Source of the DNA: a virus
Length of the DNA: 43,788 nt
Strand: one strand, 5' to 3'
IMG/VR virus record: IMGVR_UViG_3300045988_166023
This document shows positions 1 through 43,788 of the stretch, one piece after another. The translations under genes were made by a program, and so were the position numbers. The number at the start of each line of letters is the position of its first letter. Positions within the stretch are counted from its first letter, which is position 1. The notes beneath the pieces are model-generated. The model searched no databases and was not told the origin of the DNA. It saw only the letters and a list, made by a program, of their open reading frames with translations.

Positions 1-22
1 TAAATGGGAAGAGGAAAAATTA
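1..22 (+). repeat. Variant crossover-like site / inverted-repeat arm (partner 42473..42494); core TAAATGGGAAG
   Basis: The reverse complement of 1..22 matches 42473..42494 at 21/22 positions. Positions 1..11 differ from the shufflon core TAAATAGTAAG at 2 positions. Confidence 0.7.
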
Positions 23-119
23 TAACTTTGTCAAAGAAATTGTTGCGTAAATATTCTTAGTAGTAATTTTGAGAGTTTGATAATCAACCCAGGATACGAT
101 TCCTTCTAAATCCGACATA
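1..119. repeat. 119-bp direct terminal repeat, copy 1 (identical to 43670..43788)
   Basis: Base-by-base identity of 1..119 with 43670..43788. Confidence 0.97.
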
Positions 120-310
120 AATGGAGCGGTAAGTCCACTGCTCCCTTCGCCACTTCCAGCGACAATGATTGCCGCGCGAGTTCTTATGATATTTCCTCCT
201 GCAACTTCGGCGCAAGTTAATAAATAGCATTGTAGTTTATCTAATACATAGGTTTTTTCGGCATCCCTTGCTAGAAAACCATTTATGACTCTTTCACTAC
301 TTCTTCGTGT
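20..310 (-). CDS. Silent tail-fibre C-terminal cassette a' (96 codons plus stop, no start codon or SD)
   Basis: Hand translation of the minus strand from core 311..320, in the AAT-AGT-AAG frame, is open to TAA at 22..20: TRRSSERVINGF...KNIYATISLTKL. There is no ATG/RBS at its 5' end. Confidence 0.6.
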   Translation of the reverse strand, partial: TRRSSERVINGFLARDAEKTYVLDKLQCYLLTCAEVAGGNIIRTRAAIIVAGSGEGSSGLTAPFMSDLEGIVSWVDYQTLKITTKNIYATISLTKL

Positions 311-320
311 CTTACTATTT
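311..320 (-). repeat. Shufflon core site (CTTACTATTT = reverse complement of AAATAGTAAG)
   Basis: Exact 10-mer shared with 41406, 41677, 42223 (+) and 585, 846, 1123 (-). It contains the stop codon of cassette b'. Confidence 0.8.
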
Positions 321-584
321 AATGAAGATTTTTTTCCATGTATTACTGGACAAAGTTAATTTATTTCCTTCGATTGAAATATTAACGTCGCTAGTACTTG
401 AACAAACGATAGAGACATTACTTTTTCGTGTTTCAGCTGCTGTTATAACTGTATACATATTTGTTGTTGATGGGGATATATTATTATTGCTCAATCCTGC
501 TACAACAAGAAAATAACCAGTGTCGTATTTCAATTCAATAGTCAGCGTAACTCCCCCTTGGAGTACATACGTTTTGTAAAAACT
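315..584 (-). CDS. Silent tail-fibre C-terminal cassette b' (89 codons), paralog of expressed cassette A
   Basis: In frame with core 585..594. It ends ...SIEGNKLTLSSNTWKKIFIK, versus ...SIEGNKLTLCSTAWKKIFIK in 41206..41682. The only candidate start is a TTG with no SD. Confidence 0.7.
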   Translation of the reverse strand, partial: SFYKTYVLQGGVTLTIELKYDTGYFLVVAGLSNNNISPSTTNMYTVITAAETRKSNVSIVCSSTSDVNISIEGNKLTLSSNTWKKIFIK

Positions 585-594
585 CTTACTATTT
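585..594 (-). repeat. Shufflon core site (reverse complement of AAATAGTAAG)
   Basis: Exact 10-mer. It abuts the TAA stop of cassette c' (594..596). Confidence 0.8.
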
Positions 595-845
595 TATTCG
601 GCAGAGAAGTACTTCCAGTCTGACCAAGCATTGCTATTTCTTTTTCGGCGTATAGCAATCTTATCACTTCCGAAAGAAAAAGCAAGCTGGCAGTTAAAAG
701 CATTGTTCGGATTCTGTTGAATAACAATACACCCATTGCTGCCGAGACTTTCAGGAAGGCCAACGGGATTGACTGCTGTTCTCAATATTATTGCATTAGG
801 AGGACTATCTAAATCATTTATACCTGTCGCAACAATCTGAGAACC
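594..845 (-). CDS. Silent tail-fibre C-terminal cassette c' (83 codons)
   Basis: In frame with core 846..855 (…QNSK|GSQIVATG…). It ends ...NSNAWSDWKYFSAE, sharing the G/N-x-x-DW tail motif with cassettes C, D and d'. The track ORF 594..920 extends spuriously upstream of the core. Confidence 0.65.
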   Translation of the reverse strand, partial: GSQIVATGINDLDSPPNAIILRTAVNPVGLPESLGSNGCIVIQQNPNNAFNCQLAFSFGSDKIAIRRKRNSNAWSDWKYFSAE

Positions 846-855
846 CTTACTATTT
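846..855 (-). repeat. Shufflon core site (reverse complement of AAATAGTAAG)
   Basis: Exact 10-mer. It contains the TAG stop of cassette d' (850..852). Confidence 0.8.
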
Positions 856-1122
856 TGTCGCAATAGATTTCCAATCTCCGATATTACCATCAGCGATTTT
901 TCTTGTGTAGATGTTTCCATTTACGACTGCTATGCTCCATCCGTAATTGGCAGCATCCTTATACGTAAAAAGGACACCATTTCCTCTTTCGCCCGGCTGA
1001 CCGGGTACGCCATTTGAAAATCTTCTGATTGAAATAGTCCGAGGGGCGAATGTTTCGAAGTCTGCATTTAAATCGTCAGACGGTGTAAGGGTGTTATTTG
1101 AGTTTGCAGCAAGAGAAAAACT
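850..1122 (-). CDS. Silent tail-fibre C-terminal cassette d' (90 codons)
   Basis: In frame with core 1123..1132 (…SNSK|SFSLAAN…). It ends ...GNIYTRKIADGNIGDWKSIATK. The upstream extension of track ORF 850..1203 runs through a terminator hairpin and has no SD. Confidence 0.65.
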   Translation of the reverse strand, partial: SFSLAANSNNTLTPSDDLNADFETFAPRTISIRRFSNGVPGQPGERGNGVLFTYKDAANYGWSIAVVNGNIYTRKIADGNIGDWKSIATK

Positions 1123-1132
1123 CTTACTATTT
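1123..1132 (-). repeat. Shufflon core site (reverse complement of AAATAGTAAG), outermost on the left arm
   Basis: Exact 10-mer. It shares a 17-nt match (AAATAGTAAGAGTTTTT) with the site at 585. Confidence 0.8.
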
Positions 1133-1140
1133 GATATACG

Positions 1141-1167
1141 AAAAAACAGCTCCCACAGGAGCTGTTT
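1141..1167 (-). terminator. Rho-independent terminator (minus-strand polarity)
   Basis: Stem AAACAGCTCC / GGAGCTGTTT (1144..1153 / 1158..1167) with a 4-nt loop. On the minus strand the GC core is followed by TTTTTT. Confidence 0.6.
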
Positions 1168-1229
1168 GGAAATAAAAAAATATGACATATGAGAACAAGT
1201 CATGAATTAATAATAACACATTTCACATG

Positions 1230-1269
1230 ATACACAATGGTATTTATTGATACTATTGTGTATTTTTTT
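1230..1269 (+). terminator. 14-bp imperfect palindrome plus T7 run (terminator or operator) just upstream of the lysis cassette
   Basis: ATACACAATGGTAT (1230..1243), a 6-nt loop, ATACTATTGTGTAT (1250..1263), then TTTTTTT to 1269. Confidence 0.5.
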
Positions 1270-1291
1270 ATTCTCAAGGAGGTGAGAAAAA

Positions 1292-1816
1292 ATGAGAATA
1301 GTAGCAAACAAAAACAAGAACAGCAAAAAAAAATTCCCGTGGAGAATCGTGTTGGATAACGGAAGACAGATTCCGGTGCCAAGTCAGTACAATTTCAAAT
1401 CTTCGTTCATCAGGACTCATGGGTGTAGTCTGGTAGCTTTCTATATGGCGCTGCGATTCCGAGGCGTTAAGAAAAATATGCAGCAGTGCTTAAACTTCGC
1501 AAGAAAGAAATTGAAATGCGGAGCAAAGTATCCGCTTACGGAAATTTGCAAGGGCATTAATTTTATTTGCCCAGGCAAGCCAGCGACGTATTATAAGTCT
1601 TTGACAAATGCTCAACTGGAAGCAAAGCTGCGAAAGGGGTACATGATACTGTTTGAAGAGGGCAATCCGATTCATACTGTGGTCCTGCTCAAAGATAATA
1701 AGACGGGAAAGGTGTGGAGATTCTCGGACGGAAAAAAGAACGTAACAACAGTTGAAAAAGAAAATAAGAAAAAGTGTACAAACGAAAAGTACAGAGGAAT
1801 AGTAGTTGTAAAGTAG
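1292..1816 (+). CDS. Hypothetical protein, possible papain-fold (C39-like) Cys/His peptidase, first gene of the lysis cassette
   Basis: AAGGAGGTG SD lies upstream of the ATG. Motifs HGCSLVAFYMAL and NPIHTVVLL resemble the Cys and His boxes of C39-like peptidases. This assignment is weak. Confidence 0.6.
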   Translation: MRIVANKNKNSKKKFPWRIVLDNGRQIPVPSQYNFKSSFIRTHGCSLVAFYMALRFRGVKKNMQQCLNFARKKLKCGAKYPLTEICKGINFICPGKPATYYKSLTNAQLEAKLRKGYMILFEEGNPIHTVVLLKDNKTGKVWRFSDGKKNVTTVEKENKKKCTNEKYRGIVVVK

Positions 1817-1827
1817 GAGGAATGGAG

Positions 1828-2172
1828 ATGGATGCTATTATGTTGCCTTTATTAACTTGTTTATTTATTGTGTTTGATTCAATCAGTGGAAATATTTCTG
1901 CTTGTGCTAATCATATCTGGAAATCGTCAGAGATGCGAAGAGGGTTATATCACAAATTTGGTTCGATCCTGCTTGTTGCCCTAGCTTATTTGATTGACTA
2001 CGCTCAAAGATTTGTAGATTTAGGATTTCAGATCCCGATTGCTGCTGGGGTATGCACATATATTATCCTGATGGAATTAGGCAGTATCATCGAAAATATC
2101 GGAAAGATTAATCCGGATTTATTACCGGCACAGATTCGCAAAATCATTGGATTAGACAGAAAAGAGGACTGA
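1828..2172 (+). CDS. Holin (clostridial TcdE / phage_holin_4-like)
   Basis: Three hydrophobic segments and the motif ...YIILMELGSIIENIGK. It sits directly upstream of the endolysin, with AGGAGG 7 nt before ATG 1828. The track ORF starts earlier, at 1774. Confidence 0.8.
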   Translation: MDAIMLPLLTCLFIVFDSISGNISACANHIWKSSEMRRGLYHKFGSILLVALAYLIDYAQRFVDLGFQIPIAAGVCTYIILMELGSIIENIGKINPDLLPAQIRKIIGLDRKED

Positions 2173-2176
2173 TAAT

Positions 2177-3055
2177 ATGAGAAAATTAATTGATGTATCG
2201 AGTTATAATGGAGTTGTGGACTGGAAAAAAGCGAAATCATACGGATGTCAGGGGGCGATTTTAAAGATTATCAGAAAGGACCTGAACAGAGATAAAAAGT
2301 TCGACGAGAACTTTACGACTTGCAATGAGAATGAGATTGGCTGGGGAGTATATAACTACTCCTACGCTACAACAGCCACAAAGGCTAAATCCGATATGAA
2401 ATTGGTCTGTGATATCTTAGATAAGATTGACAAAACACATTTTGTCTATGGTGTGTGGTTTGACATCGAGGATAAGGTGCAGGCAAGTCTGAGCAAAGCA
2501 AGGATTGCTGAGATTATTAATGCAGCGCAGGGAACTGTTGAGAGCAGAGGATACAAATTTGGTGTTTACACAGGAATGAGTTACTACAACGAACATATTG
2601 ATAGAAAGCTTGTAAAGTGCAACAATTGGTGGATTGCTCGCTATTATAACGGCAATGAACGGATGCAGATTGCAACAAATCCGGATGAGAAGAAGAAACC
2701 AACAGCGGCCAATATCGCATGGCAGTATACTTCTAGTGGTAGATTTCCACGAGTAATCTCTACGGGAAACAGTGGAAACTTTGACTTAAATGTACTCTAC
2801 AAAGAACCAGCAGCGAAAAAGCTTGAAGAGAATACAAAGAAACCTATCAAGAAAAAGATTACATACTATCCGCGATATAAGGGAAAATCTAGTTCAATTG
2901 TAGATGCACTGAAAGTTTCAGGTATTAACCCTAGTAAGAACAACAGAAAAAAGATTGCAGCATTAAACGGGATTAAGAATTATTCTGGTACTGCCGCACA
3001 GAATACAAGGCTGCTGAATCTTTTAAAGAAAGGAAAGCTTGTTAAGAGTAAATGA
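2177..3055 (+). CDS. Endolysin, GH25 muramidase with a C-terminal putative wall-binding module
   Basis: N-terminal IDVSSYNGVVDW...GAILKI...GVWFDIED is typical of GH25 lysozymes. A basic ~65-aa C-terminal domain follows, and the gene comes after the holin. Confidence 0.85.
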   Translation: MRKLIDVSSYNGVVDWKKAKSYGCQGAILKIIRKDLNRDKKFDENFTTCNENEIGWGVYNYSYATTATKAKSDMKLVCDILDKIDKTHFVYGVWFDIEDKVQASLSKARIAEIINAAQGTVESRGYKFGVYTGMSYYNEHIDRKLVKCNNWWIARYYNGNERMQIATNPDEKKKPTAANIAWQYTSSGRFPRVISTGNSGNFDLNVLYKEPAAKKLEENTKKPIKKKITYYPRYKGKSSSIVDALKVSGINPSKNNRKKIAALNGIKNYSGTAAQNTRLLNLLKKGKLVKSK

Positions 3056-3062
3056 ATCTGTG

Positions 3063-3095
3063 AAAAATAAGCAGGTATCCAAGATGGATACCTGC
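3063..3095. terminator. Terminator shared by the convergent endolysin and integrase genes
   Basis: Stem GCAGGTATCC / GGATACCTGC (3071..3080 / 3086..3095). A U-run follows on the minus strand (reverse complement of AAAAATAA). Confidence 0.65.
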
Positions 3096-3129
3096 AAAAG
3101 ATTATACCATAGCATTATTATTTTTTTGA

Positions 3130-3148
3130 GGGGCAAAAAAGGGGCAGA
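3130..3148 (+). repeat. Tandem GGGGCA(GA) repeats, 11-bp phasing (candidate integrase arm-type sites)
   Basis: GGGGCA at 3130 and GGGGCAGA at 3141. The same pair geometry recurs at 3335/3346. Confidence 0.5.
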
Positions 3149-3334
3149 AATTGACACCAAATGTTACTCTATGAAATTTTTAACTTTTCAAAAGCACGTT
3201 TTTATGCTATTTTATTCCTCATGATACCGTATGATATTCAAATTAATGCAAATTGGATATTTAAATATAATTTTCTTAAAAATGGCATAAACAGTAGGTT
3301 TTTCATAGGTGTGCAGTTACAAATAATTGAAAAA

Positions 3335-3353
3335 GGGGCAGAAAAGGGGCAGA
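3335..3353 (+). repeat. Tandem GGGGCAGA repeats, 11-bp phasing (candidate integrase arm-type sites)
   Basis: GGGGCAGA at 3335 and 3346, immediately downstream of the int stop codon. Confidence 0.5.
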
Positions 3354-3355
3354 TG

Positions 3356-4450
3356 CTATAAAATCTTAATATTGCGAATAGCATCATTATCCTTTGACCT
3401 CATTTTCTCAGTAACATGAAGGTAAATCTGCCTGGTAATATCACTATTTTCGTGTCCCAGTCTCCGACTGATAGTTTCGATATCTACACCTTGTTCTGCC
3501 AGAAGAGAGGTGTGGGTATGTCGGAGCATATGAGGATGCACATGCTTGTGCAATACATTTTTTGCAGTATTTCCAAGTGCGAAGCGGTAATTAGTTGGAC
3601 AGAGATGCTTGCCGCTTCGCTGAAATAGTAAATCAGTCTTATAAACAAACTGGTTCATCAAAGCGACTTTCTTTAACCGCTGGCAGAGCGGGAATAGTTC
3701 TGTTTGAATATAAATACGGCGGTTAGAGGATTTTGTTTTAGGGGTGTCTGTGGTTTTTACATTGTGGCTGTATGTAGAATTCACATAAATGTATCGCTGT
3801 TTTAAATCGATATCGGAAGCAGTAACAGATAATGCTTCCCCAAGTCGCATCCCTGTAAGTACCAGAAAATGGGTAAGATCACGATAATCATCTTTTCGAA
3901 TTGCAGGGAGAAGCTTAGCGACTTCCCAAGATTCTAGATATTTACTCGAAATGTTAGATGAATCCTCTTTTTCTTCTTTTTTTGTTCTCTGAAGTTTATC
4001 AAGATATTGAATATTATCTACATAATCATTCAAATATCCCCACTTCATAATGAGTTTAAAATATCTCAGATGGTTAACAGAACTTCCTTCTGGATAAATT
4101 ATCTGTTGTCGGATAAAATTTGCTGAAAAACTTGATACCAATGTATCATCCCCTAATAGCTTTACCACATTTCTGGCTTCACACTCATAAATGAAATAAG
4201 TTGTTGCTTTACATTCATGCTTTTTTACATCAAGCCATCGATCACAAAGTTCGCCCCAGGTAATATCTTTTATTGGTGCAACATTTAACCGACTATCAAT
4301 CTTGGCCACAAGTGCCCGTTGTGCCATTTTTCTCGCCTGGGCAGTATTCTTTTCAGTAGTGACGGAAACTTTTTTCGTTTTGCCTGTCACCGGGTCCTTG
4401 TAGCGTTCTACATGCTTATACTTACCGTTCTTTGTTTTCTCGGTCCACAT
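3356..4450 (-). CDS. int: Phage integrase, tyrosine recombinase family
   Basis: Catalytic motifs TGMRLGEAL, HMLRHTH and LGHENSDITRQIYLH, with an N-terminal MWTEKTKNGKYK arm-binding-type start. ATG 4450 has AAAGGA 8 nt upstream. The track ORF runs to 4519. Confidence 0.9.
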   Translation of the reverse strand: MWTEKTKNGKYKHVERYKDPVTGKTKKVSVTTEKNTAQARKMAQRALVAKIDSRLNVAPIKDITWGELCDRWLDVKKHECKATTYFIYECEARNVVKLLGDDTLVSSFSANFIRQQIIYPEGSSVNHLRYFKLIMKWGYLNDYVDNIQYLDKLQRTKKEEKEDSSNISSKYLESWEVAKLLPAIRKDDYRDLTHFLVLTGMRLGEALSVTASDIDLKQRYIYVNSTYSHNVKTTDTPKTKSSNRRIYIQTELFPLCQRLKKVALMNQFVYKTDLLFQRSGKHLCPTNYRFALGNTAKNVLHKHVHPHMLRHTHTSLLAEQGVDIETISRRLGHENSDITRQIYLHVTEKMRSKDNDAIRNIKIL

Positions 4451-4498
4451 ATAAATCATCCTTTCTTCTGTGTAAAAAAGGGTATAAAAAATACACCC

Positions 4499-4527
4499 TA
4501 TACAATTGTTAGGATGCATGGTATAAT
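4499..4527 (+). promoter_or_regulatory. Sigma-A-type promoter (TATACA, 17 nt spacer, extended -10 TGgTATAAT) divergent from int
   Basis: Read directly: -35 at 4499..4504; TG at 4519..4520; TATAAT at 4522..4527. Confidence 0.5.
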
Positions 4528-4578
4528 CTAAATGAGTTGGTTAGATTATCAGCATCCCTTGTTGATAAGTAACTTGAA

Positions 4579-4607
4579 ATCCGGTATTGTCAGTACCGGA
4601 TTTTTTT
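4579..4607 (+). terminator. Rho-independent terminator (plus strand)
   Basis: Stem ATCCGGTA / TACCGGAT with a 7-nt loop, followed by TTTTTTT. Confidence 0.7.
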
Positions 4608-4878
4608 ATTTATAGGATTATTATACAGCGTACAGAACATATGTGCAATATAAAAATGAGAATCAAGCAAAAAGGTGCCTCAGGAGGTTTCGGATATGCG
4701 AAAACCAGTCTTGGGGTAGGTTTTTTGCACAAAAACGCATGTTTTTTGATGTAATCTGTAAGGTTTTCCGTAAAAGAGCATGTCATATCCTATAAGAGGG
4801 GAGGCTTCTGGAAACCTCCATGCGTGATTTTTTTAGTCAGTATACTGAAAAATGCGTATTTAGTCAGAAAGCTGTCTA

Positions 4879-4911
4879 CAAGAAAGAAAAGAGCAGCGGA
4901 TGAGCTGCTCT
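4879..4911 (-). terminator. Rho-independent terminator of the minus-strand lipoprotein operon
   Basis: Stem AGAGCAGC / GCTGCTCT (4890..4897 / 4904..4911). On the minus strand it is followed by TTTTCTTTCTT. It lies 22 nt beyond the stop of 4933..5850. Confidence 0.7.
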
Positions 4912-4932
4912 GTTATGTAAAGAGATGTAAAA

Positions 4933-5850
4933 TTATTTAAAGATGTAAATAGCAGAATTTTCAGCATTGATATAATCAGAGTAATCGTATGAAAAATGTT
5001 CGCCAATTAAACTTATTTTATCTCCTTCTTTTGGAAGAAGGTCTTCGGTAGTATTTATAAAACAAGGTAACGTGTTGCCAGGACCGTTATTAAGATATAT
5101 TACATAATTAGCGAATCTGTATGCGGATGCATAATTGTACTCATCAGAAGAGGTATCTACGCTTTCTAGATACTCCTCTTTGTCATCATCGGATGCGGTT
5201 ATTTCCTCTATGGAATTTACAGTTCCCATAATCCGCTCTGAACCATCAACCGCTATAGCATCAGTTACATTATCGGCAAATTTAACTTTACTTATATCAG
5301 GGGATTTGATTTTGCAGTCTGAAAGGTATTCGGATATATATTTTGTACCTTTTTCCTCATCTTTCTTTTCCGCAAAAAGAGTTCCCTCGATTGCTACATT
5401 ACTACCAGGTTCTAATAGTGCAGGTGAGTTAGGGTTTTCCGAAAAAAGGCACATAAATGTTGTAGAATCGAAGTCTGCATCTTCAGAATCAGGTTCAAAA
5501 TCTTCATCTTCATAATCATCGGATTCTGTATCTTCGTTGGAGTTTTTACTGGTACTTATAAACAAGAATGAAGGGTAGGTCGTATCAACCTTTCCCCTGA
5601 TGATAATAGTTTGATTTAAAGAAAATCCACCAGACTCTGCTTCCTTTTTAACAAGTTCAGTATATTTGGAAGACTGAAGCTCGTCTTCACTCCAGTATTG
5701 AGTTTTTTCTTCGATAGAACTAAGTATTTTCCTGTAAGTTGGAAGAAATTCGTCAATATTATATTCTTTAACCGAAGAAGTTCCAGAAGAACATCCACAC
5801 ATTCCAATTGCTAAAATCATAGCAAGTAGTAATCCCAAAATTTTTTTCAT
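4933..5850 (-). CDS. Putative lipoprotein with an acidic linker (lysogeny-module moron; candidate superinfection-exclusion protein)
   Basis: The N-terminus MKKILGLLLAMILAIGMCGCSS looks like a signal peptide with a lipobox-like Cys. There is a D/E-rich stretch. The gene lies between int and the repressor. Confidence 0.7.
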   Translation of the reverse strand: MKKILGLLLAMILAIGMCGCSSGTSSVKEYNIDEFLPTYRKILSSIEEKTQYWSEDELQSSKYTELVKKEAESGGFSLNQTIIIRGKVDTTYPSFLFISTSKNSNEDTESDDYEDEDFEPDSEDADFDSTTFMCLFSENPNSPALLEPGSNVAIEGTLFAEKKDEEKGTKYISEYLSDCKIKSPDISKVKFADNVTDAIAVDGSERIMGTVNSIEEITASDDDKEEYLESVDTSSDEYNYASAYRFANYVIYLNNGPGNTLPCFINTTEDLLPKEGDKISLIGEHFSYDYSDYINAENSAIYIFK

Positions 5851-5873
5851 AAGTTTTCCTCTTTCAAATTTAT

Positions 5874-6704
5874 TTATTGTAATTCTGTAAATTTATTCGA
5901 AATCTGCTCTGTAAGTTTTTTCTGCTGTGTAGCAGTCAATTGACTTGATGTTCTAATCAAAACAGTACCAAGAACAATGTGAGAGCCTGAATCCATCATG
6001 CCATTTCCATCAAAAGAAGCAAGATAGGATTCCCGTTTCTTTGCATCCTTGGCAGAAGCAAAGACTTCAATAGCTCCACCGCCCTCTGTTCCCTTTTCAG
6101 CAATGGTATTACCATAAACATAATCCTGTTTTACTTTCTTGCTTGAGAAATACACACAAGCGGTATATCCACCGTTTTTATTTAAAAGCCTATTAGTATC
6201 TGTTTTTTCGGTAACGGCTTCAACTCCAGAAATACTCTTAATCTGTTTCAAACGTTCCACTACAAAATCTTCCGAAGGATTTGTTACCTGTTTAAGCTGT
6301 TTGATGCTATTTTCCAAATTAGTCTGTGCCTCAGAAAGAGTAGCTATAATATTTGAATAATCCGGAATGGTAGATATTTTTTTAGTTGCTGCATTAATAT
6401 CATTTGTCTTCTTTGGCATTTCTGGAACTTTCATTTCAGTTTTTTTAGCATCCGATAATTTACCTTTTGCTGTGGTGAGTGTTGCTGGATCCAGGGGTTC
6501 TTCTTTTGAATCAATTACAGATTTGAGAGAAGATACTGCCTTGTCTAATGGCTTATTACTTTCTTTTAAAGCAGAAACTGCCTTATTGAAATTAGCAACA
6601 GCTTCATCATGTGGCTTTTTGTACTGGAAATACCAGAAACAAGAACCTGCAACAATAACTATTAAAAGAATGATTATTGCAGGTATTATCTTTTTCTTTT
6701 TCAT
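5874..6704 (-). CDS. Membrane-anchored protein (N-terminal TM helix, extracytoplasmic domain), function unknown
   Basis: MKKKKIIPAIIILLIVIVAGSCFWYF anchor. AAAGGAG SD upstream. Co-oriented with 4933..5850. Confidence 0.7.
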   Translation of the reverse strand: MKKKKIIPAIIILLIVIVAGSCFWYFQYKKPHDEAVANFNKAVSALKESNKPLDKAVSSLKSVIDSKEEPLDPATLTTAKGKLSDAKKTEMKVPEMPKKTNDINAATKKISTIPDYSNIIATLSEAQTNLENSIKQLKQVTNPSEDFVVERLKQIKSISGVEAVTEKTDTNRLLNKNGGYTACVYFSSKKVKQDYVYGNTIAEKGTEGGGAIEVFASAKDAKKRESYLASFDGNGMMDSGSHIVLGTVLIRTSSQLTATQQKKLTEQISNKFTELQ

Positions 6705-7059
6705 AATTTCTTACTCCTTTTTATGTGTTAATGAAAAAATTAAATAATTACAAGTAAAATTATACAACAAAATATGTGAAACGTATATAAGAATCGAAAG
6801 ATTTAATAAGTGATTTTGTGAAAATGCATGAAAATAAATTTTTTGCAAAAAAATGCCGACAAAACGAAAAATTTATACATATTGAATGGACACAAACGAA
6901 CTGGCAATTCATTTGTGAATTTAATGGTGTATTATTTTTTTCTTACAAAAATTCTTTTGATTTTAAATTTAGTACACTGATTTCGAAAGGAGGAAAATGT
7001 TAATTTACCGAATCTGTCATACTACTATTAATGAGAAGTTTAATTCCAGAAATTACATA

Positions 7060-7088
7060 TTGACGAAAATATGTTCGGGTTATATAAT
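7060..7088 (+). promoter_or_regulatory. Near-consensus sigma-A promoter (TTGACG, 17 nt spacer, TATAAT)
   Basis: -35 at 7060..7065, -10 at 7083..7088, spacer exactly 17 nt. It lies 44 nt upstream of ATG 7132. Confidence 0.7.
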
Positions 7089-7131
7089 AGAATAAAATCG
7101 AACATACTTTCGTAAGAAAGGAGCATACATA

Positions 7132-7278
7132 ATGAGAAAAGAGGACGAAGAGAGAAAAGAAATGAGCAGAGAAAGAATGGAGGAAAAAGAAATTTTAGAC
7201 TTGTATCGAAATCTAAATAAAAACCAGAAACAGAGAATAAAAATCATAATGAGAGGAATGAAGGGGAGGGTCTTTTAG
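7132..7278 (+). CDS. 48-aa highly charged small protein (not in the ORF track because it is under 60 aa)
   Basis: AAGGAG lies 8 nt upstream of the ATG. Sequence: MRKEDEERKEMSRERMEEKEILDLYRNLNKNQKQRIKIIMRGMKGRVF. It has its own promoter and terminator. Confidence 0.5.
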   Translation: MRKEDEERKEMSRERMEEKEILDLYRNLNKNQKQRIKIIMRGMKGRVF

Positions 7279-7293
7279 ACCTCCCCCTTTTTT
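7263..7293 (+). terminator. Rho-independent terminator overlapping two convergent stop codons
   Basis: Stem GGGGAGG(G)TC / GACCTCCCC with a 5-nt loop, then TTTTTT (7288..7293). Confidence 0.7.
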
Positions 7294-7661
7294 ATCTCAT
7301 CTATTTCCTTCATAATGAGATCCCATTCTTCATCTGACGTTCTGTAAACCAATTCTAGCAACATAGTCAACGCAGCCTTTTTGGATGCTGATGCATTTTC
7401 CATAACATATCCAAAACGGTTATATGCCTTGTCATAGGCAGATAATTTGATGAACATATTATCTTCTCCACCAACACCGGTGCGAAGCCATTCTTCATTT
7501 ACTCCAAATTCCCTGCAAATTGAAATGATATTTGATTCGCTTACATTATTTTCACCCTTTTCGATTTTCGAAATTGCAGTATTGGAAATGCCAAGGCTTT
7601 TTCCAAATTCAGATTGAGTCAGTCCGAGAGTCTTCCTTACTTCTTTGAATCGTTCGTTCAT
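7275..7661 (-). CDS. CI-like repressor, XRE-family HTH
   Basis: N-terminal LGLTQSEFGKSLGISNTAISKIEKGENNVS is a classic XRE HTH. AGGAGG SD. Divergent from the early operon. Confidence 0.85.
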   Translation of the reverse strand: MNERFKEVRKTLGLTQSEFGKSLGISNTAISKIEKGENNVSESNIISICREFGVNEEWLRTGVGGEDNMFIKLSAYDKAYNRFGYVMENASASKKAALTMLLELVYRTSDEEWDLIMKEIDEIKKGEV

Positions 7662-7681
7662 ATACTCCTCCTTTCACGATG

Positions 7682-7768
7682 ATAATAACACTAAAAATCC
7701 CTTTAGTCAATTTTTTTATCAAAAATACTTGACTAAATCCCTTTAAGATAGTAATATATTGATATAAT
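7682..7768. promoter_or_regulatory. Genetic switch: back-to-back promoters carrying a repeated 11-bp putative operator
   Basis: Leftward promoter: TTGACT (rc of 7705..7710), 17-nt spacer, TATTAT (rc of 7682..7687). Rightward promoter: TTGACT 7729..7734, 17-nt spacer, TAATAT 7752..7757, plus TGaTATAAT at 7760..7768. AAATCCCTTTA occurs at 7695..7705 and 7735..7745. Confidence 0.7.
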
Positions 7769-7787
7769 CAATAACGGAGGTGAGAAC

Positions 7788-7943
7788 ATGACAAAGACAA
7801 CAGAAGACAAGAGACTTAAAGAAGTTAAAAAAGTCATTGAAGAATGGGACACATATCCAAGGGAAACGCAGATTGCTCTTGAGTCAGCCATCTCGATGGC
7901 GAGAATTTTGACAATGATTAGAGACAATGAGAAAGCAGGATAG
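7788..7943 (+). CDS. 51-aa early protein at the Cro position (no recognisable HTH)
   Basis: GGAGGTGA SD lies 5-6 nt upstream of ATG 7788. It is the first ORF downstream of the rightward promoters. Confidence 0.5.
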   Translation: MTKTTEDKRLKEVKKVIEEWDTYPRETQIALESAISMARILTMIRDNEKAG

Positions 7944-8180
7944 GAGGGAGAAACATAGACGCAAAAAGACATGTCAGAGATGAAGAGAGATTAAATCAGG
8001 CATTAAGTGGAAAACTTTCAGAATTCTTTAAGGATTTCTACGAAGTATTAAAAAACTACGATATTGATTTAATGCCCGAAATGAGTTTCGACTGCTGTAA
8101 ATATGCATTAGAAGAAATTTGTTTGAAAAATATTGAATTTCCAGAGTACAAGTTTCAACATCAGAAAGGAGAGCAAACAA

Positions 8181-8522
8181 ATGAAATGCCCAGAGTGTAA
8201 AAACGACATAAAAGAATCATGGAATTTCTGCCCAGAGTGCGGAGCAGTGCTTTATGGAAGAAAACATGAAGTTCCATTTCCAGATGTAGTTATTATGTGC
8301 TACGGGCATACTACATCTTTAGTTATCGGTGGTTACCATATTTATGGCATAAACGGTATTAAATTTTCGCATAATCCGGATGAAAACGATGGCCTTCCAC
8401 GTTTGGAAGTAGATATGGATATTATTAAGGATTTGATAGGAAAGGCACCAAGGGTATCAAAGTTCTGGAGAGAAGAGCTGAAAAAAGCGGTCTCGATGGA
8501 ACAAGACCGCCACAGTTGTTGA
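8181..8522 (+). CDS. Zinc-ribbon protein
   Basis: MKCPECKNDIKESWNFCPECG has two CxxC pairs. AAAGGAG SD precedes ATG 8181. The track start at 8133 lacks an SD. Confidence 0.6.
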   Translation: MKCPECKNDIKESWNFCPECGAVLYGRKHEVPFPDVVIMCYGHTTSLVIGGYHIYGINGIKFSHNPDENDGLPRLEVDMDIIKDLIGKAPRVSKFWREELKKAVSMEQDRHSC

Positions 8523-8732
8523 TTAGAGTAATTTAAAGCCAGTACCAAAGTCTTTGGTAAAAGAAATTTTACCACATTCTTCAAGTTCGGTTGCAGCACG
8601 AGTGATTGGATCGATTCCACCAAAATCAATGTTAGATTCAAGGAAAATTCCTTGAGCAGTAAAACGAGTCGTTCCTTGTGATTCGTATTCAGACTGCATG
8701 TACTCTAATAATTTTTCAGCAACTTGAGTCAT
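8523..8732 (-). CDS. Hypothetical protein (69 aa), lone minus-strand gene in the early region
   Basis: GAAAGGAAG SD precedes the internal ATG (MTQVAEKLLEYMQ...). It is convergent with 8181..8522. Confidence 0.45.
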   Translation of the reverse strand: MTQVAEKLLEYMQSEYESQGTTRFTAQGIFLESNIDFGGIDPITRAATELEECGKISFTKDFGTGFKLL

Positions 8733-8820
8733 TTTTGCACTTCCTTTCATTTTACTCGGATGTGCCAGCATCCTGTAACAATATAATAGGGGAAATGTAA
8801 AAAAATGTCAATAAATATAT

Positions 8821-9198
8821 TTGAGAGGAGGGAAAGTCCTGATTTACATATCAGAAAGAATCTTGAATATTCAGGATTTGGAAAAAGAAATTCAAAATGC
8901 AATAATTCATTTCAATATTCTAAAAAAAGAATTGAAAAAAACTGCACCATCTTCTGACGTAGTAGACGCTGCAGTTTATCAGATTAGTCAAAGTCTTGAA
9001 AAAGCTAATGACTTTGAGTTTTGTTTAGAACAAAGAAAATGTGTTTATGAAAATGAAGAAAGAGTAACTGTGGAAGAAAGAAAATACATCAACGACACAG
9101 ATTCTCAGGTAACGGTAATTATTAAACTTTCCGGCAAGGAATGGAGAGAATTATCCAACTTATCCGAATGGAAAAGCATTGAAGAAATTCTTTCTTAA
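8821..9198 (+). CDS. Hypothetical protein
   Basis: Long ORF with a GAGGAGGG motif near its 5' end. The start codon is uncertain (TTG in the track). Confidence 0.45.
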   Translation: MRGGKVLIYISERILNIQDLEKEIQNAIIHFNILKKELKKTAPSSDVVDAAVYQISQSLEKANDFEFCLEQRKCVYENEERVTVEERKYINDTDSQVTVIIKLSGKEWRELSNLSEWKSIEEILS

Positions 9199-9228
9199 TT
9201 TTGAAGACATTGAAAGGAGGCGAATCCC

Positions 9229-9540
9229 ATGGAAGATGTAACAAGAATCGTAGAAACCATACACGGTCAACCTTACTATTCGAATAAACAACTCGCTAAA
9301 GCGTTCAGCGTCTCTGAAGGAACAGTTTGCCGTAGAAAAAAAGGAATCGAAAAAGAGAGAAAGAGATATGGTAATTATGCCATCATCTCTTCTGGAACAA
9401 ATCTCTATGCCTACATAGATTACGACAAGTATTACAAAAACTTGGAAGACCCAATAATGCGAAAATACGTTCCAGACTACGATCCAATGCAGGTGGCAGA
9501 AGCTTGCGGATATGGAAAACGTGTAAGGATGCTTAAATAA
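9229..9540 (+). CDS. HTH DNA-binding protein (possible excisionase or regulator)
   Basis: AAAGGAGG SD. The segment YSNKQLAKAFSVSEGTVCRRKKG is HTH-like. Confidence 0.55.
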   Translation: MEDVTRIVETIHGQPYYSNKQLAKAFSVSEGTVCRRKKGIEKERKRYGNYAIISSGTNLYAYIDYDKYYKNLEDPIMRKYVPDYDPMQVAEACGYGKRVRMLK

Positions 9541-9639
9541 AAAAATGTGCCTGAGGGAGCGGCAACTCCCAATTAGGCACACAGGTAATAAATCACTTAA
9601 AGTATACCTCATAGTAGAGGAAAATGGAAGGAGAAAATT

Positions 9640-9909
9640 ATGAACGAGGAAGAAAAGACTTTGAACTTAGATGATGTTAAGTTTTTGCTTGAAAAAGTAC
9701 ACGCAGCACAGCAGGCGGGAAATCATGTCATTTTTAGACATAGTAACTACTCGACAGAAGTAATTGCTATGGAGGGCGAAATCTCTGAGGAAAAAGAATG
9801 GGATAAGCAATTTTATATGCATAATAACGCACCAGAGGAGCAGAAAGCTACATATAATGAATGCATTTTGTATCTTGAAAAACTGGCAGGCGAGAAACAT
9901 GATAATTAA
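9640..9909 (+). CDS. Hypothetical protein
   Basis: GGAAGGAG SD upstream of the ATG; 89-aa ORF in the early operon. Confidence 0.55.
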   Translation: MNEEEKTLNLDDVKFLLEKVHAAQQAGNHVIFRHSNYSTEVIAMEGEISEEKEWDKQFYMHNNAPEEQKATYNECILYLEKLAGEKHDN

Positions 9910-10057
9910 TTTTGTATTACACAAGTACAACCAAACAGAAACTGCCCTTAAATTGCAGCCTACATCGCCACGTTTATTAGAAAGAAAAGCAGCACTAATA
10001 GAATTAATCCTATTAGATGCAAGAAAAAATGGAAAGCGAGGAAAATTAAATGTTTAG
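9899..10057 (+). CDS. Hypothetical small protein (52 aa)
   Basis: The internal ATG (MIINFVLHKY...) overlaps the end of the previous gene. The track ORF 9764..10057 overlaps 9640..9909 out of frame. Confidence 0.4.
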   Translation: MIINFVLHKYNQTETALKLQPTSPRLLERKAALIELILLDARKNGKRGKLNV

Positions 10058-10334
10058 AAATGAAAGATTAGAGACATACGCAACAAAGGATGATTATACG
10101 GGAAGGAATCGTCCCAGAATTGTTATCACGATTGCGGATGAAGACATCGCAAGAGATGTTGCAGATTATTTTAAATCTAAAGCAATAGATGCTTTAGAAA
10201 ATGATTGCGGAAAAGTTACAGAAAAAGAAGCAGAGGAATTTTTGCATATTTGCAACAAAATCAAAGCCGGATGCGAGGAAGTATTCAGTGTGGAAGAAAG
10301 TGAGGAGACAGAGAATGAACCTGTACGAGATTAA
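10050..10334 (+). CDS. Hypothetical acidic protein
   Basis: 94-aa ORF, translationally coupled to its neighbours. Confidence 0.5.
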   Translation: MFRNERLETYATKDDYTGRNRPRIVITIADEDIARDVADYFKSKAIDALENDCGKVTEKEAEEFLHICNKIKAGCEEVFSVEESEETENEPVRD

Positions 10335-10776
10335 CGCAGAAATCATGGCATGTGTAGATGAGGAAACGGGAGAGATTATCGATATGGCCAAACTGGATCA
10401 ATTGCGGATGACATTTGGCGAGAAGGTAGAAGGCATTGCTCTTTATATCAAAAACTTAGCAGCAGAAGCTGCAGCAATCAAGGCAGAGAAGGATAAGCTG
10501 GGAGAAAGACAAAGAATCTGTGAGAATAAAGTAGCATCTTTAAAGAATTATTTGCAGGCTAACTTATGTGGAGAAAAATTTAGGACTGCGCGAGTACTTA
10601 TTTCATATCGCAAGTCAGAGTCAGTTGTAGTAGATGATCTGTCAAAAGTGGACAAATCATATCTTAAGTATTCAGAACCTGTTGCCGATAGAACAGCGAT
10701 TAAAAAAGCAATCAAGGCAGGTGCAGTTATTGAAGGAGCGCATCTGCAGCAGAATCAGAACATCCAGATTAGATAA
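10315..10776 (+). CDS. Siphovirus Gp157-like protein
   Basis: The MNLYEINAEIMACVDEETGEI... start and coiled-coil body resemble the Gp157 family. It sits upstream of a Sak4-like ATPase, as in many Firmicutes phages. Confidence 0.6.
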   Translation: MNLYEINAEIMACVDEETGEIIDMAKLDQLRMTFGEKVEGIALYIKNLAAEAAAIKAEKDKLGERQRICENKVASLKNYLQANLCGEKFRTARVLISYRKSESVVVDDLSKVDKSYLKYSEPVADRTAIKKAIKAGAVIEGAHLQQNQNIQIR

Positions 10777-10786
10777 GGGGGATGTA

Positions 10787-10987
10787 ATGAATAGCGAAAA
10801 GATTGTTATACCTGCAAGAAGACAGCAGGTGAATGAGCAGGGAGTGATCAAGTTGACTCCTGAAGCATTAAATGCACTTACAGAAGTAGTTAATGAAACG
10901 AATCTATCAATAAGACAGGTTGCTAGCACGATTATTCTGCAAGCGATTGAAAAGAATCTGATTGAGTTTAGGCGGGAGGAAGATTAA
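10787..10987 (+). CDS. Hypothetical small protein (66 aa)
   Basis: AAGGGGGA SD precedes ATG 10787. The track ORF 10634..10987 overlaps the preceding gene. Confidence 0.5.
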   Translation: MNSEKIVIPARRQQVNEQGVIKLTPEALNALTEVVNETNLSIRQVASTIILQAIEKNLIEFRREED

Positions 10988-11628
10988 TGGCTAAAGTTAT
11001 TTGTATTGCCGGTGAGTCCGGTTCAGGAAAAACAACAAGCATGAGAAATCTTGACCCTGCATCAACCTATTACATTGATGCAGATAGAAAGGGGCTGTCC
11101 TGGAAGGGATGGAGAAAGCAGTATTGCAATGAAAATAAGAATTATTATGCAGGAGATAATGCGGATGTAGTAAGAGTTGTTGTAAAGAAGATTGACAAGG
11201 AGCGACCAGATGTTAAAGTCATCATAATCGATACAATTAATGCTTTGATGGTGGCAGACGAAATGAGACGAAGTAAGGAAAAAGGCTACGACAAATGGGT
11301 TGATCTGGCTGCCTGCGTGTGGGACTTTATCTGCGAATGCTATACATACAGAGAGGATTTAACAATCATCTTTACGGCACATACACAGACAGATCATGAT
11401 GAAAATGGCTATATGTTCACTAGAATCAAGACATCCGGAAAGAAACTGGACAAGATTGTCTTAGAAAGTAAGTTTACGACAGTTCTCATTGCTAAGTGCG
11501 TGAATGGTTCTTACGTTTTTGAGACACAAGCAAAGAATAGTACTGCCAAGAGCCCAATGGGAGCATTTGATAGTTTTGAAATTGAAAATGACATCGTAAA
11601 AGTGCTTGATGCACTGTCAGAATATTAG
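10987..11628 (+). CDS. P-loop ATPase, AAA_24 / Sak4-like recombination protein
   Basis: Walker A motif GESGSGKT and Walker B-like VIIIDT. It lies between a Gp157-like and a DUF669-like gene. Confidence 0.7.
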   Translation: MAKVICIAGESGSGKTTSMRNLDPASTYYIDADRKGLSWKGWRKQYCNENKNYYAGDNADVVRVVVKKIDKERPDVKVIIIDTINALMVADEMRRSKEKGYDKWVDLAACVWDFICECYTYREDLTIIFTAHTQTDHDENGYMFTRIKTSGKKLDKIVLESKFTTVLIAKCVNGSYVFETQAKNSTAKSPMGAFDSFEIENDIVKVLDALSEY

Positions 11629-11639
11629 GAGGTAGAGCA

Positions 11640-12233
11640 ATGAAAAAGCCAGCAAATTATGATAATACACAGGCATCCGGGGAATTTACCCCGGTAGAGC
11701 TTGGTGGACACTTTTTGATTATTAGGGATGTTGAAGAAACTCAGTCAAAAAATGGAAAAGATATGATTATTGTGCGTTTTGATTTTGCATCAAATGATAA
11801 GCAGCCAGGATATTTTATGAAAGCTTTTAAGGATGATATCCGGCCAGACAAAAGATGGCCGCATCAAGCTACACAGTACATCCTGACTGAGGATAAAGAC
11901 GGAAATTGCAACCGTTCTTTTAAGACGTTTACTACTTGCGTAGAGCATTCTAATCCTGGGTTTACTACCCAGTGGGTTGATGATTTCGGGATGCAGTTCA
12001 TTAATAAGAAGGTCGGTGGTGTCTTCGGTATAGTCGAGAACGAATATATGGGTAAGGTCACGAAAAGACGAGAGTTGCGATGGTTTGTTTCTGAGGATAA
12101 GGTGAAAGATGCTGCAATTCCAGAAGAAAAACTTCTGCCAGTCAGCGGTAAACCAAATCCAGCGGCAGCAAGTGTTGGAAATGGATTTATGACAATTCCG
12201 GAGGGAATTGAGGATGAAATGCCATTCATCTAG
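11640..12233 (+). CDS. DUF669-like putative ssDNA-binding protein
   Basis: The N-terminal pattern ...FTPVELGGHFLIIRDVEETQSKNGKDMIIVRF resembles DUF669. Synteny with the Sak4-like ATPase supports this. Confidence 0.55.
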   Translation: MKKPANYDNTQASGEFTPVELGGHFLIIRDVEETQSKNGKDMIIVRFDFASNDKQPGYFMKAFKDDIRPDKRWPHQATQYILTEDKDGNCNRSFKTFTTCVEHSNPGFTTQWVDDFGMQFINKKVGGVFGIVENEYMGKVTKRRELRWFVSEDKVKDAAIPEEKLLPVSGKPNPAAASVGNGFMTIPEGIEDEMPFI

Positions 12234-12245
12234 GAGGCAGAAGGT

Positions 12246-12761
12246 ATGGATATTCAGATTGATAGCAGGGAGAAAGCAAGAGCGATTAGAAAGATTCTCA
12301 AAACTTTTGATGATAAGGGGATTAATCATTATACAAGTAAACTTTTTGTGGGGGACTATATGTCCCTCGATAATCCCCGTTTAATCATTGATCGTAAGCA
12401 GAACCTGCAGGAGTTATGCGGAAACGTATGCCAGCAGCATGAGAGATTCCGGAAAGAATTGATTCGTGCAAGGGATGCAGGGATTAAATTAGTGATCCTT
12501 GTGGAACATGGGAAAGGGATAGTAACCTTAGAAGATGTGTTCTTTTGGAAGAATCCTCGCAAGCATGAGGTTAAATGGCGTACTGTCAATGGACAGCGAG
12601 TGAAGTATGTGGATTCTGCCAAGGCCGTAGATGGCAAACAGTTGTACAAATCTTTATGTACAATCAGAGACCGTTATAATGTTCGTTTTGAGTTTTGCGA
12701 GAAAAAGGAAACTGGAGAAAAGATATTGGAGATATTAAGCTGTGACGAGAGAGCAGATTAA
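12246..12761 (+). CDS. ERCC4 (XPF/Mus81)-type nuclease
   Basis: IDSREK...VGDYM...IDRKQNLQELCGN matches the ERCC4 GDxn-ERKx3D-like layout. Confidence 0.55.
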   Translation: MDIQIDSREKARAIRKILKTFDDKGINHYTSKLFVGDYMSLDNPRLIIDRKQNLQELCGNVCQQHERFRKELIRARDAGIKLVILVEHGKGIVTLEDVFFWKNPRKHEVKWRTVNGQRVKYVDSAKAVDGKQLYKSLCTIRDRYNVRFEFCEKKETGEKILEILSCDERAD

Positions 12762-13224
12762 AGATAAATATCATATGGCAGATATACTTCAGCGGTACAA
12801 TCTTAAGGCGAACAGAGCAGGGTTCATCCGGTGCCCTTTTCATACAGGGGACAATAGCCCCTCTTTAAAAATTTACAAAGACGATTTTCATTGTTTTTCC
12901 TGTGGTGCACATGGGGACATTTTTTCCTTTGTGCAACGCATGGAAAATGTTGGATTCAAGGAGGCATTCCAGATTCTTGGAGGCATTTATGAAAAGCCAA
13001 CCTTTGAGTCAAATCTCGCTGTATATCGTGCAAAGAAAAGAAAGCAGGAACGGCAGCGGGAAGAACAGAAGCAAAAAGATAAGAGAGAGTTAAATAATGC
13101 TCTAATCAATGCATATCGGTGGGGAGTAGAACATAATGCTCCGCTGTCAGATGCATGGTGTGAGAATTATAATGCTCTGCAAAAGCAATTATATGTGCAT
13201 GAAACCATAAATGAAACGAGGTGA
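12742..13224 (+). CDS. CHC2 zinc-finger protein (primase-type zinc finger)
   Basis: CPFHTGDNSPSLKIYKDDFHCFSCGAHGD is the DnaG-type CHC2 motif. Confidence 0.8.
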   Translation: MTREQIKDKYHMADILQRYNLKANRAGFIRCPFHTGDNSPSLKIYKDDFHCFSCGAHGDIFSFVQRMENVGFKEAFQILGGIYEKPTFESNLAVYRAKKRKQERQREEQKQKDKRELNNALINAYRWGVEHNAPLSDAWCENYNALQKQLYVHETINETR

Positions 13225-15122
13225 TAAAGGTGAGTGCAAAACTGACAAAGGAAATGATTGAAAAAATGGATAAGGAACAGATATTGTCGGAAGAAACACT
13301 GACTGCCTTGTTTAATGAAACGGATCCTATTAAGCGAGCTATTCTAACAGTTGCTCTGGATGAGCGTGCCGGACAAGTCGGAAATGGTGCAAAAACCCAT
13401 TTAAAGACGATGTTTGCAGCGTTCAGCAAGGTTGAAAAACAAATGAAGCAGGAACAGAAAAAGGAGCGTTCGATAGGGCTTGTTGATAACTGGACTAACT
13501 TTATCGGACCATATCCGCAGATGAGATGTGGCTCATGGGCAGCTTCCGATGATGGTATCTTTACTAGCAATGGAGAACGCAGCACATTGGACTCCATGGC
13601 TTGTTATCATCCAATCCTCCCCCTTGAACGTTTGAAGAATCTGGAGACTGGAGAGGAGCAGATCAAGCTTGCCTATAAGAGAAATGGACGCTGGATGGAG
13701 ATATTGACGCCAAAGGTAATGGTGACATCTGCATCAAAGATTGTAGCCTTGTCAGCTAGAGGAGTCTCTGTTACAAGTGAAAATGCGAAGAACCTAGTTA
13801 AATATCTATCTGATGTAGAAAACTTAAATGATAGCTACATCAAGGTGCAATATTCCTCCAGTAAGCTCGGATGGGCACCGGGCAATCTATTCTTACCATA
13901 TGACCAAGAGATTGTGTTCGATGGAGATACGCGTTTCCAGCAACTTTTTAACAGTATTGGAGAGCATGGTAGCAGAGAAGTTTGGTATGACTGTGTAAGA
14001 GAAATCCGGAAAGGCGGCAGGATAGAGAGCAAGTTTCTCTTAGCTGCAGCATTTGCAAGCATTCTGATTAAGGTTCTTGATGCACTTCCTTTCTTTGTGG
14101 ACCTTTGGGGTGAAACAGAGGGTGGAAAGACGGTCACTTTAATGCTTGCAGCTTCTGTCTGGGCTGATCCAGACGAAAGCAGATACATAGGAGACTTTAA
14201 GAGCACGGATGTGGCTCTGGAGGCAAAGGCAGACATGCTTAATAACTTGCCATTAATCTTAGATGACACGTCAAAAACATCAAGCAGAATTCGAGAGAAC
14301 TTCGAGGGTGTAGTATATGACCTTTGTTCTGGTAAAGGAAAGAGCCGTTCCAATAAGAATCTTGGAATCAATAGAGAAAACCGTTGGAAGAATGTAATCA
14401 TGACGAATGGTGAGCGACCATTAAATTCATATGTGAACCAGGGAGGAGCGATCAACCGTATTCTTGAAGTAGAATGCGGAGAAAAGGTTTATCCTTCCCC
14501 TCAGAACATAGTGGAGACACTGAAAAACAATTATGGACATGCAGGAAAAGAATTTGTTTCACTGGTTAAGAGTCTGGGCGAACAACGGATCCGGGAAATA
14601 CAGAGGAGCTTCCAAGAGCAGCTTATGAGCGATGATAAGATGCAGAAGCAGGCAATGTCCCTAGCAATCGTTCTGACGGCAGATAAGATAGCCACAGACT
14701 ATTTATTCCAGGATGGATGCTATATCAGCTTGGAGGAGGCAAAGAAGACTCTGGTGGACCGAAATGAGGTGTCAGATACGGAACGTTGCTATCGGTTTAT
14801 CATAGACAAAGTAGGAATGAATCCTCAGCGTTTTGATGATGAAACGAAATGCGAGAAATGGGGAGTTGTGCGAAGAGATTGTGTTTTATTCCTTCCAACT
14901 GCCTTTGAGCAGCTTTGCCGCGATGGGGGATTCTCTAAAAAATCCTTCCTATCCTGGGCACAGAAGAATAAAATTCTCGAGACATCCGGTGACCGGTTTA
15001 CGAAAGTATGCAAGATTGGCGGAAAGAGTAAACGATGTTTTTGTATAAAAATGGAAGAAATGCAAGAAAATAATGGATTCGTGCAACAAAATATTCCATT
15101 AGAGGATAATCCGTTCCAGTAG
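13221..15122 (+). CDS. Replicative SF3-type helicase / primase-associated protein (DUF927 or VirE-like)
   Basis: Walker A motif GETEGGKT and Walker B motif LPLILDD in the centre of a 633-aa protein. It follows the CHC2 protein and precedes the iteron region. The start may be GTG 13230. Confidence 0.65.
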   Translation: MIKVSAKLTKEMIEKMDKEQILSEETLTALFNETDPIKRAILTVALDERAGQVGNGAKTHLKTMFAAFSKVEKQMKQEQKKERSIGLVDNWTNFIGPYPQMRCGSWAASDDGIFTSNGERSTLDSMACYHPILPLERLKNLETGEEQIKLAYKRNGRWMEILTPKVMVTSASKIVALSARGVSVTSENAKNLVKYLSDVENLNDSYIKVQYSSSKLGWAPGNLFLPYDQEIVFDGDTRFQQLFNSIGEHGSREVWYDCVREIRKGGRIESKFLLAAAFASILIKVLDALPFFVDLWGETEGGKTVTLMLAASVWADPDESRYIGDFKSTDVALEAKADMLNNLPLILDDTSKTSSRIRENFEGVVYDLCSGKGKSRSNKNLGINRENRWKNVIMTNGERPLNSYVNQGGAINRILEVECGEKVYPSPQNIVETLKNNYGHAGKEFVSLVKSLGEQRIREIQRSFQEQLMSDDKMQKQAMSLAIVLTADKIATDYLFQDGCYISLEEAKKTLVDRNEVSDTERCYRFIIDKVGMNPQRFDDETKCEKWGVVRRDCVLFLPTAFEQLCRDGGFSKKSFLSWAQKNKILETSGDRFTKVCKIGGKSKRCFCIKMEEMQENNGFVQQNIPLEDNPFQ

Positions 15123-15310
15123 GTTACCGGGTTACCGCGGTTACCGAGCAAAATCAATATATATAGAAAGTAAAAAAAATAAGTGTGTGTGTTATTATTT
15201 TTCTCTACATGGGAAACAGTGTGGTAACCCGGTAACCTGGTAACCATAACGTAAAAATTCACTGTTTATGCGGGTTTTATGGGTTGCCAATTTGTTACCA
15301 TAGTGGTAAC
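15122..15310. other. Putative origin of replication: inverted iteron arrays flanking an AT-rich spacer
   Basis: GGTTACC x3 at 15122, 15130 and 15139. About 75 bp of AT-rich DNA follows. GGTAACC x3 at 15223, 15231 and 15239. Palindrome GTTACCAtagTGGTAAC at 15294..15310. Confidence 0.6.
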
Positions 15311-15349
15311 GGGATAATAACATATCAATAATAATAGTATAGCATAGGT

Positions 15350-15586
15350 GTGATGAATATGACAGACAATGCACAAAAAATTAGCGGACAGGTATGGCAG
15401 TGGTATAAACAATGCCGTGATACTAAAAAAGATAATGATGAATTGTGGGTACGTTTTCTGGACAAGGGACAGGCAATCGTAGACCAGTACAGAGGGTGCG
15501 AAATAGATTATATCTTTGCAAGAGATATGTATTTACTATTCCTTGCCCGGATAGAACGAATAGAGAGGGGCGAATTAAATGGGTAA
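15350..15586 (+). CDS. Hypothetical protein
   Basis: 78-aa ORF. The start is ambiguous (GTG 15350, ATG 15353 or ATG 15359). Confidence 0.5.
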   Translation: MMNMTDNAQKISGQVWQWYKQCRDTKKDNDELWVRFLDKGQAIVDQYRGCEIDYIFARDMYLLFLARIERIERGELNG

Positions 15587-16034
15587 TCAGGATAGACGAT
15601 TGCGAGAATACAGAAATGCAAGAAATGATGGATTTAAGTTAGCGGTATCTGTCATAGCAGAGAGTAATCTGGGTGATGAGACGAGAGATGCAGCATTATC
15701 TGTATTGCATAAAGAATTACGATATCGTGAAAAACTAGGAATCGATACAAATCTGACTATGAAGGAGTTAGAGATAGCATCTGAGCCTATGAGGGGATTC
15801 CTTAATGAAGCACATATTCTTATCTGGTTGTCTGTATTGCATGATGAATTTGATTTCGGGAAGAAAAGACTCAATCAGGCCATGGATAGATTTGAACAGA
15901 TATATGAAGCCATAGATGATGGGTTTGCGGGATATAGTGATTATGTTGAATTGCTAAAGAAAAAGATGAGTCGCGTCCTCAAAGCAGAGTACATGGTGAA
16001 AGATGATCATTGGGAACGTAGGGAGGATAAATAG
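15579..16034 (+). CDS. Hypothetical protein
   Basis: 151-aa ORF that overlaps its upstream neighbour by 8 nt. Confidence 0.55.
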   Translation: MGNQDRRLREYRNARNDGFKLAVSVIAESNLGDETRDAALSVLHKELRYREKLGIDTNLTMKELEIASEPMRGFLNEAHILIWLSVLHDEFDFGKKRLNQAMDRFEQIYEAIDDGFAGYSDYVELLKKKMSRVLKAEYMVKDDHWERREDK

Positions 16035-16037
16035 TAA

Positions 16038-16268
16038 ATGTTGATTGACAAGAGTACGAATATTCCACTGGAAGCCTATACAGATAATGTCCGGAGGATT
16101 ATTGAAAGAACATCGTTCCCCGATTTTGCACAATTTATTCATTCAGCAGAGATTACGGAAGCTGATCTTGAAACAGCATATGAAATCTTTGCAAGTGAAG
16201 AAATGCCACTTGAACAAATGGCAATACGCACAGCATTAATAGAAAGGAGAAGAAAGAGAGATGAGTAA
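16038..16268 (+). CDS. Hypothetical protein
   Basis: 76-aa ORF within the coupled gene chain. Confidence 0.5.
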   Translation: MLIDKSTNIPLEAYTDNVRRIIERTSFPDFAQFIHSAEITEADLETAYEIFASEEMPLEQMAIRTALIERRRKRDE

Positions 16269-16743
16269 GTGGATACCAGTTGAAAGACAACCATATAATG
16301 GACAGCGTGTGCTTTTATCATTTGCAAATGAGAGGCAGAAGCCACTTGTAGGTACTTGGAAAGTAGATGATGAGGGAGGAGCTTTTTATGCTCCATTTAC
16401 GGGCAGAACATATGCATCTTTAGGTTATTTTGTGAATGCATGGATGCCATTGCCAGGGCCATATGAGGAAAATGCGTCAAAAAAGAAAGTAGATGTTACA
16501 CCGGTTATTGATTGGATTCCGTGTAGTGAGAGATTACCAGACAAATCTGATTTTTATATGATTTGCTCATACAATGGAGATACCTATGATTACCGGAAAA
16601 ATTGGTTTTACCATGAAGATGATTATGGGGATTCTGAATGGACGAGGCTAATCCCTTGCGAAAAGGTAATTGCATGGGCGCCATTGCCAAAACCGTATAG
16701 ACTAGATGATTCTATGAAAGACGAGGAGAGATTAGTATTATGA
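16261..16743 (+). CDS. Tandem DUF551-like protein
   Basis: Two repeats of the W-I-P-x-x-(E/R)-x-P ... AW(M/A)PLP(G/K)PY pattern: KWIPVERQP...AWMPLPGPY and DWIPCSERLP...AWAPLPKPY. Confidence 0.65.
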   Translation: MSKWIPVERQPYNGQRVLLSFANERQKPLVGTWKVDDEGGAFYAPFTGRTYASLGYFVNAWMPLPGPYEENASKKKVDVTPVIDWIPCSERLPDKSDFYMICSYNGDTYDYRKNWFYHEDDYGDSEWTRLIPCEKVIAWAPLPKPYRLDDSMKDEERLVL

Positions 16744-16904
16744 CAGGATCATGTCCAATATTATTCGAAAATAAGCAAGAGGAATACGGATTAACGGACA
16801 AGGAAGTAGAAAAATTTTGTCAGGAAGGTTGCTCTGTAGATTGTGATATTTTATTAAAACAATATGCAGAGAAGCTGAATAAGAAGAAAGGAGCAAATAG
16901 ATGA
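16740..16904 (+). CDS. Small Cys-containing protein (54 aa; below the track cutoff)
   Basis: ATGA overlap with the previous stop. Hand translation: MTGSCPILFENKQEEYGLTDKEVEKFCQEGCSVDCDILLKQYAEKLNKKKGANR. Confidence 0.4.
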   Translation: MTGSCPILFENKQEEYGLTDKEVEKFCQEGCSVDCDILLKQYAEKLNKKKGANR

Positions 16905-17053
16905 TTAATCCATGCGTGAAATGTCCTGAAAGAGACCGTTGCGAGGGAATGAATCAGCCATGTAAGCAAGGTAAAGCCTATCAGAGATGGAAAGCTGGCT
17001 GCAAGAAAGTAGCGGAGCATACGAAGCGGGTAAATAAGAGGAAGAAGTTATGA
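16901..17053 (+). CDS. Small Cys-rich basic protein (50 aa; below the track cutoff)
   Basis: ATGA overlaps at both ends. Hand translation: MINPCVKCPERDRCEGMNQPCKQGKAYQRWKAGCKKVAEHTKRVNKRKKL. Confidence 0.4.
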   Translation: MINPCVKCPERDRCEGMNQPCKQGKAYQRWKAGCKKVAEHTKRVNKRKKL

Positions 17054-17265
17054 GTCACGAATACAGAGTATTAGAGCGGATGCTTATCGAAGGGCAGATA
17101 AGCCGTCAGGAGTTTAAAGAGAGAATAGATGCCGAATATGCTAAGTTGGAGCAGGAGCTTATGAACGATGAGATTACACCGGATGAACATGTTGAGAGAT
17201 ATAATGAGCTGTTAGAGCTGGAACCTCAGTCGTTCGGACCACCGGAGTTGCATGAGCATATATGA
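17050..17265 (+). CDS. Hypothetical protein
   Basis: 71-aa ORF coupled by an ATGA overlap. Confidence 0.5.
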   Translation: MSHEYRVLERMLIEGQISRQEFKERIDAEYAKLEQELMNDEITPDEHVERYNELLELEPQSFGPPELHEHI

Positions 17266-17278
17266 GAGGAGTAAAAAG

Positions 17279-17476
17279 ATGGAGCAGATTAGCCTTGAAG
17301 ATATCAATCTTGATATGATTCCGATTAATGTACTGCAAGATGTTGATAAGCGAATAGCTGACTGGAGAGCAGCCGGAGGCAAAGACTCTGATACATACAT
17401 CCAGAATCAGTTAAGATATTTAAAACGAGTCGAGTTGATGGCAAACAACGCCGCGGATACGCTCACATATTTTTAA
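17279..17476 (+). CDS. Hypothetical protein
   Basis: GAGGAG lies 7 nt upstream of ATG 17279 (MEQISLEDINLD...). Confidence 0.5.
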   Translation: MEQISLEDINLDMIPINVLQDVDKRIADWRAAGGKDSDTYIQNQLRYLKRVELMANNAADTLTYF

Positions 17477-17491
17477 ACAGGAGGAATACAG

Positions 17492-17581
17492 ATGAGTATA
17501 ACAGAAGCAATAGTAATTATAGCGGCATTAATTTATACAGGATTTGTATTTACATACTTAATAAGTGAGGTAGTAGGATGA
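17492..17581 (+). CDS. 29-aa hydrophobic peptide (single TM helix)
   Basis: AGGAGG SD. Sequence MSITEAIVIIAALIYTGFVFTYLISEVVG. ATGA coupling to the next gene. Confidence 0.4.
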   Translation: MSITEAIVIIAALIYTGFVFTYLISEVVG

Positions 17582-17766
17582 ATATACGAAATCACGAACA
17601 TTACAAAGACAAAACAGCTCATGATGCAATCAAAGCAGCAGACAAGCCGCCGGATTCGGTAACAAGAACAATTAATGCTATGAAAGCAGTAGCGGCAATA
17701 GATGAATTTGAAGTATTTGGACGGATTAAACTCAGAGACATGAAAACAGGCAAGATTTATAGATAG
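17578..17766 (+). CDS. Hypothetical protein
   Basis: 62-aa ORF, coupled to its upstream neighbour. Confidence 0.5.
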   Translation: MNIRNHEHYKDKTAHDAIKAADKPPDSVTRTINAMKAVAAIDEFEVFGRIKLRDMKTGKIYR

Positions 17767-17772
17767 CGGGAG

Positions 17773-18204
17773 GTGGTTATCTTGAACATAAAACAGGTTC
17801 TCAATGATTATGTAGATGCCTGCGAATTAGTCAGAGAGACGGAGGATGATATTGCAGAGCTTGAACAGAAACAGTCTGTAGTCACTTCTGACAAGGTAAA
17901 AGGTAGTATGAATGAGCATCCATATACACAACAGTCCTTTAACATCGAAGGACTTGCGTATGATGAGAAACGTAATGAACGTTTAGTGAAAGAAAAAGAT
18001 ATTCTTTCTAAGCGGAGAGAAAAAGCAAACAGCGTCAGACTGCAGGCATTAGAAGTCATTAATCAGGCACCAATCCGTATCCAGAGAATCATCCGCTTCC
18101 GATATGAGAAAAAACTTACGTGGGAAGAAGTAGCTGATCGGATGAAAGGAAGTACCTCCGGAGGGTTAAAGATGGAACTTAAAAGATTTTTTGAAGAAAA
18201 ATGA
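17773..18204 (+). CDS. Putative late-gene transcriptional activator (ArpU/RinA-like, sigma region-4-like HTH)
   Basis: C-terminal ...RFRYEKKLTWEEVADRMKGS... is HTH-like. It is the last gene before the terminator and terS. The likely start is TTG 17782, after GGAGG. Confidence 0.5.
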   Translation: MVILNIKQVLNDYVDACELVRETEDDIAELEQKQSVVTSDKVKGSMNEHPYTQQSFNIEGLAYDEKRNERLVKEKDILSKRREKANSVRLQALEVINQAPIRIQRIIRFRYEKKLTWEEVADRMKGSTSGGLKMELKRFFEEK

Positions 18205-18299
18205 AAGTTTGTTACGAATGTTACACATGTTACGATGAAGTGTGTTAAAATTTAAAATTGAGAAGACAGGATAAATTCTCCTTTCAAAAAATTGGTTTT

Positions 18300-18328
18300 G
18301 CACCTCGCGAAATGCGGGGTGCTTTTTT
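18300..18328 (+). terminator. Strong rho-independent terminator
   Basis: 9-bp stem GCACCTCGC / GCGGGGTGC with a GAAAT loop, followed by TTTTTT. Confidence 0.85.
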
Positions 18329-18329
18329 C

Positions 18330-18387
18330 ATCCCCTTAGCTCAGCGGTAGAGCATAAATGTCCCAGGTTCGATTCCTGGAGGGGATA
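18330..18387 (+). ncRNA. tRNA-like element lacking the anticodon arm (58 nt; tRNA pseudogene or processing signal)
   Basis: Acceptor stem ATCCCCT/AGGGGAT. D arm GCTC-AGCGGTA-GAGC. T arm CCAGG-TTCGATT-CCTGG. Only 9 nt (ATAAATGTC) occupy the space where about 23 nt of anticodon arm plus variable loop should be. Confidence 0.6.
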
Positions 18388-18421
18388 TTTCCAAAACAAA
18401 AACGAATGAGAGGTGGTGGTG

Positions 18422-19165
18422 ATGCCGAGAAAGCCGGATGAGAGGATAACGCAGGCAAAAGAATTATACTTAAAAGGACGGAAGCTAATTGAAATCGCAA
18501 GTCAGTTAGGAGTTCCGGAAGGAACAGTCCGAAGTTGGAAAAATAGATATAAATGGGATTGCAACGTTGCAAAAGAGAAACGCAACGTTGCGAAAGCAAA
18601 GAAAGGCGGTCAGCCAGGTAATAAGAATGCCGTAGGCGGCAAGGGCGGAGCCGCTCCAAAACAAAATAAAAACGCAGAAAAGCATGGTTTCTTCTCGAAG
18701 TATCTTCCGGAAGAGACCTTTTCTATTATCCAGGACATTGAGAAGAAAAATCCTCTTGATATTCTCTGGGAAAATATACAGATTGCTTATGCAGCCATCG
18801 TAAGAGCACAGCAGATCATGTATGTAAAGGACCACGAGGATAAGACAATCGAGAAAGTCGAAGAGAAAAAATCAAAGGGTAAGCTTATAGGCGAGAAGTG
18901 GGAGGTACAGGAAGCATGGGATAAACAGGCAACATTTTTAAAAGCACAGGCAAGGGCACAGGGAGAATTAAGGTCCTTGATAAAGCAATATGATGAACTG
19001 TTGCATAGTAATTATGAATTAGCAACAGAGGAACAGAAGGCTAGGATTGAGCAGATCAGGGCGAAGACGGCAATTATATCTGGTGTGGATGAAGAAGAAA
19101 CAGAAGATGATGGCTTCTTAGAGGCGCTTAAAGGCGAGGTATCCGAAGTATGGGAAGAAGAGTAA
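18422..19165 (+). CDS. terS: Terminase small subunit
   Basis: N-terminal HTH (KLIEIASQLGVPEGTVRSWKNRYKWD). GAGGTGG SD precedes ATG 18422. It overlaps the start of terL. Confidence 0.75.
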   Translation: MPRKPDERITQAKELYLKGRKLIEIASQLGVPEGTVRSWKNRYKWDCNVAKEKRNVAKAKKGGQPGNKNAVGGKGGAAPKQNKNAEKHGFFSKYLPEETFSIIQDIEKKNPLDILWENIQIAYAAIVRAQQIMYVKDHEDKTIEKVEEKKSKGKLIGEKWEVQEAWDKQATFLKAQARAQGELRSLIKQYDELLHSNYELATEEQKARIEQIRAKTAIISGVDEEETEDDGFLEALKGEVSEVWEEE

Positions 19166-20415
19166 AGAAAGCAGCTTTTAAATTCAGGCCATTTTCCCGT
19201 AAACAAAAGAAAATCCTTACCTGGTGGATGCCAAACTCTCCAGTTCACGATATGGACGGCATCATAGCAGATGGAGCAATACGTTCGGGCAAGACAGTCT
19301 CTATGTCGCTCTCATTTGCTATGTGGGCGATGGAATCGTTTGACGGTCAAAACTTTGCGATGTGCGGAAAAACAATCGGTTCTTTCAGGCGAAATGTTTT
19401 GTTTTGGCTGAAACTGATGCTTAAAAGCCGCGGTTACTATGTAGAAGACCATAGAGCGGACAATCTCGTAATTGTTCGCAGAAATGGAAAGGAAAATTAT
19501 TTTTATATTTTTGGTGGCAAGGATGAACGCTCACAAGACCTCATCCAGGGTATTACCCTGGCCGGGGTCTTTTTTGATGAAGTTGCCCTGATGCCGGAAA
19601 GTTTTGTCAACCAGGCAACAGGACGATGTTCCGTAGACGGTTCAAAGTACTGGTTTAACTGCAATCCGGATGGTCCGTATCATTGGTTTAAAACTGATTG
19701 GATTGATAAAGCAGAAAAAAAGAAGATAGTATATCTTCATTTCACGATGGATGATAACCTCAGCCTATCGGAGCGGATTAAGAAGAGATACCGCTCCATG
19801 TATACCGGTGTGTTTTATAAACGGTATATCTTAGGCCTTTGGGCTGTAGCGGAAGGTATTATCTATGATATGTTCAATGAAGAAAAGCACGTCATATCAG
19901 AGCCGCAGAGCTATGTCGGTAGGAAGTATGTAAGTGTTGATTATGGTACCCAGAATGCAACTGTTTTCTTACTCTGGGAGAAGAACCGTAAAGGGCAGTG
20001 GGTTGCTACAAAAGAATATTACTATTCTGGAAGAGATGAAGCGGAACAGAAAACAGATGGTGAGTATGCGGATGATATGGAAGAGTTCGTCAGTGGGATT
20101 GAAATAGAATCAATCATTGTAGATCCAGCCGCAGCTTCCTTTATTGCAGAGCTTAAAAAAAGGGGCTTCAAGGTTAAGAAAGCAAAGAACGATGTTCTCG
20201 ATGGGATACGTTTTGTTGGAAATCTTCTTAATCTGGGAGTTTTATTGTTTCTTAAAGATTGTAAGGAAACGATTAAAGAATTTGGTTCCTATATCTGGGA
20301 TGAAAAGGCAGTGGAACGTGGAGATGATAAGCCGGTAAAGCAGTTCGATCACTGCATGGATGCTGCACGATATTTTGCTTATACCATCATAAGACGGGAA
20401 CGAAAATGGAGTTGA
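19150..20415 (+). CDS. terL: Terminase large subunit
   Basis: Walker A motif GAIRSGKT, Walker B motif GVFFDE, and a C-terminal nuclease-like region. Its size and position are typical. Confidence 0.9.
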   Translation: MGRRVKKAAFKFRPFSRKQKKILTWWMPNSPVHDMDGIIADGAIRSGKTVSMSLSFAMWAMESFDGQNFAMCGKTIGSFRRNVLFWLKLMLKSRGYYVEDHRADNLVIVRRNGKENYFYIFGGKDERSQDLIQGITLAGVFFDEVALMPESFVNQATGRCSVDGSKYWFNCNPDGPYHWFKTDWIDKAEKKKIVYLHFTMDDNLSLSERIKKRYRSMYTGVFYKRYILGLWAVAEGIIYDMFNEEKHVISEPQSYVGRKYVSVDYGTQNATVFLLWEKNRKGQWVATKEYYYSGRDEAEQKTDGEYADDMEEFVSGIEIESIIVDPAAASFIAELKKRGFKVKKAKNDVLDGIRFVGNLLNLGVLLFLKDCKETIKEFGSYIWDEKAVERGDDKPVKQFDHCMDAARYFAYTIIRRERKWS

Positions 20416-20420
20416 GATAG

Positions 20421-21806
20421 ATGATAAAAGAATTTATCGAAAGAATAGGGCAGGTGATTAGAAAGATGCTCGGAAGAGAAAAAATAAAAGATGCCATCGG
20501 GGTTGAGGTAGCGGTATCTGACAAAATGGCGAACGGGATTGATCTCTGGGCTAAGATGTATAAAAATGAGCCGCCCTGGAAGGAAAAGAATATAAAGCTT
20601 TGTGGATTGCCTGCTGCTATTGCCGGAGAGTTCGCAAGACTTGTTACGCTGGAACTGAAAACAGAAGTTACAGGAAATGACTTCATTAACGAAGAGTATC
20701 AGGCAGTTATCAGCGATATCCGTAAATACACAGAATATGCCTGTGCTAAGGGCGGGTTAGCAATGAAACCTTATGCATCAGAAGGGCATATAGAGGTAGA
20801 TATGGTTCAGGCAGACAGGTTCTTCCCTACGAAGTTTAATTCTAGAGGAGTTACGGCAGCGGTATTCGCTGAGAGCTTAACGGTAGGGAAAAAGGTATAT
20901 ACCAGACTGGAATATCATCAACACGAAGGCACAATGTATTACATAAACAACAAAGCTTTTGTGAAACAGGATCTTGATAATGTTGAGGTTTTGGGGAAAG
21001 AAGTTCCTCTTACTGCTGTACCGGAATGGGCTAATCTGCAGGAAGAAGTTACGCTTAAGAATATAAAGATGCCACTGTTTGCCTATTTCAAGATTCCTAA
21101 TGCGAACAATGTGGATGATACATCACCTCTTGGTGTTTCTGTATATTCCAGAGCTATCAATGACATTAAAGAGGCGGACAATCAGTGGACAAGACTCCTT
21201 TGGGAGTTTGAGGGTTCGGAGCTTGCGATTGATGCAGACATTACCTTGTTTAAAAAGGATGATAAGGGAAATTATGAGTTTCCAAAGGGCAAGGACAGAC
21301 TGTTTCGCATGATGGACCTTGATGATAATGCCGAGAAATATAAAGTGTTTGCACCGGCTATTCGCGATGAGAACCTTATTAATGGATTTAATGCGATTCT
21401 TCGCAGGATAGAGTTTAATGTAGGGCTTGCTTACGGGACATTAAGTGACCCAAATACCGTTGATAAGACTGCGGAAGAGATTAAAGCAAGTAAACAGCGT
21501 TCCTATAGTACGGTATCCGATATCCAGAAGTCATTACAGACTGCATTAGAACAGTTAGTATATGCTATGGATGTCATGGCTCAACTTTCTGGACTTTCTG
21601 GCAGAAAGAAATACGAGATGAGCTTTGACTGGGATGATTCTATCGTAATTGATAAAGAACAGGAACTTGCCAGTATGCAGCAGGATGCGGTTGCCGGCTT
21701 TATCCGAAAAGAATTATACGTTGCAGCCAAGTATGGTGTGTCAGAAGAGGAAGCTTTGAAAATGATGCCGCAGCAGGATGAACGTTTTCAGATAGCAGAA
21801 GAATAG
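20421..21806 (+). CDS. Portal protein
   Basis: 461-aa ORF directly after terL and before the gp7-like head protein. Confidence 0.75.
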   Translation: MIKEFIERIGQVIRKMLGREKIKDAIGVEVAVSDKMANGIDLWAKMYKNEPPWKEKNIKLCGLPAAIAGEFARLVTLELKTEVTGNDFINEEYQAVISDIRKYTEYACAKGGLAMKPYASEGHIEVDMVQADRFFPTKFNSRGVTAAVFAESLTVGKKVYTRLEYHQHEGTMYYINNKAFVKQDLDNVEVLGKEVPLTAVPEWANLQEEVTLKNIKMPLFAYFKIPNANNVDDTSPLGVSVYSRAINDIKEADNQWTRLLWEFEGSELAIDADITLFKKDDKGNYEFPKGKDRLFRMMDLDDNAEKYKVFAPAIRDENLINGFNAILRRIEFNVGLAYGTLSDPNTVDKTAEEIKASKQRSYSTVSDIQKSLQTALEQLVYAMDVMAQLSGLSGRKKYEMSFDWDDSIVIDKEQELASMQQDAVAGFIRKELYVAAKYGVSEEEALKMMPQQDERFQIAEE

Positions 21807-21816
21807 GTGGTGTTTT

Positions 21817-23580
21817 ATGCTAGAGCCGGAATACCTTGAAAAATTTTCAGATCAGCTACTTGCCCTGGTTGATGCGTTAAGCACAGCGATTATAGCAGAT
21901 ATGGCAAAACGTCTTGTAAAAACCGGAGAAATAACGGAAACTTCAAGACGACAAGCAGAAATTTTGCAGGGAGCGGGGCTCCTTTATAAGGATGTTCTAA
22001 AGCGTGTTTCGCAGGTTTCTGGATATATGAATACAGAAGTGGAAAGAGTTTTTGAGGAAGCGGGAGTAAGAAACCTCAAGAATGAAGCAGTTATTTATAA
22101 AGCTGCAGGTGAAAAAGAGATAAAACTTCATCAGTCAGAAACGATGCAGAAGATTCTTGCAGCAAATGCAAGAAAGACAAAAGAAGAGATTAATAATCTT
22201 ACTTTAACAACGGCTGTTAAAACGCAAAGTGCTTACATAACCGCTTGCAATAAAGCAATGATGAAAGTACAGACCGGGGCTTTTAGTTATGATAAAGCGA
22301 TTGCGGATGCAATTAAGGAAGCGGCGGTGCAGGGAACCGAGGTTTTATATCCATCCGGGCATGTAGATAAGTTAGACGTAGCAGTAAGGAGAGCCGTTCT
22401 AACCGGGGTAAATCAGTCGGCAGCGGAAATGAATCTTCAATATGTCAAAGAGTCTGGCTGTGATCATGTAGAAACAACCGCCCACTCAGGAGCAAGACCA
22501 ACTCATGCAGTGTGGCAAGGAAAAGTCTTTTGTGTTTCTGGAAAAGATAGCAGATATCCTCCATTTTATGAAAGTACCGGATATGGAACTGGTGCGGGGC
22601 TTTGCGGCTGGAACTGTCGGCACAATTTTCATGCGTTCTTTCCTGGAATATCTGCACCAGCTTATTCACAGGAAATGCTTGACGATTATAGTGCCAGAAA
22701 GTACGAGTACAATGGTAAAAAATATACAGAGTATGAGTTGAGTCAGATGCAGCGTTCACAGGAAAGAAAGATAAGAGCAACAAAAAGAAAACTTACAGGA
22801 TATGATGCTGGAATAAAAAATACAGATAGTAATACATTAAAAGCAGAGCTGACAAATAGGTTTGAAAGTGAGTCAGCAGAGTTAAAAAAGCAGGAGAAAT
22901 CTCTTAAAAAATTTTGCAGGCAAACCGGAAGAAGGTATGAGTCTGCAAGGACACAAGTTCATGCAGTATTGGATTCAGAAGAAAATATCGTTGGATTTAA
23001 TAAAAGCGTTGCACAGAAAGCGGTATGGGCAAGTAAAAGACATACATCTAAGATGCAGATGGCGAAGCAGCTTGATAAGTTGTCAGATGAGGAAAGATTG
23101 GCAGTGCAAAGATATACAGGCTTTGCCGCTCACCGGGTAAACCGGGCACTGTATTCCGGCAAGCCGCAAATGATTGAAAAAGAGCGGGAGTATATGAACA
23201 TATTGGATTCTGCATTGGATAAGGGAGTTGCTGAGCATAAGATGGTCGTTCATCGAGATACGATACCAGAGTTCTTGAATGCATTTCCGAAAGGGTTTGA
23301 GTATTCTGAACATGATATGGAGAGATTGGTAGGAAAAAAGTTAACTAATATTGGTTATACGTCAACTTCATTTAGAGATATTCAATATGGAGGAAGAAAT
23401 GTACATCTTGAAATAGAAGTGCCAAAAGGATATAGAGGTTGCCTATATATAGAAAGGCTGGCAAGCCCCAAATATAAATATCAGCAAGAAGTATTGTTTA
23501 AGAGGAACTTTCGGTATATAATCAAAGATATCAAAAAAGAAAACGGAAGGTATTATATGAAAGCGGAGGCAATCTTATGA
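21817..23580 (+). CDS. SPP1 gp7-like minor head protein fused to a C-terminal ADP-ribosyltransferase (C3/VIP2-type) domain
   Basis: The central part has gp7-family character (…HSGARPTHAVWQGKVF…GWNCRH…). The C-terminal ~160 aa carry the R / STS / QxE triad (VVHRD, GYTSTSF, YQQEVLF). Confidence 0.75.
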   Translation: MLEPEYLEKFSDQLLALVDALSTAIIADMAKRLVKTGEITETSRRQAEILQGAGLLYKDVLKRVSQVSGYMNTEVERVFEEAGVRNLKNEAVIYKAAGEKEIKLHQSETMQKILAANARKTKEEINNLTLTTAVKTQSAYITACNKAMMKVQTGAFSYDKAIADAIKEAAVQGTEVLYPSGHVDKLDVAVRRAVLTGVNQSAAEMNLQYVKESGCDHVETTAHSGARPTHAVWQGKVFCVSGKDSRYPPFYESTGYGTGAGLCGWNCRHNFHAFFPGISAPAYSQEMLDDYSARKYEYNGKKYTEYELSQMQRSQERKIRATKRKLTGYDAGIKNTDSNTLKAELTNRFESESAELKKQEKSLKKFCRQTGRRYESARTQVHAVLDSEENIVGFNKSVAQKAVWASKRHTSKMQMAKQLDKLSDEERLAVQRYTGFAAHRVNRALYSGKPQMIEKEREYMNILDSALDKGVAEHKMVVHRDTIPEFLNAFPKGFEYSEHDMERLVGKKLTNIGYTSTSFRDIQYGGRNVHLEIEVPKGYRGCLYIERLASPKYKYQQEVLFKRNFRYIIKDIKKENGRYYMKAEAIL

Positions 23581-23879
23581 CAGAAAAATGTTATTATTAC
23601 GATGAAGATGGAAATCGTTGTGAGGGTGAAGTGGGGCCGAGTTTTGAAGATTTTCCGGGCATGGCACAGGTCATAAGTCCGATACCTCTTTGTGATGCTT
23701 GCAAGAAGGCCGGCTTTGATAGTAATCATCGCCAAACCTTATGTGAAGCATATGGAAAAATACCAAAGAAGTATTTGAATGCAAAAGATTATAATTGTCC
23801 ACATTTTGATAATGAAAATAATGGATGGTATCAGTTAATTAAAGATAAGGTAGAAAGACAACAAAAGAAAGAAAAATAA
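23577..23879 (+). CDS. Cys-rich small protein
   Basis: ATGA-coupled to the ART-fusion gene. Several Cys pairs are present (CYYYDEDGNRC, CDAC, C..NCPH). Confidence 0.55.
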   Translation: MTEKCYYYDEDGNRCEGEVGPSFEDFPGMAQVISPIPLCDACKKAGFDSNHRQTLCEAYGKIPKKYLNAKDYNCPHFDNENNGWYQLIKDKVERQQKKEK

Positions 23880-23892
23880 TAAATTTGAATTT

Positions 23893-23925
23893 TAGCACGC
23901 TCGATATATTGGACGTGCTATTTTT
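23893..23925 (+). terminator. Rho-independent terminator
   Basis: Stem TAGCACG / CGTGCTA with a 12-nt loop, followed by TTTTT. Confidence 0.55.
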
Positions 23926-24045
23926 ATACTCATTTTTAACATGGGGAGAACTCCTGTCAGGGTATGCTCCTGACCTCCCCAAACGAACCACGAGACGTAG
24001 TGAAAGGCTGCGTCTTATTTTAGTGATTCAGAAAGGAGAATTGCA

Positions 24046-24858
24046 ATGAATAACTTAATGATTTTTGAAGGACATGATGTGGAGGTGTTTGAACTGAATG
24101 GACGGGTGTTATTTAATTCAAAGCACGTTGGAAAATGTTTAGATCTTTCAGAGAGCGCAGTGAGAAATTATCTTGCTCAAATGAATCAGAGGCAGGCAAT
24201 TATAGTTAAAAACTCAGATGTCCGAGATAAGGACATCCGAAAATTGAATAATGCAGGTGAAAAATTTCTTACTGAATCAGGTGTTTATAAACTTGTTTTC
24301 AAGAGTCGTAAGCCAGAAGCAGAAAAATTTAGCGATTGGGTAACGGATGAGGTTCTCCCACAGATTCGCAAAACAGGTTCTTATGAAGCTCCAAAGAAAA
24401 AGAATGGCGGGAAAGAAAAGCTCTCTTCTGTTAATCAGATGGCAAAAAATATCAGTGGTCTGTTAGGTAAAGCTGGTGTGGATGATAAGTTCATTGCAGC
24501 GGAAATTGTAAGGATTTACACAGATAACGGTTATCCGGTTCGTTCTCCGATAATAACAGAAGATAACAAACTTTGGGATTGTACCTCTATCGCAAAAGAA
24601 CTTGGAATCATGTCGATGAACGGAAAGCCGCACGATAAAGCGGTAGCGGCGATCATTCAGAAACTTGATTTGTTTACAGATGAAATTGTTAGAACAGCAT
24701 ATAGCCGAAATGGACACGATGGAATTACCGTGCAGTATAAGGAAAGCGTATTTGCAAAAGTGAGAGAATGGTTAGAAGAAAACGGATATCCTGCAGTGAT
24801 TGAGTATCAGTTGGCAAACGGAAACGTCAACGGCTGCAAGGTTATTTATAATTTTTAA
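24046..24858 (+). CDS. Antirepressor, Bro-N domain with a KilAC-like C-terminus
   Basis: The N-terminus FEGHDVEVFELNGRVLFNSKHVGKCL...SGVYKLVFKSRKPEAEKFSDWVTDEVLPQIRKTGSY matches the Bro-N pattern. Confidence 0.8.
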   Translation: MNNLMIFEGHDVEVFELNGRVLFNSKHVGKCLDLSESAVRNYLAQMNQRQAIIVKNSDVRDKDIRKLNNAGEKFLTESGVYKLVFKSRKPEAEKFSDWVTDEVLPQIRKTGSYEAPKKKNGGKEKLSSVNQMAKNISGLLGKAGVDDKFIAAEIVRIYTDNGYPVRSPIITEDNKLWDCTSIAKELGIMSMNGKPHDKAVAAIIQKLDLFTDEIVRTAYSRNGHDGITVQYKESVFAKVREWLEENGYPAVIEYQLANGNVNGCKVIYNF

Positions 24859-24878
24859 GAAAAGGAAGGTAAAAGAAC

Positions 24879-25454
24879 ATGAAAATGACATTTAAAGAAG
24901 CATTTGAAGCAATGAAACATGGAGCAAAGGTAAAACTTCCGGGATGGAACGGTTACTGGTGTTGGGATGACAAAAAACAGACGATTATGATTCATTGTAG
25001 ACCTAAAGATTCTGATGCAGGGCAGGGAGAAGTCCTTGATATCCGTGAAACACAGAGAGTAGAATATACTTTCATGCACACACAGAGAGACGATTGGACG
25101 ATTGCTGATGAAGAGAATTGTGGTGTTCTCGGCGGTCAGTCAACATTTGGATTTGGAGATGCTATCCGTTATCTGAAAAGAGGACTTAAGGTGGCACGTA
25201 AAGGTTGGAATGGTAAGAAGCAGTACATTCAGCTTGCTACTGGTATTTCTTATAAGACAGCAGATGGAGAAATTGTAAACTGTGAACATGATGCTATCGG
25301 AAACATGGCTATTTCATTTGTCGGAACATCAGGAGTGCAGATGGGATGGCTCGCAAGTCAGGCAGATATACTTGCAGAAGATTGGGTATTTGCAAATTGC
25401 GCCGGCACAATGAAAGGAGAAAGACATGATCATCACAGGAATGGCACACTTTGA
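24879..25454 (+). CDS. Tandem DUF2829-like protein (Tad2-like candidate anti-Thoeris sponge)
   Basis: Two internal repeats. Repeat 1: MTFKEAFEAMKHGAKVKLPGWNG...RDDWTIA. Repeat 2: FGFGDAIRYLKRGLKVARKGWNGKKQYI...WLASQADILAEDWVFA. Confidence 0.65.
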   Translation: MKMTFKEAFEAMKHGAKVKLPGWNGYWCWDDKKQTIMIHCRPKDSDAGQGEVLDIRETQRVEYTFMHTQRDDWTIADEENCGVLGGQSTFGFGDAIRYLKRGLKVARKGWNGKKQYIQLATGISYKTADGEIVNCEHDAIGNMAISFVGTSGVQMGWLASQADILAEDWVFANCAGTMKGERHDHHRNGTL

Positions 25455-25695
25455 ATCAGTGTGCAAAAGAAAATTGGTTGAATGGTATCGCAAAAACAAA
25501 GCGTGTGTAGAGATTGGCCTCAGTAATGTATATATTGTCTGGTCTTGTAAGACATTACAAAATTACAAGTGTCTTGCATCAACAACAATTTCGGGTGACG
25601 GCATCTATGCCGAATATACCTATAACGGAGACAAACAGGAACTTTACGAAGATGTGTATGGAAAATTAACAAATACATGTCACACAGAAGAATAG
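25426..25695 (+). CDS. Small conserved phage protein of unknown function
   Basis: 89 aa. The motif ...VYIVWSCKTLQNYKCLASTT...YAEYTYNGDKQELY recurs in small proteins of Firmicutes phages, from memory. Confidence 0.55.
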   Translation: MIITGMAHFESVCKRKLVEWYRKNKACVEIGLSNVYIVWSCKTLQNYKCLASTTISGDGIYAEYTYNGDKQELYEDVYGKLTNTCHTEE

Positions 25696-25824
25696 GAGGT
25701 GATCCAAATATCTCCCACCAGCAGGGTTAAACTGGATATTGGTCAGCAGATGAGACCTTAAACAGTCGGTTCGTGGCGGTCGGTTACACGCCTAAAACAA
25801 CCTAATACGAAAGGAGCAGGAGAC

Positions 25825-26421
25825 ATGAAAACAGAATTTTTAAAGAGCCTTAATCTTTCGCAGGAAGTAATTGATAAGATTATGGCCGAGAACGGGAAAG
25901 ACATTGCAGTAGAACAGAAAAAAGCAGAAAAAGTTATCCAGGAAAGAGACAGCTATAAGTTAAAGGCAGAATCTCTTGAAACACAGGTAAACGATGCCAA
26001 TACCGAAATCCAGAAGTTTAAAGACATGGATATTGATGGAATTAAAAAAGCAGCGGATGACTGGAAAGAGACGGCAGAAAAGGCAAAGGCCGATGCGGAT
26101 AAACAGATTTCCCAGATGAAATTTGATTATGCATTATCCGCAGCATTAACTGGAGCAAAAGCCAAGAATGCCAAAGCTGTCAAAGCACTTCTCGATATGG
26201 ATGGACTGAAATTCAACGATGGAAAAATTGTTGGACTGGATGAGCAGCTTGCTCAGATTAAGGCAGATAATGATTATCTGTTTGAAAGCGATGAGCCGGC
26301 ACCAGAGTTTGTAAAAGGGACAAACGGTGGTTCTGGCAGTGTCGGAGGAAAGAAACCGAGCGAAATGACATATACCGAATTGTGTGACTATATGGCACAG
26401 AATCCGGGAGCAGAGATTTAA
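25825..26421 (+). CDS. Capsid scaffolding protein (Phage_GP20-like)
   Basis: Coiled-coil, K/E/A-rich, 198 aa, directly upstream of the major capsid gene. AAAGGAG SD. Confidence 0.7.
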   Translation: MKTEFLKSLNLSQEVIDKIMAENGKDIAVEQKKAEKVIQERDSYKLKAESLETQVNDANTEIQKFKDMDIDGIKKAADDWKETAEKAKADADKQISQMKFDYALSAALTGAKAKNAKAVKALLDMDGLKFNDGKIVGLDEQLAQIKADNDYLFESDEPAPEFVKGTNGGSGSVGGKKPSEMTYTELCDYMAQNPGAEI

Positions 26422-26435
26422 AAAAGGAGTAGAAA

Positions 26436-27545
26436 ATGGCAGGAGAGAAATTTGATTCAAAAAGTTTTAATCCTCAGGCTTTTGGAGCCTATACAGAGAG
26501 GATCCCAAACTTAAAGAGAAACGAATTGATTAAATCAAAAGCTTTAAAAGGCAATCAGGATATCAAGCGTACCTTTAATTCTCAGACAGGAACCGTTTAT
26601 GCAGTTCTTCCAATGCATGGACTTATTGGTGGTACTGCACAGAACTATGATGGTGAAACAGACCTTGAATCCGAAGGAACAGAGACATTTGAAAGAGGGG
26701 TTGTCGTTATTGGCCGTATGAAAGGTTGGACAGAGCGTGACTTCTCCGAGGATGTAACAGGCGGTGTCAGTTTCATGGATAATGTAGCGGCACAGGTAAG
26801 CGATTATAAAGCAGACCTTGACCAGTTGACCCTGACAAAGATTTTAACAGGAATCTTTGCAATGACAGGAAAAGATGACAAAGTATTTGTTGATGAACAT
26901 ACTACAGATATTACAGGAGTAACCGCAACGGATAAGGATGGTAATATCAAAAATGTTGTGCAGGCAGATACATTAAATACTGCGATTCAGAAAGCGGCCG
27001 GAGACAATAAGTCTAAATTCACGATGGCTATCATGCATAGTACGGTGGCAACCAATCTTGAAAATCTGAAGCTGTTAAAATACATGACACAGACAGATGC
27101 AAACGGAGTTGAGAGAGAATTAACTCTTGCAACTTGGAATGGCCGCTTAGTTCTGATTGATGATTCTATGCCAACAGAATATGTTCCGGAAAGCGGAGTA
27201 AAAGGACAGAGTGATTATGCTGCAGCATACACGAAATACACAACTTTTGTCCTTGGCGATGGAGCTTTTGACTATGAGGATATTGGGGCAAAAGTACCAT
27301 ATGAAATGTATCGTGACCCAAAGAAACACGGCGGCGAAGATACCCTTTACATGAGACAGAGAAAAGTATTTGCACCTTATGGAATCTCCTTCACAAGAAA
27401 ATCTATGGCAGCAAAATCTCCTACGGACGATGAACTTGCGAACGGAGCAAACTGGGAACTTGTAAACAATGGTAAAGCTGGTTCTACAAAAAAGACAATC
27501 AAACATAAGGCAATCCCGATTGCAAGAATCATTTCGAGAGGATAG
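26436..27545 (+). CDS. Major capsid protein
   Basis: 369 aa, strong SD, follows the scaffold gene. Size and position are typical of HK97-fold capsid proteins. Confidence 0.75.
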   Translation: MAGEKFDSKSFNPQAFGAYTERIPNLKRNELIKSKALKGNQDIKRTFNSQTGTVYAVLPMHGLIGGTAQNYDGETDLESEGTETFERGVVVIGRMKGWTERDFSEDVTGGVSFMDNVAAQVSDYKADLDQLTLTKILTGIFAMTGKDDKVFVDEHTTDITGVTATDKDGNIKNVVQADTLNTAIQKAAGDNKSKFTMAIMHSTVATNLENLKLLKYMTQTDANGVERELTLATWNGRLVLIDDSMPTEYVPESGVKGQSDYAAAYTKYTTFVLGDGAFDYEDIGAKVPYEMYRDPKKHGGEDTLYMRQRKVFAPYGISFTRKSMAAKSPTDDELANGANWELVNNGKAGSTKKTIKHKAIPIARIISRG

Positions 27546-27556
27546 GCGGTGATTTC

Positions 27557-27928
27557 ATGGTAAGATATGCAGATTTTGCATTTTACATGACAGAGTACGG
27601 CGGTAATATTATCCCAAACGAGCAGTTCCAGCGTGTGATCACAAGGGCAAGCACATATATTAAGGCAATTACTTTTTCAAGAGTGGATGAAAACAATATT
27701 CCAGAGGAAGTGAAAGCTGCAGCCTGTGCAGTTGCGGAAGTTATTTATAAAGCTGAAAGCTCTACGGAAGGGGAAAAGAAGTCTGAAACGGTTGGAAAGT
27801 TGTCAGTTTCTTATGTAACAGAACAGGCAGACGGTCAGATTAAAGAAAAAGTTCTTCGTAAAAAACAATATGCTGCATCATATCCTTACCTTGCCACAAC
27901 CGGATTGTTATATAGGGGGTGTTTATGA
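27557..27928 (+). CDS. Head-tail connector (gp6-like)
   Basis: 123 aa, the first gene after the capsid gene. The YADFAFYMTEY... N-terminus resembles connector proteins. Confidence 0.5.
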   Translation: MVRYADFAFYMTEYGGNIIPNEQFQRVITRASTYIKAITFSRVDENNIPEEVKAAACAVAEVIYKAESSTEGEKKSETVGKLSVSYVTEQADGQIKEKVLRKKQYAASYPYLATTGLLYRGCL

Positions 27929-28347
27929 TGATCACTAACGCTTCTGTGACGATTTATAATAAAGTCTATGACAGAGACGAAGGAAGCAATAAATATTACC
28001 GGACAGTACTTGAAGGAGTAAACTGGCAGGATGTAACAAAGGTCCTGCCATCTGATACTGGAGTAGTAAGTGCCGATGTAGCAGAGGTGTATATTCCGTT
28101 TCTGGTTGATACAGAGAAAAAATATTGTTCTCCGGTTAATTTTAATTCAGAGCAGGAAAAGGATAAATTCTTCACACTTGCTCCAGAGGATATTATTGTT
28201 AAAGGGGTTGTCACAGACGAACTTACAAAGCAGAAAGATGTGGAACACCTTAAAGATAAGTATGGCAGCGTAAGGGTAATTGCTGTTATAGAAACTAACG
28301 ATAACGGAAGTCCTACGATGCAACATTGGAAGGTGACAGCAGAATGA
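27925..28347 (+). CDS. Head-closure / neck protein
   Basis: Assigned from position in the neck module. AGGGGGTG SD precedes ATG 27925. Confidence 0.4.
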   Translation: MMITNASVTIYNKVYDRDEGSNKYYRTVLEGVNWQDVTKVLPSDTGVVSADVAEVYIPFLVDTEKKYCSPVNFNSEQEKDKFFTLAPEDIIVKGVVTDELTKQKDVEHLKDKYGSVRVIAVIETNDNGSPTMQHWKVTAE

Positions 28348-28670
28348 GAGTAAAAGTGCATTTAGACTCCGCGAATGTAATATTGGCAAAAAGAAAGCTT
28401 GGAAAAGGTGGGCAGGCACAGAGGTTTATGGTAGCGGAAGTAAGACGTATAACAAATCCTTATGTTCCATTTCTTCATGGAGATTTGATGCGCACAGCTG
28501 TAGAACACGAAGATTCTATTGAATATGTTATGCCTTATGCCAGAAGACAATACCATGAGAACAAAGGGAAAGGTTTAAGAGGAAAGGAATGGGATAAGCG
28601 AATGTGGGCAGACAGAGGGCAGGAGATTACCCAGAGCGTGGCTGATTATATTGGAGGAAAAGCAAAATGA
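28344..28670 (+). CDS. Neck / head-tail joining protein (HK97 gp10-like)
   Basis: ATGA-coupled to its neighbour. Basic, 108 aa. Assigned from position. Confidence 0.45.
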   Translation: MRVKVHLDSANVILAKRKLGKGGQAQRFMVAEVRRITNPYVPFLHGDLMRTAVEHEDSIEYVMPYARRQYHENKGKGLRGKEWDKRMWADRGQEITQSVADYIGGKAK

Positions 28671-29098
28671 TGGTAATGGAAGCGGTACGGGAGATTGTAA
28701 AGAAATGTCCGTATCTTGATGAATATTATAAGAGCCTTTCCGTAGACAGACTTGGAAAGGATAGCACGAGCTATTCGATTGATTCTGTTCCAGGACAGCA
28801 GGTTACCAAGAGAGACATTGCCGGGAATACAACGCGGCAGTGTCTTTTTAATTTTTCCAGTCGGGAGCTGTACACAGAAGAAGTGCGTCAGAATCTTGAT
28901 AATATCGGATTCTATGAACATTTTTCAGACTGGTTAGAAGAGGTATCTGAGGCAGGAGATTTTCCGGAATTGGATGCCGGCAAGACAATAAAAAAAATTG
29001 AAGCAATCACATGCGGTTATGTGTTTGATACGGAACTTGACAAGGCAAAGTATCAGATACAGTGCAGGATTATTTATAAACAGGAGGCTAGAAGATAA
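28667..29098 (+). CDS. Tail-completion / neck protein
   Basis: ATGA-coupled to its neighbour. It immediately precedes the major tail protein. Confidence 0.4.
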   Translation: MMVMEAVREIVKKCPYLDEYYKSLSVDRLGKDSTSYSIDSVPGQQVTKRDIAGNTTRQCLFNFSSRELYTEEVRQNLDNIGFYEHFSDWLEEVSEAGDFPELDAGKTIKKIEAITCGYVFDTELDKAKYQIQCRIIYKQEARR

Positions 29099-29586
29099 TG
29101 GCGAATACAAGTAAAGAAGTAAAACAGAGATACCAGGAAGCGGCATATATCGAAGTTGGAGAAACTTATGAGTTAGCCGGCACAGGTTTTGAAAAATTAG
29201 ATGAAGAGCCGGGGGCACAGACTTCTTCAAAGAAGTATATCAATGATAAATCCTCTACTTCCTCTATTACATCTTATGAAGGAACGCATCCGTTTACAGC
29301 GGACCAGATTCTTTCAGAAAAGGTAATTGAGGATTTTGTATCTATTGGAAAGTTAAGAAAGACGGGAAGAGATGCGGAACGTTCTTTAGTGCGTGTTGAT
29401 TTAGATAAACCAGTAGAATCAAAAGAAAATACTTTTGAGGCAAGGTGTTTTAATACTGCAGTGGAAATTTCCTCTTTTGCAGATAATGACGGAGAACTGC
29501 AGGTAGAAGGTACACTTCACGATAAAGGTGACCCAGTAGAAGGTACATTTAATACGGAAACAAAGACTTTCACACCAAAAGCATAG
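29098..29586 (+). CDS. Major tail protein
   Basis: 162 aa, upstream of the two chaperone-like genes and the TMP. No sheath gene is present, which points to siphovirus morphology. Confidence 0.6.
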   Translation: MANTSKEVKQRYQEAAYIEVGETYELAGTGFEKLDEEPGAQTSSKKYINDKSSTSSITSYEGTHPFTADQILSEKVIEDFVSIGKLRKTGRDAERSLVRVDLDKPVESKENTFEARCFNTAVEISSFADNDGELQVEGTLHDKGDPVEGTFNTETKTFTPKA

Positions 29587-29602
29587 GAAAGGAGAAGGCA
29601 GC

Positions 29603-29950
29603 ATGAATAAGACATTTCAGTGGAATGGAGAGAAGTTTTATTTCTCGGCATTGGAAGCAGAGACAACAAGAAAATTTATTCCCGAAGCAACAAAAACAGC
29701 AAAAGCACTTGAAGACTATGAAAAAGATGTTGTAGGAGTAGGGAATCTTCTTAGTGCGGATGATATTATTGCAGAATGCAAAATTATTGATGCTTTTCTT
29801 GATACTATATTAGGAGAAGGAGCCGCCGAGAAGATGTTTAAAGGATATGACCTGGGAGAACGTGTAGCGGCAACGCAGAAGCTGACACGTTTAAACAACG
29901 CACAGGTTAAAGAATATGGAGAAGCCGCAAGTAAAGGTCTTTTTGCATAA
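29603..29950 (+). CDS. Tail assembly chaperone
   Basis: 115 aa, lying between the major tail protein and the Gp15-like protein/TMP. Confidence 0.55.
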   Translation: MNKTFQWNGEKFYFSALEAETTRKFIPEATKTAKALEDYEKDVVGVGNLLSADDIIAECKIIDAFLDTILGEGAAEKMFKGYDLGERVAATQKLTRLNNAQVKEYGEAASKGLFA

Positions 29951-29952
29951 TT

Positions 29953-30618
29953 ATGAATATCTTAATGGACAAGCCGCCAGAGCAAGTTGAGGTAGATGGA
30001 AAATTATATAAGATAAACTCTGATTTCCGAACTTCGATTCAATTTGAAATATTGATGCAGAAAAAAGAACTTACAGAGAAACAGAAAGAATTTGCAAACG
30101 AGCTTTGTTTGTTGGATAAGGAAATGGACAGAGAGACAGCCGAACTACTTGCAAAGTATAAAGATGGCTTAGAACTTTACTATCCAGAGATTCCGAATGA
30201 CATCAACGGAGCAATCAATGCGATGCTGTGGTTCTATGAATGTGGAAAAGAAAACATTGATAAAAAGAAGTCGAAAAAGTCGGGCAGCGGAAAAAAGATT
30301 TATGATTATAACTATGATGCAGATTATATTTATGCAGCTTTCTTTGAACAATATCATATTGATTTAGCAGAGCAGGAACTTCACTGGTGGAAGTTCTCTG
30401 CTCTTTTTTCTGCTCTTTCTGAGGACTGCATGATAAGCAAGATTATAACGTATCGCGTAATCGATACGAAAGGAATGGAGAAAGAACAGAAAGCATTTTA
30501 CAACCGGATGAAGCGGTTGTACCAACTTCCGGAAGAAATTTCAGAGGAAGAAAGAGAAAGACAGGACAAGATCACGCAGGCACTTCTTGGTGATGGTGAT
30601 CTGACAGGAATTTTATAA
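29953..30618 (+). CDS. Phage Gp15-family protein (tail assembly)
   Basis: The N-terminus ...VEVDGKLYKINSDFRTSIQFEILMQ resembles the Gp15 family. It is directly upstream of the TMP. Confidence 0.6.
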   Translation: MNILMDKPPEQVEVDGKLYKINSDFRTSIQFEILMQKKELTEKQKEFANELCLLDKEMDRETAELLAKYKDGLELYYPEIPNDINGAINAMLWFYECGKENIDKKKSKKSGSGKKIYDYNYDADYIYAAFFEQYHIDLAEQELHWWKFSALFSALSEDCMISKIITYRVIDTKGMEKEQKAFYNRMKRLYQLPEEISEEERERQDKITQALLGDGDLTGIL

Positions 30619-30698
30619 GGGATGGAGCTGCAGCCCTAAGGAACGTGCAGTGTGAACATGGATGACAGACGCAGACGAATTTTATAGGAGGTTTAGTT

Positions 30699-33600
30699 AT
30701 GTCTGCGGATGGACATATTGAGATTGAAGTTGAGCTTAATTCTGAAAAAGCAGAAAAGGAGCTTGATAGTTTAAGCAAAAGCCTTGAAAAAGACACTGCA
30801 CAAGCTGCAAAAAAAGCGGAAAGTTCTGTTAAGCGGTCAGTAAAACAGATAGAAACTTCTGCGAAACAGGCTTCCAAGCAGACAGAAAGCTCTGCGAAAC
30901 AGGCAGGACAGGAAGTAAAAAATACAGCCAGTTCTGCGAGTAAACAGGTGATTGATTCTGCAAAAAAGGCAGAAGAAGAAGTAAAGAAATCAAGTAAAAG
31001 AGTAACAGAAGAAGAGAAAAAACAGTATAAGGAACGGGAAAAGACCAGAGAATCCAGTAAACCAGAGTCGGATCCAAGCAAGCCTTATAAAGAATCTTCT
31101 GAAAAGGCTACACAGTATTGGACGGGTGCCGGCAGCAAGATAAAAAGTATTGTAAGTACGATTACGGCTGCTACTGGTGCTGGAGCAGTTGCCGCCGGCA
31201 CAGCTGCTATTAATGCGGGGAAGTCTTTTGAAGCTGGGATGGGAGAAGTGCAGGCAATCTCTGGTGCTTCCAGAAAAGATTTAGAAGCATTAACGAACAA
31301 GGCGAAAGAAATGGGGGCTACAACAAAGTTCTCTGCTACGCAAGCTTCAGAAGGACTTAAGTATATGGCCATGGCTGGCTGGAATTCACAGCAGATGATA
31401 GATGGTCTTCCTGGTGTCATGAATCTTGCAGCAGCGAGCGGTGAAGATCTCGGAACGGTTTCTGATATTGTGACAGATGCCCTCACAGCTATGGGATTAA
31501 AGGCAAGTGATAGTGCTCACTTTGCGGATGTATTAGCAACAGCGGCAAGCAGTTCTAACACAAATGTGGCAATGATGGGTGAAACATTTAAATATGCGGC
31601 ACCACTTGCTGGAACACTTGGATACAACATAGAAGATTTATCTCAGGCAATCGGATTAATGGCAAATGCAGGAATCAAGGGAAGCCAGTCAGGTACATCT
31701 TTAAGAAGTATACTTACACGCCTTGCAAGCCCTCCATCCGATGCGGCGAAAGCTATGGAAAAGTACGGAATTTCCATTAAAAACTCCGATGGTTCCATGA
31801 AGTCCCTTATGGAAGTGATGGAAAACATGAGGGATTCGCTACAAGGACTTCCGGAAGATGAGAAAGCCGCCGCCGCTTCTGCACTTGGCGGCCAGGAAGC
31901 AATGTCTGGATTGCTTGCAATCATAAATGCAAGCGAGTCAGATTTTGATAATTTATCAAAAGCGATTGATAATGCATCTGGAGCGGCACAGGATCAGGCC
32001 GATATCATGAATGATAACCTACAGGGGGCATTATATGAATTAGGCTCTGCTGCAGAGTCGGCAGGAATTGAATTGTATGATAATATCAAGAATCCTGCTA
32101 AGAAAGCTGTTAGAGCTGCCGCGACAGAAATCCGGAGTTTATCGACCACGATAAAAGACAACGGCATTGAAGCGATTATCCCAGAAGAAACGATTACGAC
32201 TGTGAAAAACTTAGGTACTACTGCAAAGGCTGTTGGTGCTGGTGGTTTAAAAGTTCTTGGAGGAGCAGCGCAGTTTGCCGGTGAAAATATTCAGACTGTA
32301 CTTCCAGTAGCAGCTAGCTTGTTGACGGTTGTTAAGGGGTATACGGTCGTAAAGACGATTTCTACTGCTTTTGCGGAGACGCAAGTTGCTATGGCTGGCG
32401 CAAGCACGGGAATGACGATTCTTGGAACAGTTGTGAAGTTGTTCACAGGAGAAGCATTGGCAGCCACTACAGCAACAGGGCTTCTTTCTGGAGCGATTGG
32501 TGTATTGGCGAATCCTATTGCATTAGCAGTTGTTGCCGGTGGAGCATTAACGGCCGGAATGGTTGCTTATACTTTAACACAGAAAAAAAGTACAACTGAA
32601 GCAGATAAGTTTGCACAGTCTTGCAAGAAATTGAAAAAGGAACAGGATGAAGTAGCAAGTTCTATTCGTTCCATGCATAAAGATAATGCGAAAAATGTCA
32701 ATGATGTAAAGACCCAAGGAGTTCAGGCAGATAATCTTCTCTCTAAATTGAAGAGTCTGATTGGTGTACAGGAAAAGGATGCTGGAACAAAACAGCAGAT
32801 AAAAAGTACAGTACAGCAGTTAAATGATATCTTACCGGATTTGAATTTACAATATGACGAGCAGAAAGATAAGCTGAATCAATCCACTGCGGCAATCAAA
32901 AGAAACATTCAAGCTTTAAAAGAGCAGGCAATGGCAAAGGCATATCAGTCAGGAATGGAAAGTGCAGCAGAAAAAGTTGCAGAGGCTGAGGTAGCTAATC
33001 AGAATGCGACAGAGAAGTATACGGAAGCACTTGAAAAGAAGAATGCAGCGCAAGAAAAATTTGATAAGCTTGAAAAAGAAAAGGGACTTGGAAGTGGAAA
33101 TAAAGAGTTAGCTAAAGCCGCAGAAGATTTAATGAAATATGAGAAGAGCCTGCAAACAACAGAGAAAGCTCTTGATAAATCAGAAAAGAATCTTAATGCA
33201 GCCAACAAAGAACTCACAACATATTCTGATAAATTTACAACTCAGACAAATTATAGTGATTTTCTTTCTAATTTAGACAAACTTGCGAAAGATGCCGGAA
33301 TAAAAGCAAAGAAAATTCCAGAGACAGTATTAGAAAACATTAAAGCCGGAAACTATAAAGCTCCAACTACGGGGGAAGACTTAAAAAGGCTTATTAATCT
33401 TGACGGATTAATTCAACAGGCACAGGAAGCCGGAGTGGAAATTCCTCAGTATTTATTGCAGGGTATTTCAGATGGCTCGATAAACTTCCAATCAGCGATT
33501 AATCAGATGAACACGCTTCTGGATTTTAGCAGTGCAGCAGAAAAAGCTGGCATTTCTGGAAAAGAAATTCCGGAAGAACTAGCTCAAAGCATCATGCAAG

Positions 33601-35825
33601 GCAAAATCAGTGTTGATGAGGCAATAAATCAACTGCTTAGCGGTTCTGAAGAAAAAATGGCTAAGATTAAGAAGAATGTTGAAGATATTGGAAATGGCAA
33701 GATTAAAGGGATAAATACCTCAGCTTATACTTCATCGCTTAATACAGTGAGTCAGAAAGCAAAGAGTACTGCAAAAGATACGGATAAAAGCAACAAAGAG
33801 ATTAAGAAAAATAGTAAGTTAAAAGGTACTAACAATACAGCAGCGGCTAAACAGACCTATGGCGCATATAAAACAGAAGGCGAAAAAGCAAAGAATACTG
33901 TAAAGAAGACAGGAAAAGAGATTGGAAAAGGCGGAGCAACCAGTGCGGCTTCTACAACTTCGCAGTGGAAATCTGCTGGTAGTAAAAATGCTAAGTCATA
34001 TATTTCTGGCGTAGCATCCCAAAAAGGAGCGGCTCAAAAAGCAGGAAAAACGCTATCTACTTCTGCAAAGACAGGTGCAAGTTCCGGAAAAGCCGGATTT
34101 GTGTCGGCCGGAAGAAACATGGCCGCAGGCATCGCATCTGGTATTCATTCTGGTACTCCATTTGTAACAGCAGCGGCTAGAAGTGCGGTAAGAGCAGCGG
34201 TAAAGGCGGCACAAAAGGCAGGAGAAATTAAATCACCATCCAGGGTGATGAAAAATGAGGTCGGTAAATACCTACCTCTCGGCATGGCAGCTGGCATCAA
34301 GGATAATACCGATTCTGTAGTTAATGCATCAAGAGCAATGTGTGCCTCAGCTCTAACAGCTTCTGCAGATGAACTTGATATTCATTCTCCTTCTCGGAAG
34401 TTCAAGAACATTATCGGAAAGAATATCCCGAAAGGCATTGCAAAAGGTGTAAGAGAATCTAAAAGCGAGCTTGTCGGAGAAATGGAAAGTGTTGTGAACG
34501 AAGCACTTAGTGCGGCACAAAATGCTTCTAAAAATGGAAATTATTCTGAAATAGGAAGCAATCTGCTGTCTGGATTATCTACATCGCTGAGTACATCAAA
34601 GTCTCGTTCCTCTGAAACAATACAGGAAATTATTGATCAACAGCAAGAAAGTCTATCTAATGCCAATCAGAAGAAAGAAGAGGCACTTCAAAGTAAAATT
34701 GATAAGCTAGGAAGCAAAAAGGCAAACAAGAAGAGAAAAGCCGCCTTAAAGAAAAGGCTCAAGCAGATGAAAGCTGCAGATAAGAAACAGGAATCACAGC
34801 TTAAAACGTCTGGCGAAAAGGCGGCTGCAGCATATAATGATGCCTTTGAAAAGGAAGCTTCCCGTATTACTAAGATTGCAGAAAAGAAGATACAGGAATT
34901 ATCAGAAACCTATCAGACAAAGTATAACGATATCAAGAATAGGATGGACACTCTCACAGAAAAACAGCAGTCCTGGGGGAATGTTTATGATCTGAAACAG
35001 AATATTGCAGATATTAAGAGATATCAGGAAAATTTAAAAGCCCTTGAAGGCAGAATCCCAGAGTCAATGATGAATAAGATTCTTGGGATGAATATGGATG
35101 AAGCAACAGCTTATATGGACTGGTTCAGGGGAATGACAGCAACAGAGCAGAAAGCGTATTTGAACGATTGGAATGCTATTTATTCTTCTTCAGAAACTTT
35201 TTCAAAAAACTTTTTTACCGATGACTTTGCAAAGATTCAAAAGGAATATGAGTCTGAACTGAAAAAGGCAACAGATAATCTGTATACGGAGATGAACCAG
35301 ATTGGAGCAAACATTGCAAAAGGACTTACTGCAGGAATGGACAGTGAGTCGAGAAACCTTTCTAAAGCAATGAAGAAGATCTGTAACAATCTTATAAATA
35401 CTGCCAAAAAGGAGCTGAAAATAAAATCTCCATCAAGGGTATTTAAGCGGATTGGTGTTTATAACATACAAGGAGCCGAAAAGGGACATGAAGCAGAAGC
35501 TCCGCGACTTTACCGTCAGGTTGAAAATGTATCAGAGACCCTTGCAGAGCGTTTTGCAAAGGCAAACTTAAAAGTATCTCTTCCGGATATTGCAGGTCGA
35601 ACACAAGCGGCTTTATCGAGACAGGTATCAAAAGTATCTGCAAGTATTCAGCCTCAGCTTACAGCGGCACTGGCAGGAGATGCAGGTCAGACAATTTACA
35701 ATGGACCAGAAAAGATTGAGCTTGTGACTAATCTCGACGGACGAGAAATAGCAAGAACTTCTGTGCCTTATATTGATGCGTACTTAGGAAATATGGCAGC
35801 TAGAAAAGCAAGAGGGGGCGTTTAA
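30699..35825 (+). CDS. Tail tape measure protein (1708 aa)
   Basis: TP901-type TMP core (…AGMGEVQAISGASRKDLEALTNKAKEMGATTKFSATQASEGLKYMAMAGW…), TM-like Gly/Ala segments and long coiled coils. Confidence 0.9.
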   Translation: MSADGHIEIEVELNSEKAEKELDSLSKSLEKDTAQAAKKAESSVKRSVKQIETSAKQASKQTESSAKQAGQEVKNTASSASKQVIDSAKKAEEEVKKSSKRVTEEEKKQYKEREKTRESSKPESDPSKPYKESSEKATQYWTGAGSKIKSIVSTITAATGAGAVAAGTAAINAGKSFEAGMGEVQAISGASRKDLEALTNKAKEMGATTKFSATQASEGLKYMAMAGWNSQQMIDGLPGVMNLAAASGEDLGTVSDIVTDALTAMGLKASDSAHFADVLATAASSSNTNVAMMGETFKYAAPLAGTLGYNIEDLSQAIGLMANAGIKGSQSGTSLRSILTRLASPPSDAAKAMEKYGISIKNSDGSMKSLMEVMENMRDSLQGLPEDEKAAAASALGGQEAMSGLLAIINASESDFDNLSKAIDNASGAAQDQADIMNDNLQGALYELGSAAESAGIELYDNIKNPAKKAVRAAATEIRSLSTTIKDNGIEAIIPEETITTVKNLGTTAKAVGAGGLKVLGGAAQFAGENIQTVLPVAASLLTVVKGYTVVKTISTAFAETQVAMAGASTGMTILGTVVKLFTGEALAATTATGLLSGAIGVLANPIALAVVAGGALTAGMVAYTLTQKKSTTEADKFAQSCKKLKKEQDEVASSIRSMHKDNAKNVNDVKTQGVQADNLLSKLKSLIGVQEKDAGTKQQIKSTVQQLNDILPDLNLQYDEQKDKLNQSTAAIKRNIQALKEQAMAKAYQSGMESAAEKVAEAEVANQNATEKYTEALEKKNAAQEKFDKLEKEKGLGSGNKELAKAAEDLMKYEKSLQTTEKALDKSEKNLNAANKELTTYSDKFTTQTNYSDFLSNLDKLAKDAGIKAKKIPETVLENIKAGNYKAPTTGEDLKRLINLDGLIQQAQEAGVEIPQYLLQGISDGSINFQSAINQMNTLLDFSSAAEKAGISGKEIPEELAQSIMQGKISVDEAINQLLSGSEEKMAKIKKNVEDIGNGKIKGINTSAYTSSLNTVSQKAKSTAKDTDKSNKEIKKNSKLKGTNNTAAAKQTYGAYKTEGEKAKNTVKKTGKEIGKGGATSAASTTSQWKSAGSKNAKSYISGVASQKGAAQKAGKTLSTSAKTGASSGKAGFVSAGRNMAAGIASGIHSGTPFVTAAARSAVRAAVKAAQKAGEIKSPSRVMKNEVGKYLPLGMAAGIKDNTDSVVNASRAMCASALTASADELDIHSPSRKFKNIIGKNIPKGIAKGVRESKSELVGEMESVVNEALSAAQNASKNGNYSEIGSNLLSGLSTSLSTSKSRSSETIQEIIDQQQESLSNANQKKEEALQSKIDKLGSKKANKKRKAALKKRLKQMKAADKKQESQLKTSGEKAAAAYNDAFEKEASRITKIAEKKIQELSETYQTKYNDIKNRMDTLTEKQQSWGNVYDLKQNIADIKRYQENLKALEGRIPESMMNKILGMNMDEATAYMDWFRGMTATEQKAYLNDWNAIYSSSETFSKNFFTDDFAKIQKEYESELKKATDNLYTEMNQIGANIAKGLTAGMDSESRNLSKAMKKICNNLINTAKKELKIKSPSRVFKRIGVYNIQGAEKGHEAEAPRLYRQVENVSETLAERFAKANLKVSLPDIAGRTQAALSRQVSKVSASIQPQLTAALAGDAGQTIYNGPEKIELVTNLDGREIARTSVPYIDAYLGNMAARKARGGV

Positions 35826-35826
35826 A

Positions 35827-36540
35827 ATGTACAGAGGAAGATTAGGTGTGCAGATTGGAAACAAGCATACCCTTAAGGACTGGGGACTTGGTTGGACAAA
35901 AATTACTCTTGGTTTTCCAGAGGCAAAAACGTATGAGCAGGATATTCCGGGAATGGACGGAGTGTTGGATTTTACGGAATCTCTTACTGGAGGGGATGTG
36001 AAATACAAAATCAGAACCCTTACTCTTGAATTTGAAACCCCTGAACAGGACTATTACGATTGGAGTATTAGAATTTCAGAGATAGCAAATTACTTGGCCG
36101 GAAGAAAATATAAGATAATCCTAGATAATGACCCGGATTTTTATTATATTGGAAGGCTAAATGTTGAAGTCGAAAAATCAGACAGGGTAGAAGGAACTCT
36201 TATTTTGTCTGGAAGTGTTGCTCCATATAAATATGAAAAGTTTTCTAGTCTTGAAAACTGGGAGTGGGATACTTTTAATTTTAGAACAGGAATCATCCGA
36301 AATTATAAAGATATTTCCGTAGATGGTACATACAAACTTGTTATACCTGGCAGGAGAAAAAGAATCGTGCCGGTAATCTCCTGTGATGCAGCTATACAGG
36401 TATCTTACGAAGGAGTAACTTATGATCTTTCACCTGGCAAAAACAAAGTTTTTGGTATCTGTATCAAAGAAGGAAAGAATATTCTTACTTTTTCCGGAAC
36501 GGCAACCATTTCGGTTGATTATAGAGGAGGAGTATTGTAA
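35827..36540 (+). CDS. Distal tail protein (Dit)
   Basis: 237 aa, immediately after the TMP, as is canonical for siphoviruses. Confidence 0.65.
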   Translation: MYRGRLGVQIGNKHTLKDWGLGWTKITLGFPEAKTYEQDIPGMDGVLDFTESLTGGDVKYKIRTLTLEFETPEQDYYDWSIRISEIANYLAGRKYKIILDNDPDFYYIGRLNVEVEKSDRVEGTLILSGSVAPYKYEKFSSLENWEWDTFNFRTGIIRNYKDISVDGTYKLVIPGRRKRIVPVISCDAAIQVSYEGVTYDLSPGKNKVFGICIKEGKNILTFSGTATISVDYRGGVL

Positions 36541-37931
36541 TGTATCGTATTTATTGTGATGATAAAACGTTGCATGATGTGCGGGATGAAGAATATCAAC
36601 TTATAGCTCCAAAAATTTCATTAGAACTTAATAAGACAGGAAGTTTTGAGTTTGGAATGCTTCCATCTCATCCTCATGCAAACGATATAAAGAAATTAAA
36701 ATCTCGATTAAAAGTATATGACGTTGACGTATCAGATAGTGGGGAGGCTTCAAGATTACTATATTGTGGCCGTTCCATTACTGATCAGCGAGACTTTGAA
36801 TATACTGGTCAGATTACATGTGAAGGTGAGTTATCTTATTTGCTCGACACGATTCAGCGGCCGCATACTTACGGAAGCCAGTCAGGAGAAATCCATAAAG
36901 CGGATACTAATATTGCAATCTTCAAGCGTTTGATAGAAGAGCATAACTCTCAGGTAGAAAAAGAAAAGCAGTTTGAAATAGGAATTGTTGATATTGATTC
37001 AGTAGAAATCAAAACTTTGGCGACAAACTATGAAACTACCTGGGATTTTATTAATACGAATTTCCTTGAAAAATACGAAGGTTATCTTAGGGTGCGCTAT
37101 GAAAATAATGTTCGTTACCTTGACTATGTGAAGCAATACGGAAAAGTCAGTACGCAGGTAATCCGATTCGGAGAAAATCTTCTTGATTTTCAGAAGTATG
37201 TAAAAGCAGAAGACATTAAAACGGCAATTATTCCAATTGGAGCAAACAATGTAACTATAAAGACGGCAAGCGGGCACGATGGAAAGGATTATGTTTTTAA
37301 CCAGGAGGCGGTAAATCTTTACGGTTGGATATATAGTAAAGTAGATTTTTCGGATATTACCGACCCGAATACCCTTTTAGAAAAAGCACAGGAATATCTT
37401 AAAAAGAGTATCAATCTTGCGATAACTATCGAGCTGACGGCGGTAGATTTGCATATGGTAGATGTTGATATTGATTCTATCGGGCTGGGAGATTTCATTC
37501 CTTGCGTATCGCAGTATCATGGATTACTTAGTACACTTGGTGATGTATCAACTTATTATCTTGTCAGTAAATACGAGATAGATCTTGAAAATCCGGCAAA
37601 TACGAAAATCACATTAGGTAAAACTTTATCAGTGTTATCAGAAAAGATGGCTTCCAATGCAAACCTTAAAAGTGACATTCGGACAGTGGCAAGCAGCATG
37701 GAGGGGATTAAAGGAACCTCAAAGGAAGCCTATGACAAATCGGTGGAGGCAATGAAGGTAGCACAGGGAATTACCTTTGACACAATCTACCCCATCGGTA
37801 GCATCTATATGAGCGTAAACGATATAAACCCAACAGAACTCTTTGGTGGCAAATGGGAACTATTAAGTAAAAGTGAAACCATTCCCATTTATTACATGTG
37901 GGAAAGAAAGGAGGATGACGTTGATAAATGA
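36540..37931 (+). CDS. Tail-associated (Tal-like) minor structural protein
   Basis: 463 aa, following Dit. The C-terminal motif is YPIGSIYMSVNDINPTELFGGKWELL. Confidence 0.6.
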   Translation: MYRIYCDDKTLHDVRDEEYQLIAPKISLELNKTGSFEFGMLPSHPHANDIKKLKSRLKVYDVDVSDSGEASRLLYCGRSITDQRDFEYTGQITCEGELSYLLDTIQRPHTYGSQSGEIHKADTNIAIFKRLIEEHNSQVEKEKQFEIGIVDIDSVEIKTLATNYETTWDFINTNFLEKYEGYLRVRYENNVRYLDYVKQYGKVSTQVIRFGENLLDFQKYVKAEDIKTAIIPIGANNVTIKTASGHDGKDYVFNQEAVNLYGWIYSKVDFSDITDPNTLLEKAQEYLKKSINLAITIELTAVDLHMVDVDIDSIGLGDFIPCVSQYHGLLSTLGDVSTYYLVSKYEIDLENPANTKITLGKTLSVLSEKMASNANLKSDIRTVASSMEGIKGTSKEAYDKSVEAMKVAQGITFDTIYPIGSIYMSVNDINPTELFGGKWELLSKSETIPIYYMWERKEDDVDK

Positions 37932-39252
37932 TTTATTGAAAAAGATAAAAGAAGCTATCTATGGGGAAGAAGTCCGTAACAGTATACATGATGCGATAGA
38001 ACAGTGCTACAAAGATGCGACTGGGCATCCGGAAAGTGTAGCGGCAACAGTCAAGGAAATCGGAGAGGTATCTGCAAATCTATCAAAAGAACGAAAGCGG
38101 ATTGATAATCTAATTGCAACCGGCACTGCGCAAACACAGGAAATCGGGAAAGTTATAGCGACAACATCGGAGAATGGGGCAAAGATAGCGATGGACTATT
38201 TGTCAGAAGAAGTTACATGCAAAAAAGTGTTTACTGATGTAACTTTTCAAGATTTTAATTTTTTTATTGTTGCTTTGGGCACCCCAAAGGGAGATGTTGC
38301 AAAGATATTAAAGCCGGGCTTATATCACATGAAATTTTGTGTTAAGGTAAGTAAAGATAGTGGACTGCCAGAAATACCAATGAAAATTATGCTCAACAGT
38401 TCTACTTCGCCAGACAAAGGCTACGTGACACTTAAAAGAGAATATTTTGTGTTTCCGCAAACAGAATCGAAAAGAAACATGAGAAATGTAGAATTCGTAT
38501 TCGCTATAACGGAGCCTACATATATTACAATATCAGTAATAAGCGTTGCTGATGGTCAGGGAACTTTTGGTTTTAGCATAAGCGATTGTGCAATTACTGC
38601 CCTTGACTGGAAAGGCAAGCAGTCAGCAGACTTGTCCGAATTACATGATTTGCGTATAGAAGCAGGTGGAAGGAAACACGATACTGCAAAAGAAGCAATC
38701 AATGACCAGTTGAACGAAATCCATCAACAGATTGATGCAGTTGGAATAGCGAAAAATCTATTTATTAATATTCATGTGGAAAGAGTTAGAAATGGAATTA
38801 CTGTAAACATGGATGGGCATAAAATTAGCATATTCGGCACAGCAACAGGAGACGAATCGCTTACTCTTATAGCGGGAGAAATATCAGAATCAGGCTTAGA
38901 AACTGGAAGAAAATATTTTGTATACGGTCTTCCGACAGATGCATTTGCAAAATTTCAGTTAAAAGATAAAACCATCAAAGAAGTATTACTAGAAAATAAT
39001 TCTTTTACGATTCCAGAAGATGCAATTCAACTTGCATTTGCGATAAATGTGAAGAAAGGCGATGCATTAGATTATACAGGAGTATTGAGGGTGTATGAAA
39101 AAATTTATAAGGGCTCGTTTCAAGAGCAAATTGATACACTCAATGAGCAAATTAACGCAATGCAGCAGATCATCACAAAAATTGTCACAGCACCTACGTT
39201 GACCGCAGACACAAACGGTAACTTACAAATTACAGAGAACGAGGAGGGATAG
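37915..39252 (+). CDS. Tail/baseplate structural protein
   Basis: AAAGGAGG precedes ATG 37915 / TTG 37921. The N-terminus LINDLLKKIKEAIYGEEVRNSIHDAI is common in Firmicutes phage fibre or baseplate proteins. Confidence 0.55.
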   Translation: MTLINDLLKKIKEAIYGEEVRNSIHDAIEQCYKDATGHPESVAATVKEIGEVSANLSKERKRIDNLIATGTAQTQEIGKVIATTSENGAKIAMDYLSEEVTCKKVFTDVTFQDFNFFIVALGTPKGDVAKILKPGLYHMKFCVKVSKDSGLPEIPMKIMLNSSTSPDKGYVTLKREYFVFPQTESKRNMRNVEFVFAITEPTYITISVISVADGQGTFGFSISDCAITALDWKGKQSADLSELHDLRIEAGGRKHDTAKEAINDQLNEIHQQIDAVGIAKNLFINIHVERVRNGITVNMDGHKISIFGTATGDESLTLIAGEISESGLETGRKYFVYGLPTDAFAKFQLKDKTIKEVLLENNSFTIPEDAIQLAFAINVKKGDALDYTGVLRVYEKIYKGSFQEQIDTLNEQINAMQQIITKIVTAPTLTADTNGNLQITENEEG

Positions 39253-39253
39253 G

Positions 39254-39967
39254 ATGCAACCGATTCTGAAATTTGTTGTAAACAATCAGATTATCGAGCG
39301 GACAGATACATTTGTGCCAGTCCGAAGCAGCAAAAATTATCTCTACGCGGAATTTGATTTTCAGACAGACGACTGGAATGGCAAAAGCAAAACAGTCCTG
39401 TTCCGGAGCGGAGATAATGACCCTGTGCCGGTATTACTTGGCGAAACGAATACTTGTATTGTACCCGTGGAAGTGCTTGTAGGAGCGTCTTTCAGCGTGT
39501 CAATTGTCGCGGGTAATCTTATTACTGCAAATATGGTTATAGTTAAACTGTATGAGTCAGGATACCGACAGGGCGATATTCCAGAACCGTCACAAACTTT
39601 ATACGAGCAGTTAATGACAGCATTTGACGATACGAAACAAACAGTAATTGATAGCGCAAAAACAGCGGAATCATGGGCACATGGTCACGCAGAATATCCT
39701 GATCGGCAGAAAGACAATGCTGCATATTATGCAGAACAGGCCAGGAATGCAGCGGAAGAAGTACCGGGGCGAGTCACAAAAGGAAAAGAAGAAATAGACA
39801 ATTATGTTAAGCAGAAAGAGGTAGAACTAAAGGGAGAAACAGGAAATGTCTACTTTGCCGGATTTGCAGTTGTAAAAGGCCGACTAAAAATGTATTCAGA
39901 CCCCACTGTGGATAAGGTACGTTTTCGCCGGGAAGGTAGCCGTTTAAAATATAGGTTAGCATTATAG
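39254..39967 (+). CDS. Tail/baseplate-associated protein
   Basis: GAGGAGGG SD; 237-aa ORF in the fibre module. Confidence 0.5.
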   Translation: MQPILKFVVNNQIIERTDTFVPVRSSKNYLYAEFDFQTDDWNGKSKTVLFRSGDNDPVPVLLGETNTCIVPVEVLVGASFSVSIVAGNLITANMVIVKLYESGYRQGDIPEPSQTLYEQLMTAFDDTKQTVIDSAKTAESWAHGHAEYPDRQKDNAAYYAEQARNAAEEVPGRVTKGKEEIDNYVKQKEVELKGETGNVYFAGFAVVKGRLKMYSDPTVDKVRFRREGSRLKYRLAL

Positions 39968-39987
39968 GTTGAAAGGAAGGCGAGAAG

Positions 39988-41199
39988 ATGCAGACAGAAA
40001 ATACATATGTTGAAACCGATTTGGGCAATATTGCACTAAATCCCAGAGGCGAGTATTCGGGTGAGGCATCGTATGAGTATTTAGATACCGTTTCGTATAT
40101 GGGCGGCTCATATGTGTGTCTTGCAGAACTGACAAAAACCATCAGCGGAATTGCACCGGAAGAAGGCAAAAATACGGAACACTGGCAGATGCTGACCTTG
40201 CCGGGCGGATTAACGTCAGACTACATCGCAATGCATGACGATGTAGTCAACAAGGCAAAGCAGGTTGAAACATCCAGGGCGGCTGTAGAGCTGTCTCAGC
40301 AGGAAGTTGAAGACGCACAGGCAGATGTGAGCCAGATGCGGCAGGCTACGCAAGAAGCATCCGAGGAGGCTGCTGCAAGCCGGGACAGTGCGGCAGGCTA
40401 CGCTCGGTCAGCAGAGGCATCAAGGACGGCAGCAGCGGAATCTGAACAGAATATCAACGCGCAGGTAACTGGCTTTGATACACATGTTGCAGAGAAAATC
40501 TCTGCAGCAGAGTCGACAGTTGAAGAAGCGAGAAAAAAAGCTATTGATGCAATTACGACACAGCAGGATACGTCTACGAAAGCGGTTACAGATGAGGGAA
40601 CAACACAGACAAAAATGGTCGGAGGTGCAGGCAATACAGCAGTTAGTGCTGTAGCAAAACAACAGGCAGCATCCGTACAGGCGGTAGAAGATGCTGGGAC
40701 AGCACAGGTAACAGCAATTGAGAGTGCTGGTAATGAACAGATAACGGAAGTTAATAAAGCCGGCACTACGCAAGTGGAAAATGTTGAAGAAGCAGGAAAT
40801 CAGCAGAATGTAATCCTTACCGAAGCGGCAGCGCAGGAATTGATTAAGTTGCAGGAAGTCGCAAAACAGTTTGCCGAAGACCATGAGCAAATTGAGACGA
40901 ATAAAGGTAATATAACTACACTGACGGAGAAAAAAATCCAAGCGTGGTTTCCAGGAAAAACTACAGAGGATTCAACAATTACTACTAAAGAGAGTGCTTT
41001 AAGCGATACGGCAGGCAATACGATTCTTGACCTCGCAGGAAATGAGATCGGAACAACTGTTGAAGTAGTAGTTCCCAAACCCCCGTATTATTTGGGAGAC
41101 CTTTGGATAGCTGACGATGCAATATATATTTGTACAACAGCACAAGAAACAGGAAAATTTAGATTATTCGACTGGTTAAAGATTTTAGAAAGGAAGTAA
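39988..41199 (+). CDS. Tail fibre shaft protein with 11-residue A-G-x-x-Q repeats
   Basis: Ala/Glu/Thr/Gln-rich. It has phased repeats AVEDAGTAQVT / AIESAGNEQIT / EVNKAGTTQVE / NVEEAGNQQNV. It sits directly upstream of the variable tip gene. Confidence 0.6.
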   Translation: MQTENTYVETDLGNIALNPRGEYSGEASYEYLDTVSYMGGSYVCLAELTKTISGIAPEEGKNTEHWQMLTLPGGLTSDYIAMHDDVVNKAKQVETSRAAVELSQQEVEDAQADVSQMRQATQEASEEAAASRDSAAGYARSAEASRTAAAESEQNINAQVTGFDTHVAEKISAAESTVEEARKKAIDAITTQQDTSTKAVTDEGTTQTKMVGGAGNTAVSAVAKQQAASVQAVEDAGTAQVTAIESAGNEQITEVNKAGTTQVENVEEAGNQQNVILTEAAAQELIKLQEVAKQFAEDHEQIETNKGNITTLTEKKIQAWFPGKTTEDSTITTKESALSDTAGNTILDLAGNEIGTTVEVVVPKPPYYLGDLWIADDAIYICTTAQETGKFRLFDWLKILERK

Positions 41200-41205
41200 T
41201 AGATT

Positions 41206-41682
41206 ATGGCAAATTGGAAAGAATACACAACAAAAACGACACCAGAAGATGCAGATGAGATTGTGATTGCCGACACCAAGGCAAATGCAAATAAGAGAAC
41301 CCCATTCAGCGGATTATGGAACTGGATTGCAAATAAATTAGCAACTGCAGTAATCTCGCAGTTAGAGACTCAAAACAAGTCAATTATTCCGGCTCTCAAT
41401 GAATTAAATAGTAAGCGTCTTAGGGCATATACACTTAAAGCAAACTCTACTCTGACTATCGAATTAGAGTACGACACTTGTTATTTTCTTGTTACAACAG
41501 GAATAAGCAATAATGATATACCTCCTTTAACAACAAATGTGTATACAGTTACGGTAGCAGCCAAAACACGAAGCAGTGATGTCTCTATCATTCATTCGGA
41601 TATTAGCAACATCGAGGTTTCAATCGAAGGAAATAAATTAACTTTGTGTAGCACCGCATGGAAGAAAATCTTCATTAAATAG
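41206..41682 (+). CDS. Phase-variable tail-fibre tip protein: constant N-terminus (aa 1-70) currently fused to cassette A
   Basis: GAAAGGAAG SD. Codons 67-70, L-N-S-K (tta aat agt aag), contain the shufflon core at 41406..41415. The C-terminal 88 aa are paralogous to the inverted cassette b'. Confidence 0.8.
   Translation: MANWKEYTTKTTPEDADEIVIADTKANANKRTPFSGLWNWIANKLATAVISQLETQNKSIIPALNELNSKRLRAYTLKANSTLTIELEYDTCYFLVTTGISNNDIPPLTTNVYTVTVAAKTRSSDVSIIHSDISNIEVSIEGNKLTLCSTAWKKIFIK
41406..41415 (+). repeat. Shufflon core site AAATAGTAAG at the expression junction
   Basis: Exact 10-mer in frame inside the fibre gene, at the boundary between the constant and variable parts. Confidence 0.8.
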
Positions 41683-41686
41683 TAAG
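41677..41686 (+). repeat. Shufflon core site AAATAGTAAG
   Basis: Exact 10-mer. It contains the TAG stop of cassette A (41680..41682). Confidence 0.8.
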
Positions 41687-41974
41687 CCATTCATGATACG
41701 TCTTCCTGTGTCTGTAAGCTTGCAGGATACCATTGCCACAATATCAATTGATATTGCCGATGCTGAACGAGGTGTAATTATTCTCACTGGTCGTTTCGGT
41801 GGAGAAATTTATTTTTCCTCAATTATCAACTATGGCTCAACATGGGACGTAAAGCAGGTGGTCTTCGCCGGTAGCAACACCATTAAAAATGAGCAAAACA
41901 AAAAAGTTCTTACCATAACCAGCGCAAAAGCTATTTCCAGCAAATATGAGGTCAATGCACTATTGATTAAATAG
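41687..41974 (+). CDS. Silent tail-fibre C-terminal cassette B (95 codons)
   Basis: Open in the AAT-AGT-AAG frame of core 41677 (NSK|PFMIRLPVSV...NALLIK). There is no SD before the internal ATG 41693. Confidence 0.6.
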   Translation, partial: PFMIRLPVSVSLQDTIATISIDIADAERGVIILTGRFGGEIYFSSIINYGSTWDVKQVVFAGSNTIKNEQNKKVLTITSAKAISSKYEVNALLIK

Positions 41975-41978
41975 TAAT
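41969..41978 (+). repeat. Shufflon core site, variant AAATAGTAAT
   Basis: 9/10 match to the core. It contains the TAG stop of cassette B. Confidence 0.7.
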
Positions 41979-42224
41979 GCTGTACCTAAAAAGCTTTTGT
42001 TTGAACATACGTCAATCGAGGCAACTTATAAAGAAGCTAAAGTAGGGATAAGTTTTTGTAAAGCACAAGGAGCATCAGATTTTCCGCTTCCTAACCCATT
42101 AACATTAATAATTAACGTAAAGAGCGGGGAAGAATGGGGAATGCAATACGCATTGACTTCGGTAGGAAAAATCTTTACTCGTCCAGTTAACAATGGTGTT
42201 TTTACTGACTGGATTCAAGTTTAA
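41979..42224 (+). CDS. Silent tail-fibre C-terminal cassette C (81 codons)
   Basis: Open in the core frame (NSN|AVPKKLLFEHTS...GVFTDWIQV). There is no ATG or SD. Confidence 0.6.
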   Translation, partial: AVPKKLLFEHTSIEATYKEAKVGISFCKAQGASDFPLPNPLTLIINVKSGEEWGMQYALTSVGKIFTRPVNNGVFTDWIQV

Positions 42225-42232
42225 ATAGTAAG
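42223..42232 (+). repeat. Shufflon core site AAATAGTAAG
   Basis: Exact 10-mer overlapping the TAA stop of cassette C. Confidence 0.8.
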
Positions 42233-42475
42233 GCTACATCGAAGGTAATAACCGCTGAAAATCTTGAGAAGGAATTCGCAAATTTCCCGAGCAATAGTAT
42301 CTCTTTTTTACAGTGTCAAAGCGCTATTGATAATCCTCGAAAGGGAATGCTAGCTTTATGCATAAACTACAAAACTTCACCAGCTTGGGGTTTTCAATAT
42401 TTATTTTCGTATAGTAACATTTACTTTCGGAACATTGGGAATGGAACATTTGGCGATTGGCAACAAATCAAATAA
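42233..42475 (+). CDS. Silent tail-fibre C-terminal cassette D (80 codons; absent from the ORF track)
   Basis: Hand translation in the core frame: NSK|ATSKVITAENLEKEFANFPSNSISFLQCQSAIDNPRKGMLALCINYKTSPAWGFQYLFSYSNIYFRNIGNGTFGDWQQIK, then stop. It shares the G-x-F-x-DW tail with C, c' and d'. Confidence 0.6.
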   Translation, partial: ATSKVITAENLEKEFANFPSNSISFLQCQSAIDNPRKGMLALCINYKTSPAWGFQYLFSYSNIYFRNIGNGTFGDWQQIK

Positions 42476-42494
42476 ATTTTCCTCTTCCCATTTA
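42473..42494 (-). repeat. Variant crossover-like site / inverted-repeat arm (partner 43670..43691 = 1..22)
   Basis: TAAATTTTCCTCTTCCCATTTA matches the reverse complement of 1..22 at 21/22 positions. It contains CTTCCCATTTA, the reverse complement of TAAATGGGAAG. It starts at the stop codon of cassette D. Confidence 0.7.
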
Positions 42495-42517
42495 ATTGAT
42501 TTGTGAACAAAGCACTT

Positions 42518-42541
42518 CTTATGGCAAAATTAAGCCATAGG
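42518..42541 (+). promoter_or_regulatory. Hairpin sequestering part of the recombinase SD
   Basis: CTTATGGC / GCCATAGG stem (8 bp including one G-U pair) with an 8-nt loop. Its 3' arm overlaps the GGAGG at 42540..42544. Confidence 0.35.
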
Positions 42542-42552
42542 AGGTGCTTATT

Positions 42553-43551
42553 ATGACTGAAATTGAGAAGATTCAGAGCAAAATTTTAATGAGAATGCAG
42601 GATGTTTTAGACAATGAGCAATTACAGAAACTTGAGAACGTATTAGTTCTGGAGTTTCACAACATTGAAGTAAAACAGGAATGTACAGATTTGGTAACTT
42701 CGGAGCGGCATTGGGAGAAAATACTTCGAACATTTCTGGCAAGCAAGAGGATCGAAAACTGTTCAGAAGGAACGCTGAAAAGTTATAATGATTGTGTAAC
42801 AAGATTAATAACAACACTGAATAAGAGACTACAGGATATAACAACAAATGATATCCGGTATTACTTAGCGATGTATCAAGAAACAAGGAAAATATCTATG
42901 AGCTACTTAGACACGATTAGACGATATCTGAGTAGCTTTTTCGCCTGGGTGTCTGATGAAGGGTATATTCAAAAAAACCCCATGAGACGATTGAAGAAAA
43001 TAAAGGTTCCGCAGACAATCAAAAAGCCTTTTACACAGGCAGAAATGGAGCACTTAAGATGCAGTGCGGAATGTCAGAGAGACATTGCGATAATGGAATT
43101 TCTATATTCGACAGCGGCACGTATAGGTGAAGTCATAAGGCTTAACAGAAGGGATATTAATTGGGAAGGGAAAGAGGTAATCATTTACGGTGAAAAGGGT
43201 AAGAAAGAAAGAAAGGTGTATTTGACAGATGAGTGTGCATATCACTTAAAAAAGTATCTGTTCGCACGAACGGATATGAATCCAGCTTTGTTCGTGAGCA
43301 ATAAGCAGCCACACAGCCGTTTGGGAAAGCAAGCAATACAGTCGATGTTGCGGACACTGGGAAAGAAGACAGGAATCCACGCTCATCCGCATAAATTCCG
43401 AAGGACACTTTTAACGGATGCCGGAAACAGAGGAATTCCACTGCAGGAAATCCAAGCCTATGCAGGTCACCAGAAACCAGATACAACGATGCTATATGTA
43501 ACGGTTAGCGAAGAAAATGTGAAAGCATCTTTTAGAAGATATATAGCCTGA
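42553..43551 (+). CDS. Tyrosine recombinase (XerC/D- or Rci-like), candidate shufflon invertase
   Basis: SAM-like N-domain. Catalytic residues lie in STAARIGEV (R), HPHKFRRT (H-x-x-R), GHQKPDTTMLY (H, Y). GGAGGTG SD lies 7 nt before ATG 42553. It sits between the two cassette arrays. Confidence 0.9.
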   Translation: MTEIEKIQSKILMRMQDVLDNEQLQKLENVLVLEFHNIEVKQECTDLVTSERHWEKILRTFLASKRIENCSEGTLKSYNDCVTRLITTLNKRLQDITTNDIRYYLAMYQETRKISMSYLDTIRRYLSSFFAWVSDEGYIQKNPMRRLKKIKVPQTIKKPFTQAEMEHLRCSAECQRDIAIMEFLYSTAARIGEVIRLNRRDINWEGKEVIIYGEKGKKERKVYLTDECAYHLKKYLFARTDMNPALFVSNKQPHSRLGKQAIQSMLRTLGKKTGIHAHPHKFRRTLLTDAGNRGIPLQEIQAYAGHQKPDTTMLYVTVSEENVKASFRRYIA

Positions 43552-43669
43552 CAAAATGATTCTATACAGATTTTTCAAACCGGCAGAAATGGCGGTTTAT
43601 TCTGCGTGTTTAAAAAGTGAGAGACTAGAAGGGAGAATAAGAGAAAATCAAGAAAATGAGGTGTTAAAC

Positions 43670-43788
43670 TAAATGGGAAGAGGAAAAATTATAACTTTGT
43701 CAAAGAAATTGTTGCGTAAATATTCTTAGTAGTAATTTTGAGAGTTTGATAATCAACCCAGGATACGATTCCTTCTAAATCCGACATA
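43670..43788. repeat. 119-bp direct terminal repeat, copy 2 (identical to 1..119)
   Basis: Base-by-base identity with 1..119. Confidence 0.97.

Follow-up and report, generated by a model that had tools for sequence, protein, structure and literature searches.

The closest precedents for the locus described here are the Rin, BV01-like, Min and R64 shufflons. The R64 shufflon, whose target is a conjugative pilus adhesin, consists of 4 segments with 7 sfx sites, and rci is located outside it; no second class of sites is known in this system. The R64/IncI shufflon (Rci, sfx, pilV) goes back to Komano (1999), as cited in PMC13418256. Tail-fibre inversion systems include Min (p15B), Gin (Mu, FRphi) and Cin (P1); Min, with its six crossover sites, occurs in many isomers, and an effect on host range was demonstrated experimentally for Mu, P1 and FRphi (PMC6109161, PMC13418256). 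The Rin shufflon occurs in prophages of Bifidobacterium and Eggerthella lenta (Mavrich et al. 2018, PMC6109161; PMC8778435). The tail-fibre shufflon of BV01-like phages, whose activity was demonstrated by reads, belongs to Phocaeicola phages (PMC13596623).

The window that we analysed is the whole stretch of 43,788 nucleotides of IMG/VR virus record IMGVR_UViG_3300045988_166023, which comes from a circular temperate siphovirus. Judging from comparison with related loci, its positions 1-1132 are very probably the silent inverted arm of a two-armed, eight-cassette shufflon, which surrounds its own recombinase gene and varies the C-terminus of a tail-tip protein. As in Rin, the system belongs to a temperate siphovirus whose host is a Gram-positive gut bacterium, and it has a tyrosine-family enzyme as its candidate invertase, a constant N-terminal part of a presumed receptor-binding protein (Rc in Rin), start-less variable C-terminal cassettes (Rv) that are mutually highly dissimilar, and a short asymmetric repeat (about 11 bp in Rin) between cassettes. 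The differences are in the number of cassettes (about 5 Rv in Rin; here 8, and up to 14 in relatives, in two mirror arms), in the host phylum, in the site (rix, TTCCCTAACCC, PMC6109161, vs. the core AT.AAATAGTAA) and in the layout, since rin is at one array end and Rc at the other, whereas here the recombinase is central, inside the invertible DNA, and is accompanied by a second inverted site pair. With R64 the locus shares a tyrosine recombinase, short asymmetric sites, alternative C-termini of one adhesin-type gene and direct repeats of sites that seemingly persist without deletion, and it would also share multiple inversion and the swapping of these C-termini; unlike R64, it concerns a phage tail protein instead of a pilus adhesin, and the recombinase is inside the array. 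Min, Gin and Cin switch the C-terminus of a phage tail fibre by site-specific inversion, as is proposed here, but they use serine invertases with Fis-dependent enhancers and their invertible segments carry chaperone genes, of which there are none in this array. The BV01-like shufflon likewise belongs to a gut temperate phage, but it has three cassettes, six isoforms, the motif TGGGAGAACT, a Bacteroidota host and a recombinase that flanks the array (PMC13596623). New here are the central position of the recombinase in the invertible region, the second inverted sites (AAATGGGAAG), the presence of up to 14 cassettes and a large cassette pool common to diverged phages.

The silent arm is composed of the following features, given in the reading direction of the cassettes:

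1144..1167, minus strand: terminator-like hairpin from a consensus scan, just upstream of s5
1123-1132, minus strand: core s5, exact AAATAGTAAG, outer boundary of the shufflon
1122..850, minus strand: cassette d', 90 aa, stop TAG in s6, no Met, outermost of the left arm
846-855, minus strand: core s6, exact AAATAGTAAG, holds the d' stop TAG
845..594, minus strand: cassette c', 83 aa, stop TAA at 596..594, no Met, C-terminal ..W.DW.. family
585-594, minus strand: core s7, exact AAATAGTAAG, between b' and c'
584..315, minus strand: cassette b', 89 aa, stop TAG in s8, paralogue of A
311-320, minus strand: core s8, exact AAATAGTAAG, reads CTTACTATTT on the plus strand, holds the b' stop TAG
310..20, minus strand: cassette a', 96 aa, stop TAA at 22..20, no start, terminal cassette of the left arm

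In this arm each core is followed by 83-96 open codons without a usable start. The first Met is at codon 65 in a and at codon 43 in b, and no start with a Shine-Dalgarno match above 4/6 was found in any silent cassette. An earlier note on this DNA had described the four cassettes as open in the frame of the core, a' as 96 uninterrupted codons without a start and b' as about 60% identical to the expressed cassette A. Our retranslation gave the same ends and 96 aa for a' (310..20), and the identity of A to b was 61% in protein (81% in DNA over 242 nt). The note also ascribed the excess length of the open reading frames 594..920 and 850..1203 to the upstream cassette; this holds for 594..920, which runs into the out-of-frame d', but not for 850..1203, whose upstream part is an intergenic spacer with the hairpin 1167..1144. 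This hairpin may shield the silent arm from transcription arriving from the right. Apart from the hairpins at 1144-1167 and 1229-1264, scanning the locus for promoters and terminators gave no more than scanning shuffled sequence.

The expressed gene, the right arm, the recombinase and the second site pair are arranged as follows:

41206..41682, plus strand: tail-tip gene, 158 aa, with its own ATG and SD
41206..41415, plus strand: constant N-terminal part, 70 aa, ending in ..NELNSK
41406-41415, plus strand: core s1, exact AAATAGTAAG, last 10 nt of the constant part
41416..41682, plus strand: cassette A, 88 aa, the C-terminus expressed in the present assembly
41677-41686, plus strand: core s2, exact AAATAGTAAG, holds the cassette A stop TAG
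41687..42475, plus strand: right-arm silent cassettes B, C and D, split by s3 and s4
41687-41974, plus strand: cassette B, silent; its fusion to the constant part is P0062 in other assemblies
41969-41978, plus strand: core s3, G->T variant AAATAGTAAT
41979-42224, plus strand: cassette C, silent; its fusion to the constant part is P0063 in other assemblies
42223-42232, plus strand: core s4, exact AAATAGTAAG, between cassettes C and D
42233-42475, plus strand: cassette D, silent, terminal, no core after it; its fusion to the constant part is P0107 in other assemblies
42472..42497, minus strand: site t1, 26-nt inverted-repeat arm with AAATGGGAAG, 56 nt upstream of the recombinase ATG
42553..43551, plus strand: Xer-like tyrosine recombinase, 332 aa, candidate shufflon invertase
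43667..43692, plus strand: site t2, inverted partner of t1, about 115 nt past the recombinase stop

The window has 8 copies of the exact 10-mer core AAATAGTAAG, as compared to 0.17 expected (sd 0.47); in 100 shuffles this number was never attained. One of the exact copies is a stray, located at 33809 (plus strand) within the tape-measure gene. The shufflon cores at the locus are four on the plus strand (41406-42232) and four on the minus strand (311-1132), so that, where Komano's shufflon calls for three or more short repeats in both orientations between segments, eight are present. Extended to 12 nt, the core reads AT.AAATAGTAA, and the codons AAT AGT AAG fall inside it. In the tail-tip protein, residues 1-69 are almost unvarying in 28 homologues and similarity drops sharply past NELNS[K/N]; a long helix is predicted by AF2 at 35-67, followed by an eight-strand beta domain in cassette A (residues 71-158; pLDDT 76-92 per 10-residue block). 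The 158-aa protein and the products of the neighbouring genes 39988..41199 and 1292..1816 matched no family in Pfam, PHROGs or NCBIfam.

Eight promoter-less and start-less cassettes of 80-96 codons each directly follow a core, A-D being co-directional with the gene and a'-d' inverted, and the stop of each cassette falls inside the next core or shortly ahead of it. In the mechanism that we propose, the Xer-like recombinase would recombine a plus core with a minus core, the intervening DNA would be inverted, and a different cassette would come in frame behind the constant part; by successive inversions, any of the eight could reach the expressed slot. The switch would change the distal beta-domain of the tail-tip protein, presumed to be trimeric and receptor-binding, and thereby probably alter adsorption specificity and the cell-surface receptor. 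We infer that this recombinase is the catalyst, that switching takes place within one population and that the variable domain binds the receptor.

The cassettes were compared across about 90 related loci. In the window and these loci together, 262 of 293 cores (89%) precede a stretch of 70 or more open codons in the fusion frame, and the open run after cores has a median of 86 codons in this frame vs. 8 in the other two. The earlier note had named starts and SDs of their own, missing cores, and stops or frameshifts as what would speak against its reading; the orthologous cassettes were found to keep their cores, to be start-less and to be open in the proportion just given. All eight cassettes of the window, including a', b', c' and d', are start-less C-terminal segments in frame at the repeat behind a constant N-terminus, and all occur in public proteins fused in frame after residue 70 (..NELNSK). 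For the silent arm, these fusions are P0026 (100%/100%) plus four others for a, P0007 and others (100%) for b, P0069 (90%) for c, whose DNA is 100% identical in locus L006, and P0046 (100%) for d. In prophage L081 the order is constant part, d, c, which mirrors the left arm of the window and places d in the expressed slot.

A very different reading, which we consider very improbable, is that the cassettes are relics of duplication and of lineage-specific homologous recombination, in an arrangement that is fixed in each phage, and that the recombinase is otherwise employed, for example as a second integrase or a dimer resolvase. The resemblance of the recombinase to Xer proteins would agree with this, as would a cassette dN/dS near 1 for a, b and c. 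Against it stand the open frames of 89% of the cassettes despite their lack of starts, the finding of each cassette somewhere as an expressed fusion and the signs of rearrangement at the repeats that emerged from the comparison, i.e., permuted orders on identical backbones, breakpoints at cores and contigs breaking at sites. In particular, 4.3 kb of tail genes are 100.00% identical between samples in the sister phage L085-L092, yet four cassette orders were found. Homology blocks between the window and its close relatives end exactly at the 10-12-nt cores, which are too short for homologous recombination, and 14 of 48 truncated contig ends fall within 150 nt of a site. The recombinase is, moreover, always within the array and, with a dN/dS of 0.047, under strong purifying selection.

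Junctions predicted by inversion were also found. The junction of the constant part with a matches at 80/80 positions in L084, an independent assembly from another sample, and the reciprocal junction of A' with the flank is present in L006, where the fixed right flank is joined at s5 to A' instead of d'. Among the multi-member cassette clusters, 36 of 61 occur on both arms, and cassette a, in 6 loci, always adjoins the recombinase, on either side. According to a path search, the conversion of L085 to L086 takes no fewer than 8 centre-spanning inversions and is out of reach within 6.

The earlier note had proposed dN/dS and Foldseek analyses of the cassettes. The former gave a high value instead of a low one (0.67 overall and about 1-2 for a, b and c), which, alone, is also compatible with relaxed constraint. 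As for the latter, AF2 predicted confident beta domains for the cassettes (78-91 pLDDT per 10-residue block for the C-terminal domain of d), and their neighbours were consistently phage tail proteins, namely tailspike, tail-fibre, baseplate and pyocin-fibre proteins (phage baseplate and pyocin fibre proteins as the top matches of d); the matches are weak (TM about 0.35-0.45) and point to no specific receptor-binding fold. These predicted structural matches may correspond to tailspike anchor rather than receptor-binding domains.

The recombinase present at the locus, as in a shufflon, is the tyrosine recombinase at 42553..43551. It matches Phage_integrase (1.8e-30) and SAM_4 in Pfam, and the XerC-like structure 4a8e in PDB (3e-29). 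Its scores against NCBIfam XerA (203.6, cutoff 220), XerC (136, cutoff 335) and XerD (126, cutoff 330) are all under cutoff; it has an Xer-like fold and is not an equivalog of XerC, XerD or XerA. Its best matches in the GenBank phage collection, at 41% identity or less, are uncultured faecal contigs. The closest relative in an isolate phage, Clostridium phage phiCs5676-1, is 32% identical, and the annotation of that region includes no comparable array. A blastn search of the locus against GenBank phages gave a single weak partial match. No resolvase domain indicating a serine invertase elsewhere in the genome was detected in the ten mid-size open reading frames scanned. The lysogeny integrase is a distinct gene, at 3359..4519.

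In every related locus with the AAATAGTAA core, the recombinase lies between plus cores on the left and minus cores on the right, with few stray exceptions, and the number of cores per arm ranges from 0 to 12. The core sequence tracks the recombinase lineage, being AAATAGCAA in the group at about 75% identity. The location of the recombinase inside the invertible region and the second inverted site pair had been absent from the earlier note. Sites t1 and t2 share a 17-mer, where none is expected; t2 has the same sequence as positions 1-23 of the window because it spans the assembly overlap. The AAATGGGAAG element of t1, which departs from the cassette core at two central positions, is found 60-71 nt upstream of the recombinase ATG across relatives. 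The position of t1 is conserved, its recombinase-proximal flank being constant and its distal flank moving with the terminal cassette. Recombination of a cassette core with the second-type site of the same arm would leave inverted cassettes inside an arm, which were not seen, bar a few stray cores. The second pair probably lets the 1.2-kb recombinase module flip independently.

The array also has likenesses to integrons, whose cassettes are whole genes expressed from Pc and whose attC sites recombine as folded single strands. Both have a tyrosine recombinase, a promoter-less cassette array and a large shared pool, with cassettes that are far closer between carriers than the backbones are; unlike in integrons, gene fragments are here fused in frame at a 12-nt core. 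The recombinase might act mainly by excising circles between direct repeats, which would then be reinserted at a different core, either in the same genome or in that of a co-infecting phage, so that arms and orders would change without large inversions. Consistent with this, all 21 informative loci in the lineage of the window have the recombinase and the backbone in the same direction, although cassettes change arms; L089 and L085 differ in cassette content by both gain and loss, though their flanks are 99.98% identical; cassettes are 95-100% identical in DNA between backbones of only 77-93% identity; and the total per locus varies from 8 to 14. We nevertheless regard it as unlikely that excision is the main process, considering that terminal cassettes, with a core on one side only, are seen on either side of the recombinase, which direct-repeat excision cannot produce. 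In addition, 9 of 16 loci of the lineage at about 75% identity have a flipped recombinase, as centre-spanning inversions predict, and up to 12 directly repeated cores persist, which argues that deletion is rare, as with Rci. The integron integrase models, finally, scored far under their cutoffs (TIGR02249, 67 bits vs. 265; NF011946, 31 vs. 435). The excision and inversion modes are not mutually exclusive.

An inversion shufflon remains the reading that we prefer, with more than inversion at work. Since a single centre-spanning inversion would flip the recombinase gene, its fixed orientation implies extra events, either flips at the second pair or excision plus reinsertion, and the different content of L089 and L085 implies that inversion is not the sole process. 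The mirror arm of silent C-terminal cassettes proposed in the earlier note is thus borne out by the fusions, the breakpoints at cores, the junction in L084 and the permuted orders, but its simple picture of one inversion is incomplete. Tentatively, the recombinase could be a separately invertible module with a heterospecific site re-invented in each lineage; as cassettes move from arm to arm, the module would preserve the direction of the recombinase or restore it, which may give the recombinase orientation-dependent control of its own expression. As part of the same tentative proposal, the cassettes would be shared horizontally as a pool of over 150 types (at least 156 were counted among the about 90 loci), moving between diverged backbones at cores as in integrons.

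Since the window is a metagenome-assembled contig, whose 119-bp ends are identical to each other, both the mirrored arms and the reading frame that crosses the 119-bp repeat might derive from a chimeric or mis-circularised assembly, and the contig break coincides with the first base of an inverted-repeat arm. This is scarcely credible, considering that the path from the recombinase through a' and b' to the flank is also present in the independent contigs L041 and L042, which match the window from 42736 to 597 and cross the end junction uninterrupted. L081, too, matches across this junction (42476 to 23), the continuity from recombinase to cassette is also seen in L081 and L084, and the two-armed layout is repeated in related contigs from many samples and assemblers. 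Because independent contigs span the junction, the 119-bp repeat is an assembly overlap and not a genome end, as the earlier note had argued.

A near-identical prophage is carried by Anaerobutyricum soehngenii, and Anaerobutyricum is therefore, on sequence similarity, the probable host genus. The sole GTDB genome match was a contig in an Eggerthellaceae MAG; this host was rejected on the basis of the GC of the window (33-43%) and of the flank of prophage L081, which is 100% identical to Anaerobutyricum soehngenii CytX. A literature search on inversion in Anaerobutyricum prophages turned up nothing specific to such a system.

The system is compact, as it comprises one 332-aa tyrosine recombinase, a 12-nt core and apparently orthogonal variants of it (AAATAGTAA, AAATAGCAA, AAATGGGAAG), and with these site variants it is a candidate tool for multiplexed inversion, for which, according to PMC11852207, one enzyme only, Rci, was used until recently. 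The locus also lends itself naturally to studying how heterology between sites partitions recombination reactions. A shufflon at this position explains why assemblies of these phages break there and why cassettes are overlooked or wrongly lengthened by gene callers. Anaerobutyricum ranks among the major butyrate producers of the human gut, and how its phages choose their hosts is little understood. With this locus, a single temperate phage would have a choice of eight tail tips, and related phages a choice of as many as fourteen, far above the described phage shufflons.

The genome is circular, with a size of 43,669 bp and a 119-bp overlap in the window (1-119 = 43670-43788). Along the circle, the tape-measure gene, Dit, Tal and three unassigned tail genes are followed by the tail-tip gene 41206..41682 and cassettes B, C and D; then come a tyrosine recombinase (42553..43551), the inverted cassettes a', b', c' and d', a terminator region, a conserved 174-aa ORF, a holin and a GH25 lysin, and finally an integrase and a CI-like repressor. 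The exact 10-mer AAATAGTAAG, the core, was found in 8 copies in the window as compared to 0.17 expected, a number reached in none of 100 shuffles. The sites of the locus are the following.

Core sites and terminator-like hairpins
311-320, 585-594, 846-855 and 1123-1132, minus strand: core AAATAGTAAG, exact
41406, 41677 and 42223, plus strand: core AAATAGTAAG, exact
41969, plus strand: core variant AAATAGTAAT, one base changed
1144-1167, minus strand: terminator-like hairpin, directly upstream of the silent arm
1229-1264, plus strand: terminator-like hairpin

Both hairpins are located between the outer left-arm core and the 174-aa ORF (1292..1816), which matches no known family. An extra exact core copy at 33809-33818 (plus strand), within the tape-measure gene, is without the "AT." prefix of the real sites; it looks like a chance occurrence and is presumably not used by recombination. 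Its recombination with minus-strand cores would invert the tail genes. Elsewhere, a 191-aa ORF (24879-25454, plus strand), flanked by the portal/head-morphogenesis genes and by the scaffold gene, matches the Tad2-like anti-Thoeris domain (Pfam PF11195, 1.8e-25, in two stretches) and is a candidate anti-defence gene.

The 158-aa product of the tail-tip gene consists of a constant part of 70 residues, ending in NELNSK, and of cassette A. The codons AAT AGT AAG fall within the core, which in one reading frame supplies the TAG and TAA that terminate the preceding cassette. The earlier note had described four open, start-less frames on the left arm, and translation from the codon after each minus-strand core gave exactly the same ends, with uninterrupted frames of 90 aa (d), 83 aa (c), 89 aa (b) and 96 aa (a). 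Methionine is absent from cassettes c and d, and the first one is found at codon 65 in a and at codon 43 in b. No candidate start in the silent cassettes has a Shine-Dalgarno match above 4/6; the real gene start at 41206 has 5/6. The identity between b' and the expressed cassette A, estimated at about 60%, was measured as 61%, and all other cassette pairs are 13-37% identical. The largest cassette family includes A, b and a, while a C-terminal ..G.[FW].DW..I motif is common to C, D, c and d. One detail has to be corrected: ORF 850..1203 is not lengthened by an upstream cassette, since the extension is an intergenic spacer carrying the minus-strand terminator hairpin 1167..1144. The observation was judged to be real, and its reading as the inverted arm of an inversion-based shufflon to be supported.

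A search with the protein made of the constant part and cassette A gave 240 matches, many of which show 93-100% identity confined to the first 44-46% of the query and diverge beyond it. Alignment of 28 homologues showed that residues 1-69 hardly vary and that similarity is suddenly lost past NELNS[K/N]. When the cassettes were compared by BLAST with the best 120 of the 240 matches, all eight were found fused at residue 71 somewhere, as listed here for those other than A.

Public proteins joining the constant part to the cassettes, with identity where recorded
Constant part and a: P0026, 100%/100%
Constant part and b: P0007, 100%
Constant part and c: P0069, 90%
Constant part and d: P0046, 100%
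Constant part and B: P0062
Constant part and C: P0063
Constant part and D: P0107

A protein with the constant part and another cassette (P0079) is encoded on 22 contigs. At the DNA level, an 80-mer probe combining the left half of the window's core at the constant/A junction with the beginning of a' matched at 80/80 positions in L084 (Logan assembly of SRR33937422) and at 77/80 in the related locus L006, and the junction of the constant part with d was matched at 74/80 in three loci (L081-L083). In L006 the constant part is joined through the core to a, and A' adjoins the fixed right flank, which is the reciprocal junction. Two other loci have C on the left arm with c' and b' on the right (L005), and c and a on the left arm (L007).

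Using the recombinase as query, 79 IMG/VR loci and one MAG contig were retrieved at 63-99% protein identity. In all loci with the AAATAGTAA core, plus cores are on the left side of the recombinase and minus cores on its right side, with few stray exceptions and with 0 to 12 cores per arm. At least 70 open codons follow in the fusion frame at 262 of 293 cores, and the median open stretch is 86 codons in this frame vs. 8 in each of the other two. The 276 cassettes fall into 156 clusters (85% identity) and 87 BLAST families; 61 clusters have more than one member, and both arms are represented in 36 of these. Where the window is compared with its closest relatives, blocks of homology begin and end at cores. 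The six cassettes common to the window and L006 are 94.5-100% identical in DNA, as compared to 83% for the constant gene region, 82% for the recombinase and 78% for the right flank; therefore, cassettes spread between diverged backbones. Over ten relatives (L001-L008, L081 and L084), recombinase proteins are 96-99% and genes 81-93% identical, and cassettes 95-100% in DNA. In the more diverged pairs, third codon positions of the recombinase are 55-65% identical, with proteins at 96-99%. These values point to an old backbone and to recently shared cassettes.

The recombinase matches Pfam Phage_integrase (1.8e-30) and SAM_4, scores slightly under the NCBIfam XerA cutoff (203.6 vs. 220) and far under those of XerC, XerD and IntI; its nearest solved structure is the XerC-like 4a8e (3e-29). 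In its translation we read the stretches ARIGE, HKFRR, GHQK and MLY, which we take to be the putative tyrosine-recombinase signature. Purifying selection on it is very strong, with a dN/dS of 0.047. The phage has another integrase, for lysogeny (3359..4519, minus strand), beside the CI-like repressor, and therefore the central recombinase is not its sole integrase-family enzyme; the ORFs scanned included no serine recombinase. The lineage with about 75% identical recombinases (L043-L054, L062) has its own core, AAATAGCAA, in up to 13 copies per locus, which differs from that of the window by a synonymous change (Ser); thus, enzyme and site co-vary.

A 26-nt inverted repeat containing AAATGGGAAG, which is similar to the cassette core but differs from it at the central positions 5 and 7, brackets the recombinase gene (42472-42497 and 43667-43692, the latter = 1-23). 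In relatives where both flanks could be examined, this element is conserved 60-71 nt before the ATG and about 110-130 nt past the stop; equivalents in other lineages, with the specific versions TAAACAGGAGT, ATGAAATAGGGAG, GAAATCGGAG and AAAATAGTGA, lie 42-84 nt before the ATG. The recombinase-proximal flank is constant and the distal one moves together with the terminal cassette next to it. Such terminal cassettes (a, for instance) always adjoin the recombinase, on either side, and the swap of side occurs exactly at this second site. Such swaps are impossible by core-to-core inversions alone, whereas exchange at the second site pair can produce them. In our reading, the repeats are probably heterospecific recombination sites, at which the 1.2-kb recombinase module would be flipped by itself. 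All 21 informative loci of the window's lineage, comprising 16 distinct arrangements, have the recombinase in the same direction as the tail/lysis backbone, vs. a 7:9 ratio in the lineage with about 75% identity. Therefore, a one-step inversion model is incomplete for this phage. Each core-to-core event could be followed by a second-site flip, one orientation being favoured by bias or by selection; both exchanges could be concerted; or cassettes could move by excision and reinsertion as well.

Four different cassette orders occur in eight loci (L085-L092) whose tail genes match, gap-free, at 99.98-100.00% identity over 4.3 kb; two of the orders are given here.

Cassette orders
L085: A B C D E F G, recombinase, H' I' J' K' L' M' N'
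L086: A J B K G, recombinase, H' D' F' E' I' L' C' M' N'

The shortest path between them takes eight steps if only centre-spanning inversions are permitted. When L085 was compared with L089 and L092, the 4.3 kb of tail genes upstream of the array proved to be 99.98% identical, but L089 lacks four cassettes of L085 and has a new, different terminal one; therefore, cassettes are lost and gained besides being inverted. Moreover, 14 of 48 truncated contig ends are within 150 nt of a site, several within 1-15 nt, and the arbitrary break of the window (position 1 / 43670), with its 119-bp overlap, starts exactly where the inverted-repeat arm past the recombinase does. This suggests that breaks reflect assembly-graph branching from mixed arrangements within samples. 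The shufflon is apparently very active.

AlphaFold2 models based on family alignments predicted a long helix (35-67/69; monomer confidence low) and, after it, a confidently modelled beta domain matching the cassette part (pLDDT per block of ten 76-92 in A, 78-91 in d). The neighbours given by Foldseek are phage tailspikes, T4 gp9, phi812 baseplate proteins, many BFVD tail-fibre proteins and R-type pyocin fibre C-termini (rmsd 2.3-2.5 Å over about 93 columns), with TM-scores of only 0.35-0.45. These models support a tail-fibre or baseplate protein, without identifying a specific receptor-binding fold. Cassette dN/dS has an overall value of 0.67 and reaches about 1-2 in a, b and c, as compared to 0.047 in the recombinase, which is read as diversifying or relaxed selection and not decay, because the frames stay open.

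As for the host, the recombinase of prophage L081 is 98.8% identical in protein and its cassettes d and C are 100% identical; the cytX gene next to this prophage and the one of Anaerobutyricum soehngenii are 100% identical. The window GC (33-43%) fits a Lachnospiraceae host. The sole match in GTDB species-representative genomes (L080, CAVBVT010000014.1) is binned as Eggerthellaceae; considering the L081 flank and the low GC of the window, this MAG contig was probably assigned to the wrong bin.

Shufflons of phage tail fibres are well established, and Min, Gin and Cin use serine invertases (PMC6109161, PMC13418256). In prophages of Bifidobacterium and Eggerthella, the Rin shufflon has a tyrosine invertase, 11-bp rix sites and Rc/Rv parts (PMC6109161; PMC8778435); a BV01-like Phocaeicola phage shufflon (PMC13596623) and the FRphi gin shufflon (PMC6109161, PMC13418256) are also on record. 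By analogy, the window locus would operate like all of these and like the R64 Rci/sfx shufflon. However, it is outside the Rin family by site and by layout, and is a member of neither the serine-invertase systems nor the integrons. No description of this shufflon family was found in the searchable literature, although one may still exist. The left arm most probably belongs to a large two-armed shufflon with a tyrosine recombinase, in which a small tail-tip protein is varied and whose cassettes may be read as a host-interaction surface under diversifying or relaxed selection. Three features are new with respect to known shufflons: a recombinase that lies in the centre and is bracketed separately, the number of cassettes and the shared cassette pool.

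Follow-up and report, generated by a model that had tools for sequence, protein, structure and literature searches.

Comparative evidence for a multiple-inversion tail-tip shufflon with a nested Xer-like recombinase in a gut Lachnospiraceae phage

Inversion of phage DNA that swaps tail-fibre C-termini and changes host range is carried out by the serine invertases Gin of Mu, Cin of P1, Min of p15B and Pin of e14, of which Min represents the multi-segment version; these switches need an enhancer and Fis, carry a fibre chaperone gene in the invertible segment and provide two to six variants. The R64/IncI shufflon relies instead on the tyrosine recombinase Rci, which acts on sfx sites of 19 bp (a 7-bp core and a conserved 12-bp arm) to exchange the C-termini of the plasmid pilus adhesin PilV; rci lies outside the invertible segments, inversion rather than deletion is seen, and we know of no second site class in this system. 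An embedded tyrosine recombinase is found in the hsdS shufflons of type I restriction-modification systems, such as pneumococcal ivr/SpnD39III with CreX, which are cellular, target the DNA-specificity subunit and use longer repeats within the coding sequence. HvsR of Mycoplasma pulmonis acts on two site classes, and we know of no report of an hsdS shufflon whose recombinase flips by itself.

The window studied here is a stretch of 43,788 nucleotides (IMG/VR record IMGVR_UViG_3300045988_166023) that is circular, with positions 1-119 identical to 43670-43788, and comes from a gut Lachnospiraceae phage whose host is a Firmicute. Comparison with public assemblies makes it very probable (roughly 0.85) that one of its loci is an active multiple-inversion shufflon that alters a small tail-tip protein in its C-terminal domain. 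Like Gin, Cin, Min and Pin, this locus would exchange tail C-termini by inversion of phage DNA, whereas its recombinase belongs to the tyrosine and not the serine family. With the R64 shufflon it shares a tyrosine recombinase, multiple inversions with no deletion seen, short asymmetric sites and a constant N-terminus with alternative C-termini, but its target is a phage tail protein, its recombinase is nested and has no Rci-type match in NCBIfam, and its site differs from sfx. As in the hsdS shufflons, the tyrosine recombinase gene lies among invertible half-genes and, as in some of them, the inverted repeats fall into two classes or more; in contrast to them, the window system is phage-borne, acts on a tail tip and uses shorter repeats.

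The first-pass annotation of this DNA had considered such an arrangement not to be a described system, which does not hold in that form, since a comparable phage system has been known since 2018: the Rin shufflon of Bifidobacterium breve and Bifidobacterium longum prophages (Mavrich et al., 2018, PMC6109161), also present in Eggerthella lenta prophages (PMC8778435, 2022). Rin is a phage-encoded tyrosine invertase with 11-bp rix sites, a constant N-terminus of the receptor-binding protein (RBP) and variable C-termini of 95-100 aa, and the multiple inversions that its converging sites permit were confirmed by reads (PMC6109161). For comparison, Rin loci were recovered from IMG/VR by the rix pattern and one of them, L111, was examined for open reading frames (ORFs). 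Both systems combine a phage tyrosine recombinase of core-binding and catalytic domains, without an arm-binding domain and near the RBP locus (in the window a putative RBP), with a short asymmetric repeat that occurs in both orientations and stands both ahead of every cassette and within the expressed gene, and with a constant N-terminus and alternative C-termini (83-99 codons in the window) whose isomers break at the repeats. In contrast, the window recombinase has no similarity to Rin of L111 (6857-7732; BLASTP E = 4.3), carries the SAM-like N-domain PF13495 where Rin (291 aa) has PF14659, and uses a site unrelated to rix, TTCCCTAACCC. In L111, rin lies beyond the last rix site, at one end of the array and outside it (x> x> <x <x <rin), whereas the window recombinase is central and flips. 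Rix arrays hold at most five sites per locus as against up to 15 cassettes in window-type arrays, the constant part measures 168 aa in Rin as against 70 aa in the window, the Rin hosts are high-GC Actinobacteria rather than a Firmicute, and Rin has rix only whereas the window system has a second site class, v. The window system follows the same working principle as Rin but, by these differences, forms a separate lineage, and tail-tip shufflons of its type are common among public loci.

Cassette array, core sites and reading frames

The array has the order N-term - c>A c>B c>C c>D <v [leader hairpin - recombinase - terminator] v> a'<c b'<c c'<c d'<c, with the recombinase gene in the centre, four cassettes on either side and all eight oriented towards it. 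The features are as follows.

41206-41682 (+): tail-tip ORF of 158 aa, N-S-K being residues 68-70 (ORF list)
41206-41405 (+): coding region of the constant N-terminus, tail-tip residues 1-67 (ORF and public homologues)
41406-41415 (+): core c1, AAATAGTAAG, the expression site, N-S-K at the helix/beta-domain boundary
41416-41682 (+): cassette A, presently expressed, its stop TAG within core c2
41677-41686 (+): core c2, AAATAGTAAG
41687-41974 (+): silent cassette B, open in the N-S-K frame
41969-41978 (+): core c3, variant AAATAGTAAT, read N-S-N
41979-42224 (+): silent cassette C
42223-42232 (+): core c4, AAATAGTAAG
42233-42475 (+): silent cassette D, inner left, ending 1 nt short of the left v site
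42477-42494 (-): left v site, whose reverse complement is TAAATGGGAAGAGGAAAA
42501-42556 (+): recombinase leader hairpin reaching the ATG (predicted, MFE)
42553-43551 (+): Xer-like tyrosine recombinase, 332 aa, putative shufflon invertase (ORF and domain matches)
43577-43605 (+): terminator-like hairpin 3' of the recombinase gene, within the v-flanked segment (read from the sequence)
43670-43687 (+): right v site, TAAATGGGAAGAGGAAAA (= window 1-18), opposite in orientation to the left v site
20-310 (-): silent cassette a', inner right, ending 1-2 nt short of the right v site
311-320 (-): core c5, AAATAGTAAG
315-584 (-): silent cassette b', paralog of A
585-594 (-): core c6, AAATAGTAAG
594-845 (-): silent cassette c'
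846-855 (-): core c7, AAATAGTAAG
850-1122 (-): silent cassette d'
1123-1132 (-): core c8, AAATAGTAAG, outer right limit of the invertible DNA
1144-1167 (-): terminator-like hairpin directly outside the array
3356-4519: separate lysogeny integrase, longer than the nested recombinase

The window contains eight exact copies of AAATAGTAAG where 0.17 are expected, a number reached in none of 100 shuffles. An open cassette follows each of seven of these copies and the single AAATAGTAAT variant, and the full c site comprises 12 bp, A-T-W-AAATAGTAA-G/C, with one such site ahead of each of the eight cassettes and four in each orientation. All core positions listed in the first-pass annotation are present; it had overlooked the remaining exact copy at 33809 (+), which lies within the tape-measure gene, lacks the A-T-W left flank and is probably a chance occurrence.

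Only the first cassette is translated, and its c site supplies N-S-K in the reading frame of the 67-aa constant part. The earlier reading of the core as N-S-K in the last fibre gene, of open segments behind all eight cores and of silent cassettes devoid of an ATG with a Shine-Dalgarno sequence (SD) was borne out: N-S-K forms residues 68-70 of the 158-aa ORF, each of the eight post-core segments, read as AAT-AGT-AAG, stays open over 83-99 codons counting N-S-K/N, and no SD-like motif stands upstream of an in-frame ATG, GTG or TTG in the first 40 codons of the silent cassettes. Equally correct were the six stops said to lie in or abut the next core and the core said to be read in different frames: A, B, b' and d' terminate at AAA-TAG within the next core, c' at a TAA that borrows the first A of the core and C at a tAA that borrows its first two As, so that, across its copies, the core falls into three different frames. 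The proposed paralog groups are right in substance, with A pairing with b' while C, D, c' and d' have a common xDW ending (GVFTDW, GTFGDW, NAWSDW and GNIGDW). D and a' terminate 1-2 nt ahead of an inverted 18-mer, TTTTCCTCTTCCCATTTA (42477-42494; 43670-43687 = 1-18), which had been noted as a variant repeat that closes these cassettes; they do end there, yet comparison of loci identifies the repeat as a second pair of inversion sites as well, flipping the recombinase gene.

Inversion isomers and two classes of site

About 95 related loci, with 2-15 cassettes each and 299 distinct cassettes in all, have c sites ahead of open cassettes that converge on the recombinase. Between near-identical phages of different people, the only differences are inversions that break at the core or a permuted order of cassette blocks. 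Positions 1-859 of L007 equal 5611-6469 of L005 (99.9%) and 845-2353 equal the reverse complement of 7002-8510 (97%), with the junction within the core and an identity of just 97% over the recombinase segment. L094 and L093, from two different people, have flanks of 8 kb and 1.1 kb that are 100% identical, between which cassette blocks of 99.6-100% identity are mostly reordered, their borders overlapping by about 10-15 bp. Since all isomers are drawn from assemblies of different samples, switching inside one population is inferred rather than observed.

Comparison of the public assemblies shows that inversion between c sites places a right-arm cassette behind the N-terminus. Recombination of a left-arm c site with an inverted right-arm c site turns over the whole intervening DNA and with it the recombinase gene, which is thus part of the invertible segment and is reversed each time a cassette is switched; repeated rounds permute the cassettes, and each of them still faces the recombinase. 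The N-terminal gene and the recombinase lie on the same strand in 19 loci and on opposite strands in 6, as expected if the recombinase flips together with the array, the 19:6 bias itself not being statistically robust after collapsing related loci. Up to 14 c sites persist in direct repeat on one arm, hence deletion must somehow be suppressed.

The second class of site has the core AAATGGGAAG, which in the left v site (42484-42493) is directed away from the recombinase. Wherever recombinase identity is 72% or more and the flank is available, v is present at both recombinase ends and marks the edges of the conserved module; across every clade in this identity range, the module starts exactly at the left v site. 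The v repeats might be no recombination sites at all but conserved module ends, serving as operator or accessory binding sites, with the flips being rare illegitimate or assembly events; no cassette follows v, where only 12-22 codons are open, a flip of the recombinase alone has no evident function, and assemblers can be misled by short inverted repeats. This explanation survives better than the others discussed below but is improbable. Three independent locus pairs of 99-100% identity show a clean recombinase-only flip with breakpoints in v; L007 and L001 match at 99.3-100% identity in five segments, with the v-bounded segment turned round, and L038 and L051 match at 99.4-100% identity throughout, with the inner two cassettes exchanged and the orientation of the recombinase relative to the outside flank unchanged. 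Furthermore, 16 cassette clusters adjoin either recombinase end and two exact reciprocal pairs occur; by itself, c x c inversion cannot part an inner cassette from the end of the recombinase that it adjoins. In addition, the left and right copies co-vary across clades through six sequence variants (AAATGGGAAG, AAACAGGAGT, AAATCGGAGT, AAATAGGGAG, AAATGGGAGG and AAATCGGAGA), and in the clades of 40-65% identity the positions homologous to v are occupied by ordinary cores with cassettes.

On this comparative evidence, the v pair, inverted around the recombinase, mediates inversion of the recombinase gene alone, and the recombinase presumably acts there too. The c and v sites have their outer bases in common and differ in the central trinucleotide, AGT vs GGG; provided that these bases lie within the strand-exchange region, their heterology may block c x v recombination and keep the two inversion reactions separate. 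An indirect hint of active inversion is that the Anaerobutyricum soehngenii contig JAHLPL010000006.1 (GCA_018917895.1) terminates exactly at the right v site.

The nested recombinase

The ORF at 42553-43551, taken in the first-pass annotation for a 332-aa tyrosine recombinase between the arrays, is confirmed as such by PF00589 (1.8e-30), accompanied by a PF13495 N-domain, and its catalytic residues (R190, H280, R283, H306 and Y315) are intact. Its closest PDB match is the XerA-like protein 4a8e (3e-29), and the alignment to XerA/XerD spans residues 60-328, with a layout of core-binding and catalytic domains and without an arm-binding domain. Matches to the XerA, XerC, XerD, XerS and FimB/E-type models of NCBIfam all stay under cut-off. 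A XerC/XerD/XerA dimer resolvase was rejected on these scores (XerA_Arch 203.6 bits vs a cut-off of 220, XerC 136 vs 335, XerD 126 vs 330) and because the gene is nested in the cassette array of a phage tail module.

The core changes with the recombinase: it is AAATAGTAA for recombinases of at least 78% identity, AAATAGCAA in part of the 74-75% clade, and AAATAGTGA, AAACAGTAA and TAAATGATAATTTA in the clades of 65%, 63% and 40% identity, respectively. Together with the retained catalytic residues and the presence of a separate lysogeny integrase, this points to the nested Xer-like tyrosine recombinase as the inversion catalyst. Its leader hairpin (MFE -26.9 kcal/mol, z = -5.8) sequesters the SD GGAGGTG (42540-46), and hairpins of the same kind are predicted for almost all of 31 leaders whose recombinases range from 63 to 100% identity, with L049 as an exception; such sequestration would keep recombinase output low and switching infrequent. 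The hairpin at 43577-43605, which a simple terminator scan did not call, is conserved in position and shows compensatory stem changes in other clades.

Real inversions might be catalysed by the phage integrase (3356-4519) or by a host invertase in trans, the nested gene being a passenger, given that the link between recombinase and site comes from sequence comparison rather than biochemistry and that trans-acting invertases are known, such as Mpi of Bacteroides fragilis (cited in PMC6109161). We consider this very unlikely in view of the joint change of core variant and recombinase clade, the conserved catalytic residues and the occurrence of the same recombinase/c/v module in Anaerobutyricum soehngenii, where both the constant N-terminus and the tail module differ. 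Slightly less probable still is a static array of paralogous gene fragments, arranged slowly by homologous recombination or mosaic evolution, with the recombinase as a second integrase or Xer-type dimer resolvase unrelated to the repeats. The origin of all isomers in different samples, the similarity of the recombinase to XerA/C/D and the movement of cassettes between diverged phages would fit such an array, but rearranged loci are 99.3-100% identical per segment with breakpoints inside a repeat of 10-25 bp, RecA-type recombination needs more than a 12-bp repeat, the core tracks the recombinase clade, the recombinase is nested in essentially every locus with both flanks available, and a canonical integrase lies elsewhere in the genome.

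Silent cassettes in relatives and the tail-tip protein

Among 240 public protein matches, many have a 93-100% identical N-terminus with unrelated C-termini, parting ways directly after ...NELNSK. Six of the seven silent cassettes are seen elsewhere joined to the same 70-aa N-terminus: B with identical sequence in P0062; C in P0063, which shows the same N-S-N junction, and in loci L005, L006 and L007; D as a D-like copy in P0104 (roughly 85% identity, estimated by eye and not computed); a' in P0023, P0121 and loci L092-L098; b' with identical sequence in P0007/L004; and d' with identical sequence in P0046/L001-L003. For c', which was not found in expressed position among the proteins examined, a 78/86-identical copy lies within the arrays of L001-L003. 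The expression of silent cassettes elsewhere, the isomers with breakpoints in the core and the tracking of the recombinase clade by the core strongly support the shufflon mechanism that the first-pass annotation had put forward. Least probable of all is the simultaneous production of the seven downstream segments as separate small proteins (alternative fibre tips or chaperones), for which an in-frame ATG at codon 6 of B and the annotation of many cassettes as genes by ORF callers could be cited, but all in-frame starts lack an SD, half of the cassettes are antisense to the late operon, six of seven are fused in frame to the N-terminus elsewhere and the beta domain modelled by AF2 starts right at the junction.

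The tail-tip gene, whose product the shufflon would diversify, closes the tail module, in which the genes for TMP, Dit, Tal and three unknown proteins come before it (Pfam). In AF2 models (mean pLDDT 65-69), residues 1-34 are of low confidence, 35-67 form a long helix and, with cassette A, 73-157 fold into a compact beta-sandwich (pLDDT 82-93), placing the junction of helix and beta domain at N-S-K. The top Foldseek neighbours are parts of a phage tailspike, T4 gp9, a pyocin fibre and a staphylococcal phage RBP, with E-values of 1e-3 to 0.15 and TM-scores of about 0.35-0.4 that lend weak structural support. The cassettes may be receptor-binding head domains whose swapping changes the host range, in which case a phage population could comprise up to eight adsorption specificities, and those of relatives up to 15.

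Core sites, cassettes and their genomic setting

The first-pass annotation had proposed that the array is an eight-cassette tail-fibre shufflon driven by a tyrosine recombinase, in which a repeated core precedes eight open segments, and these cores and segments are indeed present at the positions claimed. The window is circular (43670-43788 is identical to 1-119), and the 10-mer AAATAGTAAG occurs in it in eight exact copies against 0.17 expected, a count of at least eight being reached in 0 of 100 dinucleotide shuffles.

Core-like sites in the window
41406, 41677 and 42223, plus strand: exact core AAATAGTAAG, by sequence match
41969, plus strand: one-base core variant AAATAGTAAT, by sequence match
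311, 585, 846 and 1123, minus strand: exact core AAATAGTAAG, by sequence match
33809-33818, plus strand: extra exact core AAATAGTAAG inside the tape-measure gene

The copy in the tape-measure gene is the eighth exact and ninth core-like copy, and if it were used, 7.6 kb of tail genes would invert; it was rejected as a member of the system and treated as a chance occurrence because its left flank lacks the A-T-W of the true sites. The first core (c) forms codons 68-70 of the ORF at 41206-41682 (158 aa), which expresses cassette A, the other seven cassettes (B, C and D on the plus arm; a', b', c' and d' on the minus arm) being silent. Downstream of all eight sites the AAT-AGT-AAG frame is open for 83-99 codons, and, as had been proposed, the silent segments lack an ATG preceded by an SD: no SD-preceded in-frame start was found within the first 40 codons of any of them. 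The next core supplies stop codons in three different frames, as AAA-TAG for cassettes A, B, b' and d', as TAA plus the first A of the core for c' and as tAA plus its first two As for C, which bears out the view that the core is kept as DNA. The pattern holds across relatives, where 154 of 299 distinct cassettes stop in or on the next core, 61 just before v, the second site class, and 84 elsewhere.

The tail-tip gene closes a siphovirus-type tail module, and past the array follow a conserved 174-aa ORF, a holin and a GH25 endolysin.

Neighbouring and related genes
30699-35825: tape measure, tail module
35827-36540: Dit, tail module
36540-37931: Tal, tail module, followed by three proteins of unknown function
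3356-4519, minus strand: canonical integrase

Since this integrase lies elsewhere in the genome, the gene at 42553-43551 is a second recombinase, and a role for it as the lysogeny integrase was rejected. It combines a SAM-like core-binding domain (PF13495) with a catalytic domain (PF00589, 1.8e-30), retains R190, H280, R283, H306 and Y315, and is similar to XerA/C/D, all scores lying under the family cut-off; the nearest solved structure is the XerA-like 4a8e (3e-29). The contig is recorded as Caudoviricetes sp. (GenBank TPA). With 437 members in the 90%-identity cluster of the recombinase alone, the system is common in human metagenomes. The cluster includes WP_216411780.1 of Anaerobutyricum soehngenii (Lachnospiraceae), and phages with this system appear to infect Anaerobutyricum and related Lachnospiraceae.

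In an AF2 model computed on an alignment of A-type proteins, residues 1-34 are of low confidence, 35-67 form one long helix and 73-157 an eight-strand beta domain (pLDDT 82-93), the swap point falling exactly on the helix/beta boundary. The model of a C-type fusion keeps this helix but has a small alpha/beta domain in place of the beta domain. Foldseek matched the A-type model to the Acinetobacter phage tailspike 6c72 (E = 1e-3) and T4 gp9, and the C-type model to phage K gp144, R-pyocin fibres and the phi11 RBP; the best PDB neighbours of both are all phage tail parts, with weak scores, none having an E below 1e-3. Given their position and predicted fold type, it is reasonable to suppose that the cassette domains bind the receptor. 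The upstream 403-aa tail protein ends in ...GKFRLFDWLKILERK (41100-41199), resembling the DW tail of C, D, c' and d'; none of the upstream 459-, 237- and 403-aa proteins matched any cassette by BLASTP.

Cassette arrays and their rearrangement among relatives

Scanning IMG/VR with the recombinase yielded 79 loci, and together with other contigs about 95, which carry 408 complete cassettes, 299 of them distinct, falling into 203 clusters at 90% identity and 105 at 30%. Arrays hold 2-15 cassettes, and in three of them (L018, L093 and L094) a single cassette stands to the left and the other 14 to the right. In the AAATAGTAA and AAATAGCAA clades all cores with an open cassette face the recombinase (c> c> REC <c <c), and the few oddly oriented hits are without one. 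A pair of head-to-head cores 15 bp apart in the left arm of L015 (3997, minus strand; 4012, plus strand) is the only clear exception to this orientation. The N-terminal gene and the recombinase share a strand in 19 loci and are on opposite strands in 6, both relations being expected if each c x c inversion takes the recombinase gene along. The conserved site is A-T-W-AAATAGTAA-G/C, where conservation ends, and its core co-changes with the recombinase clade.

Core variant and identity of the recombinase to that of the window
AAATAGTAA: at least 78%
AAATAGCAA: 74-75%, in part of the clade with this identity
AAATAGTGA: 65%
AAACAGTAA: 63%
TAAATGATAATTTA: 40%

In the three clades furthest from the window the layout is simpler (c> <c REC c> <c), and the cassettes stand tail to tail. 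The module of recombinase, c and v is also found joined to another constant N-terminus (...TLLQALNELNSK), behind a 1022-aa tail protein, in L161 and L158-L160, and the contig of the first of these (A. soehngenii GCA_018917895.1, contig JAHLPL010000006.1, 182 kb) stops precisely at the final base of the right v. The sole match in the genome collection, L008 (CAVBVT010000014.1; core AAATAGTAAG, recombinase 85% identical), is labelled Eggerthellaceae bacterium, which conflicts with the link to Anaerobutyricum, so the MAG bin may be wrong. In two further contigs the recombinase copies (L053, 809-1624; L054, 3201-4016) match residues 61-332 only; upstream the DNA is unrelated, and downstream no more than two cassettes (a', b') follow. 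These may be decayed arrays.

The exact 27-mer of the N-terminus-core junction was not found in IMG/VR, the close lineage thus being absent there at 100% identity, and among 50,697 phage records blastn with the locus found one weak match and no cultured relative. Recombinases 29-32% identical occur in isolated phages, including Clostridium phages phiCs5676-1 and phiCp-D and Terrisporobacter phage TPELB_ph1; phiCs5676-1 and TPELB_ph1 were rejected as members, no repeated core being found in either. In TPELB_ph1 (L010, PP197244.1, 17645-18640) the 32% identical Xer-like "integrase" lies between a 577-aa tail protein and the holin, and the phage has a second integrase as well. The distance from contig ends to the nearest site was uninformative, because with sites about 270 bp apart any point of an array is near one.

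Querying with the 158-aa protein yielded 240 proteins; in many of them a shared 70-aa N-terminus (...IIPALNELNSK/N), 93-100% identical, leads into unrelated C-termini. By inspection, silent cassettes of the window are fused to the same N-terminus in other public proteins (b' in P0007, d' in P0046, B in P0062, C in P0063), a' is expressed in P0023 with a few substitutions and a D-like cassette, roughly 85% identical by eye, in P0104; c' alone of the silent cassettes was not seen expressed among the proteins inspected. The contigs encoding these fusions have the same architecture as the window.

Direct evidence of inversion comes from the alignment of two pairs of contigs. L007 1-859 equals L005 5611-6469 (99.9%), and L007 845-2353 is the reverse complement of L005 7002-8510 (97%), with the junction on a core. 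L094 and L093, from two different human metagenomes, have flanks of 100% identity over 7,989 bp and 1,146 bp, between which blocks of mostly 267-319 bp are 99.6-100% identical, largely changed in order, and overlap at their borders by about 10-15 bp. For homologous recombination a 12-bp repeat is too short, and reordering of this kind, without point mutation, would be the expected product of a fast site-specific process. Silent cassettes expressed elsewhere and isomers breaking at the core thus lend good support, at the level of sequence comparison, to the proposed shufflon mechanism, in which the nested enzyme would catalyse the inversions and switching would take place within a population.

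Apart from these isomers, single cassettes or pairs are 99.7-100% identical between L004 (6196-6794) and the window (1-599) and between L001 and L005, the blocks beginning and finishing at cores, where the recombinase and N-terminal regions of the same contigs are just 81-97% identical. This suggests that cassettes may be exchanged horizontally one by one, possibly via intermolecular site-specific recombination.

The sites flanking the recombinase gene

The recombinase gene is flanked by an 18-bp perfect inverted repeat (42477-42494 and 43670-43687, the latter equal to 1-18), which reads ATTAAATGGGAAG outward from the recombinase and has the core region ATTAAATAGTAAG; the core regions of v and c differ solely in their central AGT (c) or GGG (v). 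The innermost cassettes do end just before this element, which the first-pass annotation had taken for a variant repeat, but it is better described as a second site class that flips the recombinase. Down to 72% identity, each clade has a conserved recombinase module bounded exactly by v, and the two copies co-vary in six variants (AAATGGGAAG, AAACAGGAGT, AAATCGGAGT, AAATAGGGAG, AAATGGGAGG and AAATCGGAGA).

A c x c inversion can never part the inner cassette from the recombinase end that it abuts, yet such partings are seen: sixteen cassette clusters are found at either end. Between L007 and L001 the v-bounded segment is cleanly reversed, every segment being 99.3-100% identical. Between L038 and L051 (segments 99.4-100% identical) the inner two cassettes are swapped and the orientation of the recombinase to the outside flank is kept, which takes a c x c event plus a v x v event. 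L027 and L030 show a reciprocal arrangement of inner cassettes, with the v-bounded segment 99.8% identical and co-oriented and the flanking cassettes in reverse, one 100% and the other 92.9% identical. From these comparisons we conclude that v x v inversion happens, flipping the recombinase gene alone.

The v-bounded segment contains the recombinase gene, a leader hairpin and a terminator-like hairpin after the gene. In the leader (42501-42556) a 16-bp hairpin (-26.9 kcal/mol, z = -5.8) sequesters the SD GGAGGTG and extends as far as the start codon. Folding of 31 leaders, at 63-100% recombinase identity, predicts a comparable hairpin in nearly every one (L049 is an exception), with stem sequences that differ between clades; support comes from single-sequence folds, RNAalifold on a MAFFT alignment of the leaders having given no structure because the 5' arms are misaligned. 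The hairpin looks as if it attenuates translation of the invertase. Inversion at v x v may reset how the recombinase is oriented with respect to late transcription. Alternatively, v may be a diverged relic of the layout c> <c REC c> <c, and its distinctness from c would then prevent the flipping of single cassettes.

Known systems and wider readings

The system had been thought undescribed, which does not hold, since a phage shufflon with a tyrosine recombinase is already known. The nearest such case is the Rin shufflon, described in Bifidobacterium prophages (PMC6109161) and also noted in Eggerthella lenta prophages (PMC8778435), of which 59 rix-bearing loci were recovered from IMG/VR. As here, rix sites converge (x> x> <x <x); in contrast, rin lies outside the array at one end in L111, the locus examined for ORFs, the N-domain of the recombinase belongs to a different family, and BLASTP of the window recombinase against Rin found no similarity (E = 4.3). 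Rin and R64 Rci/sfx share the working mode of the window system, which lies outside both families. In the full-text literature searched, which omits some journals, no shufflon of a Firmicutes or Lachnospiraceae phage was found. What distinguishes the present system is its nested Xer-like recombinase, its two site classes, its up to 15 cassettes from a very large shared pool and its high prevalence in human-gut Lachnospiraceae phages.

A wider reading, which we hold to be doubtful (a probability of roughly 0.3), is that one recombinase carries out two separated reactions and that the c-bounded cassettes are integron-like mobile units. The c x c reaction would shuffle cassettes and v x v, at sites differing just in the central trinucleotide, would act as a regulatory toggle by resetting the gene's orientation relative to late transcription, while cassettes may pass between co-resident phages by intermolecular site-specific recombination. 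Such mobility would explain the size of the pool (299 distinct cassettes, 105 clusters at 30% identity), the 100% identical single cassettes in phages whose backbones differ by 3-19%, and the range of 2-15 cassettes per array.

Host range is the chief unknown for gut phages, and Anaerobutyricum and related Lachnospiraceae are abundant butyrate producers. Each phage carries 2-15 alternative tail-tip domains as a built-in library, from a pool of over 100 unrelated families, so that a prophage sequence represents many adsorption phenotypes; a single arrangement can mislead host prediction. Furthermore, assemblies break at such loci, and annotation turns cassettes into hypothetical genes of their own. 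As a natural experiment, the c/v pair bears on the restriction of an Xer-like enzyme to inversion and on how two site classes might stay apart, both of which could serve the construction of multi-state DNA switches.

Besides the array itself, the window has a 16-pair hairpin with a T-run (1229-1264), overlapped by a promoter-like site, just upstream of the conserved 174-aa ORF (1292-1816), which in most related loci reaching that far lies after the array and before the holin. In addition, 21817-23580 encodes a minor capsid protein 2 (PF06152, 2.3e-98) with a C-terminal ADP-ribosyltransferase exoenzyme domain (PF03496, 9.4e-21).

Follow-up and report, generated by a model that had tools for sequence, protein, structure and literature searches.

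The inverted repeat that brackets the recombinase gene of this phage is an active inversion site, and public assemblies hold the same phage with the intervening 1.2-kb segment both ways. The window, by which we mean the whole 43,788-nt stretch analysed (IMG/VR record IMGVR_UViG_3300045988_166023), comes from a temperate gut phage that carries a tail-fibre shuffling locus. Taken as a whole, the data are probably best explained if the repeat is a private crossover pair, recombining only with itself and served by the phage's own recombinase, that inverts a self-contained module independently of the tail-fibre cassettes.

The window is a circular assembly, as indicated by a 119-bp terminal direct overlap in which positions 1–119 are identical to 43670–43788; positions 1–22 are therefore the same right arm of the repeat as 43670–43691. 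The recombinase occupies the centre of a shufflon with eight canonical sites, AAATAGTAA, and the cassette arrays converge on it from both sides. Four of these sites are on the plus strand, at 41406, 41677, 41969 and 42223 (spanning 41406–42231); the first lies inside the constant fibre gene and the others head cassettes B, C and D. The remaining four, on the minus strand at 312, 586, 847 and 1124 (spanning 312–1132), lie at the heads of a', b', c' and d', silent cassettes that are read in the direction of the recombinase. All eight are read in the L-N-S-K frame of the constant fibre gene, and the expressed tail-fibre gene (41206–41682, plus strand) consists of the constant N-terminal part joined to cassette A at site 41406. 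The locus has the hallmarks of a shufflon, in that short crossover sites in both orientations part alternative 3' cassettes, with a recombinase nearby. Natural cassette fusions are found, the constant fibre part being joined to a' in loci L013 and L091 and to c' in L088, and in L013 cassettes A–C are found on the opposite side of the recombinase. The family comprises at least 79 IMG/VR contigs; the layout was compared in 47 relatives, all with the same arrangement as the window, and relative to the recombinase their 5'-side canonical sites are always on the plus strand and their 3'-side sites always on the minus strand.

The left arm of the repeat (42473–42494, TAAATTTTCCTCTTCCCATTTA), in minus orientation, carries the 9-nt core AAATGGGAA on the minus strand at 42485–42493, and the right arm (43670–43691, plus strand) carries it at 43671–43679. 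As the initial annotation had it, the arms match as reverse complements at 21 of 22 positions, the sole mismatch falling at repeat position 19, and they begin at the stops of cassettes D and a'. The outer TAA of the left arm (42473–42475) is the stop codon of cassette D, and the outer TTA of the right arm (20–22) is that of a' on the minus strand. Over the inner 18 nt the match is complete, and it stops right at the inner edges, 42494 and 43670. Across the genome, just four further inverted repeats (≥16 nt, within 3 kb) came up in a scan, each of them AT-rich or palindromic, and we estimate a chance expectation of ∼0.001 per 44 kb for an 18-nt perfect inverted repeat within 1.5 kb.

Compared with the cassette core AAATAGTAA, the arm core AAATGGGAA differs at positions 5 and 7, and each variant site points opposite to its neighbours among the eight canonical sites, a polarity already noted in the annotation. 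The canonical form given there, TAAATAGTAAG, is right in its two central differences from the variant and too strict at its ends, the leading T being present in just five of the eight canonical sites and the site at 41969 ending in AAT. Only the 9-nt core is common to the relatives; the rest of the 22-bp sequence is the shared 3' tail of the terminal cassettes, and in many relatives the arms share merely 9–11 nt. Logos of the sites reveal no internal dyad, and conservation spans only ∼14 bp. The TAAAT...ATTTA ends of the left arm, which could be taken for such a dyad, are accounted for by the stop codon. With a site of just 9–14 bp and no obvious two-arm symmetry, any assignment of the cleavage points and overlap region is a guess.

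The inversion itself is seen in assembled scaffolds. The initial annotation had predicted a separate module that flips the recombinase segment alone, with 42494 joined to the reverse complement of 43669 together with the reciprocal junction, and a single sample of this phage yields both. An ENA scaffold, L089, matches window positions 39001–42494 at 100%, through cassettes A–D and the left arm, and then continues as the reverse complement of 43633–43669; its reciprocal, in scaffold L002 of that sample, joins window 1–55, reverse-complemented, to 42495 onward. At these recombinant junctions each arm retains its own base at repeat position 19, and the crossover therefore lies within the inner 18 nt. 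The exact recombinase protein of the window is also found on 1.2-kb mini-contigs with ends inside the arms, among them L005, which measures exactly 18 + 1175 + 18 = 1211 bp and was seen in eight samples, and in seven IMG/VR contigs the sequence turns back into the contig's own flank, with 100% identity. Among the relatives, L033 and L046 have the same module at 100% identity, with the two flanking cassettes swapped, and at least 14 terminal-cassette tails change sides between loci, lying 5' of the recombinase in some and 3' of it in others.

The ends of the relatives' contigs pile up at the arms, in agreement with the earlier suggestion that the contig break reflects population heterogeneity. 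L088, a Logan contig, ends exactly at an inner edge, and another contig stops precisely one 55-mer beyond the point at which, going outward, the perfect 18-nt match ends; breaks also occur at the first canonical site. Position 1 of the window had been placed at the outer edge of the repeat. It is actually at the inner, recombinase-proximal edge of the right arm, the very point at which an inverting segment would put a branch in a de Bruijn graph; the first 119-mer of the contig starts there.

Could these junctions arise with no inversion at all, either from co-assembled strains with different cassettes beside a conserved recombinase or as assembly chimeras? Metagenomes do hold several alleles of the window's recombinase, one of which has 68 nucleotide differences over 999 positions and zero amino-acid changes, and strain mixtures can yield contig ends at boundaries between conserved and variable sequence. 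Such mixtures, however, would not be expected to give a scaffold like L089, which equals the window over 3.5 kb and differs only past 42494, where it is the exact reverse complement of the far end of the module, nor its reciprocal in the same sample, nor two loci (L033 and L046) that are 100% identical save for the rearrangement. The arms, at 9–22 nt, are also shorter than the assembly k-mers (55 and 119, inferred from contig ends and overlaps, and k141 in contig names), and each junction is therefore spanned by real k-mers. We regard an artefactual origin as extremely improbable.

Searches of other collections add little. The exact junction patterns gave no match in IMG/VR or JGI metagenomes, a result that is uninformative because the cassette D tail of the window is absent from both. 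Exact-protein look-ups with the cassette D and a' ORFs found no record, and megablast of 36000–43669 against GenBank phages found no match. GTDB genomes gave a single match, in an Eggerthellaceae MAG bin; the Eggerthellaceae are high-GC organisms and the GC content of the window is 39%, making a host assignment from this bin doubtful.

The recombinase gene (42553–43551, plus strand, ATG at 42553) encodes an Xer-like tyrosine recombinase of 332 residues, with the catalytic domain and the core-binding SAM-like N-terminal domain expected of this class (Pfam Phage_integrase, 1.8e-30, and Phage_int_SAM_4, 4.4e-14). All six catalytic residues (R, K, H, R, H, Y) have their counterparts in an alignment to XerD; compared with XerD (1a0p) and XerA (4a8e) they are R in TAARIGE, K in GEKGKKER, the H-x-x-R pair in PHKFRR, H in AGHQ and Y in MLYV. 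We considered whether the protein is a true XerC, XerD or XerA orthologue acting in dif dimer resolution and rejected this; its NCBIfam scores fall under the equivalog cut-offs (XerA 203.6 against 220, XerC 136 against 335, XerD 126 against 330) and its gene lies in a phage fibre locus.

The arms are probably a working crossover-site pair for this enzyme. The variant core retains the cassette-site skeleton AAA-Y-N-G-N-R-R, and the core type tracks the recombinase clade. Both observations argue against a different catalyst, be it host homologous recombination over the 18–22-bp repeat, a host Xer enzyme, or the second tyrosine recombinase of the phage, its lysogeny integrase (3356–4519). The perfect 18-nt match of the window's arms would suit the first of these, and the presence of the integrase gene the last, but flank swapping is seen also where the arms share only 9–11 nt, too short for RecA-type exchange, and we consider another catalyst very unlikely.

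Comparisons among the relatives suggest that the pair is private. The difference at core positions 5 and 7 would confine recombination of the AAATGGGAA pair to itself, as the initial annotation proposed in supposing that the central mismatches isolate it from the cassette sites. Consistent with this, in 47 loci variant cores occur only beside the recombinase and canonical cores only in the arrays, with hybrid cores at noise level, and the 9-nt core is the same in both arms in 73 of 73 loci, which span seven core types. A crossover in the core would then invert the 1,175-bp module and leave the order of the cassettes unchanged, a step borne out by the recombinant junctions. One locus, L086, is at odds with a strict separation of the two site classes, in that a variant-core site there heads an apparently real cassette. 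In L082 and L071–L080 the recombinase-proximal sites equal the cassette sites and head ORFs of 79–125 residues, and long protein-like outward frames are, with the exception of L086, almost confined to clades with canonical proximal sites.

Two other roles for the variant sites were considered and rejected. The first is that in the clade of the window they head hidden cassettes; in 89 of 142 arms the frames that point outward are either short or antisense junk. The second is a small ORF starting at the ATG within the variant core (ATG at 43673, 9 nt from an SD-like GAGGTG), which would encode 18 residues on one side and 7 on the other; it was dismissed because the cores of other clades contain no ATG.

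The module (42495–43669, plus strand) comprises a leader, the recombinase gene, a terminator and a purine-rich spacer. The leader forms a 16-bp hairpin (42511–42548, plus strand; −26.9 kcal/mol, z = −6.98) in which an anti-SD, CACTTCT, pairs with the SD, GGAGGTG. The initial annotation had described a hairpin at 42518–42541 overlapping the recombinase SD; the overlap is real, and the structure is larger, pairing the entire SD. When leaders are folded one by one, the SD comes out paired in 38 of the 39 distinct ones from relatives, although their sequences differ, and RNAalifold found no consensus structure in the MAFFT alignment of the leaders because their 5' arms are misaligned.

A candidate recombinase promoter (42501–42530, plus strand) may be formed by TTGTGA (42501–42506), an 18-nt spacer and TGG-CAAAAT (42522–42530), the last lying in the hairpin loop. 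Motif and spacing (17–18 nt) are kept in relatives with 82–100% recombinase identity, including those with indel-bearing leaders, the −10-like sequence in the loop being TGG-CAAAAT, CATAAT or TATACT with TTGT(G/A)A 17–18 nt upstream. A generic scan for sigma-70-type promoters, whose consensus may not be that of the host, gave no match in the 58-nt leader, where the candidate is sub-threshold, and gave fewer matches than in shuffled sequence. About 25 nt after the recombinase stop codon, a hairpin with a T-rich tail (43577–43604, plus strand) forms a probable one-directional intrinsic terminator, present in all clades with compensatory changes in the stem; a further terminator lies on the minus strand at 1167–1144. 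With a hairpin that hides the SD, a promoter-like loop and a terminator of its own, the module therefore looks insulated from outside transcription. The leader hairpin would silence translation of read-through transcripts, and a transcript started in the hairpin loop, from what would be a weak promoter, would be free of the anti-SD arm.

These features bear on the proposal, made in the initial annotation, that inversion switches the recombinase on and off, with read-through from the late fibre operon driving the gene in the co-oriented state and the inverted state leaving it silent. The recombinase is indeed the last gene downstream of the fibre operon, with a terminator behind it, and the minus-strand terminator at 1167–1144 stops transcription from the other side. 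The failure to find a consensus sigma-70 promoter in the leader would also agree, with the caveat on consensus given above, as would the orientation of the gene among relatives: it matches that of the neighbouring genes in 77% of them (53:16, a count based on a rough ORF-strand proxy and on contigs that are related and hence not independent). A read-through transcript would, however, include the full hairpin that buries the SD and is so widely conserved, whereas transcripts from the −10-like hexamer kept in the loop would escape the anti-SD arm. Moreover, an OFF state without recombinase could not flip back; it would act as a trap and be expected to build up, yet it is the supposed ON orientation that predominates. 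With the SD sequestered, a terminator of its own and this orientation bias, control of the module by read-through is unlikely.

The arm sites probably descend from ordinary cassette-head sites after loss of the cassettes, because some relatives retain canonical sites next to the recombinase, with real cassettes behind them. This raises the question of whether they are anything but a neutral relic, i.e. leftover cassette-head sites that the recombinase still recognises and whose cores drifted just far enough to stop harmful fusions to the constant fibre part, with a flip of no consequence. Simple relatives have four identical sites, so that a recombinase flip is an unavoidable by-product; L086 resembles a transitional state; and, the module looking insulated, its orientation may not matter. 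Relics, however, would be expected to decay in some lineages, yet all 73 loci keep both arms with identical 9-nt cores, and at least six core changes needed matching substitutions in both arms. Orientation also departs from 50:50, and in three pairs of relatives set apart by a cassette inversion, the recombinase has been re-inverted to the same outside orientation. A neutral relic thus has a modest chance of being the right explanation.

We favour a working private pair. Any cassette inversion would flip the central recombinase gene as well, and the private pair would let the orientation of the gene be set independently of cassette choice, the gene apparently coming to rest in the direction of the late genes in the majority of assembled relatives. 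Recombination itself could also keep the arms matched. A bolder reading, which we think doubtful, makes the pair a second-order switch in the shufflon, the self-flip setting whether, or how strongly, the tail-fibre diversifier runs in each lineage. If this were true, one natural enzyme would run two orthogonal inversion circuits by way of a two-base core difference. In a related and likewise doubtful reading, synapsis of the central arms would act as a hinge that aligns the cassette arrays antiparallel and enforces inversion over deletion.

Phage tail-fibre shufflons driven by tyrosine recombinases have been recognised only recently. To these the present family adds a recombinase placed centrally, between cassette arrays that converge from both sides, and a further class of crossover site, private to the recombinase gene and flipping that gene by itself. 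The family offers a compact system for studying the recognition of minimal asymmetric sites, the position of strand exchange and the regulation of recombinase-gene orientation. The arms also systematically break short-read assemblies of these phages, which explains both the 1.2-kb orphan 'integrase' contigs and the contig ends exactly at the arms.

Among the closest parallels is the Rin shufflon of Bifidobacterium prophages, in which a phage-encoded Xer-like tyrosine recombinase without an arm-binding domain acts on an 11-bp asymmetric crossover site (TTCCCTAACCC) placed before each variable C-terminal cassette of the receptor-binding protein, with multiple inversions between prophage and virion DNA (PMC6109161). 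Both systems combine an Xer-like phage recombinase with short asymmetric sites that head C-terminal cassettes. The rin gene, however, lies at one end of its array, whereas the recombinase here is central in every relative; the crossover-site sequence is unrelated to TTCCCTAACCC; and a second site class and inversion of the recombinase alone are not described for Rin (PMC6109161). A BV01-like Phocaeicola phage, also from the gut, similarly has short directional motifs (10 bp) that part its fibre cassettes, with a recombinase adjacent and all configurations present in reads (PMC13596623). It has three cassettes, its recombinase flanks the shufflon rather than lying at the centre, and nested inversion of the recombinase is not reported (PMC13596623).

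In the pneumococcal cod/ivr locus, the tyrosine recombinase PsrA serves three inverted repeats, IR1 (15 bp), IR2 (298 bp) and IR3 (85 bp), all of which rearrange coding parts of hsdS, IR2 and IR3 acting through IR1-like sequences (PMC7096588). Those pairs are distinguished by length and position; none is devoted solely to the recombinase gene, and a private core is not described (PMC7096588). The likeness to our phage is that a single tyrosine recombinase serves several distinct inverted-repeat pairs in one locus of alternative gene parts.

The shufflon of R64 and other IncI plasmids depends on the tyrosine recombinase Rci, which carries out inversions only and selects the C-terminal ends of pilV; rci lies outside the invertible segments and does not flip, and the sfx sites share one 7-bp core and all recombine with one another. 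Many short asymmetric sites in both orientations and a tyrosine recombinase are common to the two systems, but here the target is a phage fibre gene rather than a plasmid pilus gene, and the recombinase gene flips. In that respect the module resembles the Salmonella Hin/hix switch, in which a recombinase gene likewise lies inside its own inverted segment; the phage, too, has an inverted site pair bracketing a recombinase-containing segment that occurs both ways round. Hin belongs to the serine recombinases and depends on an enhancer and on Fis, whereas the enzyme here is a tyrosine recombinase, and Hin has one site pair that is not nested in a cassette shufflon. The outward promoter of the hin segment is the point of that switch; in our module a consensus scan limited to sigma-70-type promoters, which may not fit the host, found no outward-pointing promoter-like sites.

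The predicted control of the recombinase gene recalls fold-back inhibition in IS10/Tn10, where outside transcripts hide the transposase ribosome-binding site in a hairpin and the element's own transcripts start inside the hairpin and are translatable. We propose the same reading for hairpin 42511–42548, with a predicted start site, for an invertase rather than a transposase. Finally, the proposed self-only pairing of AAATGGGAA as against AAATAGTAA, which we infer from comparative data, has its match in heterospecific lox sites such as lox511 and lox2272, in which one or two spacer changes allow self-recombination by the same Cre but none with wild-type lox. The lox variants are products of engineering whose cleavage positions are known and whose 13-bp arms are symmetric; the present pair would be their natural counterpart, with two bases in a 9-nt core splitting two inversion circuits.

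The recombinase gene is flanked by two 22-nt arms, at 42473–42494 on the left and 43670–43691 (equivalent to 1–22) on the right, one matching the reverse complement of the other at 21 of 22 positions, as the initial annotation held. The inner 18 nt are perfect, identity ends exactly at 42494 and 43670, and the outermost three bases of each arm are the stop codon of the adjoining cassette. Eight canonical AAATAGTAA sites surround this module. The left-hand four are on the plus strand and the right-hand four on the minus strand, so that all cassettes read toward the central recombinase gene; the variant sites (core AAATGGGAA) are each oriented opposite to their neighbours.

Direct evidence for inversion of the module comes from two sequences of the same phage in a single sample (ERZ28648444). 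One, a 35.8 kb ENA scaffold (L089) retrieved among contigs that encode an exact match to the upstream fibre-operon protein, matches window 39001–42494 at 100% identity across the constant fibre gene, cassettes A–D in unchanged order and the left arm, and then continues as GTTTAACACCTCATTTTC..., the reverse complement of 43633–43669. This is the inverted junction at 42494 by which the initial annotation had proposed that a flip could be recognised. The other contig (L002) carries the reciprocal junction, with the reverse complement of window 1–55 joined to ATTGATTTGTG (42495 onward). At repeat position 19, where the arms differ, neither has taken the other's base; the exchange is thus conservative and falls within the inner 18 nt. 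L089 stops after 37 nt of module sequence, and L002 opens with 37 nt of sequence beyond the perfect repeat; for both contigs, 18 + 37 = 55, matching the branching of a k = 55 graph at the repeat. The exact recombinase protein is also encoded on mini-contigs of 1203–1248 bp, one of which, of 1211 bp (18 + 1175 + 18), is found in eight samples. One Logan contig (L088) terminates precisely on the inner edge of an arm, and the a' tail of the window lies at the 5' side of the recombinase in L002, L011 and L013. Four further contigs of this phage (L093, L094, L097 and L090) end near window 41415–41457, at or just past the first canonical site in the fibre gene, and the base following AAATAGTAAG differs in each; these breaks are a sign of within-sample cassette switching.

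The same arrangement extends to relatives. A recombinase search of IMG/VR gave 79 loci with 63–99% protein identity, and every locus with both sides visible has an inverted site pair at a conserved distance around the recombinase. Seven fold-back contigs run from flank through arm, module and arm and then back into that flank in reverse complement (39–308 bp at 100% identity, running to the contig end), a structure that can arise only if one sample contains both junctions. The arms show a strong excess of contig ends: 15 of the 58 on the 3' side lie in the terminal portion of the module or no more than 76 bp past the inner edge. At least 14 different terminal-cassette tails are found at the 5' end of the recombinase in some loci and at its 3' end in others. 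Inversion at canonical sites cannot be the source of these patterns, since it carries the recombinase along with the terminal cassettes as a unit.

Inversion through the arms also bears on where the window begins. The window is a circular assembly of 43,788 bases in which 1–119 is duplicated at 43670–43788. Position 1 does lie on a repeat edge, as first noted, this being the inner and not the outer edge of the right arm, and the first 119-mer starts exactly there. If both orientations were present, that 119-mer would be the first k-mer common to both forms and would have two predecessors. Attribution of the break to heterogeneity is sound with the edge so corrected, and relatives behave alike, the argument being circumstantial for the window's own sample.

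Comparison of the two classes of site suggests how the pair is kept private. Family-wide, only a 9-nt core is common to both arms, and it is the same in both at 73 of 73 loci. Seven variant core types occur (AAATGGGAA, AAACAGGAG, AAATCGGAG, AAATAGGGA, AAATGGGAG, AAATAGTGA and AAACAGTAA), while clades with differing variant cores all retain AAATAGTAA at their cassette sites, apart from one group with AAATAGCAA. From this constancy beside matched but divergent variant cores, the variant positions appear to behave like an overlap region, in which only identity with the partner counts, and not like protein contacts. Among the 47 loci that share the window's core type, AAATAGTAA occurs 79 times in left arrays on the plus strand and 116 times in right arrays on the minus strand, and AAATGGGAA occurs 90 times, only adjoining the recombinase; the hybrid core AAATAGGAA occurs nowhere in these loci and AAATGGTAA twice, the level of control motifs.

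The recombinase-proximal sites of the remotest relatives (L082 and L071–L080) are identical to the cassette sites and head real convergent cassettes of 79–125 aa. The window's clade has no space for such cassettes, the outward frame being a 20-aa tail only, and the variant sites therefore look to be derived from former cassette-head sites. A core change there would block fusion of the constant gene to junk. One relative (L086) may represent a transitional state: at 7119–7370, on the 3' side of the recombinase, a variant-core site (AAATGGGAAT) heads an 83-aa protein-like frame (NGNSFNNTYNLNLTDWNN...), possibly a cassette left stranded by a core that is no longer able to pair with the canonical site of the constant gene.

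Recombinase orientation seems to matter: of the 69 loci that could be classified, 53 have the gene in the direction of its flanking genes, by a crude proxy and on non-independent data. Both members of three cassette-inversion pairs (L033/L046, L039/L042 and window/L013) have the same recombinase orientation relative to the outside, which requires an additional inversion of the recombinase alone after the cassette inversion. The simplest interpretation is that the private pair would uncouple recombinase orientation from cassette choice and permit return to the co-directional state, which may be favoured because it keeps the recombinase gene from being transcribed antisense to, or head-on into, the fibre operon.

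The module itself looks self-contained. Its 58-nt leader holds a 16-bp hairpin (z = -7), present as first described but extending over 42511–42548 rather than 42518–42541, that pairs the Shine-Dalgarno sequence; the relatives (L001–L087) supply 39 distinct leaders of differing sequence, and 38 of these pair it too. The hairpin loop always contains a -10-like hexamer (TGG-CAAAAT, CATAAT or TATACT), with TTGT(G/A)A 17–18 nt upstream even after indels, in clades with 82–100% recombinase identity. By analogy with IS10, the arrangement points to a transcript of the gene itself that begins within the hairpin, and to read-through transcripts that are translationally silent. About 25 nt past the recombinase stop codon, a conserved hairpin with a T-rich tail (43577–43604) shows compensatory stem changes across clades; the opposite strand has an A-rich run after the hairpin, so termination is probably one-directional. 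A purine-rich spacer of 60–70 nt separates it from the right arm. Such apparent shielding, with the buried Shine-Dalgarno sequence, the hexamer in the loop and the module's own terminator, argues against the earlier proposal that the recombinase is expressed by read-through from the late operon. Elsewhere, a strong minus-strand terminator (1141–1167) lies directly upstream of the silent cassette array and, on the plus strand, a long, AT-rich hairpin carrying a T-run (1229–1264) comes just ahead of the gene at 1292, itself followed by the holin and lysin genes; jointly they wall the shufflon off from its neighbours.

The gene (42553–43551) encodes a 332-aa tyrosine recombinase with SAM-like and catalytic domains and all six catalytic residues in place, nearest to XerA, XerC and XerD and scoring under their orthologue thresholds. 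Among the alleles compared with it (L001, L003, L006 and L013), one with 68/999 nucleotide differences encodes an identical protein, which implies strong purifying selection; its differences are concentrated at both gene ends, a mosaic pattern that suggests allele recombination. A second allele has 176 nucleotide differences and 9 amino-acid changes.

The phage is temperate and siphovirus-like, encoding terminase, portal, tape-measure and tail proteins, holin, GH25 lysin, a CI-like HTH repressor (7275–7661, minus strand) and a lysogeny integrase, a second tyrosine recombinase of 387 aa (3356–4519, minus strand); no close relative was found among GenBank phages. Given the integrase and repressor, fibre switching could take place in the prophage, as happens in Mu and P1. 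The sole GTDB-genome match (L087, CAVBVT010000014.1) is a contig assigned to an Eggerthellaceae MAG bin; this host is doubtful because Eggerthellaceae are high-GC and the window has 39% GC.

Tyrosine-recombinase shufflons are known from R64, and Hin is encoded within its own invertible segment. IS10 shields its transposase from outside transcription, and the leader hairpin likewise appears to shield the recombinase gene. Further tyrosine-recombinase shufflons occur in Bifidobacterium prophages (Rin; PMC6109161) and BV01-like phages (PMC13596623), and PsrA is one tyrosine recombinase acting on several repeat pairs (PMC7096588). A dedicated, core-isolated pair inverting only the recombinase gene at a shufflon centre was not found in the full-text literature searched. 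Shufflons of this type, a recombinase in its own invertible segment and one enzyme for several pairs are thus known already; what is apparently new is a core-isolated site pair that flips the recombinase gene alone, at the centre of a shufflon.
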